NCBI RefSeq assembly: GCF_035285525.1
Contig: NZ_JAYKGW010000244.1
Location: 1-32,000, forward strand
Direction: 5' to 3'
DNA length: 32,000 bases
DNA from: Okeania sp.
Lineage (GTDB): Bacteria; Cyanobacteriota; Cyanobacteriia; Cyanobacteriales; Microcoleaceae
This document shows positions 1-32,000 of the stretch, piece after piece (position 1 is the stretch's first letter; each line of letters begins with the position of its first letter). Below the pieces are notes generated by a model. That model searched no databases. It was not told the DNA's origin and was given only the letters and a program-made list of their open reading frames with translations. A program made the translations under genes and the position numbers.

Positions 1-137
1 TCTGCACAAAATATCTAGGGGCGGGTTTATATAAATCCTAGAATCAGCATGAAAATTTCTGCACAAAATATCTAGGGGCGGGTTTATATAAATCCTAGAA
101 TCAGCATGAAAATTTCTGCACAAACCCGCCCCTACTA
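1..137. repeat. Tandem 57-bp duplication of a small hairpin MITE-like element (family C; terminal inverted repeat TAGGGGCGGGTTT / AAACCCGCCCCTA); may continue left of the window
   Basis: Bases 1-57 and 58-114 are identical. A third partial unit (115-137) closes the inverted repeat at 122-134. The same element occurs at 12244-12305 and, inverted, at 14097-14158. Confidence 0.9.
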
Positions 138-138
138 T

Positions 139-472
139 TTAACAAACTGCCAACTCGCCGATCTTGCGTGTTTCTGGATGATAAAATCCTCAAACAATTT
201 TGTCCTTGGGAACTCCTGCTGCTAATAATTCTCCTGCTATACCATCTTCCATGCCATCGCCATGAATCCAAATTTTATCATCTATAATTTCCAGATGAAG
301 TATGCAACCATGAACCATTTTATGACCCTCTACTTCCATAATCATTAATAAATAACGGTTCTCTTCTCTATCAAAAACGGTTTTTTTCTACTTCGCTACT
401 ATAATAGCGTAATTGAGTGTATTCGCTGATTATTTTCTCAATTATTTCTTGATATTTAGTGATGGTATCCAT
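139..472 (-). pseudogene. xisI: xisI-like (element excision factor XisI family) pseudogene with one frameshift and one in-frame stop
   Basis: The minus-strand ATG at 470-472 gives MDTITKYQEIIEKIISEYTQLRYYSSEVEKNRF, then TGA (371-373). Shifting one base inside the A7 run (381-387) continues TVFDREENRYLLMIMEVEGHKMVHGCILHLEIIDDKIWIHGDGMEDGIAGELLAAGVPKDKIV. An in-frame TGA follows (190-192), then GFYHPETRKIGELAVC and TAA (139-141). The total is 334 nt, i.e. 111 codons plus one extra base. The reconstructed protein follows the XisI pattern as I recall it (..VE..FD.E.D.Y...HG...HL.I.D.KIWI...G.E..IA.EL...GVPK..IVLGFH.P..R..T.FAV). No xisH partner is adjacent. Confidence 0.75.
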
Positions 473-525
473 TTAATAATTACCTCCTCTGATTTATTGA
501 AAACTAATAAATTTAAGCGACAGAT

Positions 526-1080
526 TTACTCGAATACTGGCGGCCAAATTTCTGATATTGGTAGTTCCCAACCAGGTAATAATTCCGGGATAGTCAATTT
601 ATCTTCATTGGTTAAAAGTATCGGTTCTCCAGAAGCACGATATACGGTTACAGTCAAGTTTTTGGGGTCTACTAAAATCCCCACTTGAGAGCCTAATTCA
701 ATAAATCTTTGGAGTTTTTCAACCAGAGGTTTAATGTTATCCGATGCTGACCTGACTTCGATAGTTAAGTCAGGAACAATTTCGGCAAAAGCACGGGGCG
801 CTCGACGCATTTTGGCAGCAGGAACAAAGGATACATCAGGACCGCGTAAGTTGCCATCTGGGAGACGAAAACCTGCACTAGAGGCCGTAACATAACCTAG
901 AGCTTTTGGTATTACCCAGTTTTGTAAGAAAAATATTAACCGAGCGACAATAACTTCGGAAACGTAGTCTGATAATCCCATGATGATAATTTGACCGTCA
1001 ACTAATTCGGTGCGGTAGTCTAGATGGGCTTCTGTTAGTTGTGTTTGGACTTTTTCTAAGTCTGCAACTGTTAGAGACAT
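526..1080 (-). CDS. Uma2-family (DUF820) putative endonuclease
   Basis: This is the ORF-track frame 526..1167. I place the start at the internal ATG 1078-1080 (MSLTVADLEK...) because GGAG lies 7 nt upstream and the product is then 184 aa, typical for the family. The PDLTIEVRSASD motif and overall pattern match the Uma2-family proteins abundant in cyanobacteria. Confidence 0.8.
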   Translation of the reverse strand: MSLTVADLEKVQTQLTEAHLDYRTELVDGQIIIMGLSDYVSEVIVARLIFFLQNWVIPKALGYVTASSAGFRLPDGNLRGPDVSFVPAAKMRRAPRAFAEIVPDLTIEVRSASDNIKPLVEKLQRFIELGSQVGILVDPKNLTVTVYRASGEPILLTNEDKLTIPELLPGWELPISEIWPPVFE

Positions 1081-1190
1081 AAGGCATCTCCTATTACTAT
1101 TTGAGACTGTTGCTGGGATTATACCAGAAAATTTCTTGATAATGCAATATAAGTTATCAGTTATCACAAAAATACAACCCAGTTGGTATC

Positions 1191-1277
1191 TTTCTAAGAA
1201 AATGTTTGATTTTTAGGTGAACCCAGAAACCGGATTTATTTGCGTAACTCCTATTTCTAAGAAAATGTTTAATTTTT
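1191..1277. repeat. 24-nt direct repeats flanking a 39-bp family-A MITE fragment
   Basis: TTTCTAAGAAAATGTTTGATTTTT (1191-1214) and TTTCTAAGAAAATGTTTAATTTTT (1254-1277) differ at one base. They bracket AGGTGAACCCAGAAACCGGATTTATTTGCGTAACTCCTA (1215-1253). Confidence 0.85.
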
Positions 1278-1372
1278 TTGGCAAAAGAACAGAAGATTAA
1301 CTTTGTGGTGTTATATTAACAAAGTAAGAACAGCCAAATAATATCCAAAACCTTATCAGTGGAGGAAAAACC

Positions 1373-3955
1373 ATGCTCGATGACAGTGAATCTCTCAATC
1401 TAATGCCCACTTTCGGACTGGAACAAATGGACTCTTTCCCACCTGTAACTTTTGTGGGGGAAGTATCTGTAGAAACACAGACAGCAGTGGGGATAATTGA
1501 ACAAGCGTTAACAGAAGTTCAGAATAATTTAACAAACTTTGCTACTGCTTCAACTTTTGAGACGGATATATTAACAGTCTTTGGGGAGTCGCTAGATGTT
1601 GATTTGGGAGAAACAATTATTGATGCTTTGGCAGTTGGTGAGGATTTGCCCCAAATAATTGTAGCGCCAGCAGAACAGATGAATGGTGCAGCGGGGGGTT
1701 TTGATTCTCTGAATGGTACGGTGTATTTGGCGGATAGTTTAATTAACCAGGGTTTTCTGCCAGTTGCGGATGTATTGGTGGAAGAGTTCGGACATTTGGT
1801 TGACTCCAAGTTGAATATAATAGATACTCCAGGAGATGAGGGAGCGTGGTTTGCAGCCAAGGTTCGTGGTGATGTTTTGAGTGATGAGGATGTGGCGCAG
1901 TTGCAGCAGGAAGATGATAGAATGAGAATTTTTGGTGTGTTGGTTGAGGTGGAGGCAAATACAAGTTTAGTTCCTGGAGTGATTAGGGATCAAATTGGTC
2001 AACTTCTAGAGCGAGATACCTTTACTTTTCAAGGTCAAGCAGGGGATGTAATTAATCTGGGGTTACAGCATGAAACTTCGGGTATCGAACTATTGCTATT
2101 AGACCCTAATAATTCGGAACTCAGCTCGTTCGATATTTCTCGGTATTCTTCTTTCAAGGAAACTGGCGATATCACTTTAACCCAAAGCGGAACTTATACA
2201 ATAATTATTGATGGCAGCGGTGCTAGTACGGGAGACTACACTTTGGCTTTGGATACAATGGAGTCAAAATCAGCAACTCCCATATCTGGAAACGGTACTT
2301 TGACTGGCACTATTAACTTTATGGTAGAGCAAGATAACTATACTTTTCAAGGTCAAGCAGGGAATGTAATTAATCTAGGGTTACAGCATGAAACTTCGGG
2401 TATCGAACTATTGCTATTAGACCCTAATAACTCGGAACTCAGCTCGTTCGATATTTCTCGGTATTCTTCTTTCAAGGAAACTGGTAACATCACCTTAACC
2501 CAAAACGGAGCTTACACGGTAATTATTGATGGTAGCGGTGCTAGTACGGGAGACTACACTTTAACATGGTTTGGTTTACCTGATGTTACATCTACTACCC
2601 CTAAACTATCCATCAGCGATACCAAAATTCCCGAAGGCGATCGGGGTAGTAAAAATGCTCAATTTACCGTCAGTATGGATACTCCCACCAGTCAAACGGT
2701 GACGGTAAACTACGCAACCGCTAACCAAACCGCCAAAGCAAATCAAGACTACAAAACAACTAAAGGCACACTTACTTTCCAACCAGGAGAAACTACTAAA
2801 ACTATTGATGTGCCAATCTTGGGTGACACTAAAGCTGAACCCAACGAAAAATTCCAACTCCAACTCAGCAAACCCCAAAACGCTAAACTTAAGGATAAAG
2901 TAGGTATCGCGACTATTACCAATGATGATAAAACTCAACCCAATATTTCTGTGAGCGATACCAAAATAGTTGAAGGCGATCGAGGTCGCAAAAACGCTAA
3001 ATTCCAAGTCACCCTTGATGCTAAGTCTGATGACACCGTCAAGGTTAACTACGCAACTGCTAACCAAACTGCGAAAGCGAACCAAGATTACAAAACAACT
3101 AAAGGTATTCTCACTTTCAAACCTGGTGAAACCAAAAAGACCATAACCGTTCCTATCTTCGGAGATGACAAGATTGAACCCAACGAAACTTTCAACCTCA
3201 ACCTGAGCAAACCTAAAAATGCTCAAATAAAAGACAAACGAGGTATCGGTACTATCCGCAATAACGATTTCGCTAGGGTTTCTATTCAAGATGCCGAAAT
3301 AACTGAAGGGGATAATGGCAAAAAACAACTAAAATTTGATGTCACCCTTGATGCTAAAGCTAAGGAAAAGGTAGAGGTGAGTTACGCTACCGCCGACAGA
3401 ACTGCGAAAAAAGGTTCGGACTACGAACAAACTCAAGGTAAACTCGTTTTCAAACCGAATCAGAAGAAAAAGACGGTGACTATTCCTATTTTGGGGGATT
3501 TATCTCAGGAAGATACTGAAAATTTTATTGTTAATCTCAGTAAACCTAAAAATGCTAAGTTGGGAGATAAACGCGCTATTGGTACGATTAAGGATAATGA
3601 CAACAGCATTGGTGGCGGTAGTTTCCAGACCGCTATAGATTTAGGTAAACTCACAGAAGAAAAAGTTATAGTTGACGAAATAGGTTTTAGCGAAGCAGGC
3701 GATCGCGATACCAATGATTTCTACCGCTTTGAAACTAAGAGGGAAGGCAGATTTTTCTTATTCCTGGATGATATGTCACAAGATGCCAATGTTGAACTTT
3801 ATGGCAGTAGCGAAGAATTGATCAATCAATCTAAAAACGACGACATTGAACGAGAAAAAATTGACACCATTTTAGATCCTGGTACCTATTATGTCCGGGT
3901 ATATCCTCATGTAGGGGCTCGCACTGATTATCGTTTGAGTTTGAATTTGATTTAA
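1373..3955 (+). CDS. Large repeat protein: shared N-terminal module + 2 PPC-like repeats + 3 Calx-beta repeats + C-terminal PPC-like domain (putative Ca-binding surface/extracellular protein)
   Basis: ATG with GGAGG 7 nt upstream; 860-aa ORF. By-eye domain parse follows. The N-module (about nt 1373-1970) is shared with the 4385..7525 protein. There are two near-identical ~106-aa repeats (..F.GQAG.VINLGLQHETSGIELLLLDPNNSEL..GTYTIIIDGSGASTGDYTL). Three Calx-beta-like units lie at about 2606-3600 (I.D..I.EGD.G.KNA.F.V.LD......V.VNYATANQTAKANQDY..TKG.LTF.PGET.KTI.VPI.GD...EPNE.F.L.LSKP.NA). The C-terminal PPC-like domain reads DTNDFYRF...DANVELYG...PGTYYVRVYP...DYRLSL. There is no N-terminal hydrophobic signal-like segment. 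Confidence 0.9.
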   Translation: MLDDSESLNLMPTFGLEQMDSFPPVTFVGEVSVETQTAVGIIEQALTEVQNNLTNFATASTFETDILTVFGESLDVDLGETIIDALAVGEDLPQIIVAPAEQMNGAAGGFDSLNGTVYLADSLINQGFLPVADVLVEEFGHLVDSKLNIIDTPGDEGAWFAAKVRGDVLSDEDVAQLQQEDDRMRIFGVLVEVEANTSLVPGVIRDQIGQLLERDTFTFQGQAGDVINLGLQHETSGIELLLLDPNNSELSSFDISRYSSFKETGDITLTQSGTYTIIIDGSGASTGDYTLALDTMESKSATPISGNGTLTGTINFMVEQDNYTFQGQAGNVINLGLQHETSGIELLLLDPNNSELSSFDISRYSSFKETGNITLTQNGAYTVIIDGSGASTGDYTLTWFGLPDVTSTTPKLSISDTKIPEGDRGSKNAQFTVSMDTPTSQTVTVNYATANQTAKANQDYKTTKGTLTFQPGETTKTIDVPILGDTKAEPNEKFQLQLSKPQNAKLKDKVGIATITNDDKTQPNISVSDTKIVEGDRGRKNAKFQVTLDAKSDDTVKVNYATANQTAKANQDYKTTKGILTFKPGETKKTITVPIFGDDKIEPNETFNLNLSKPKNAQIKDKRGIGTIRNNDFARVSIQDAEITEGDNGKKQLKFDVTLDAKAKEKVEVSYATADRTAKKGSDYEQTQGKLVFKPNQKKKTVTIPILGDLSQEDTENFIVNLSKPKNAKLGDKRAIGTIKDNDNSIGGGSFQTAIDLGKLTEEKVIVDEIGFSEAGDRDTNDFYRFETKREGRFFLFLDDMSQDANVELYGSSEELINQSKNDDIEREKIDTILDPGTYYVRVYPHVGARTDYRLSLNLI
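2023..2562 (+). repeat. Intragenic tandem duplication, 318-nt period, two 222-bp cores almost identical at nucleotide level
   Basis: TACTTTTCAAGGTCAAGCAG...GGGAGACTACACTTT occurs at 2023-2244 and again at 2341-2562, with only a handful of substitutions by eye. Confidence 0.9.
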
Positions 3956-3961
3956 TTAACC

Positions 3962-4029
3962 AGGAGTTATGCAAAGAAACCCGGTTTCTTGTAGAAACTG
4001 GGTTTCTGGGTTTGTATTGTGTAACTCCT
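3962..4029. mobile_element. MITE-like element, family A variant (ends AGGAGTTATGCA / TGTGTAACTCCT; internal GAAACCCGGTTTC palindromes)
   Basis: It begins 6 nt after the stop of 1373..3955. Terminal inverted repeats and GAAACCCGGTTTCT / GAAACTGGGTTTCT cores are visible. Family members recur at 8 other loci in this window. Confidence 0.75.
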
Positions 4030-4047
4030 TTTAAGTAATTGATAATC

Positions 4048-4137
4048 AGGACTTACGCAACTGCAAGGGATTTTACATTGCGACCGAAGGGAAGCAATCT
4101 CAAGCCCCTGTTTTTTGTAGCTCATGGCTTTAGTCCT
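4048..4137. mobile_element. MITE-like element with ends AGGACTTACGCA / GGCTTTAGTCCT
   Basis: The 5' end AGGACTTACGCA and the 3' end CATGGCTTTAGTCCT (reverse complement AGGACTAAAGCCATG) match the termini of elements at 12009-12110, 25227-25328 and 26806-26917. Confidence 0.6.
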
Positions 4138-4227
4138 AATAATTTAAAATTTTGCTGAAATTGCAATCTAATCCAGCGATCGCTACAAAACTAAAATTGT
4201 GGTTTAGGAGCTAGGAAGTGGGGAAGA

Positions 4228-4297
4228 CCTCTCCCCCAACCCCTCTCCTGCAAGGAGAGGGGAGAAATGCTCCCGGTTGGGGGGTTAGGTTTTTTCT
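4228..4297. repeat. Dispersed G/C-tract hairpin repeat (family D)
   Basis: The unit reads CTCCCCCAACCCCTCTCCTGCAAGGAGAGGGGAG...GGTTGGGGGGTTAGGTTTTTT. The CCCCTCTCC/GGAGAGGGG hairpin and the GGTTGGGGGGTTAGGTTTTT tail recur at 23943-24010. A related hairpin CCCCCTTTGAAAGGGGG lies near 29410-29470. Confidence 0.6.
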
Positions 4298-4384
4298 CAA
4301 TACCCCCTTGATATTCTACCGAACATAGTGTATAAGAATATGGATGCCAAATAATATCCAAAATCTACCAGTAGAAGAAAAACT

Positions 4385-7300
4385 ATGATGAATGACACCG
4401 AATTTCTCGATATAACGCCCGTCCTCGGACTACAACAAATCCACAATATGCCAGATATAGCTTTTCTAGGGGAAGTATCTGTAGAATCAGAGACAACAGT
4501 GGAAATAATTGAAAAAGCGTTAGCAGAAGTTCAGAATAATTTAATAGACTTTGCTACTGCTTCAACTTTTGAGATGGATATATTAACTGTGTTTGGGGAG
4601 TCAGTGGATGTTGATTTAGCAGAAACAATTATTGATGCTTTGGCAGTTGGTGAGGAGTTACCCCAAATAATTGTGGCGTCCGCAGAAGAGATGAATGGTG
4701 CAGCGGGTGGTCTTGATTCTATGAATGGTACGGTGTATTTGGCGGATAGTTTGATTAATGAGGGTTTTTTGCCTGTTGCGGATGTATTGGTGGAAGAGTT
4801 CGGACATTTGGTTGATTCGGAGTTGAATACAATAGATACTCCTGGAGATGAGGGGGAATGGTTTGCAGCCAAAGTTCGTGGTGATGTTTTGAGTGAGGAA
4901 GATGTGGCGCGGTTGCAGCAGGAAGATGATAAAATTAGGATTTTTGGTGGGTTAGTTGAGGTGGAGGCAAACACTTCAAAGGTATTCTCTTTAGATGACA
5001 GTAAGATTTTCAGTGGCGTTTTAAACGAATCTAATCAGACAGATTACTATCGTTTTGAACTCAGAAATGTTTCAGATTTCAGTGCCTATTTGTATGGATT
5101 GACTGGCGACGCAAATGTGTACCTTTATCCAGATTACAATAACAATGGTGTAGTTGATTCTGATGAAAGTTATTTAACTTACAGCAATAACGGTGGTACA
5201 AGTGCTGAATCTATAAGCGCAAGGCTGCCAGCTAACAACTATTTGGTAAGGGTTAGTAGCACTAACTTAGCAGAGTACCAACTTCGGCTTGTGAACGAAA
5301 CCGAAAGTGCTATAAACGTCGGTAATTTAAGGAGTGAGGTTATTTACAGCAAGGATAGCTTGCCGATCAAAGGTACACCTGACAAAACAGATTATTACCG
5401 CTTCGAGCTGAAAAAGGCTTCAGACTTCAGCGCTTATTTGTATGAATTGACTGGTGATGTCAATGTGTATCTTTATCCCGACTACAACGACAACGGTGTG
5501 ATTGATTCTGACGAAGGTTATTTGACTTACGGTAATAATGGTGGAACAACTGCCGAGTCTGTAACTGAAAGATTATCTGCTGGAAAATACTTAGTAAAAG
5601 TTAGCGGCGACTCTTCTACTTCGACAGAATACCAACTGCGACTTGTGAATGAATCTGGTAGCGCTGTCAATGTTGGGAATTTACAAAAAGATGCGATATA
5701 CAAAGATGTTGTTGGGGCAAGAAAACCGACTGATAAAACAGATTATTACCGCTTCGAACTGAAAAAAACTTCATACTTTAGTACTTATTTGTACGGATTG
5801 ACTGGGGATGCTAATATCTACCTTTATCCTGACTACAATGACAATGGTGTAGTTGATTCTGATGAAAGTTATTTAACTTACAGCAATAACGGTGGTACAA
5901 GTGCTGAATCTGCAAGCGCAAGGCTATCTGCAGGTAACTACTTGGTAGGAGTTTATAGCAACTCTTCTGTTTCGACAGAATACCAACTGCGACTTGCGAA
6001 CGAATCTGGTAGTGCTGTAAATGTTGGGAACTTACAAAAAGATGCCATCTACAAAGACATTGTTGGTGAAAGAAACCCAGCTGATAAAATAGATTATTAC
6101 CGCTTTGATCTAAAAAAGGCTTCAGACTTCAGTGCTTCTTTGTATGGGTTGACTGGTGATGCAAATTTGTACCTTTATCCAGATTACAACGGCAATGGTG
6201 TAGTTGACTCTGATGAAAGTTATTTAACTTACAGCAATAACGGTGGTACAAGTGCTGAATCTATAACTACGAGGCTATCTGCGGGTAAATATTTGGTGAG
6301 TGTTTACAGCAGCTCTCCGACTTCTACAGAATATCAACTTCGACTTGTAAATGAATCCAATGGTAGCGGAAACGAAAGTGATATTGTTGAATATCCTGAA
6401 AAAATTCCAGCGACAGTTGAATTTCCTGAAGAAAGGCTCAAACCTATTTCAGTTAACGATACTTCAAAAGGTCAAAACGAAGCAACCCCTAAAATAGCTA
6501 TCAGCAACGCGAACATCACTGAAGGCAACAAAGGTCGCAAAAACGCCAAATTTACTGTCACCCTTGACAATGAAAGTGACAACACAGTTCAAGTAAACTA
6601 CTCAACCGCCAACGATACCGCCAAAGCAGGAAAAGATTACCAGAAAACTAATGGTACTCTTACCTTCAAACCAGGTCAAACCAAAAAGACTATAAAGGTT
6701 CCTATCCTGGGCGACACTATCGAGGAAAGCAACGAAAAATTTAACCTCAACCTCAGCAAACCAAAAAATGCCACACTTTTAGATAAACGAGGCATCGGTA
6801 CTATTCGCAACGATGATAAAACTCTACCCAAAATATCCATTGGCGACGCCCAAATAACCGAAGGCGATAACGGCAAAAAACAACTCAAATTCGACGTTAC
6901 TCTCAGCACTACAGTGAACCAAAGAGTTGAAGTAAATTATGCCACCGCCGACGACACTGCCGAAAAAGGTTCCGACTACCAAAAAACTAAAGGTAAACTC
7001 GTTTTCAAACCCAACCAGAGGAAAAAGACTATAACTGTTCCCATTTTAGGTGATACTCTCCAGGAAGAAGATGAAACCTTCACCGTCAACCTCAGCAAAC
7101 CTAAAAATGCTAAATTGGGAGATAGACGCGCTATTGGTAAAATTAAAGACAATGAAAAAGGAAATCCCAAAAACCCAGATGATGGTGATACCTTTGATGT
7201 TCCCATCAACTTAGGCCAACTTGTGGAGAGAGAGGTAATCACCAATAACATCGGCACTACCGAAGGTCTGTACCGCGACACTGACGACTACTACCGCTTT

Positions 7301-7525
7301 AAAATTAACCGCGAAGGTACTTTACGGGTATTTATGGATAGTTTGTTTGAAGATGCTAACGTGGAATTATTAGGAAGTAAGCAAGAACTGATTAGTCAGT
7401 CAGAAAATGAGGGTTTAGCAGCGGAAGAGATTATTCAAACATTAGACCGTGGCGTTTATTATGTGCGGGTATATCCTAGCGGTGGCGATCGCACTCCTTA
7501 TCGTTTGAGCTTAACCCTGATTTAA
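4385..7525 (+). CDS. Large repeat protein, paralog of 1373..3955: shared N-terminal module + 4 PPC-like repeats with acidic DxNxNGxxDSDE loops + 2 Calx-beta repeats + C-terminal PPC-like domain
   Basis: 1046-aa ORF. The N-terminal ~200 aa are roughly 80-85 percent identical by eye to the 1373..3955 protein, including VLVEEFGHLVDS and DTPGDEG. There are four ~116-aa repeats (DKTDYYRFELKK.SDFSAYLYGLTGDANVYLYPDYNDNGVVDSDESYLTYSNNGGTSAES...YLV.V......EYQLRLVNES). Two Calx-beta-like units lie at about 6490-7150. The C-terminal PPC-like domain reads DTDDYYRF...GVYYVRVYP...PYRLSL. About 45 nt of 5' leader and the 3' flank, including a family-A MITE, are also duplicated. Confidence 0.9.
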   Translation: MMNDTEFLDITPVLGLQQIHNMPDIAFLGEVSVESETTVEIIEKALAEVQNNLIDFATASTFEMDILTVFGESVDVDLAETIIDALAVGEELPQIIVASAEEMNGAAGGLDSMNGTVYLADSLINEGFLPVADVLVEEFGHLVDSELNTIDTPGDEGEWFAAKVRGDVLSEEDVARLQQEDDKIRIFGGLVEVEANTSKVFSLDDSKIFSGVLNESNQTDYYRFELRNVSDFSAYLYGLTGDANVYLYPDYNNNGVVDSDESYLTYSNNGGTSAESISARLPANNYLVRVSSTNLAEYQLRLVNETESAINVGNLRSEVIYSKDSLPIKGTPDKTDYYRFELKKASDFSAYLYELTGDVNVYLYPDYNDNGVIDSDEGYLTYGNNGGTTAESVTERLSAGKYLVKVSGDSSTSTEYQLRLVNESGSAVNVGNLQKDAIYKDVVGARKPTDKTDYYRFELKKTSYFSTYLYGLTGDANIYLYPDYNDNGVVDSDESYLTYSNNGGTSAESASARLSAGNYLVGVYSNSSVSTEYQLRLANESGSAVNVGNLQKDAIYKDIVGERNPADKIDYYRFDLKKASDFSASLYGLTGDANLYLYPDYNGNGVVDSDESYLTYSNNGGTSAESITTRLSAGKYLVSVYSSSPTSTEYQLRLVNESNGSGNESDIVEYPEKIPATVEFPEERLKPISVNDTSKGQNEATPKIAISNANITEGNKGRKNAKFTVTLDNESDNTVQVNYSTANDTAKAGKDYQKTNGTLTFKPGQTKKTIKVPILGDTIEESNEKFNLNLSKPKNATLLDKRGIGTIRNDDKTLPKISIGDAQITEGDNGKKQLKFDVTLSTTVNQRVEVNYATADDTAEKGSDYQKTKGKLVFKPNQRKKTITVPILGDTLQEEDETFTVNLSKPKNAKLGDRRAIGKIKDNEKGNPKNPDDGDTFDVPINLGQLVEREVITNNIGTTEGLYRDTDDYYRFKINREGTLRVFMDSLFEDANVELLGSKQELISQSENEGLAAEEIIQTLDRGVYYVRVYPSGGDRTPYRLSLTLI
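5039..6360 (+). repeat. Four intragenic tandem repeats, 348-351 nt period
   Basis: The unit anchor ACAGATTA(C/T)TA recurs at 5039, 5387 and 5738, with a variant ATAGATTATTA at 6089. Long stretches are shared between units, e.g. GGTGTAGTTGATTCTGATGAAAGTTATTTAACTTACAGCAATAACGGTGGTACAAGTGCTGAATCT. Confidence 0.9.
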
Positions 7526-7531
7526 TAAACT

Positions 7532-7569
7532 AGGAGTTATGGAAAGAAACCCGGTTTTTGGGTAACTTA
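7532..7569. mobile_element. Truncated family-A MITE (same position relative to the stop codon as 3962-4029)
   Basis: AGGAGTTATGGAAAGAAACCCGGTTTTTGGGTAAC starts 6 nt after the stop of 4385..7525 and aligns with the 5' part of 3962-4029. Confidence 0.6.
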
Positions 7570-7805
7570 AATTATAGCACCAGCATCCTGCTTGTTTTAC
7601 CAAACAGGCAAGATGCCTGTGTTACTGGGGGCGATCGCTAAAAACTACTTACCAAAAAATTAAAGTAATCCTTATGGGACTTACCAAAGAATTACAGCCG
7701 TTTTCATTTAGGTGAACCACAGTAGGGAGGTTACATGCAATGTCCCTACTGGATTTTAATTATGGCGATATGGTTCAGGCATTTGAAAAGCACTGTAATA
7801 AGGTT

Positions 7806-7898
7806 GAAAAATCAGCGCTTTTTGGGCGCATAGTTAGGCAAAAAAATTACTCCCTACCTCCCTACCTCCCTATCTCCCCATCACCCTATCTCCCTATC
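7806..7898. repeat. Dispersed repeat (family E) ending in an octamer array (TCCCTACC/TCCCTATC/TCCCCATC x6) that contains the mysD stop codon
   Basis: The octamer units run from 7851 to about 7898, and the TAG stop of 7894..8997 (7894-7896) lies inside the last units. The reverse complement (GGAGATAGGGTGATGGGGAG...GGGAGTAATTTTTTTGCC.AACTATGC) recurs at 19088-19135 and 20268-20330. Confidence 0.8.
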
Positions 7899-8997
7899 TC
7901 TCCACAACTCTATTGACATACTTAAACGTAGAACCACCCGCAACCCGAGTTCGTTTAGCTGCCACAGTCCACAACTCCAAAGCAATATCCTCAAAACTTT
8001 GCCCATCAGCTTCAAGCATCCGCGAAATCATGCTAATTTTCCCAAAAGCCCAAAATAAACCTGCTTCGAGCAAATATGGCTCATTGGTTTCCTCATGTAC
8101 CCGAAAGTCATACAAAGAATAATCGCGACAGCCCAAGGCAATATGAGCTGTTTTCGCTGCATTCGCTACTTTTTCAAATAACTCTGGGGTAACATTTGCC
8201 GGACAAACTTGTTTAGCTACAGGTTTCTCAGGTTGCTTTTCGGGAGTGCCGTCTGATCCTAGTTCTAATTTATCATGTAAAGTTCTAATCGGGTTTTCCT
8301 TTGTAACCAAATATTCTATCATTGGTAAGACTTGCCATTCACCCTTGCGCTCAACTACACCAACACGCAATTCTCTTCCCGGAATGTAATCTTCAACTAA
8401 CAAAGTATCATCTAGCTCAAACCCTTTATCTAATGCTGCTTCTATTCCAGTTTCATCCCATACCAATGTTATCCCTAGAGAATTATCTTCTGAAGTTGGC
8501 TTAACTACAAAAGGAGGCTTCATGGTTACAGTATCTCCCCGTCGTAGTTGCTGTGCTTTAGCTACTTGTACTCCAGACACTGAGACAATGTTGCGTGTGT
8601 GAGCTTTGTTAGTAGCTAGTGCCGTACAATGAGATGCCGAACCAACTACAGGTATACCTAGCATATCCTCGAAAAATGCTCGGAAACTGGTCATCCCAGG
8701 AAAGCAAAACATGTGTGGAATTACAACATCAATTTCAGGTAGTCGGGGAATCATGTCTTGAAATGATATTTTCTCAGACAATGAATCTAAGGATGCTCCC
8801 AACTGCCAAAAACCATCTGGATGTACGACTGCATAATAACTACTAACACCAACTGGTTGCACTACTTCTTTGGCGTAGAGTATTGATAAGTTGTAATAAA
8901 AGTTAGATACACGGGAACCTGCGAGGTGCAAGACTCGTAATGTAACCGTTGTGTCTGAGGACAGATGTTGATTTTGATTCACTATTTCTGATTTCAT
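7894..8997 (-). CDS. mysD: D-Ala-D-Ala-ligase-like ATP-grasp enzyme, MysD-type (adds the second amino acid to mycosporine-glycine)
   Basis: 367-aa ORF with a Ddl-like ATP-grasp layout (LRVLHLAGS...; GIPVVGS; FVVKP..EDNSLGI; EDYIPGRELRVGV). It is co-oriented with mysA/B/C, and no NRPS-type mysE is present. The assignment rests on family resemblance plus cluster context. Confidence 0.8.
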   Translation of the reverse strand: MKSEIVNQNQHLSSDTTVTLRVLHLAGSRVSNFYYNLSILYAKEVVQPVGVSSYYAVVHPDGFWQLGASLDSLSEKISFQDMIPRLPEIDVVIPHMFCFPGMTSFRAFFEDMLGIPVVGSASHCTALATNKAHTRNIVSVSGVQVAKAQQLRRGDTVTMKPPFVVKPTSEDNSLGITLVWDETGIEAALDKGFELDDTLLVEDYIPGRELRVGVVERKGEWQVLPMIEYLVTKENPIRTLHDKLELGSDGTPEKQPEKPVAKQVCPANVTPELFEKVANAAKTAHIALGCRDYSLYDFRVHEETNEPYLLEAGLFWAFGKISMISRMLEADGQSFEDIALELWTVAAKRTRVAGGSTFKYVNRVVER

Positions 8998-9030
8998 AAC
9001 TAAATTATTCTGTATTGTTTTGATTAAAAA

Positions 9031-9092
9031 AGGAACCCAGAAACCCGGTTTCTTTGTTCTGGTAGAAACCGAGTTTCTTTGCGTAAGTCCTG
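9031..9092. mobile_element. Family-A MITE occupying about two-thirds of the 95-bp spacer between the DMT transporter gene and mysD
   Basis: AGGAACCCAGAAACCCGGTTTCTTTGTTCTGGTAGAAACCGAGTTTCTTTGCGTAAGTCCTG; the 3' terminus TGCGTAAGTCCT is the family TIR. Confidence 0.75.
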
Positions 9093-10073
9093 TTAATTAG
9101 AAGACTTAATTTCTGGATTTACAGAAGATCTACTAGAGATTGCCAAAGACATTCCCAATAAAATTATCATAAAACTTACCAAAGTTGAGAAGTTAAGATT
9201 TTCTGAGAAGATTACCCAACCTTCTACTGCACTGAGAAAGGGAATAAATAATGCAGTCAAGCTAGTAAACCCAGGAGATAATTTTTTCAGACAATATACC
9301 CAAAGTCCTATGCCTAGCATTTGACTAATAAGAGCTTGACCAATAACTGAAAGCCAACCACTTAATGAACTGGGAAAAAGTTGATCCTCAGTAATTAGAA
9401 CTACAGGTAATAGTAATAATGCACTTGTTGTTGAAGACCAGGACATAATTGTCACTGGGCTAAACTGGTTACGAAGTTGCTTAATAATGAGCGGGTGTAT
9501 GCCAAAAAATACTGCTGAAAGCAAGGCTGCTAAATCTCCTAATAGTTCTGCACTCATTCTCAATGAGAAAAGGTCATTTACATCTAACAAAGCAGAACCA
9601 AAAATTGTGACAAACATACCTAACATAAATCGGCGATCGACGGTTTGACTCAAAGCTAACCATCCTCCTAGAACAGTAAAAATTGGCACCAAATTATGAA
9701 TAAGAGTAGAGTGAGCAATACTTGTCTGAGTTAAAGACCAAGCCCAAAACATCAAACCAATGGATAAAATAACCCCATCTGCTATCAGTAGTTTGGCTGC
9801 CTTAGCTAGATGGGGTTTCTCTGATTCAATTTGAGTCTCATTTTTTCGTTTTCGGTAATGGATGGTTATAAATCTACTTAGTAGCCCAAAAGCAATAGCT
9901 GCAATCCAAAAACGATTGAATATTGTAGCATTCGGACTGAGATCATATTCGCTTAAACGGATGAAAATTGGTGAAAAAGATAGACAGATTAGACCACCAA
10001 ATAATGCAGCTAAGGAGTCTATCGGTAATAACGATAAATGGTTAAATTGTAATGCTTTAGCTTGAGTGTTCAT
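9093..10073 (-). CDS. DMT-superfamily (EamA-like) permease
   Basis: 326-aa polytopic membrane protein with about ten hydrophobic segments in two similar halves. This is typical of EamA-domain metabolite exporters. Confidence 0.8.
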   Translation of the reverse strand: MNTQAKALQFNHLSLLPIDSLAALFGGLICLSFSPIFIRLSEYDLSPNATIFNRFWIAAIAFGLLSRFITIHYRKRKNETQIESEKPHLAKAAKLLIADGVILSIGLMFWAWSLTQTSIAHSTLIHNLVPIFTVLGGWLALSQTVDRRFMLGMFVTIFGSALLDVNDLFSLRMSAELLGDLAALLSAVFFGIHPLIIKQLRNQFSPVTIMSWSSTTSALLLLPVVLITEDQLFPSSLSGWLSVIGQALISQMLGIGLWVYCLKKLSPGFTSLTALFIPFLSAVEGWVIFSENLNFSTLVSFMIILLGMSLAISSRSSVNPEIKSSN

Positions 10074-10423
10074 TTTTCTCCTGATATCATGTCCGGTTGA
10101 ATAGTTACATTTCGGACGAAGGAAGGCAGCTATGCTGAATGCAGAAGCTTTTCTACTATTTTTACCTTGATTTTATACACCCACGGTGCCCGAAAAATCA
10201 GATGCTAACTGACATGATATGATTTATAAAATTAACAAAAATAAAATCAATTTTGATCGGTAAATTACAGCGGGTTCCAGTTTGGTGAGGTATAGCAATG
10301 TGCGCACTTAATATTTAAATATTATTTTTTGTACACTTTGTCTAGAATCGACTTTGAGCTGGGCTTTGTAAATACCTGATCGCTCATTCCTATACATCCG
10401 CGCGAGCAAAATGTACTGTTCCC

Positions 10424-11842
10424 CTACTCTCTACTCCCTAAATTTGCAATTCCATAAACAATAAAACCTGCTGCCATACCAGGAAATACTTCATAAATAG
10501 CACTTGATAAGTTAAGTCCTACATTCCAGATAATAGAAACGACTATACCAGTAATCATCATTGTTATTGCCACTGGCAAGCTTACAGGTTTTTGCCATAC
10601 CCGCAATACCAATAACGGACCTAAACCACAAGCTAAAACTGACCAAGAAAAAATTACCAAACCAAATACACTCTTGTTTGCTGTGAGAGCGATCGCCAAC
10701 ACAATACCACTAACAAGTAGGGTAGCAATTTTAACTTTCCTATAAGATTGAGTAGCACGGGGAACTAAATCTTGACTGAGAGCAGCAGAACATGATAATA
10801 TTTGGGAATCTGCTGTGGAAATAGCTGCTGAAAAAAGTCCTGCTAACATCAAACCTATCAAAATTGTTGGCAATAATTCTATGGATAAATTCGGTAATGC
10901 TAATTCTGGGTCTCCAGATGTCATTAAGTCAGGCAACAAAACTCTGGCAGTTAGTCCTATACCAAAAGCTGTAGCAGAATTCATTTGACCGCAGATAAAT
11001 TTTATGTTACGAGCTAAGGCTACATTATCTGCGGAGTCTATTGCCATTCCTCTCACCAATATATGAGGTTGACCAACTGCACCAAACCCTGCGACTACCC
11101 ATCCCAAAAAGTAAGGAACAAATCCCCAACGTAAATTAGCAGGTATCCAGTTTGTCAAGTTAGGATCGATAGCATTAAGTTTGACCCAAAGTTCTCCAAA
11201 TCCTCCACAGGCAATTAAACTTACGATAAACAGAACCCACAAAGACCCGATCATTAAAACTGCTTGCACGGAGTCAGTCCAGATAGAAGCTCGGATACCT
11301 CCTGCAAAACAGTAGGCTACCACAATTACAGATCCAATAATAATCCCTACTTGATAGTTCCACCCAAATATGGCATTCAATCCTTTGCTTGCTGCTACCA
11401 GTTGAGCTGAGGCATAAGTACCGAGAAATACTATGATGATTAAGGCTGAAATTATTCTAATCCAGCGCCCCTGATTTTTCTGCCCCTGATTTTCTTGACC
11501 TAAAAATGAAGAAACTGTATCCGAATTTGTTTCCTGAGAAACTAACCTCAACCTCCTAAATATTAACCACCAAGCAATATAGTCTCCTATCGCCCAAGCT
11601 ATGGGTATCCAAATAGAAGCAAATCCCACCTTGTAGGTAAAACCAATTACGCCAATAAACAGATATCCACTTTGACCTGTTGCCATTGCTGATAGTGCTG
11701 TTAACCAGGGATTGACATTTCTACTTGCTAGTAAGTAATCTGTTGTTGTGTTTTGTTTTTGGGTTGCCGAATATATACCAACTAATGTAAATGACAGTAA
11801 AAAGGCAATAAATGTTATGGCAATCCAAATTTGTTTTTCCAT
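10424..11842 (-). CDS. Sodium:solute symporter family (SSS, PutP-like) transporter
   Basis: 472-aa polytopic protein with SSS hallmarks as I recall them from PutP-type proteins: DYLLASRN..PWLTALSAMATGQSGYLF, GGIRASIWTDSVQ, GQPHILVRGMA, AAISTADSQILSCSAALSQDL. Confidence 0.85.
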   Translation of the reverse strand: MEKQIWIAITFIAFLLSFTLVGIYSATQKQNTTTDYLLASRNVNPWLTALSAMATGQSGYLFIGVIGFTYKVGFASIWIPIAWAIGDYIAWWLIFRRLRLVSQETNSDTVSSFLGQENQGQKNQGRWIRIISALIIIVFLGTYASAQLVAASKGLNAIFGWNYQVGIIIGSVIVVAYCFAGGIRASIWTDSVQAVLMIGSLWVLFIVSLIACGGFGELWVKLNAIDPNLTNWIPANLRWGFVPYFLGWVVAGFGAVGQPHILVRGMAIDSADNVALARNIKFICGQMNSATAFGIGLTARVLLPDLMTSGDPELALPNLSIELLPTILIGLMLAGLFSAAISTADSQILSCSAALSQDLVPRATQSYRKVKIATLLVSGIVLAIALTANKSVFGLVIFSWSVLACGLGPLLVLRVWQKPVSLPVAITMMITGIVVSIIWNVGLNLSSAIYEVFPGMAAGFIVYGIANLGSRE

Positions 11843-12008
11843 AATTTTAGGTCAATTGCTAGGGAAAACTCAGGATTGACATCCTCTCCTTTTCAAACCA
11901 AATTTATTCTAGCATCGAAAATTAAAGTTTAATAAAAAAACTATAAATTATATTTTTTTTCTTAATTTACTTTTTATTAAATGAAAAACAAATTAGCTTT
12001 GATATAAA

Positions 12009-12110
12009 CAGGACTTACGCAAAGAAACCCGGTTTCTACGAGAAATTGTTGTTTTGAACAGTAAGAATCTAGGAGAAACCAGAAACCCGGTTTCGCGTGG
12101 CTTTAGTCCC
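12009..12110. mobile_element. Family-A MITE
   Basis: CAGGACTTACGCAAAGAAACCCGGTTTCTAC...GGAGAAACCAGAAACCCGGTTTCGCGTGGCTTTAGTCC. Confidence 0.75.
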
Positions 12111-12243
12111 GATCAAATCAATCTGTTTTTTTAGCGATCGCTCTATGATTACTAATTTTTGAATATGTACCTCACAATAACAGAAATCACTAGCTCTAGT
12201 AGGTTTGGTTAAGGTACGAAACAAGGGCAAAAATTTTGTGTAT

Positions 12244-12305
12244 TAGGGTGGGTTTATATAAACCTTAGAATAAGCATGAAAATTTCCGATCAAACCCGCC
12301 CCTAC
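12244..12305. mobile_element. Family-C hairpin MITE
   Basis: TAGGGTGGGTTTATATAAACCTTAGAATAAGCATGAAAATTTCCGATCAAACCCGCCCCTAC is collinear with the unit at 72-134. Confidence 0.85.
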
Positions 12306-12321
12306 ATATTGCACCATTTTA

Positions 12322-12532
12322 GCAGACGTAGTAAATTAATAATTAGAAATAGTTTTAACTACCAATTGTTAATTATTAATAATTAATTATTTAATCTCCC
12401 CCCAATTCTAGCAGCAGACGTAGGTTGGGTTTCGTACCTCAACCCAACATTAGTAAATTAATAATTAGAAATAGCTTTAACTACCAATTATTAATTATTA
12501 ATTATTAATTATTTAATCTCCCCCCAATTCTA
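12322..12532. repeat. Tandem duplication of the mysC 3' end plus downstream sequence (copy A 12322-12410, copy B 12414-12532)
   Basis: Both copies run GCAGACGTAG...TAAATTAATAATTAGAAATAG.TTTAACTACCAATT.TTAATTATTAAT...ATTTAATCTCCCCCCAATTCTA. The last 20 nt (12391-12410 and 12513-12532) encode ELGGD-stop of mysC. Copy B carries an extra ~30-bp hairpin GTTGGGTTTCGTACCTCAACCCAAC flanked by TAG on both sides. (TTAATTA)n heptamers are expanded in copy B. Confidence 0.9.
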
Positions 12533-13877
12533 CCAGTTTTCCAATATTAAAATCAATTCTAATCCACCCTTTTAACTTTGGCAAATTACCTAATAAAAGT
12601 AAAGGAATTTGCCAGTGGTGAACCATTAAAAATGGTAAAGGATCGCTAACTTGAAAAATACCATCTGTTCCTTGATTAATTCTTTGAATCCAAGCCTTGA
12701 ATTGTGCTAATGACTTAATCCCTGTCAATCTCCATAATTCATGGTAAGTCCAATAAGTAGGTTTACTATTTGGCAGCGGAATTATTGCAGATTCATTCTC
12801 ATTTTCACTATCTTTTAAATAAGCATTCGCCACCCCTGGATGGTCGTGAAAAGTTGTAATAGCTGAGTGAGTTCTAGGATTACATTCTAAAGGAAAAACT
12901 CGACCATCTTCTGTTTGAATAAAATCAAAAGACATTTGCCCAGTAATATTTAATTCCCCTACAAATTTCTTTACCCAATCATAAATTTGCGGATTATCAA
13001 CATGGTCATAATTTACTTGAAATTCTGATGATTCACAACAGCAATAGACTCTAAGTTTCCCTTTTCTGACAGTGCTATGGGTACAATATTCTTTACCTTT
13101 AATAAACTCTTGCATAATCCAAGGTTGCTCTTCACTAATAGGCAAACTTTTGAGAAATTGTTCCATTTCTGCTTTGGAATCCATAGGCAATTTTGTCAAA
13201 TTTAAACGCAGCACTGAATTGTAAGGAATGCTTTTCAAAATATATCTACTTCCATCAGCAGCAAAGTCAAAATTAAGAACTTGTTCTGGGTCTGTAATTA
13301 AAAAAGATTTAGGTACAGACAAACCAAAACTTTTAGCTTTTTCGATAAAAGTAAACTTATTATCTAACATTTCAGTAATCTCAGTATCAAAGTGCAAAAC
13401 TTCACAATGTTCAGATAAAAGAGGTTTTGCTAAAGATTCATAATAGCTTCCTGCTGGACTAGATACAGGAATAAATACATCTATATTTTCTTTTTTGACA
13501 ATATCTAATAATCCCTGACAATAACCATCCCAATCTTTCTCAGGTGCAGGTATTGTATAGAAACCTGTAACAGCATTAGAAAATCTATTTCCTGATAACC
13601 AATATTTATTTGCTTCTAGGATAAAAACTTTATGACCTGCTGCATGAAATGAACGGGCAAGTTGCAAACATTTTGCCATTTTTGCCCCTGTAATTAAGAT
13701 ATTTTTCGGATTTTCTGCTACTACTTTTTTGGTAAATGGTAGACTTATAAAATTCCAGATAAGTGAAGGTATTACCTTCAATAAATTAAATGGTAAAAGA
13801 ACTAATAATAAAATAATAGTTCCGATATTTTGGAACAGTGCATAAGCACGTCCCTGAATAAATAATATTAGTGCCAT
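12513..13877 (-). CDS. mysC: ATP-grasp ligase MysC (4-deoxygadusol + glycine -> mycosporine-glycine)
   Basis: 454-aa ORF with a hydrophobic N-terminal segment. ILITGAKMAKCLQLARSFHAAGHKV, CNPRTHSAIT and the C-terminus IDFNIGKLVELGGD match my recollection of characterised MysC proteins (Anabaena variabilis Ava_3856, Nostoc punctiforme NpR5598). Confidence 0.9.
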   Translation of the reverse strand: MALILFIQGRAYALFQNIGTIILLLVLLPFNLLKVIPSLIWNFISLPFTKKVVAENPKNILITGAKMAKCLQLARSFHAAGHKVFILEANKYWLSGNRFSNAVTGFYTIPAPEKDWDGYCQGLLDIVKKENIDVFIPVSSPAGSYYESLAKPLLSEHCEVLHFDTEITEMLDNKFTFIEKAKSFGLSVPKSFLITDPEQVLNFDFAADGSRYILKSIPYNSVLRLNLTKLPMDSKAEMEQFLKSLPISEEQPWIMQEFIKGKEYCTHSTVRKGKLRVYCCCESSEFQVNYDHVDNPQIYDWVKKFVGELNITGQMSFDFIQTEDGRVFPLECNPRTHSAITTFHDHPGVANAYLKDSENENESAIIPLPNSKPTYWTYHELWRLTGIKSLAQFKAWIQRINQGTDGIFQVSDPLPFLMVHHWQIPLLLLGNLPKLKGWIRIDFNIGKLVELGGD

Positions 13878-13916
13878 ATTAGTAGTTTTATAGAAATAAA
13901 AAAAAGTTAAAAATAT

Positions 13917-14020
13917 CAGGACTTACGCACACCAAACCCAGAAACCCGGTACGAGGGTAGATGTTTATAGTTCAAAACAACGGTTTGTCCTAGAAACCGG
14001 GTTTCCCATGCGTAAGTCCT
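13917..14020. mobile_element. Family-A MITE with clean 12-nt TIR
   Basis: CAGGACTTACGCACACCAAACCCAGAAACCCGG...CTAGAAACCGGGTTTCCCATGCGTAAGTCCT. Confidence 0.85.
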
Positions 14021-14096
14021 AAATATATGATTGTGTAAGCATGCAGCCGTCAGCTAGCTACTGGTAGTCCATTATTTTATCTTAAATAATGCAATA

Positions 14097-14158
14097 GTAG
14101 GGGCGGGTTTGATCAGAAATTTTTCTGCTTACTCTAGGATTTATATAAACCCGCCCCT
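14097..14158. mobile_element. Family-C hairpin MITE (inverted orientation)
   Basis: GTAGGGGCGGGTTTGATCAGAAATTTTTCTGCTTACTCTAGGATTTATATAAACCCGCCCCT is the reverse complement of the 72-134 type. A partial GGGGCGGGTTGATC follows at 14178-14191. Confidence 0.85.
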
Positions 14159-14407
14159 GAAACGGCAGCCTATATCATGGGGCGGGTTGATCTGACTTAA
14201 TGCGTGAAAACTCGTTAACTTTCGTTATGATTTTTCGGGAACCGTAACCCGCTTCTACAGAACCTGATTCCCTAATGCACCATTTCAGGCGTGTCAGTCG
14301 AGTAGGGTTTGTTTTCGGCCTTTGAGCCGACATGAAACGCTGCGCGACATGAAAAGCGTTGGCGCAGCATTCCCCAAGAAAACGTAACACACCAATCAAA
14401 TATATCA

Positions 14408-14929
14408 TGACTAAAGCCATGAATGCTATTATTAGGGTGTGTTTTGCGTTCCGCAAAGCTCCGCTTTATATGTCGGCTCAAGCGCCGAAACGCTACGCGA
14501 CATGTGAAGCGCACAACGCACAACGCACCCACACATTATATATAGTACCTTTGCCTAAGTCCTGATATATAGAGTTGTTGCGTAAGTCCTAAAATATATG
14601 ATTTAGGACTTACGCACGAACACTATTTTTAGGGTGCGTTTTGCGTTCCGCAAAGCTCCGCTTTATATGTCGTCTCAAGCGCCGAAACGCTACGGGACAT
14701 GGAAAGTATATCTCGTAACTGAGCAAGACTCTATATATAGTGCCTCCCGTGTAAGTCCTGAATATATGATTTAGGACTTACGCATGAACGCTATTATTAG
14801 GGTGTGTTTTGCGTTCCGCAAAGCTCCGCTTTATATGTCGGCTCAAGCGCCGAAAGGCTGCACGACATGAAAAGCGCACAAAGCACAAAGCACCAAGACT
14901 CTATATATAGTGCCTCCCGTATAAGTCCT
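14408..14929. mobile_element. Three head-to-tail copies of a ~160-bp MITE (family B; ends AGGACTTACGCA / ..GT.TAAGTCCT)
   Basis: The copies lie at about 14408-14563, 14605-14759 and 14773-14929. They share ..CTATT.TTAGGGTG.GTTTTGCGTTCCGCAAAGCTCCGCTTTATATGTCG.CTCAAGCGCCGAAA.GCT.C..GACATG.AAAG...CTATATATAGT.CCT. Copies are separated by the same short spacer A(A)ATATATGATTT. An inverted partial copy lies at about 14270-14360. Confidence 0.85.
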
Positions 14930-14996
14930 GTAATTGTAGGAATTTTCACAAGTAGCAGGAAAAATGCCCGCGTGGGTGTATTGAACCAAGGTAAAA

Positions 14997-15827
14997 CTAC
15001 TTTCGTCTAATAATAGTCACTCCATCTCTTAGAGGCAATAAAACTTGTTCTACTCTGGGGTCTTCTGCCACAAAACGATTAAATTGAGCGATCGCTTCAC
15101 CATTAGTAGTACGTTTTTCTGGAGGGAGATAAGGTTGTCCTTGGAGTAAAGTATTATCAACAAAAATAAACCCATTTGGTGCTAATAAACCTGTATCCAA
15201 GAGCATTTGAAAATATTCTATATACCCTCCTTTATCAGCATCAATAAACACTAAGTCAAAGGATTCTCCTGCATCTGCCAACTTTTTCATAGTTTCTATA
15301 GCTGGAGCAACTTCGATTGATATTTTACTACCATCAGGAGACTTGTCAAAACAAGCTCTAGCAAAGTCAGATACATATTGATCGACTTCACAAGCAACCA
15401 TTCGCCCATCTTCTGGTAATGCTTCTGCCATTGCTAATGCTGAATATCCAGTAAACATTCCGATTTCCAGAATACTTTTGGCTCCAGTCATATAAACAAA
15501 CATTTTTAAAGTTTGCCCCTCAATATGCCCAGATAACATTTCCTGTTCTAACTGACGTACAGTCTCACTATTAGAAAATCTTAAATTCCAGGGTTCTTGG
15601 CGAGTCTTTTCTGCTAATGCTGCCAAAGCAGTTGACTCTTGAGTAGTCATGTCCTCTATATAAGGGTCAAGACCTGCTCCTAATTCATAAGCTTCTTTAA
15701 TAGCATCAGCTAGCTCGGATGGTACTTCTATATTTTCTGCCATCTTGACAATTTTTTCAAGTTGCTGCACCAAAATACCTAATGGTGTAACTGGTCTGGC
15801 AGTTTCTGTATTTACAACGGTTGTCAT
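14997..15827 (-). CDS. mysB: SAM-dependent O-methyltransferase MysB (desmethyl-4-deoxygadusol -> 4-deoxygadusol)
   Basis: 276 aa. ARPVTPLGIL, LEQEMLSGHIEGQTLKMFV, LEIGMFTGYSALAMAEALPEDG, FDLVFIDADK, VDNTLLQG and VEQVLLPLRDGVTIIRR match my recollection of Ava_3857/NpR5599-type MysB (caffeoyl-CoA OMT-like fold). Confidence 0.92.
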   Translation of the reverse strand: MTTVVNTETARPVTPLGILVQQLEKIVKMAENIEVPSELADAIKEAYELGAGLDPYIEDMTTQESTALAALAEKTRQEPWNLRFSNSETVRQLEQEMLSGHIEGQTLKMFVYMTGAKSILEIGMFTGYSALAMAEALPEDGRMVACEVDQYVSDFARACFDKSPDGSKISIEVAPAIETMKKLADAGESFDLVFIDADKGGYIEYFQMLLDTGLLAPNGFIFVDNTLLQGQPYLPPEKRTTNGEAIAQFNRFVAEDPRVEQVLLPLRDGVTIIRRK

Positions 15828-15830
15828 TTC

Positions 15831-15851
15831 AGTTATTAGTTATTAGTTATT
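15831..15851. repeat. Heptamer array (AGTTATT)x3 immediately upstream of the mysB start codon
   Basis: AGTTATTAGTTATTAGTTATT begins 4 nt upstream of the mysB ATG (15825-15827) in gene orientation. A second heptamer array (GGGAGTA)x3 lies at 15881-15905. Confidence 0.85.
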
Positions 15852-16028
15852 AGTAGTGCATTAGACATCTCCAGAAAAGAGGGAGTAGGGAGTAGGGAGT
15901 AGGGGGAAAGAATAGATGATTTTCGTACGATAATTGATTTAATTTTTTATTTTTGGAGATGTCTATTGTTTCACCTAAAATAGTGCAATAGCTTTTTTTG
16001 TGACCCCATCCCCCCATCTCCCCATTTT

Positions 16029-16147
16029 CTAATGCACCATTTAAGATGACACAGTCCAGTAGGGTGTGTTTCGCTACGCGACATGAAAAGCGCACTTCAT
16101 AACGCAACTACACACTATATGTAGTACATTTCTTTGCATAAGTCCTG
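16029..16147. mobile_element. Family-B-related MITE copy
   Basis: CTAATGCACCATTTAAGATGACACAGTCCAGTAGGGTGTGTTTCGCTACGCGACATGAAAAGCGCAC...CACACTATATGTAGTACATTTCTTTGCATAAGTCCTG is collinear with 26806-26917 and the 14408-14929 copies. Confidence 0.75.
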
Positions 16148-16402
16148 TTACTCTAAACCTAGATCGCTGCTCTATCAAACTTACACAAAAAGTCACATAG
16201 TGTGACAATTTGATACTTACTCACCTGCTGTACGGACGTTGCATAACAAAAATGCGAACGTCCCTACTGAGGCCGTCGGCGGTTTCTCACCCACAGACAT
16301 TCACGGTCCTTTGATCCGCAACGCTAGTGCGAAGGGAGTCAGCGGAGCGTAGCTCTGGCCGACCGCATCTCTCGCTATTTATACTTGCGTTTAAATCTCT
16401 AG

Positions 16403-16493
16403 GCAAAGAAACCCGGTTTCTACACTAAATCACTGTTTTGAACAAGAAACATCTAGGAGAAACCGGCTTTCTGGGTTTTGCTGCGTAAGTCCT
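16403..16493. mobile_element. Family-A MITE ending 7 nt from the mysA stop codon
   Basis: GCAAAGAAACCCGGTTTCTACACTAAATCACTGTTTTGAACAAGAAACATCTAGGAGAAACCGGCTTTCTGGGTTTTGCTGCGTAAGTCCT; its internal part is collinear with 12009-12110. Confidence 0.8.
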
Positions 16494-16500
16494 TTGTCTT

Positions 16501-17829
16501 TTACTCTAGACCTAAATCACTCAAATACATTTCTTCGCCTTGTCCTTCACCAGGTAAAGCAGCACAATATTTCTTATGCTCCTCAACAGCAGATTCTAAG
16601 AACAATGAAGGTACTTCACCAGCAAAACTACAAGAACCAATACCTGTAGGTAGAGGTGCCCATAGACCACTACTACCACGCTTGCGACGCATATTTTTCT
16701 GACCTTTAAGCATTAACTCTGTATCTTCGATGATAGGATGGTAAACTGACAAGCCGATAGAAGAACACAAAGCAACGATGCGGTTGCGCTCTGCTTCATT
16801 TACCCAACCCATTTCTAAAGCTAGAGTAGCTCCAAAAGCCATACCAATACCTACAGCATGACCGTGCATCAATTTAGCTGCTGGCTCAAAACGAGGACTC
16901 CAGGTATGACCGTAAGCGTGAGGTCTGTCTTGATAGGTCTCGAACATATTTGTTCCTTCATGCTTCATGTAGGAATACAAAGCACGATAAATCACTTCAT
17001 CAGCTATTTTCACTAATTCCTCATCCGCATCAAAGTTGGCAAAATGAGTATCCAATAAACGCTTACCGTATTTTTCCATCAATTCAAATAATACTGGATC
17101 ATCGGTAACTGCCATTTTAATGATTTCTGCCATTCCATTACGAATATGACCTTTTGCCAGAGTAGCGAATAAAGTACGGTCTACAATAGTTAGTACAGGA
17201 GGATGGTAAGCACCAATACTATTCTTAAATAGATTACCATTTGTACAAGTACGAGGAGATGGAGCCGCATCAATAGCTGCCACAATTGAACTTCCAATCA
17301 TTACATAAGGTGTCCGTCTGTGTTGCAAACTACAAGCTAAACCTGCAACATCACTTAGTACACCACCTCCAATGACTAAAACAGGTTCGTTACGGGATAC
17401 ATCACAACCATCTTTACCCAAGAATGCCAATATTTTATGGACTGTTTCTGGAGTTTTGTCTGATTCCCAAGCACGACAAACAAGCACTTCTAAAGGAATC
17501 TCATTTTGATTAAAGTAATTTTTCAGTTTCTCTCCGTATAGCTCATCTACTGTCTTATCGACAACTGCTACACAACGACCACGACTTTTGTAAACTTCAG
17601 CTAAAGTAGGATCAGATGGATTTAAAACTCCAGTAACTAATCTTACTTCTGACTGGAGAGTAAATGTTGCATTAATTTGGAATGAACGACCATCTTCTAC
17701 AGCTCTGATTTCTCCACGGCCATCATACCATTCTGAGGTACGATATTTTTCTGCGTGCTCGCGACGAATACTTGGATCGAATGTAAAGTCGGCTTTTGTG
17801 ATTTCTTCTTTTACTGGAGTAGATACCAT
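16501..17829 (-). CDS. mysA: DHQS-like sedoheptulose-7-phosphate cyclase; by context desmethyl-4-deoxygadusol synthase (MysA)
   Basis: 442 aa with sugar-phosphate-cyclase motifs: VLVIGGGVLSDVAG, KNSIGAYHPP, RNGMAEIIKMAV, HAYGHTWSP, HGHAVGIGMAF. It lies directly upstream of mysB and mysC on the same strand. Distinguishing DDGS from EEVS/EVS needs an alignment I cannot run. Confidence 0.85.
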   Translation of the reverse strand: MVSTPVKEEITKADFTFDPSIRREHAEKYRTSEWYDGRGEIRAVEDGRSFQINATFTLQSEVRLVTGVLNPSDPTLAEVYKSRGRCVAVVDKTVDELYGEKLKNYFNQNEIPLEVLVCRAWESDKTPETVHKILAFLGKDGCDVSRNEPVLVIGGGVLSDVAGLACSLQHRRTPYVMIGSSIVAAIDAAPSPRTCTNGNLFKNSIGAYHPPVLTIVDRTLFATLAKGHIRNGMAEIIKMAVTDDPVLFELMEKYGKRLLDTHFANFDADEELVKIADEVIYRALYSYMKHEGTNMFETYQDRPHAYGHTWSPRFEPAAKLMHGHAVGIGMAFGATLALEMGWVNEAERNRIVALCSSIGLSVYHPIIEDTELMLKGQKNMRRKRGSSGLWAPLPTGIGSCSFAGEVPSLFLESAVEEHKKYCAALPGEGQGEEMYLSDLGLE

Positions 17830-19366
17830 AGTTTTTGGTTGTATTTAGGTAATTGTTTGCATTAGAACTTTAGCTTGCTGCTATCACACAACAAACTCTT
17901 GCGACTACACTTGAAGTTAGTATAGTAGCTTAATTTAATACTTGTTTGGGAACTACGCCCAGATAGCGATCACTACGGATATACCTGAAATCACGACTAA
18001 CCATACAACACATATAGTTGTGGCATAAGTCTCAATTATGATTTATATTGATGATATAACCTAAAGGACTTGCTATTTCTTGGGAGCAGTTTTTCAGTAT
18101 TGAATAATAGGGTAATTATTTTTGTTGCTATCTTGTGCTTGAATGTTAGTACATATAGCAAATTCCAAATATATGAAGCACAGATTTATTTATTAAATCT
18201 TCATAAGTAGCGATTTTTCGGGAACCGTCCATCCTACTCGCTTAAGTGTATCTCATAAAAGTGGAATCCGCTGTAATACATTAAATCTAGATGAATCTTC
18301 GTGTAAATCTTTTAAAGAATCACTTTGATCCACCATAAATTTAACAATTTTCCTAAAATAGAATATCCCATTATGCAATCGCTTTTTTATCACAGCAAAA
18401 CTTAGCTCAGTTTGCTTAACTGTTGATCGCAAAACTGAACTAATGCTTATTGGTTTTTGCTTATAATTGTGGTTCTCCACAATTCTATAGTGGAAAGTTG
18501 CTCTTCTTCTTTCTCGTCTAATTTCCACTTTAGATTAGAACCATGATTCACATTTTGATCTGGGTTTAATAGTTTCCTGATAGTTCTGGTGTCTAGCATA
18601 GTTGTTAAGTCCTCTGTTTATTACTAAATAACTTACTGATAAGTATTGATTGTGCCAACCTGAACCCTATTGAAAGTTTTTAGTTGGCCTTTAGAGATTT
18701 TGCTACTGCTTTTGCTGAAAGGCAAACTCAACAACTGATATTAAGTCCATAGCCAATGAGGGCTTTTCGGTACTTCTTGCCTACTTTAAAAAGTCCTACC
18801 TATGGTTAATAGCACATAATATTTTTATAGTCAAGTAATTAACTTAAAAATTAATTTTTTACTCTTGACTCTCAGTTTAACCCTAATTACTACTCTTTTT
18901 ACTTAATATTAATTTAATAGTTCTTAAGATTTATTAAAAATGTATAAAATTAGTAAATAATTTACATTTTTAACCTTATTTTATAGTAAGATACTTATTT
19001 TTTTCAATATAACTATTATCTAGTCCACCTAATGTCCAAGTTAGATATTAGGTATTGGAGTAAGTAGGGTTTGCGGAAAAAATATTTTTAAGGAGATAGG
19101 GTGATGGGGAGTAATTTTGTTGTCCAACTCTTCCCCAAAGTAGGCTCCTTTTTGAATCAGAGCTACTCAAAAAGTTGCACTTTTAGGGTTCCCGATAAAT
19201 CAGAACCTAAAAAAGCTAAAATCTTTAAATGATTTTTGAGAAAAAAAATTGTTTGGGTTTGGTCTCCAAACCCAAACGTAATTGGTCTCCAAACCCAAAC
19301 TTAAAGGGATTCGGCAACCGAACCCCCTTGGCTCAAATCTGACAATCTATTTAGGATTGCGATATA

Positions 19367-20245
19367 TTGCCAAGAATAACTTTTGATAAAAATAATATGG
19401 GGAACCAAGAATATCTAGCTTTACTCAATTGTGGCGTCATTGCTTGGAATGAATGGAGGGATAAAAATCTACATTTACAACCCGATTTTACTAATGCTAA
19501 CTTAAGAGGTTTAAATTTAGAAGGTGTTAATTTTCAAGGAGTAAATTTAACGGGAGCTAATCTATCTTTATGTAAACTGATTAATGCTAATTTTATAGAT
19601 GCTAATTTAACTTCAGCAGAACTGATTAATGCTAACTTAACTGCTACTAATCTTCAAGGTGCTAACTTAAGAAATGCTAATTTTATCTCTGCCGATCTCA
19701 GAAACGCTAATTTAAGTGAAGCGGATTTAGTTAATGCTAATTTAATTGGAACTGACTTACAAAATTCTAATTGTCGATATGTTGATGGAACTTCTGCTAA
19801 CCTGAGCAGAAGCAATTTAGCTAACGCAGATTTCAGAGAAACCAACTTCAGTTATGCTAATTTCAGTCATGCTAATCTTTATCAAACTGAATTAATTAAA
19901 GCATATTTTTACCAAGCTAATTTATACCATGCAAATCTAATTAGAGCTAGTCTAAGTAGGATTTATTTATCCAATTCTTCTTTAAGAGCAGCAAACCTTT
20001 ATAGAGCAGATTTGAGATTTGCTGAACTAAGAAAAGTTGACCTGCAAAACGCAAATTTACAAGAAACTTATTGCCGAAGTATTAATCTCAATCAAGCTAT
20101 TTTAACTAGAGCAGATTTGAGAGGAGCAAATTTGAGAGGAGCAGATTTGAGAAAAGTCGATCTTAGTGATGCTTTAATTGATAATATTAATCTTGTAGAT
20201 GCTAATCTTCAGAAAGCAATTATGCCTGATAGTAAAATTAATTAG
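19367..20245 (+). CDS. Pentapeptide-repeat protein
   Basis: Long run of A(N/D)L.. pentapeptides (NLRGLNLEGVNFQGVNLTGANLSLCKLINANFIDANLTSAELINANL...). The track start at 19367 is TTG; the first ATG (MGNQEY..) is at 19397, so the true start is uncertain. Confidence 0.88.
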   Translation: MPRITFDKNNMGNQEYLALLNCGVIAWNEWRDKNLHLQPDFTNANLRGLNLEGVNFQGVNLTGANLSLCKLINANFIDANLTSAELINANLTATNLQGANLRNANFISADLRNANLSEADLVNANLIGTDLQNSNCRYVDGTSANLSRSNLANADFRETNFSYANFSHANLYQTELIKAYFYQANLYHANLIRASLSRIYLSNSSLRAANLYRADLRFAELRKVDLQNANLQETYCRSINLNQAILTRADLRGANLRGADLRKVDLSDALIDNINLVDANLQKAIMPDSKIN

Positions 20246-20659
20246 GGTCTGCTGAAAAAGTCTTGATCAGGAGATGGGGTGATGGGGAGAGGTAGGGAGT
20301 AATTTTTTTGCCCAACTATGCTATAAGCCCAAAACCCCCTCTTTTTTAAACCTTTTTGACCTAAAAGCTGACACTTTTTCCAGACTTAAAATTCCTAAAA
20401 ACTTTGTCTGTAAAGGCTTTCAGTTTTATTCAGCCAGCCCTACTAATTAGGGTTGGCTCAAAAAAGCAGAACGTGGTCCGGGTGGGAACACAGAGGCAAT
20501 AGGAAAAATTATTTTTCCTTGATTTTTCTACCCTTGGTCTCCCTAAAATAAATCGTGACTTTATGATTTTTCGGGAACCGTGCTTAAGAAACCTAAAATC
20601 TGGTACTTTTTCCCGACCAGAAAATGCTAAAAGCTTTATCTAGAAAGGCTTTTATATTT

Positions 20660-20703
20660 CCATACGCCAGCCCTAATTAGAGTTTGCGTATGGAAGTTTT
20701 TTT
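20660..20703 (+). terminator. Candidate rho-independent terminator (also part of a duplicated ~110-nt repeat unit)
   Basis: CCATACGC (20660-20667) pairs with GCGTATGG (20686-20693) and is followed by AAG and T7 (20697-20703). A degenerate sister copy of the unit lies at about 20355-20470. Confidence 0.4.
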
Positions 20704-20757
20704 GCTAGAGTAGAAAGTAGATAGGGACATTGCATCCAACGTCCCTTGATGTTTAAC

Positions 20758-21237
20758 TTATTCATTAGGACCATCTAGTATTTCTTGTACCTCAATATTA
20801 GTTTTACCTAAAATTCTGGCTATAGGTGCTATTAAAGTGTTGTCTACTGGTTTGCCAGCATAAATATCCTTGAGCTCTTCAGGAGAAATTTTGTGAATAT
20901 CACAGAATTTAATAAACTCATGGCCACTCACTTGTAGCTGATCTTGCCTTTCCCGCAGTAAAAGAGCGATCGCTCTTGGTCCATATTTAGGTCGTTCCGC
21001 TAAAGCTATATATTTCTGCATTAAGTCATTAACTCTCGTTCTTTTTCCTCCTACCCGTCGCAATAAATCCAGACAAGCTAATCTCAGAGCTTTGCGTAAC
21101 CTTTCTTGCTCATTCATAACTTCGAGAATTTCCTCAGCATATTCGGGTTTACAAATGCCTACTAATTCTCCTTGATTTAAAATTGGCACATAGAAACCCA
21201 TTCCACATTCCCAAGGTGATTCTTCTTTGGTCATCAT
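20758..21237 (-). CDS. Hypothetical protein (159 aa), soluble; C-terminal part could be helix-turn-helix-like
   Basis: Clean ORF with balanced composition, unlike the surrounding repeats. I recognise no family. Confidence 0.6.
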   Translation of the reverse strand: MMTKEESPWECGMGFYVPILNQGELVGICKPEYAEEILEVMNEQERLRKALRLACLDLLRRVGGKRTRVNDLMQKYIALAERPKYGPRAIALLLRERQDQLQVSGHEFIKFCDIHKISPEELKDIYAGKPVDNTLIAPIARILGKTNIEVQEILDGPNE

Positions 21238-21285
21238 GCCTAAGTCTCCCAGTTTTCTTGAACTTGCTAGAATCAGATTAATATA

Positions 21286-21489
21286 CAGAACTTACACATT
21301 AACACTATTAGTAGTGGACTGTTTCATCTGAAATGATGCCATAAATGTAGGTTTGGTTGAGGTACGAAACAAGGGCAAAAATTTTTCTCCCCTACTTCCT
21401 AATGCACTATTTTAGGTGAAATAATCCATCAGTTAGCTTACTTCGTAACCCACCAAAACTCTATATATAGAGTCTTTGCGTCAGTCCTG
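21286..21489. mobile_element. Composite/degenerate MITE-like element (ends CAGAACTTACACA / TGCGTCAGTCCTG)
   Basis: The termini resemble the AGGACTTACGCA TIR (10 of 13). Internally it carries GTAGGTTTGGTTGAGGTACGAAACAAGGGCAAAAATTTT, also seen at 12200-12240, and CTAATGCACTATTTTAGGTGAAA. Confidence 0.55.
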
Positions 21490-21531
21490 ATGTACTAAGT
21501 TAATAGTTGCTAAATAAGTATTTTATTTTAT

Positions 21532-21556
21532 AAAAAAAACGAGAACTCTGTCCTCG
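21532..21556 (-). terminator. Candidate rho-independent terminator downstream of prfA
   Basis: The minus strand reads CGAGGAC-AGA-GTTCTCG (7-bp stem with one G-U pair) followed by T8. It lies 66 nt past the prfA stop. Confidence 0.5.
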
Positions 21557-21621
21557 CTTTTGGCTCGCAATTTCAGTTTAGATAAGTCATTCCACTTATC
21601 ATAAAGTTAACCTAATGTCAA

Positions 21622-22794
<1,173 letters not shown>

Positions 22795-23194
22795 TTATGT
22801 TAATTATTGTCTGTGATATTTGATAACTAAGTAAGTAAAACCTAAAGCCTCCTTTTTTCTTTCAATAAAGTAAGGATAGATAAGAAAAGAAGTTTCAGCT
22901 ATTAGCTTTCAGCTAGCCACCTAAGGAACTGCGCAATTCAGCAATAAAAACCTCAACCTTAAGGAGGAAATTTCAACGAATAAAGAAAGTGAAAACTGAA
23001 TTTTGTATCAGATAAAATTTCTGATTTATCAGGAACCGTATCAGAAAGCTTTTATCTCAATCTAAAAGGAATAGCTGAGTGCTAAATGCTGACTTCTGAA
23101 TGCTTACGTTTTAGATATTCTTGTATTCAGTTTCAGTAGAGGGTGCTGATCACTGAAATGACAGACAAATAATTAAGGACAATTGACATTCTAG

Positions 23195-23479
23195 CTATTT
23201 TTTACCCTTACCTTTTTTAGCTTTTTTAGCAGCTTTAGCTTTACTAGGCTTGGTAGATTTAGAATCACCACCCTCTTGTTTACTATATTTACGCATAAAT
23301 CTTTCAACTCTTCCCTCAGTATCAATAATTTTCTGAGTACCTGTAAAATAGGGATGATTTCCTGACCAAACATCAACATGAATTTCAGGTTGTGTAGAAC
23401 CAATTGTCATTACAACTTCACCGTTACAATAAACTTTTGCTTCTGGATACCATTGAGGATGAATACCAGTTTTAGGCAT
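23195..23479 (-). CDS. rpmE: 50S ribosomal protein L31
   Basis: MPKTGIHPQWYPEAKVYCNGE...HPYFTG...GRVERF plus a Lys-rich tail. Confidence 0.95.
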   Translation of the reverse strand: MPKTGIHPQWYPEAKVYCNGEVVMTIGSTQPEIHVDVWSGNHPYFTGTQKIIDTEGRVERFMRKYSKQEGGDSKSTKPSKAKAAKKAKKGKGKK

Positions 23480-23942
23480 TTTTTTTACTCTACTTAAATT
23501 ACAAATATTTTTACTTTTAACTTTTTTAATTCTAGAAAATAGTTCTTTAATAGAATTTAATTAATCATCTGATTTACACTTCTTTTTATCATATCAAATT
23601 GTTTGCCGATTCTGACAAAACAATAGGTGATAATTGACAAATTAATAAAGAACCCAGTAGGGTGTGTTAGCCAAGCTTAACGTACCATCTTTTAGAAATG
23701 ATTTATCCCACAGATTACTCGATAATTAATTTCTTATGTTATTTTTGAATTAATTTAATAGTGGTGCGTTACGGAAGTACGCCTAACAAACCCTACCGAA
23801 CTGTTTCAGCTTAAATGGTGCATTAGGGAGTAGGGGAGTAGGGGAGAAACATTTTTGTAACCTACAGCTATTGCACTATTTAAAGTGAAACAATGCATTA
23901 CTAGACTGACACAGCTAATGAGTGTGCAATAGCTTTTTTAGT

Positions 23943-24010
23943 AATCCCCCATCCCCCCTTTCAAAGGGTGGCTAGGGGGATGGAAGGGGGTTGGGGGGTT
24001 AGGTTTTTGC
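23943..24010. repeat. Family-D G/C-tract repeat
   Basis: AATCCCCCATCCCCCCTTTCAAAGGGTGGCTAGGGGGATGGAAGGGGGTTGGGGGGTTAGGTTTTTGCTC; the tail is identical in pattern to 4270-4297. An octamer array (GGGGAGTA) lies at 23826-23847. Confidence 0.6.
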
Positions 24011-24206
24011 TCTTCACATTTTCAAGTTTGACGCGCCAGTACCAAACTATGGTAATACTTTGAGCAAATTAAGATTGCTATTATATACAGCAGATTCTAA
24101 GCATAACAAAGTACAGATTTAATAATTAAATCTTCTCAGTAGGACTTTTCGGGAACCGTGCATCTTGCTCTCCTGGGTATACCTCACTACAATGGAATTT
24201 GCTATA

Positions 24207-24617
24207 TTAACGTTTGGAGTATTGAGATGCTTTACGCGCTTTGCGTAAACCATACTTTTTCCGTTCCTTAGCACGGGGGTCGCGAGTCAAATATCCTTCT
24301 ATCTTTAGAGGTTTACGATTTTCTGGATCTAGCTGACACAAAGCTCTAGCTACACCCAATCTAATCGACTCAGCTTGTCCTGTTAGTCCACCTCCTGTAG
24401 CCTTAACTAGAATGTCATATTCATTTTCCAAACCTAAAGTTTCTAGTGGAGCTTTAGCAGATGTTAAATAACTATGATTATACTGTAGGTACAGTTCACC
24501 TTCTTTACCATTAATAATTAATTTGCCTGTACCTGGAACTAAACGTACTGATGCCACCGAAGATTTACGACGGCCAGTACCCCAATACATAGCACGGCCA
24601 CTATCTGTTCCTTGCAT
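24207..24617 (-). CDS. rpsI: 30S ribosomal protein S9
   Basis: 136 aa; GTGRRK...GGG.TGQA.A...G.ARAL...LTRD.R..ERKK.G..KARK..Q.SKR. Confidence 0.97.
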
Positions 24618-25072
24618 TATACTTTTCCTCCTGGAATAGTTGTAATAGTTAATTTTTCTGGTTGTTGAGCTTCGTGAGGGTGGTCAGGTCCAGGATAAAC
24701 TTTTAATCTGTTGTGCAGTCTTCTACCCAAAGAATTTTTGGGTAGCATCCCGAAAACTGCCTCTTCTATAATTCTTTGAGGTAAACGAACTTGTAATTTA
24801 GAAAAAACTTCTGTTTTCATACCACCTGGTCTTCCCGAATGGCGACGATAAAGTTTCTGACTACTTTTTTTACCAGTTACGGTTACTTTTTCGGCATTAA
24901 CTACAATTACAAAGTCTCCTGTATCCAGATGAGGAGTATAAGTAGGTTTATTTTTTCCCCTAATAATCATGGCAATAGCAGTTGCCAATCTTCCTAAACG
25001 CTGACCTTCAGCATCAATAACATACCATTTTTTGCCATCAACATCCTCTTTAGGCAAGTAAGTTTTATTCAT
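24617..25072 (-). CDS. rplM: 50S ribosomal protein L13
   Basis: 151 aa; [39 protein letters not shown]. Its stop overlaps the rpsI start by 1 nt (TAATG). Confidence 0.97.
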
Positions 25073-25226
25073 AATTTTCTTTGTTAGTTATTGTTTTTAA
25101 ATTATTTGTATAGCAATCCTGAATAGATTGTAATGTTTTATTGTAGGGGTTTGGTCTCCAAGCCCAAGCACAAATTGGTGTAGTGAGCAAACCTATACAA
25201 TTTTTTTTCACAAGTCATTTCATATT

Positions 25227-25328
25227 CAGGACTAAAGCCATGGGAACCCAGAAACCTGGTTTCTCATAGATTTTTATTCTCAAAAACAATGATTTACCCT
25301 AGAAACCGGGTTTCTTTGCGTAAGTCTT
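25227..25328. mobile_element. Family-A MITE
   Basis: CAGGACTAAAGCCATGGGAACCCAGAAACCTGGTTTCTC...CCTAGAAACCGGGTTTCTTTGCGTAAGTCTTG. Confidence 0.8.
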
Positions 25329-25431
25329 GATATTGCTACAGTAGTGGTGCATTGGAATTATTTTTTTGCCAGATATAGAATTAAATTTAGAGAATCTTGC
25401 TCCCATAACCAGGATTACCTATTCCTATCAA

Positions 25432-26250
25432 TTAAGAAAGGATAAATTTGGGCATACTATCATACCATATCTCTTGAGGAAAAGGAAATTCTGGGTAACC
25501 GACCCGCAATAAACAAAGACCACTAGCTGGAGCTGAATGCTTGACAAATTCCCTTCTTTGATTTATCCAAATATCTGTAAAACTTTCCAGCGATCGCTCT
25601 TTTTGACCTACTTGAATCAGTAACCCCACCAATAACCGCATCATTCCATACAGAAATCCACTTGCTTGAACCTCTATATGAATAAATGGACCTTCTCTTT
25701 GACAATTAACCTCTTGCACATCTACCCAAGAATGGGGACGAGAAGAACCAGCTTTTTGAAAAGCAGCTAAATGATGACGGCCAATTAAAGGATTCAAAGC
25801 TGCTTGAATTAATAGTGGGTCTAAATCTGCTTGATAGTAATGCCAAACAAAAGGTATCACAAACAAATTAGGTCGTTTATCTGTATATATAGTATATCGA
25901 TAACGTCGCCAAATCGCTGTAAACCGAGAATGCCAGGTAGATTCTACTTGAGCCGATCCTCTAATCAAGATATCATTATTCAATCGTGAATTGAGGATAG
26001 TAGCCCATTTTTCCGCCGGAATGGGGCCGGAAACATCAAAATGAGCTACCTGAGCTGCTGCATGGACTCCCGCATCCGTTCTACCTGCCCCATGTAAAGT
26101 TACAGGTTGATTAGTCACAGAAGAGATAGTATTTTCAATTTCTTCTTGTACGGTTCGTTGATTTGGCTGCCTTTGCCAGCCATGAAAATTAGTACCTTGA
26201 TATTGAATTACAAGAGCAACGCGCTGGACTAAAGTTTGTTTATTAGCCAT
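25432..26250 (-). CDS. truA: tRNA pseudouridine(38-40) synthase
   Basis: 272 aa; YQGT.FHGWQRQ, GAGRTDAGVHA, RRYRY, FLY.M.R..VG. Confidence 0.93.
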   Translation of the reverse strand: MANKQTLVQRVALVIQYQGTNFHGWQRQPNQRTVQEEIENTISSVTNQPVTLHGAGRTDAGVHAAAQVAHFDVSGPIPAEKWATILNSRLNNDILIRGSAQVESTWHSRFTAIWRRYRYTIYTDKRPNLFVIPFVWHYYQADLDPLLIQAALNPLIGRHHLAAFQKAGSSRPHSWVDVQEVNCQREGPFIHIEVQASGFLYGMMRLLVGLLIQVGQKERSLESFTDIWINQRREFVKHSAPASGLCLLRVGYPEFPFPQEIWYDSMPKFILS

Positions 26251-26716
26251 CAGAGATTTGCAGTTTCCAAAGCTGGCTTTGCTGAATAAATATATTATTT
26301 TAGAGGATTCAGGATCTAGAAAGTAGTTTTTTCCTAGTCAGACAGTTAGAAGGAAAATCTGTCTGATTTATATTTTATAGATATATAGAACCCCTAACTG
26401 TATCTTTACAAAGGTGTGTTTTTTTGCCAAAGAAGTAAGTCAGGAGTCAACCCACCCCTAACCCTGACCATGGAGGGGAAATAGGGAAAAACCTAGAATT
26501 AGAGCCTTATATTCACCATCTCCCCATCTCCCCATCTCCCCCCATCTCCCCAACTAATTTTGGAGACCTGTTTAGGGGTTCTATAGATATAGGAATTTTA
26601 TACCTAAAATCAGCAATGCCTTGCTCGACATTAATTTTTGACTTTGATATAAATGATATGGTAAGCTTATCTAGTTTAGTCTAGCACTGTTTGAGAAGAC
26701 CTACAAAGATAAATTT

Positions 26717-26963
26717 TGATATAGCATTAAAAACTATAACGTTATAGTTTTGAGTCTTTCCAGCCTAGTTAATTTACCATTGCTTGAGCCAGACTTAACT
26801 GTGATAGGACTAAAGCCATGAACGCTACTGGTAGGGTTTGTTTCGCTGCGCGACATGAAAAGCGCACAAAGCACAAGGCAGCAAGACTCTATATCTAGTT
26901 ACTTTGCGTAAGTCCTGTGTGATATAACATTAAAAACTATAACGTTATAGTTTTGAGTCTTTC
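26717..26963. repeat. 44-bp direct repeats (one mismatch) flanking a 159-bp insert that contains a family-B MITE
   Basis: TGATATAGCATTAAAAACTATAACGTTATAGTTTTGAGTCTTTC (26717-26760) and TGATATAACATTAAAAACTATAACGTTATAGTTTTGAGTCTTTC (26920-26963). Each contains the perfect 22-nt palindrome AAAACTATAACGTTATAGTTTT. Confidence 0.9.
26806..26917. mobile_element. Family-B MITE
   Basis: AGGACTAAAGCCATGAACGCTACTGGTAGGGTTTGTTTCGCTGCGCGACATGAAAAGCGCACAAAGCACAAGGCAGCAAGACTCTATATCTAGTTACTTTGCGTAAGTCCTG. Confidence 0.85.
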
Positions 26964-27001
26964 AAACTTAACAATGGGCAAACTCTGACGTTTTCCTTGA
27001 C

Positions 27002-27352
27002 TTAAATCAATTCAATAATTGCCATCTCTGCATTATCTCCACGACGAGGAACAGTTCTCAAAATACGAGTATATCCCCCATTGCGAGAACCATATCTATC
27101 TTCTACCTGAGCAAATAAAGTGTGAACAAGCTGTTTATCATAGAGATAACCTAAAGCACGACGGCGAGCTGCTAAAGAACCATCCTTTGCCAAAGTAATC
27201 ATTCTTTCAACTTCTGACTGTACAGCTTTAGCACGAGCTTTAGTAGTAGTAATTCTACCATGACGAATTAATTGAGTGGCTAGCGATCGCAAGAGAGCGC
27301 GACGCTGGTCTGCTGGTTTACCTAACTGGGGAACACGACGACTATGACGCAT
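27002..27352 (-). CDS. rplQ: 50S ribosomal protein L17
   Basis: 116 aa; MRH..R...LG....R.ALLR.L...L..HGRI.TT..RAKA....ER.ITLAK. Confidence 0.96.
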
Positions 27353-27808
27353 AACTACATTAATAATATTTTAGATGGTATTTAGAATTAGTTTCCTCCT
27401 ACTTTATACTCAGAGTTTAACTAATTTAATTGTTCAAGTTTAAAATGAATAGCTTGGTAAGCATTTCCTGGGTCATGCTGCGCAAACAGCCTTTAGCTAA
27501 AAGCGATCAGCTATTGGTTTTAGTGAGTAACCCAAAGCTTTATTAATTGAGCTAGAATAGTTGGGCTATAAAAATCAGTTCCACAGTCTATATTCATTTA
27601 AACCTCGTCCTTAAGTATAGGGTACTATTGCTGTTAACGTTTCGCTGCGCGACATGAATGCGTAGCATGACCTAGGAAAGTTCCGACCCACGAGGCTAGC
27701 TGATGGCTAATAACTGAATGCTTGGATAGCTTCTTCAATTATTTAAACTTTTTGTCTCCTTTTTTCATTGATTTTTTCTGGAAATTAAAACTGATTAAAA
27801 GCAGTTTT

Positions 27809-28753
27809 CTAGTTAGCTTTAGCAACCTTTTCTCTTGGTAAAGTTATTCCCAAGCGTTTTTGTAAAGCTTCTATCACTTCATCAGCAGACTTCTGACCAA
27901 AGTTCTTAATTTCTAACAAATCTTCTTGACTATAATCAAGTAAATCTGCAACGGAATTAATTTGCGCTCTTTTCAGACAATTATAAGCACGAACCGATAG
28001 CTGTAATTCTTCTATAGGAATTTGACTTGTTGGGTCTGTCGGTTCTCCTGATGGAGCGTCTGTCATATTAGTGATATCTTTCAGTGGTTCAAACAAACTC
28101 ATTAAGATACCAGCAGCATTACTCAACGCATCTTGAGGAGTATAACTGCCATTAGTCCAAATATCTATAATTAGCCTGTCTTGTCGTAAAGAACCACCCA
28201 CAAGAGCATCCTCAACAGTATAATTAACCTTACGAACTGGCATAAAAATGGCATCTATTTGCAGAAAATCTAGAGCAGTAATATCATCACGACTACGATT
28301 TACAGCTCTATAACCAGTTCCTTTTTCAATTCTAAACTCCATCTCCAGAACCGAACCTGGAGATAAAGTAGCGATATATTGACTACGATCAATAACTTCA
28401 ACCTCTGAAGGTACATCAAATCGATCAGCAGTTACAGTCGCAGGCCCTTCCATCCTTAATCTCCCAATTTGTGGTTGACTAGAATGACTTTTCAGAACCA
28501 CCTCTTTCATGTTCAGTAAAATTTCTAGGACATCCTCTCTTACCCCCTTAATAGTGGCAAATTCGTGATTAACTCCCGCTATCCTAACTGATGTAACTGC
28601 TGTTCCTTCTAAATTAGCTAGAAGAACCCGCCTCAGAGCATTTCCTACTGTTGTACCTTGACCACGAGCTAGTGGTTCTATCACAAACTTTCCATACTGA
28701 CTCCGATCTTTGTCCGTTCTGGACTCTACACACTCGTAATGAAATTGCGCCAC
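27809..28753 (-). CDS. rpoA: DNA-directed RNA polymerase alpha subunit
   Basis: The track ORF runs to the ATG at 28774. I prefer the GTG at 28751-28753 (giving MAQFHYECVES..), which is preceded by GGGAGG and matches the usual cyanobacterial RpoA N-terminus (AQF..EC). The C-terminal domain reads ELQLSVRAYNCLKRAQINSV.DLL. Confidence 0.95.
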   Translation of the reverse strand: MAQFHYECVESRTDKDRSQYGKFVIEPLARGQGTTVGNALRRVLLANLEGTAVTSVRIAGVNHEFATIKGVREDVLEILLNMKEVVLKSHSSQPQIGRLRMEGPATVTADRFDVPSEVEVIDRSQYIATLSPGSVLEMEFRIEKGTGYRAVNRSRDDITALDFLQIDAIFMPVRKVNYTVEDALVGGSLRQDRLIIDIWTNGSYTPQDALSNAAGILMSLFEPLKDITNMTDAPSGEPTDPTSQIPIEELQLSVRAYNCLKRAQINSVADLLDYSQEDLLEIKNFGQKSADEVIEALQKRLGITLPREKVAKAN

Positions 28754-28798
28754 TGAGTAACCTCCCTTCTCCATAAACCCTAGAGTTAATAATTTCGA

Positions 28799-29194
28799 TT
28801 AGACTCTACGCCGTTTTGGGGCACGGCAACCATTATGAGGAATTGGGGTAATATCTCGAATTAATGTTATTTCTAGCCCCGCCCCCTGTAAAGCTCTAAT
28901 TGCTGTTTCTCTTCCTGCCCCTGGACCACTTACCATTACTTGAACCTGGCGCATTCCTTGATCGTTAGCTCGGCGTGCGGCGCTTTCTGCTGCTGTTTGG
29001 GCGGCAAAGGGGGTTCCTTTTTTCGCCCCTTTGAAACCACTGGAACCTGCTGATGCCCAAGAAATTACTTCACCGTTTTGGTCAGCAATGGTTACAATTG
29101 TGTTATTGAAGGTGGAAGTGATGTAAGCCACTCCACTGGGCACATTCTTTTTTTGCTTTTTTGGACCTGATTTTTTAGTTGGTTGTCGTGCCAT
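28799..29194 (-). CDS. rpsK: 30S ribosomal protein S11
   Basis: 131 aa; [15 protein letters not shown].....SAG..GFKGA.K.TPFAAQ.AA. Confidence 0.97.
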
Positions 29195-29948
29195 ATTTTT
29201 TTATGAGTGGAATATCTAGTTAATAATCTACTTTGAGCAACAAGCTGGTAGATTAAGTTCTAATCTCATCAGATTTTTTGTTCAGTATCCTGAAATTTTT
29301 GTTTTTTAGAATCTTAGGGATTAGAAATATTTCTATTGGTTAGAAATGAGGGTGAAATTAGGTTTATAGCAATTCCCGTTGTTATGAGGTAAATTTATCA
29401 TCCTCCTAAATCCCCCTTTGAAAGGGGGAGTTTGATTTTTTTATCCCTCCTTTCCAAGGAAGCAAGGGGGATTTTTTATGTTAAAGAACTGCTATATCAA
29501 AATTATTATAAAGATAATAATGTTAATCAACCTTATTTCTTTTTAGGTGCATAAATTGTAGAACTAATTCTACAATTTTTACCAAACCTAAAATAGCTAA
29601 GATTTTAGTCTGCTTCTTGGTTAATTTTCCTGACTTACGAAATCTATAAAGTTGACGAGTCAGAAATTTTTATCTTATGCAGAATAGCTGTACCTTTATC
29701 AGAATAATTGACTCTTCAAGTTGGCAATTTCATTCAATTAAGCTCATATCAATCTGAATGAGTTATCTTAACTATTTTTCCTTAAAGATGAATCTAAGAC
29801 CAGGAAATGTTTTTCTAACTGTTCCCTGTTCCCTGTTCCCCAATTAATTTCAATTATTCATAATATTAGTTCGTTAGTCTGGCTCTGGATTGACAGTATA
29901 AATATTTGTAGTCAATTAAACTATATACAATTCAGACTCAGCCAACTT

Positions 29949-30332
29949 TTACTTCTTAGCAGCAGCTTTCTTCTTACCAGCTACAGTTCGACGTACACCC
30001 CTACGAGTTCTAGCATTGGTGCGAGTTCGTTGTCCTCTAACTGGTAAACCCATTCTGTGTCGGCGACCTCGATAACAACCAATATCCATCAATCGCTTGA
30101 TGCTCATGGCTTCTAATCTTCTGAGGTCTCCTTCCACTTCATAGTTTTCTTGGACTTCAGCCCGAAGTGTTGCTATTTCCTGGTCACTTAAATCTTTGAC
30201 ACGGGTATCAGGATTTACTCCTGTTTCAGCTAAAATATCTTGGGACCGAGATAGTCCTATGCCATAAATGTATGTCAGACCAATTTCTATACGCTTATCG
30301 CGTGGGAGGTCTACCCCAGCAATTCTTGCCAC
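29949..30332 (-). CDS. rpsM: 30S ribosomal protein S13
   Basis: 127 aa; [25 protein letters not shown]...[22 protein letters not shown]. Confidence 0.97.
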
Positions 30333-30525
30333 TTTAGTTTTTCTCCCTCAGCTTTAGATAGAATTTACATATTTCTTGATGAGTATGCAGTAAATATAGC
30401 GCTAGGCGCAAGTAAAAAGACAAAATTATCAAGTTATCTCTGACTAAATTTCAGTGCTTAGAAATAGAAATCTCCTGATTTTGGCTTTGACTGCTATACT
30501 CTAATTTTGATGTCTAATAATATGT

Positions 30526-30639
30526 CTAACCTTGACGTTGTTTGTGTTTGGGGTTAGTACATATCACCATTACTCGCCCTCGGCGACGAATGACACGACA
30601 CTTCTCACAAATTTTTTTAACGGATGCTCTAACTTTCAT
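30526..30639 (-). CDS. rpmJ: 50S ribosomal protein L36 (absent from the ORF track because it is short)
   Basis: The minus-strand ATG at 30637-30639 gives [37 protein letters not shown], then TAG (30526-30528); 37 aa, the canonical L36 sequence. The track ORF 30532..30738 (+) is its antisense shadow. Confidence 0.95.
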
Positions 30640-30750
30640 GCCTTTTTTGGCAACACTACAAATTTTATATTATATCACTTTAGATATATTTTCTGCAAAT
30701 ATATCAACCCTAGAGTAAATTGGCAAAAATTTAAGTAAATTTAATATTTT

Positions 30751-30975
30751 CTACTTTTTCCGAAGTCGATAAGTAATTCGGCCTTTTGTCAAATCGTAGG
30801 GGGTTAATTCTACCTTGACTCGATCGCCTGGTAGGATTTTGATGTAGTTGCGACGGATTTTACCGGAAATATGGGCTAATACATTAAACCCATTATCCAA
30901 ATCTACCCTGAACATAGCATTAGGTAGGGATTCCGTCACTGTTCCCTCCATTTCTATGAGATCTTGTTTAGACAA
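30751..30975 (-). CDS. infA: Translation initiation factor IF-1
   Basis: 74 aa; [19 protein letters not shown]...[31 protein letters not shown]. Confidence 0.97.
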
Positions 30976-31144
30976 ATTTTAATAACCTCAATCCTGCAAG
31001 TAAGCAATTTTAGTTGGTAATTATTCTAAAATTATTTCAGATAATTCCCTTAACATATTTTATCAAAAATTTTTAATTTTTAAGAGGTTATTTAGGTGGC
31101 ACAAGTCCAATCTAATTGGAGCTATGAACAGTTAAATTTTTTTT

Positions 31145-31240
31145 AGGACTTTACAGAAACCGGGTTGATCGAGGAAATTTTCTGACTTGAGAAATAATAA
31201 CAAGATAAACTCGGTTTCTGGTTTAGGTGAGTAAGTTCTG
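31145..31240. mobile_element. Degenerate family-A MITE between infA and adk
   Basis: AGGACTTTACAGAAACCGGGTTGATC...AAACTCGGTTTCTGGTTTAGGTGAGTAAGTTCTG. Confidence 0.6.
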
Positions 31241-31269
31241 TTTTCCTCAAAATCTAATTCCAAGTTAGT

Positions 31270-31851
31270 TTAGATTAATTTATCAATAGTTTGTTTCAAA
31301 GAATTAGTCACCACATCAACTGACTGATTTCCATCTACAGTAACTAACTGTTGACGTGCTTGATAAAACTCTATCAAAGGTTGTGTTTGTTGATAATAAA
31401 CCTGTAAACGATTTTTAATAGTTTCTTGATTATCATCTTGACGCCCCCTTGATAATAAACGAGTTACTAAAATATCATCTGGAACTTCCAAATTAATGAC
31501 TTGAAAAGAATTACTTTCAGTCTCATTTTCAGTTGAACTTCCAGATAAAAGCTTTTTAGCAAACTCTTCTGCTTGAGTCACAGTCCGAGGAAAACCATCT
31601 AAAATCCAACCATTCTCCGCATCAGGGTGTTCCAATCTTTTTTGAACCATATCCAGGATGAGTTGGTCTGGGACTAAATCTCCTTTATCCATATACTCTT
31701 TAGCCTGAATACCTAAAGGAGATTCTTCTTTGACGTTACTGCGTAAAATATCACCCGTAGAAATATGAGGAACTTGGTACAAATCTGCTACTAGAGATGC
31801 TTGCGTTCCTTTCCCTGCCCCTGGTGGCCCCAAGAATACCAATCTTACCAC
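31270..31851 (-). CDS. adk: Adenylate kinase (short-lid type)
   Basis: 193 aa with the P-loop LGPPGAGKGTQ, plus GDILR, LILDGFPRT and RGR.DDN. The GTG start (31849-31851) overlaps the secY stop by 1 nt (TAGTG). Confidence 0.95.
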   Translation of the reverse strand: MVRLVFLGPPGAGKGTQASLVADLYQVPHISTGDILRSNVKEESPLGIQAKEYMDKGDLVPDQLILDMVQKRLEHPDAENGWILDGFPRTVTQAEEFAKKLLSGSSTENETESNSFQVINLEVPDDILVTRLLSRGRQDDNQETIKNRLQVYYQQTQPLIEFYQARQQLVTVDGNQSVDVVTNSLKQTIDKLI

Positions 31852-32000
31852 TATTCCTTCACCATTCCTTCGTATCTTTGGGAGATAACATAAGTTTGAA
31901 TTTGTTTCGCTGTATCAATAGCCACACCTACTAAAATCAATAGAGAAGTAGCTCCTAAACCCCTAAATGTCGGTACACGAGTGGCACTTTCTACAGCAGT
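31851..32000 (-). CDS. secY: Preprotein translocase SecY, C-terminal 49 codons (partial, continues right of the window)
   Basis: The minus-strand frame from 32000 reads [49 protein letters not shown], then TAG (31851-31853). This is the conserved SecY C-terminus in the expected position upstream of adk. Confidence 0.9.

Follow-up and report, generated by a model that had tools for sequence, protein, structure and literature searches.

[quoted passage not shown] The coordinates in the ORF listing agree exactly with those of the original prediction, and its spacers of 673, 1119, 670, 350 and 95 bp are reproduced when recomputed from the ORF positions. Its assignment of the four MAA enzymes was upheld by domain and family searches, as was its statement that an NRPS-type mysE is lacking from the window: the domain search detected no NRPS-type MysE among the large ORFs, the others of which code for Calx-beta/PPC proteins and housekeeping functions (prfA, rpsI, rplM, truA, rplQ, rpoA, rpsK and adk).

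Table 1. Features of the mys locus (positions in the window).
Feature	Position	Strand	Description and evidence
mysA	16501–17829	−	type II sedoheptulose-7-phosphate cyclase, DDGS-like, 442 aa; Pfam DHQ_synthase and DHQS_C
mysB	14997–15827	−	O-methyltransferase, 276 aa; Pfam Methyltransf_3, E 1.3e-51
mysC	12513–13877	−	ATP-grasp ligase, 454 aa; NCBIfam NF005315/PRK06849, 552.7 bits (cut-off 406)
SSF gene	10424–11842	−	SSF-family sodium:solute symporter, 472 aa; Pfam SSF, E 1e-60
EamA gene	9093–10073	−	EamA/DMT-family transporter, 326 aa; Pfam EamA, two matched stretches, E 1e-33
mysD	7894–8997	−	D-Ala-D-Ala-ligase-like ATP-grasp enzyme, 367 aa; Pfam Dala_Dala_lig_C
Small ORF	18447–18599	−	50 codons, MLDTRTIRKLLNPDQNVNHGSNLKWKLDEKEEEQLSTIELWRTTIISKNQ; ~620 bp upstream of mysA, unannotated
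Hairpin after small ORF	18394–18447	−	starts from the small ORF stop codon, followed by a U-rich stretch; predicted −18.8 kcal/mol
Upstream hairpin	19251–19277	−	strong, terminator-like, upstream of the small ORF region; 12-bp stem, then T8
MITE-like element (example)	13918–14020		~103 nt; terminal inverted repeats AGGACTTACGCA...TGCGTAAGTCCT, inner GAAACCCGGTTTC motifs
Repeat array	14418–14930		three units of 133–168 nt, repeat family D1; TRF period 168, 2.1 copies

Gene order and the enzymes MysB, MysC and MysD

The predicted split of the cluster into mysABC and mysD by two transporter genes is real but not unusual, being standard in the Okeania/Dapis/Trichodesmium lineage. The order mysA-mysB-mysC-SSF-EamA-mysD is syntenic in Okeania, Dapis, Trichodesmium erythraeum IMS101 and several MAGs, where prfA, a 159-aa ORF and a pentapeptide-repeat gene are likewise conserved upstream, and a transporter-split layout is also common in other marine cyanobacteria. 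As the same order of the mys genes was found again in dozens of species, a chance arrangement is excluded.

MysB is 83–92% identical to its orthologues from Okeania, Dapis and Trichodesmium and 68% identical to MysB of N. linckia NIES-25; the mysB genes compared always adjoin mysA. The corresponding values for MysC are 86% with T. erythraeum IMS101 and 66% with N. linckia NIES-25, and a sequence search matched it to no solved structure. MysD was tried as a cell-wall Ddl and rejected on the basis of its score below all Ddl/Van NCBIfam cut-offs (105.7 versus 243) and of a neighbour-joining tree, which places it in a clade with MysD of Lyngbya sp. PCC 8106 and Capilliphycus (76–77% identity), apart from E. 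coli DdlA and DdlB and Thermus Ddl. Its predicted distinctness from the cell-wall enzymes is thereby supported.

The type II cyclase MysA and the proposed pathway

According to the original prediction, the cyclase resembles its Anabaena and Nostoc counterparts less than MysB and MysC do, and its subtype deserved verification. Both points proved justified. MysA shares 38% identity with Ava_3858, the crystallised DDGS of Anabaena, and 37% with N. linckia MysA, compared with the above values of MysB and MysC, both of which refer to N. linckia NIES-25. Its place is in a second large MysA clade, “type II”, whose members from Trichodesmium, Okeania and Dapis are 80–91% identical to it. The identity to the EEVS ValA amounts to 35%, while Ava_3858 and EEVS share 39% and are thus about as distant from each other as MysA is from DDGS. 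An AroB/DHQS identity, which the prediction had named as the outcome speaking against it, was rejected: the aroB equivalog model gives MysA 146.6 bits (cut-off 305), and its identity to E. coli AroB is 23%. In the tree, with AroB as outgroup, type II MysA groups with the type I DDGS, and ValA falls outside both clades. The top PDB match in a phmmer search is the Anabaena DDGS (5TPR, 289 bits); ValA EEVS (4P53) obtains 202 bits.

EEVS and DDGS are distinguished by the fingerprint L267/D281/H360 versus E254/A268/T347, the first two positions of which have been confirmed by mutagenesis (PMC10666671). The equivalent residues of the window MysA are Glu291 (codon 16957–16959), Ala305 (16915–16917) and Lys383 (16681–16683). 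The type II clade keeps both mutationally validated DDGS residues and carries throughout a lysine at the third position, which is Thr in DDGS and His in EEVS. By this comparison of the EEVS and DDGS fingerprints, MysA is DDGS-like at the two validated positions. The clade-wide lysine, the low identities to both DDGS and EEVS, and a literature in which no biochemically characterised type II MysA came to our notice would also be compatible with a cyclase other than DDGS and hence with a product other than canonical MAAs, e.g. a compound derived from EEV, EV or gadusol. We consider this highly improbable, as the Glu and Ala at the positions important by mutagenesis are of the DDGS type, the phmmer scores favour DDGS over EEVS, the partner methyltransferase is of the MysB type (Methyltransf_3) with no MT-Ox fusion, MysC and MysD are both present in the cluster, and type I and type II mysA hold the equal position in otherwise homologous clusters. 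Moreover, genera with type II clusters include known MAA producers: the Aphanizomenon, Dolichospermum and Sphaerospermopsis genomes in our locus set carry type II mysA, and strains of these genera with mysABCD make porphyra-334 and shinorine (PMC11738650, PMC13280781).

As a type II DDGS, MysA would cyclise sedoheptulose 7-phosphate to desmethyl-4-deoxygadusol, which MysB would methylate to 4-deoxygadusol. MysC would then join glycine to form mycosporine-glycine, and MysD would attach serine and, to some extent, threonine, yielding mainly shinorine and some porphyra-334. For the MysD clade, expression of the Lyngbya PCC 8106 gene in yeast resulted in more than 500 mg/L shinorine (PMC12232313), and the MAA of Capilliphycus salinus is mainly shinorine (PMC13280781). 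Since a TauD-like oxygenase, a NAD-binding dehydrogenase and an NRPS of the kind found in relatives are absent from the window, the route would be expected to end with a simple disubstituted MAA.

Transporters, small ORF and spacers

The SSF protein exceeds the TIGR00813 cut-off (191.5 versus 184) and remains well below that of the PutP equivalog (268.8 versus 515.5); the EamA protein falls short of the thresholds for named exporters, e.g. YddG. Among 69 related species loci, 37 contain at least one transporter between mysC and mysD; an SSF orthologue follows mysC in 40, EamA occurs in 29 and both together in 26. In a search run from the transporter side, SSF homologues of Moorena and Crocosphaera turned out to lie in mys clusters, again after mysC. 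SSF and EamA are conserved parts of the mys locus. Nevertheless, they might be unrelated passengers with no role in the handling of MAAs, for example an osmoprotective proline/amino-acid symporter and a general exporter, as the NCBI name of the SSF protein (sodium/proline symporter) and its sub-threshold PutP similarity would suggest. In the same direction point a 65% identical SSF homologue outside any mys cluster, adjoining a NAD-binding dehydrogenase, and the freshwater and terrestrial Nostocales clusters, which function without SSF and EamA. We regard such a passenger status as unlikely in view of the co-oriented, cluster-internal position of the transporters in the 37 loci across several families and of the mys clusters reached from the transporter side. 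In addition, the order is inverted (EamA-SSF) in Lyngbya and Capilliphycus, and two different internal orders imply that selection retains the transporters. Most likely, the EamA/DMT protein would serve for MAA export and the Na+-coupled SSF protein for import, either to recover MAAs or to bring in the amino-acid substrates. Such export and import roles would fit MAAs serving as sunscreen plus compatible solute in seawater.

The small ORF lies inside a conserved block of ~630 bp and has the core LNPDQxVNHGCxLKWK. It recurs in 34 related genome loci, every time upstream of mysA and on the mys strand, and 44,831 six-frame segments contained no further significant match beyond mys loci. All eight metagenome matches of its motif lie in mys context, seven directly upstream of mysA and the eighth in a locus that ends before mysA. 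The ORF matches no Pfam or NCBIfam family. Most of its variation falls on third codon positions (entropies of 11.0, 8.4 and 24.8 for positions one to three), with synonymous codon swaps at almost every conserved residue, and the frame is open over 45–80 codons in 28 of 29 sequences inspected. This coding signature, together with a region devoid of an Rfam match or a consensus RNA structure, makes it improbable that the element is an untranslated DNA or RNA regulatory site open in one frame by chance, although strong conservation is limited to ~16 codons, start codons vary by lineage and some copies lack an ATG, the copy of locus L048 has an in-frame stop codon, and gene callers rarely predict the ORF. 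The hairpin beginning at its stop codon is more stable than expected (z = −3.1; 0 of 200 shuffles fold as well); relatives have a weaker hairpin at the matching site, and no significant covariation was detected in it. We consider the translated small ORF and this hairpin as candidate regulatory or accessory elements. The hairpin further upstream may act as an insulator against upstream minus-strand transcription.

The spacers of the cluster owe their length to insertions of small mobile elements, the MITE-like dispersed repeats with which they are densely filled. In the window, AGGACTTACGCA occurs 15 times (0.09 expected) and GAAACCCGGTTTC 20 times (0.07 expected); further whole or partial copies of the element lie at ~9030–9091, 12010–12094 and 16394–16493, and the repeat array fills the mysB-mysC spacer. 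No hidden genes were found in the spacers, the ORFs of the mysB-mysC spacer being without a Pfam match. Hairpin-forming repeats in spacers of 0.35–1.1 kb could impair co-transcription of the putative operon; promoter and terminator scans performed no better than shuffles. An invasion by these repeats might even have broken the operon, leaving a decaying cluster with genes no longer co-expressed; the duplication of 86 nt from the 3′ end of mysC and spacer sizes unlike those of close relatives (e.g. 171 bp between mysA and mysB in Okeania SIO2F4) could be read in this sense. Decay appears improbable, however, since none of the six ORFs is disrupted and each can be aligned end-to-end with its orthologues (~100% coverage), and long, variable spacers also occur in relatives including the MAA-rich Trichodesmium. 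Taken together, the locus is very probably an ordinary, intact MAA cluster of the Okeania/Dapis/Trichodesmium type from a marine filamentous cyanobacterium, with the pathway and transporter functions proposed above.

Comparison with known mys clusters

The loci of T. erythraeum IMS101 (NC_008312.1, ~4.618–4.639 Mb), Okeania and Dapis correspond to the window in the order from the small ORF through mysD, in their type II mysA and in the upstream prfA and pentapeptide-repeat gene, their proteins being about 73–91% identical to those of the window. They differ in spacer lengths and repeat content and by additional tailoring genes missing from the window, namely a TauD-like dioxygenase, two tandem mysD copies and a NAD_binding_2 dehydrogenase in Trichodesmium, and a C-A-T-TE NRPS in Okeania SIO2F4 and Dapis. 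Lyngbya sp. PCC 8106 and Capilliphycus salinus ALCB114379, with shinorine documented via mysD in yeast and in the native strain, respectively, share with the window the MysD clade, both transporters between mysC and mysD and the small ORF upstream of mysA. In contrast, their MysA is of type I (38% identity) and the transporter order is reversed. The published account describes the cluster as a canonical, collinear mysABCD without mention of transporters (PMC13280781).

The clusters of Nostoc punctiforme (NpR5600-5598/NpF5597) and N. linckia NIES-25 contain the same four enzyme families in the same order, but are contiguous and free of transporters, and the small ORF was not detected at them. 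Their MysA is of type I (fingerprint E-A-T, ~410 aa, 37% identity) and their MysD belongs to another clade (41%). The cluster of Anabaena variabilis (Ava_3858-3855, mysABCE) agrees with the window in the reactions of steps one to three, and Glu254, Ala268 and the metal-ligand motifs of its DDGS (5TPR) are conserved in the window MysA. However, its MysA (38% identity) has Thr347 in place of Lys383 and lacks the N-terminal extension of ~35 aa, and its last step depends on the NRPS-like MysE in place of MysD.

Gene content and intergenic regions

An ORF scan exactly reproduced the six minus-strand genes of the original prediction and the spacers of 673, 1119, 670, 350 and 95 bp between them, and Pfam/NCBIfam assignments (see table) upheld the proposed four-enzyme route to mycosporine-like amino acids (MAAs) consisting of cyclase, O-methyltransferase, MysC and MysD. 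The claimed lack of a mysE-type NRPS also holds, as no ORF with an AMP-binding or PP-binding domain, and thus no A-T-TE or C-A-T-TE NRPS gene defining a MysE-type cluster, was found in the window. The cyclase gene is located immediately upstream of the Methyltransf_3 gene, an adjacency kept in ca. 65 related loci. A MysC scan based on one genome per species provided 80 loci, whose MysC proteins are 62–87% identical to that of the window; among solved structures no match to the MysC sequence was obtained. On the upstream side the locus is flanked by genes for PrfA and a pentapeptide-repeat protein and by the end of the ribosomal-protein/rpoA/adk region, and the setting of the mys locus is the core chromosome. 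Downstream and convergent with mysD, two tandem plus-strand genes (1373–3955 and 4385–7525) code for secreted-type Calx-beta/PPC-domain proteins of 860 and 1046 amino acids; this gene pair has no counterpart at the same position in related loci.

Features of the mys locus and of related loci (L numbers; L004, Trichodesmium erythraeum IMS101, NC_008312.1)
Feature	Coordinates	Strand	Basis or remark
DHQS-like cyclase (mysA)	16501–17829	-	Pfam/NCBIfam
Methyltransf_3 O-methyltransferase (mysB)	14997–15827	-	Pfam/NCBIfam
ATP-grasp protein (mysC)	12513–13877	-	NF005315, 552.7 bits vs cut-off 406
SSF sodium:solute symporter	10424–11842	-	Pfam/NCBIfam
EamA/DMT transporter	9093–10073	-	Pfam/NCBIfam
Ddl-like ATP-grasp protein (mysD)	7894–8997	-	Pfam/NCBIfam
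50-codon small ORF, core of conserved block	18447–18599	-	ca. 620 bp before mysA; on mys strand
Predicted hairpin from small-ORF stop codon, then U-rich stretch	18394–18447	-	-18.8 kcal/mol, z = -3.1
Terminator-like hairpin, strong: 12-bp stem, then T8	19251–19277	-	Between pentapeptide-repeat gene start and small-ORF region
MITE-like repeats	1241, 4048, 9080, 12010, 13918–14020, 14552–14784, 16135, 16482, 21477, 25317, 26905		
Small-ORF orthologues	L004 5662–5808; L042 6878–6979; L070 6739–6849		
Extra genes in close relatives	L002 16119–19895; L003 16629–21362; L005 7945–13283; L004 14969–19978		

The long spacers are rich in repeats. The sequences AGGACTTACGCA (15 matches in the window, 0.09 expected) and GAAACCCGGTTTC (20 matches, 0.07 expected) form the terminal and inner parts, respectively, of ca. 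100-nt MITE-like elements with terminal inverted repeats, as exemplified by that at 13918–14020. These elements are densest in the mys spacers and present elsewhere in the window too, and the mysB–mysC spacer additionally contains three copies of a 133–168-nt unit. Between close relatives, orthologous spacers differ in size and have nothing but repeat fragments in common. Spacer ORFs of 85–93 amino acids at 14175–14456, 14272–14532, 15850–16107 and 18253–18528 were without a Pfam match and rejected as genes. Short tandem octamer/heptamer arrays (CTCCCTAT repeated ca. 6-fold, AGGGAGT 3.6-fold) were recorded at 7850–7913, 15880–15904 and 16004–16025, one overlapping the last codons and the stop codon of mysD and another lying just upstream of the mysB start. 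Moreover, an 86-nt direct repeat (12329–12414 and 12451–12536; 95% identity, 122-nt period) copies the last 24 nt of mysC plus sequence beyond. Rfam searches gave no match in the whole window at gathering thresholds or in the region 17700–19400 at E-value thresholds, and tRNA scans found none. Promoter and terminator scans yielded counts not above those of shuffled sequences, and we therefore make no operon claim.

The MysA cyclase and the MysD ligase

The cyclase had been noted to resemble the Anabaena and Nostoc MysA less than MysB and MysC resemble their counterparts, and indeed it is only 38% identical to the Anabaena desmethyl-4-deoxygadusol synthase (DDGS) Ava_3858 and falls into a clade separate from that of Ava_3858 and N. 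linckia MysA. Among solved structures the best match is nevertheless that of the Anabaena DDGS (5TPR, 289 bits) compared to 202 bits for the EEVS reference ValA and at most 92 bits for DHQSs. The identity amounts to 35% with ValA and to 23% with E. coli AroB, while Ava_3858 and ValA share 39%. Assignment to the true AroB/DHQS group, the alternative raised with the original prediction, is contradicted by this low identity and by a score of 146.6 bits for the AroB/3-dehydroquinate synthase equivalog TIGR01357, which is below the cut-off of 305. The metal-ligand motifs of the DHQS fold, RNGMAE (residue 230), YGHTW (306) and HGHAV (322), are kept and align with those of 5TPR.

For subtype assignment we applied, instead of the 14-residue cyclase fingerprint, the three-residue version given in a review; the latter describes the active-site differences from EEVS to DDGS as L267/D281/H360 to E254/A268/T347, mutagenesis support being confined to the first two positions, E254 and A268 (PMC10666671). 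The equivalent residues of the window MysA are Glu291, Ala305 and Lys383. None of them corresponds to the EEVS residues Leu267, Asp281 and His360 (ValA numbering). The first two are DDGS-type, but the third is neither the Thr found at Ava_3858 position 347 nor the His of EEVS, so that the subtype check turned out DDGS-like in part.

The MysC-linked cyclases split cleanly into two clades. The type I clade (n = 25) comprises Ava_3858- and N. linckia MysA-like proteins with open frames of ca. 419 codons. The type II clade (n = 40), with proteins of ca. 440–450 amino acids, accounts for ca. 60% of the MysC-linked cyclases sampled (40/65) and contains the window MysA and members from Okeania, Trichodesmium, Symploca, Moorena, Coleofasciculus, Crocosphaera, Aphanizomenon, Dolichospermum and Sphaerospermopsis. 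Both types occupy the same position adjoining mysB and mysC. In type II, Ava_3858 position 254 is Glu in 40/40 proteins and position 268 is Ala in 36/40, replaced by Gly in three and Ser in one; the third fingerprint position is invariably Lys within an RKRG motif (40/40), compared to Thr in all 25 type I proteins. At the sequence level, type II MysA constitutes a distinct subclade. With respect to function we infer, among the DDGS, EEVS and DHQS references compared, that it acts as a DDGS. Porphyra-334 and shinorine are produced by strains from genera with type II clusters in their genomes (PMC13280781, PMC11738650), and no enzymology on type II MysA was found in the literature searched. The Trichodesmium, Okeania and Aphanizomenon/Dolichospermum genomes of the locus set all encode this type of cyclase, with ca. 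38% identity to the sole crystallised DDGS and a Lys at an active-site fingerprint position.

The Ddl-like protein is likewise set apart from the cell-wall Ddl enzymes, as the original prediction required. Its best score with a Ddl NCBIfam model is 105.7 bits versus a cut-off of 243, it stays under every Ddl/Van cut-off, and a neighbour-joining tree with an outgroup of only three Ddl sequences separates two MysD clades from E. coli DdlA, DdlB and Thermus Ddl. The clade of the window MysD (66–86% identity) includes the proteins of Lyngbya PCC 8106, whose mysD led to shinorine titres above 500 mg/L in yeast (PMC12232313), and of Capilliphycus salinus, which produces mainly shinorine (PMC13280781). 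The other clade (38–42% identity) includes the N. linckia MysD characterised in vitro. The simplest prediction for the product of the window cluster is shinorine with or without porphyra-334.

A small ORF upstream of mysA

In blastn comparisons the region upstream of mysA contains a block of ca. 630 bp which is 73–82% conserved in relatives amid unconserved AT-rich DNA and which harbours the small ORF. The ORF core LNPDQxVNHGCxLKWK, generalized to the motif (P)LNPDQ[NQ][VI]NHGCxLKWK[LP], recurs in Okeania, Dapis, Trichodesmium, Lyngbya, Capilliphycus, Coleofasciculus, Chroococcidiopsis and several MAGs at a distance of 0.4–1.2 kb upstream of mysA, and accompanies both MysA types. The T. erythraeum IMS101 orthologue is located at ca. 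4,633,239–4,633,385 of NC_008312.1, on the minus strand. Across 21 codons of 26 unique sequences the entropies of codon positions 1, 2 and 3 are 11.0, 8.4 and 24.8, synonymous swaps are found at nearly every conserved residue, and the flanking nucleotides are unconserved between lineages. When 44,831 six-frame segments covering all loci were searched with an HMM, solely the small-ORF position was matched, with positives in 34 genome loci and none in Nostocales, Symploca, Moorena and Crocosphaera. A metagenome scan with a degenerate DNA pattern yielded eight matches, seven of them immediately upstream of mysA and co-oriented with it, and the eighth with the same synteny in a locus ending before mysA. 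The small ORF was thus seen only beside mys clusters. Searches of Pfam and NCBIfam assigned it to no family, and only three database proteins correspond to it, namely the window's own copy and two annotated as "hypothetical protein". The literature searched contained nothing relevant on leader peptides or small ORFs associated with mys loci, and the text of the Trichodesmium primary-transcriptome paper makes no mention of the mys locus.

The hairpin starting at the small-ORF stop codon recurs at the same place in relatives in weaker form. RNAalifold found no consensus structure downstream of the stop codon, and a hand-specified 9-bp helix, although paired in 79.5% of cells, showed no significant covariation; for these reasons the hairpin is given only as a prediction.

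We tentatively consider, as a possible but rather doubtful interpretation, that the small ORF encodes an undescribed peptide dedicated to MAA loci. Two roles are envisaged for its product, and among possible functions we regard these as the most likely. A leader peptide would be cis-acting, its translation setting the read-through into mysA, perhaps by metabolite-sensitive ribosome pausing beside the stop-codon hairpin. Alternatively, the product itself might serve the pathway as a small accessory or regulatory protein. If the proposal of a dedicated peptide is true, it would offer a first molecular handle on the regulation of MAA synthesis, and the small ORF together with the SSF/EamA pair would turn the locus into a self-contained unit for sensing, synthesis and transport of the sunscreen. 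No regulator linked to mys clusters was found in the literature searched, and the mys-exclusive small ORF represents a concrete and cheap-to-test lead on how MAA synthesis is controlled.

Transporter genes and comparison with related loci

Among the 69 loci that extend 5 kb or more beyond mysC, an SSF gene is present in 40, an EamA gene in 29 and both in 26, and in 37 a transporter gene lies between mysC and mysD. The window SSF protein remains below the cut-off of the PutP sodium/proline symporter equivalog TIGR02121 (268.8 versus 515.5 bits) and passes only the superfamily model TIGR00813 (191.5 versus 184). Searches starting from SSF homologues arrived at the mys clusters of Moorena and Crocosphaera and at one homologue not linked to mys. 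An NAD_binding_2 dehydrogenase gene repeatedly adjoins the SSF gene (5372–6358 in the related loci L084 and L085, 6959–7939 in L086), both within the Moorena mys cluster and beside the SSF homologue unlinked to mys, which suggests a dehydrogenase–symporter pair. Published cluster descriptions disregard the transporters: that of Capilliphycus, where both are present, refers to a canonical, collinear mysABCD (PMC13280781), and one paper remarks in general that MAA clusters often include transporter genes. No characterised MAA transporter was found in the literature searched; the conserved SSF and EamA pair provides two specific candidates, which bear on engineered production and on MAA release into seawater.

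The proposed split between mysABC and mysD stood with regard to the intervening transporters; according to tblastn synteny, however, this layout is typical of the lineage and not exceptional. The order mysA-mysB-mysC-SSF-EamA-mysD is common to several MAGs and to the closest loci, those of Okeania, Dapis and T. erythraeum IMS101 (MysC 85–87%, prfA 94–97% identical). The window accordingly derives from a marine filamentous cyanobacterium of this lineage (Microcoleaceae); exact copies of its proteins turned up only on contigs of ca. 2 kb from a single sequencing run (SRR19514071). In Symploca, Coleofasciculus, Crocosphaera and some Hormoscilla the SSF gene alone separates mysC from mysD, in Lyngbya PCC 8106, L. 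aestuarii and Capilliphycus the order is EamA-SSF, whereas Nostocales clusters, that of N. linckia NIES-25 among them, run uninterrupted and contain no transporter genes. Relatives carry, after the transporters or mysD, genes for a TauD-like dioxygenase, an NAD_binding_2 dehydrogenase and a C-A-T-TE NRPS, the latter in the loci of Okeania SIO2F4 and Dapis relatives, and mysD is duplicated in tandem in T. erythraeum; all these additions are missing in the window.

The original prediction and its interpretation are correct. As an MAA cluster the locus adds little; the assemblies searched for T. erythraeum IMS101 and Lyngbya PCC 8106 contain orthologous loci. Its remaining interest resides in the type II MysA, the pair of conserved transporters and the small ORF exclusive to mys loci. 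As a whole, the mys cluster is a further example of a well-known kind, with a layout normal for its lineage.

Follow-up and report, generated by a model that had tools for sequence, protein, structure and literature searches.

An SSS-family symporter and a DMT/EamA permease as recurrent accessory members of cyanobacterial mys clusters and candidate MAA transporters

[quoted passage not shown] A comparison of cyanobacterial genomes indicates, with high confidence on our part, that both are genuine and long-conserved accessory members of cyanobacterial mys clusters. MAAs accumulate to very high intracellular concentrations, occur extracellularly both in sheaths and in seawater, and are under development for use as natural sunscreens. 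An earlier note on this DNA had linked the two transporters to the MAA cluster by gene position and had proposed them as a candidate import/export pair. The functional link is now well supported by recurrent synteny, and what began as a single hunch from gene position has yielded two defined clades of proteins marked by a clear signature in the genome. An obligate import/export pair was rejected, as each gene is frequently present without the other, and SSS and DMT are independent accessory modules. The two proteins represent the first well-supported candidates for moving MAAs across the cell membrane.

Organization of the mys cluster in the Okeania window

The window, i.e. the whole stretch of 32,000 nucleotides that was analysed, originates from Okeania, a marine member of the Microcoleaceae, and not from one of the Nostoc-type cyanobacteria that the earlier note had mentioned as depositing MAAs outside the cell. 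The coordinates of the open reading frames (Table 1) agree exactly with the earlier description in that both transporter genes are located between mysC and mysD on one strand, the minus strand, and that 95 bp separate the DMT stop codon from the mysD start codon. The SSS and DMT reading frames are intact, full-length relative to their homologs and 100% identical to NCBI proteins of Okeania sp.; an exact look-up of the window SSS yielded as sole match a 1.9-kb read-assembly contig devoid of gene context. The deduced MysA protein is 80-91% identical to the product of the opening gene in the clusters of Okeania, Dapis and Trichodesmium, and mysB is syntenic across all related loci. Genes for TauD-like, NRPS-like or PF00891 methyltransferase proteins were absent from the entire window.

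Table 1. Features of the mys cluster region, listed by descending coordinate
Feature	Position	Strand	Size	Remarks
Small ORF, conserved	18447..18599	-	50 aa	Upstream of mysA
mysA, DHQS-like sugar-phosphate cyclase	16501..17829	-	442 aa	PF01761 and PF24621; opens the cluster
mysB, O-methyltransferase	14997..15827	-	276 aa	PF01596, E 1.3e-51
mysC, ATP-grasp ligase	12513..13877	-	454 aa	NF005315, 552.7 bits (cut-off 406)
SSS-family Na+/solute symporter	10424..11842	-	472 aa	PF00474, full length
DMT/EamA permease	9093..10073	-	326 aa	10 TM helices
DMT-mysD spacer	8998..9092	-	95 bp	Copies of genome-wide short repeats
mysD, ATP-grasp enzyme resembling D-Ala-D-Ala ligases	7894..8997	-	367 aa	PF07478, E 4.5e-22; last cluster gene in the window

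Of 27 other loci, 26 likewise contain the conserved small ORF 190-990 bp upstream of mysA and in the same orientation; in locus L043 it is located upstream of the DMT module instead. The deduced peptides contain the core motif VN[HQ]GCNLKWK, and the codon differences are almost solely synonymous.

The spacers of the cluster range from 95 to 1119 bp and are packed with repeats. All cluster spacers are filled by two elements, the palindrome GAAACCCGGTTTC with 12 copies and TGCGTAAGTCCT with 15 copies, and both elements also occur beyond the cluster, at positions 3976, 4048, 7546, 25251, 25302 and 26905. They were therefore rejected as cluster-specific operators and are regarded as interspersed repeats of the whole genome. 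The spacer sequence within the cluster displays no positional conservation in relatives. Terminator-like sites were absent from the mysC-SSS, SSS-DMT and DMT-mysD spacers, with the scan as a whole remaining at chance level, and the numbers of promoter and terminator predictions in the window equalled those in shuffled sequence, so that these scans are uninformative on the transcription units. The assumption of a shared operon in the window itself is weakened by the length of the repeat-filled spacers.

Linkage of the transporter genes to mys clusters across cyanobacteria

With respect to the question whether the orthologs recur next to mys genes in other cyanobacteria, the synteny data give a clearly positive answer for both transporters. 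DMT homologs with at least 46% identity were accompanied by MAA genes in 52 of the 52 assessable genome loci, counted by the presence of mysA-D and/or of the MAA module comprising OMT, TauD-dioxygenase and NRPS genes, whereas this applied to none of 24 more distant homologs. SSS homologs, which were sampled independently (63-75% identity), were located within mys clusters in ten of eleven cases, the exception being the homolog of Symploca SIO1C2 with mys genes absent within 10 kb; SSS directly follows mysC in eight of the ten linked loci. None of the recovered loci of Okeania, Dapis and Trichodesmium combined contiguous mysC and mysD genes with transporter genes located elsewhere, an arrangement that the earlier note had named as contradicting its proposal.

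A metagenome sample of 80 loci, retrieved by means of MysC alone, provided 58 assessable clusters, and SSS is present in 29 of these. It is positioned immediately after mysC in 27 metagenome loci, with gaps of 11-1001 bp. About 40% of the clusters in this MysC-anchored sample contain neither transporter gene, and neither transporter is therefore required for MAA production. Since SSS-only, DMT-only and transporter-free clusters were all found, the idea of a fixed import/export pair had to be abandoned.

The linkage spans approximately 20 genera of the Oscillatoriales, Nostocales, Chroococcales and other groups, persists through at least eight gene orders, and is maintained through replacements of the last pathway enzyme, which may be MysD, an NRPS or a MysD-like ligase. 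The layout in L083, a compact relative, is that of an operon: mysC and SSS are separated by 66 bp, SSS and DMT overlap by 4 bp, and DMT is followed by mysD after 13 bp. Pairwise divergence correlates with that of MysC for SSS (r = 0.68), DMT (0.76) and mysB (0.77), the pairs being phylogenetically non-independent. An association without any functional link, in which the genes are neighbours merely by shared descent within one lineage, might be deduced from the considerable fraction of mys clusters lacking both genes and from the long, repeat-rich spacers of the window with their uninformative promoter and terminator scans. Such an association is extremely improbable and already contradicted by the synteny data, in view of the number of genera and gene orders involved, the fact that the genes overlap or almost abut where clusters are compact, and the sharp boundary of the linked DMT clade.

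According to the record names, the SSS-bearing clusters belong to marine or saline taxa, including Okeania, Trichodesmium, Crocosphaera, Moorena, Coleofasciculus, Calothrix rhizosoleniae and Hormoscilla, whereas the terrestrial and freshwater Nostocales have predominantly DMT-only clusters. Both genes are present in many marine clusters. In the Nostocales, the DMT gene directly precedes the gene for a TauD-family dioxygenase inside the tailoring module, mostly with gaps of 61-101 bp and in a few cases of up to 2.6 kb.

Family assignment and residues of the SSS protein

The earlier assignments to the SSS and DMT/EamA families proved correct, with matches far above chance level. The SSS protein matches PF00474 with 205.9 bits (cut-off 22.8; E 1.3e-60) over profile positions 1-406 of 406 and exceeds the cut-off of TIGR00813 (191.5 versus 184 bits); a crude hydropathy scan revealed approximately 12-13 segments, the LeuT-fold core of the family comprising about 13 TM helices. 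End-to-end but weak sequence matches (E ~1e-8) were obtained with the solved structures of SiaT (5nv9), SMVT and CHT1. SSS is no typical PutP: PutP is the best and PanF the second-best curated model in the profile search, and the alignment with E. coli PutP covers the full length at 31% identity, but the scores remain far below the PutP equivalog cut-offs (268.8 versus 515.5 for TIGR02121; 173.6 versus 955 for NF011948, PRK15419) and the residue corresponding to Asp55 is missing.

When PutP was aligned with 11 homologs from cyanobacteria, the residues A53, A337, S340 and T341 (PutP numbering), which we take to be the Na2 site of PutP, were found to be invariant. R40, S57, G58, Y140, D187, W244 and E311 are likewise common to SSS and PutP. 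The SSS protein differs from PutP by the exchanges D55G, M56Q and Y248A/V and by a three-residue insert after Trp244; glycine at position 55 and alanine or valine at position 248 are shared by the window protein and all ten other aligned cyanobacterial homologs. In PutP, Asp55 is reported to be indispensable for the uptake of proline with Na+, and Tyr248 belongs to the proposed proline pocket. This argument about the pocket combines PutP mutagenesis studies with an alignment at 31% identity. The PGAP name of the protein, sodium/proline symporter, is probably wrong for the SSS clade.

The same name, together with the residues shared with PutP, would fit a general importer of osmoprotectants such as proline that is clustered with the mys genes owing to joint stress induction, while DMT might still handle MAAs. 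Salt, desiccation or UV stress would then switch on MAA formation and osmolyte uptake together; the SSS-bearing clusters originate from saline habitats, and MAAs themselves act as osmoprotectants (PMC13131328). We nevertheless consider this explanation quite improbable. In addition to the failed PutP cut-offs and the loss of Asp55, neither a location inside the mys operon in nearly all of the homologs sampled nor a divergence parallel to that of MysC would be expected for a general carrier.

Fold and clade structure of the DMT permease

The DMT protein matches PF00892 with 116.9 bits (E 1.1e-33) in two stretches that correspond to two tandem EamA repeats, and its AF2 model (pLDDT 80.9, pTM 0.78) contains ten long helices. 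A PDB search with the sequence gave no match, and the scores against exporter equivalogs are weak and below cut-off (NF050091, YddG, 40.8 versus 300; TIGR00950, 61.8 versus 230.2). By means of Foldseek, all 39 matches of the model at E <= 0.001 were identified as proteins of the DMT fold, among them TPT, YddG, LicB, nucleotide-sugar transporters, SLC35B1 and PfCRT. The TM-scores for TPT (5y78), YddG (5i20) and LicB (7paf) are 0.67-0.70 when normalised to query length and 0.71-0.81 when normalised to target length. This fold group comprises exporters, importers (LicB) and antiporters (TPT and the nucleotide-sugar transporters).

The MAA-linked DMT sequences are monophyletic in a neighbour-joining tree and constitute a clade restricted to cyanobacteria that is delimited by its MAA-gene neighbours. 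With respect to a possible specificity signature, only L163, P194, M210 and S300 are specific to this clade, versus 46 positions that it has in common with unlinked sister clades; a new specificity is therefore not clearly indicated. MAA genes were absent from the neighbourhood of the unlinked sister DMTs of Microcoleus and Nostoc. The former represent a tandem pair adjoining genes for an MscS-like channel and for a LysE exporter, and the latter have glycosyltransferase neighbours. The Microcoleus neighbourhood provides a weak hint at an efflux theme.

The diversity of the fold group would also accommodate other transport directions, with DMT acting as an importer or exchanger or exporting an intermediate or by-product such as 4-deoxygadusol. 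In the importer version, for example, DMT would carry out proton-coupled uptake of MAAs or precursors in habitats low in Na+ and thus parallel the marine SSS. This explanation could draw on the dominance of DMT-only clusters in terrestrial and freshwater Nostocales as opposed to SSS-bearing clusters in marine taxa, and on the position of the Nostocales DMT gene directly before the dioxygenase gene. It appears rather improbable, however, since many marine clusters hold both proteins, for which a division of labour is the simpler account, and since the sister DMTs of Microcoleus reside in an efflux-like neighbourhood. Furthermore, the characterised bacterial DMTs of the 10-TM DME type that act on amino-acid-like metabolites are mostly exporters.

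Proposed roles in MAA transport

Tentatively, and with somewhat less than even probability, we assign MAA efflux to DMT and Na+-driven MAA recapture to SSS, the two proteins acting independently of each other; this best guess includes precursor uptake instead of MAA recapture as an alternative for SSS. DMT would provide an efflux route for MAAs or mycosporine-glycine from the cytoplasm to the periplasm, the sheath or the colony matrix. SSS would use the inward Na+ gradient of seawater for the re-uptake of MAAs, thereby recapturing leaked or released product and perhaps also that of neighbouring filaments. The model for such a recapture is OpuE of B. subtilis, a PutP-like SSS protein that recovers self-made proline, and the modified pocket of SSS might recognise the N-substituted amino-acid head group common to MAAs and proline. 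Acting independently, with lineages retaining one, both or none of them, the two transporters would jointly set the share of MAAs inside and outside the cell.

Several observations bear on this assignment. Efflux by DMT is favoured because its fold is that of the YddG-type exporters, and it is weakened because the same fold covers importers and antiporters and because the linked clade bears no clear mark of a new specificity. Inward transport by SSS is favoured because the residues of the Na2 site are conserved and SSS proteins are Na+-coupled importers; the assignment also draws on the marine or saline origin of the SSS-bearing clusters, on the deviations of the protein from canonical PutP and on the osmoprotectant action of MAAs. 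The gene adjoins mysC irrespective of the last enzyme of the cluster (MysD, MysD-like ligase or NRPS), which argues against a role tied to serine or threonine; its retention with any second ligase points instead to a substrate common to all of these pathways, either the mycosporine-glycine core or glycine. A cycle of release and recapture is weakened by the consideration that the export and import of one compound by products of the same operon would seem futile, except where the two proteins are under different regulation or handle different species.

A further explanation, that of the earlier note, assigns the import of building blocks to SSS, with glycine going to MysC and serine or threonine to MysD, whereas DMT would export the finished MAA. 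The position of SSS directly after mysC, the gene of the glycine-adding ligase, in both the metagenome loci and the sampled linked loci is in accordance with this explanation, as are the nearest curated models, PutP and PanF, which represent amino-acid-type carriers; moreover, importers in biosynthetic clusters are commonly interpreted as supplying a precursor. We regard it as unlikely for several reasons. The indifference of SSS to the second-amino-acid enzyme speaks against serine and threonine, the smaller residues at the position of PutP Tyr248 do not suggest a smaller substrate, and the cluster of locus L079 meets its precursor supply by an enzyme, as it encodes PanD. A search of the whole window against Rfam at gathering thresholds, in which a glycine riboswitch had been sought as a clue to the SSS substrate, detected neither this nor any other element. 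No member of the SSS family is known to carry glycine, serine or threonine. Finally, Crocosphaera and Trichodesmium are phototrophs of the open ocean that make their own glycine and serine in waters with nanomolar free amino acids.

Returning to MAA efflux and recapture, the more specific version, in which Na+-coupled transport of MAAs or mycosporine-glycine is the dedicated function of the SSS clade and MAA export that of the DMT clade, together forming a release-and-recapture cycle, is possible but doubtful. If true, this cycle would set the distribution of a sunscreen and osmolyte between the cytoplasm and the sheath or colony matrix, and the filaments of a mat or colony could share a single pool of MAAs. 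SSS would then be the first example of an importer of this family that a secondary-metabolite operon has enlisted for handling its own product.

Relation to published work and applications

In the searched literature, neither the SSS nor the DMT gene has been characterised and no transporter of an MAA cluster has been given a function; descriptions of SSS, of the breadth of either association and of the clade structure were likewise absent. Transport is unmentioned in the reviews of MAA biosynthesis that were found, and a literature search on expression of the Trichodesmium locus returned nothing usable. Members of both clades are found in cultivable, important or fully sequenced organisms such as Trichodesmium erythraeum IMS101, with its locus at 4,614,230-4,635,204 of NC_008312.1, Crocosphaera and Moorena, and questions concerning the exit of MAAs from the cell, their retention and their sharing in colonies and mats can now be addressed by assays of uptake and export. 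The analysis also supplies candidate exporters to raise titres in engineered MAA producers.

Comparison with known transport systems

The 10-TM DMT exporters YddG, EamA (YdeD) and RhtA, which act on amino acids and related metabolites, resemble the DMT protein in their two EamA repeats and ten TM helices. The fold of YddG (5i20) agrees with that of the model with TM-scores of 0.67-0.70 by query length and 0.76-0.81 by target length. The differences consist in an identity of only 15-17% in the structural alignment and in scores far below the cut-offs of these families.

Unnamed transporters have each been drawn once, as an annotation with no function proposed, in the mys clusters of Brasilonema (PMC9918943) and Hyella patelloides (PMC8472315). 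The Brasilonema transporter is an ortholog of the window DMT: the loci L036 and L037 contain mysABC, OMT, DMT (50% identity), TauD-family dioxygenase and NRPS genes, and this gene order is that given for Brasilonema in the former publication.

The ebo genes provide an export route for the precursors of scytonemin, the other cyanobacterial sunscreen (10.1101/2023.09.07.556661). In both cases, a sunscreen pathway is genetically linked to machinery by which the compound or a precursor leaves, or would leave, the cytoplasm. The proteins and the chemistry are unrelated, and the ebo system is supported experimentally, whereas the roles proposed here are deduced from synteny alone. Recapture of compatible solutes by the producing cell is exemplified by GgtABCD of Synechocystis (glucosylglycerol) and TeaABC of Halomonas (ectoine). 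Unlike SSS, these are ABC and TRAP transporters with proven substrates that are encoded outside the biosynthetic operon.

The Na+/proline symporters PutP and OpuE belong to the same superfamily and the same branch as SSS. The SSS gene is part of a secondary-metabolite operon rather than of a proline catabolism or osmostress locus, and the protein, at 31% identity, is distinguished from PutP by Gly55, Gln56, Ala/Val248 and the insert after Trp244. The closest functional precedent for the proposed recapture is OpuE of B. subtilis, a PutP-like carrier that recaptures endogenously made proline (PMC9437891).

Organization of the mys cluster and its transporter genes

[quoted passage not shown] As the earlier note had claimed, it contains a gene for a Na+/solute symporter-family protein (SSS) and one for an EamA-type permease (DMT): the order mysC-SSS-DMT-mysD on one strand is real, as is the distance of 95 bp between DMT and mysD. 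Both proteins are 100% identical to NCBI proteins of Okeania sp., a marine filamentous member of the Microcoleaceae and not a Nostoc-type cyanobacterium (habitats were assigned from record names and general knowledge), and they belong to known transporter families in a known type of cluster. The cluster ends at mysD, without genes for a TauD-family dioxygenase, an NRPS-like enzyme or a PF00891 methyltransferase. Rfam elements were absent from the window, and scans of the window for promoters and terminators yielded counts at chance level.

Features of the window and of homologous loci (L-numbers) in other genomes
Feature	Locus	Coordinates	Strand	Description
mysA	window	16501-17829	minus	DHQS-like, PF01761 and PF24621
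mysB	window	14997-15827	minus	PF01596
mysC	window	12513-13877	minus	NF005315, 552.7 bits vs. cut-off 406
SSS	window	10424-11842	minus	472 aa; PF00474 profile covered end to end, E 1.3e-60
DMT	window	9093-10073	minus	326 aa; two EamA repeats, E 1.1e-33
mysD	window	7894-8997	minus	PF07478
Secreted-type proteins	window	1373-3955, 4385-7525	plus	repeated PPC (pre-peptidase C-terminal) and Calx-beta domains
Small ORF	window	18447-18599	minus	conserved DNA 18319-18947 and 17836-17941
Small ORF counterpart	L004	2697-2858
Small ORF counterpart	L008 (T. erythraeum IMS101)	1811-1969
Repeat-packed spacers	window	8998-9092, 11843-12512, 13878-14996, 15828-16500
Three 133-nt repeat copies	window	14418-14915
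Repeats outside the mys cluster	window	3976-4059, 7546, 25251-25328, 26905
8-nt unit runs	window	7850-7913, 10416-10440, 15886-15910, 16004-16025		G-rich on gene strand
BT1/MFS transporter	L034	15791-17017		PF03092, PF07690
panD	L079 and L080	8076-8447		aspartate 1-decarboxylase, PF02261
Neighbourhood of the unlinked DMT pair	L071 (Microcoleus)	8095-13090

The intra-cluster spacers of the window are long (95, 350, 670, 1119 and 673 bp) and full of short repeats that recur elsewhere in the window, and their positions are not conserved in relatives. L083, a relative with a compact cluster, has called genes separated by 66 bp (mysC-SSS) and 13 bp (to mysD), and its SSS and DMT overlap by 4 bp. 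Short interspersed repeats are packed into the spacers listed in the table, among them 12 copies of the palindrome GAAACCCGGTTTC and 15 copies of TGCGTAAGTCCT. Since they occur both in and beyond the mys cluster they represent genome-wide elements, and they probably account for the unusual spacer length in comparison with compact relatives. An 8-nt unit (CTCCCTAC and variants) is repeated in runs at or just beyond the 3' ends of mysD and SSS and also in the mysA-mysB spacer (families D2, D3 and I17). Two large secreted-type proteins are encoded directly past mysD on the opposite strand; they did not recur beside the mys clusters of relatives.

Genomic context of DMT and SSS homologs

An alignment of DMT homologs was used to search one genome per species (GTDB set), which provided 77 loci with 10-kb flanks. 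These were queried by tblastn with the six proteins of the window and with those of a DMT-adjacent module of Nostocales, consisting according to Pfam of a PF00891 O-methyltransferase (OMT), a TauD-family dioxygenase, a C-A-T-TE NRPS-like enzyme and a BT1/MFS transporter. DMT proteins with at least 46% identity to that of the window were encoded at 53 loci, one of which, a 1.9-kb contig, was set aside as unassessable. The 52 assessable loci all had MAA genes beside DMT, and the 24 loci with 41-45% identity all lacked them; this and the following counts refer to loci, which are phylogenetically non-independent, and not to evolutionary events. The linked DMT sequences, i.e. those with adjacent MAA genes, form one clade that excludes 44 of 44 unlinked sequences (midpoint-rooted NJ tree, no bootstrap), with only four well-conserved positions differing from the unlinked sisters. 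The linked taxa include Okeania, Dapis, Trichodesmium erythraeum IMS101, Moorena, Symploca, Hormoscilla, Roseofilum, a Prochloraceae, Richelia, Calothrix, Dulcicalothrix, Scytonema, Brasilonema, Tolypothrix, Nostoc, Iningainema, Stigonema and Plectonema. Gene order around DMT is highly variable: mysABC-SSS-DMT-mysD in Okeania and Dapis, mysAB-DMT-mysC-mysD in Roseofilum, DMT-mysD divergent from mysCBA in the Prochloraceae, mysABC ... DMT-SSS-ligase in Moorena, mysABC-DMT-dioxygenase-NRPS in Scytonema and Tolypothrix, mysABC-OMT-DMT-dioxygenase-NRPS in Brasilonema, and OMT-DMT-dioxygenase-NRPS apart from mysABC in Calothrix and Nostoc. The unlinked sister genes of Microcoleus form a tandem pair between an MscS-type mechanosensitive channel and a LysE-type exporter, surroundings that look like a small solute-efflux neighbourhood.

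The best 120 SSS homologs showed 62-100% identity, and all named ones are cyanobacterial. Eleven homologs were picked for long contigs and taxonomic spread, blind to their neighbours, and their genomic context was then looked up. A mys cluster surrounds SSS in 10 of the 11, arranged as mysA-mysB-panD-mysC-SSS-mysD (Geitlerinemataceae), mysABC-SSS-mysD (Crocosphaera, Calothrix rhizosoleniae, sampled homologs P0102 and P0098), mysABC-SSS-NRPS (Coleofasciculus, Oscillatoriales RM2_1_1), mysABC-SSS-DMT-... (P0025, P0115) or mysABC-DMT-SSS-mysD (P0108); in the sole exception, Symploca SIO1C2, mys genes are absent within 10 kb. Moreover, metagenome contigs were scanned with a MysC alignment to avoid a transporter-first bias. 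The 80 loci with the MysC closest to that of Okeania were kept, and 58 of them had flanks sufficient to judge. SSS was detected in 29 of these loci and was located immediately 3' of mysC on the same strand in 27 (gaps of 11-1001 bp), DMT with at least 46% identity in ten, four of them also with SSS, and neither gene in 23. These numbers indicate that SSS and DMT are accessory, mutually independent genes. SSS is a very common mys-cluster component, so far undescribed in the literature searched.

Pairwise divergence correlated with that of MysC for SSS (r = 0.68), DMT (r = 0.76) and the core gene mysB (r = 0.77), which fits a long co-inheritance of both transporter genes with the cluster. Both are members of the MAA cluster in an evolutionary sense, and the recurrence of the orthologs beside mys genes, which the earlier note had proposed as a check, strongly supports a link of the two to MAA metabolism. 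The import/export pair of the note is only partly supported: an obligate pair is rejected, since each gene is an independent accessory. Given this synteny, a reading without any functional link between the two genes and the MAA cluster is highly improbable.

Variable gene content of mys clusters

In Dapis, other Okeania and Trichodesmium (L002-L016, L091-L093), the cluster extends past mysD, where TauD-family dioxygenase, NRPS-like and PF00891 methyltransferase genes follow, and mysD, SSS or DMT is often duplicated. TauD-family genes are present in these cyanobacterial MAA clusters; a recent survey reported TauD solely outside cyanobacteria (PMC11888242). The BT1/MFS protein, a third kind of transporter, recurs in the Nostocales OMT-DMT-dioxygenase-NRPS module (L031, L034, L042, L044-L047, L050), and MAA clusters have therefore recruited transporters repeatedly. 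The panD gene between mysB and mysC in a Geitlerinemataceae cluster may point to an MAA that contains beta-alanine and to enzymatic precursor supply within the cluster. Two strongly divergent mysA types with a mutual identity of only 37-39% occur in otherwise similar clusters (L026, L083, L101 and Nostocales loci vs. the window). L083 combines a Nostocales-type mysA with an Okeania-type SSS-DMT-mysD block and also has prfA, located upstream, and a gene of 159 aa in common with the window, so that mys clusters look mosaic.

Additionally, a small ORF of 40-55 aa with the core motif VN[HQ]GCNLKWK[LP]G was found in 24 of the 77 loci whose sequence reaches 1 kb or more beyond the start of mysA on its upstream side. 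It lies 190-990 bp upstream of mysA and co-oriented in 26 of 27 other loci, the exception being L043, where it precedes a DMT-dioxygenase-NRPS module by ~840 bp. These loci come from Okeania, Dapis, Trichodesmium IMS101, Coleofasciculus, Tolypothrix and Calothrix. Variation in the core codons is nearly confined to synonymous third positions, a pattern that indicates a coding sequence. The ORF matched no Pfam or NCBIfam model, its annotation in three genomes goes no further than 'hypothetical protein', and it may specify a micro-protein that regulates the MAA operon or a leader peptide of this operon.

Predicted properties and possible roles of the transporters

The SSS protein was assigned to the superfamily by the respective tests and scored below the cut-offs of both PutP equivalog models (268.8 vs. 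515.5 and 173.6 vs. 955). An alignment with cyanobacterial homologs and E. coli PutP (from MG1655; 31% identity) revealed the common residues R40, A53, S57, G58, Y140, D187, W244, E311, A337, S340 and T341. In all aligned cyanobacterial homologs, Asp55, Met56 and Tyr248 of PutP are replaced by Gly, Gln and Ala/Val, respectively, and three residues are inserted behind Trp244. In PutP, the compared positions include the Na2 site, Asp55, which is reported to be essential, and Tyr248 in the proposed proline pocket. SSS is read as a Na+-coupled importer that probably has a substrate other than proline.

The DMT protein has no PDB relatives by sequence. Its AF2 model (pLDDT 80.9, ten long helices) matched DMT-fold transporters only, among them TPT, YddG, LicB, nucleotide-sugar transporters, SLC35B1 and PfCRT, with TM-scores of 0.67-0.70 (query length) and 0.71-0.81 (target length) for the top matches TPT, YddG and LicB. 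Exporters and antiporters as well as an importer are among the matches, so the direction of transport cannot be read from the fold. Among bacterial DME-type DMT proteins for amino-acid-like metabolites, the majority export their substrates, and sheaths are formed by many of the taxa with DMT, so that DMT is read as an efflux protein that would provide the exit route of MAAs from the cytoplasm; that it works in other directions is unlikely.

Figures of mys clusters mention 'a transporter' in passing (PMC9918943, PMC8472315), and the DMT gene of a mys cluster has already been drawn in print without a proposed function. Beyond these mentions, nothing on MAA or mys transporters was found in a full-text collection made up largely of non-subscription papers, and an MAA biosynthesis review and recent MAA biosynthesis papers did not mention transport or export. 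The MAA field gains its first defined transporter candidates.

SSS is kept whatever enzyme attaches the second amino acid, which points to a substrate common to all these clusters and argues against import of precursors. Transport of glycine, serine or threonine is, as far as we are aware, not known from any SSS member, and the changes relative to PutP give no hint of a smaller ligand; precursor import therefore appears rather doubtful. We tentatively prefer MAA exit via DMT combined with recapture via SSS, which would re-import MAAs on the Na+ gradient. A general osmolyte carrier is a quite improbable role for SSS. A direct precedent for recapture is set by OpuE of B. subtilis, a PutP-like SSS protein that recovers the proline made and released by its own cell (PMC9437891). 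MAAs are osmoprotectants (PMC13131328), and by analogy the SSS protein of the window may likewise retrieve a self-made solute.
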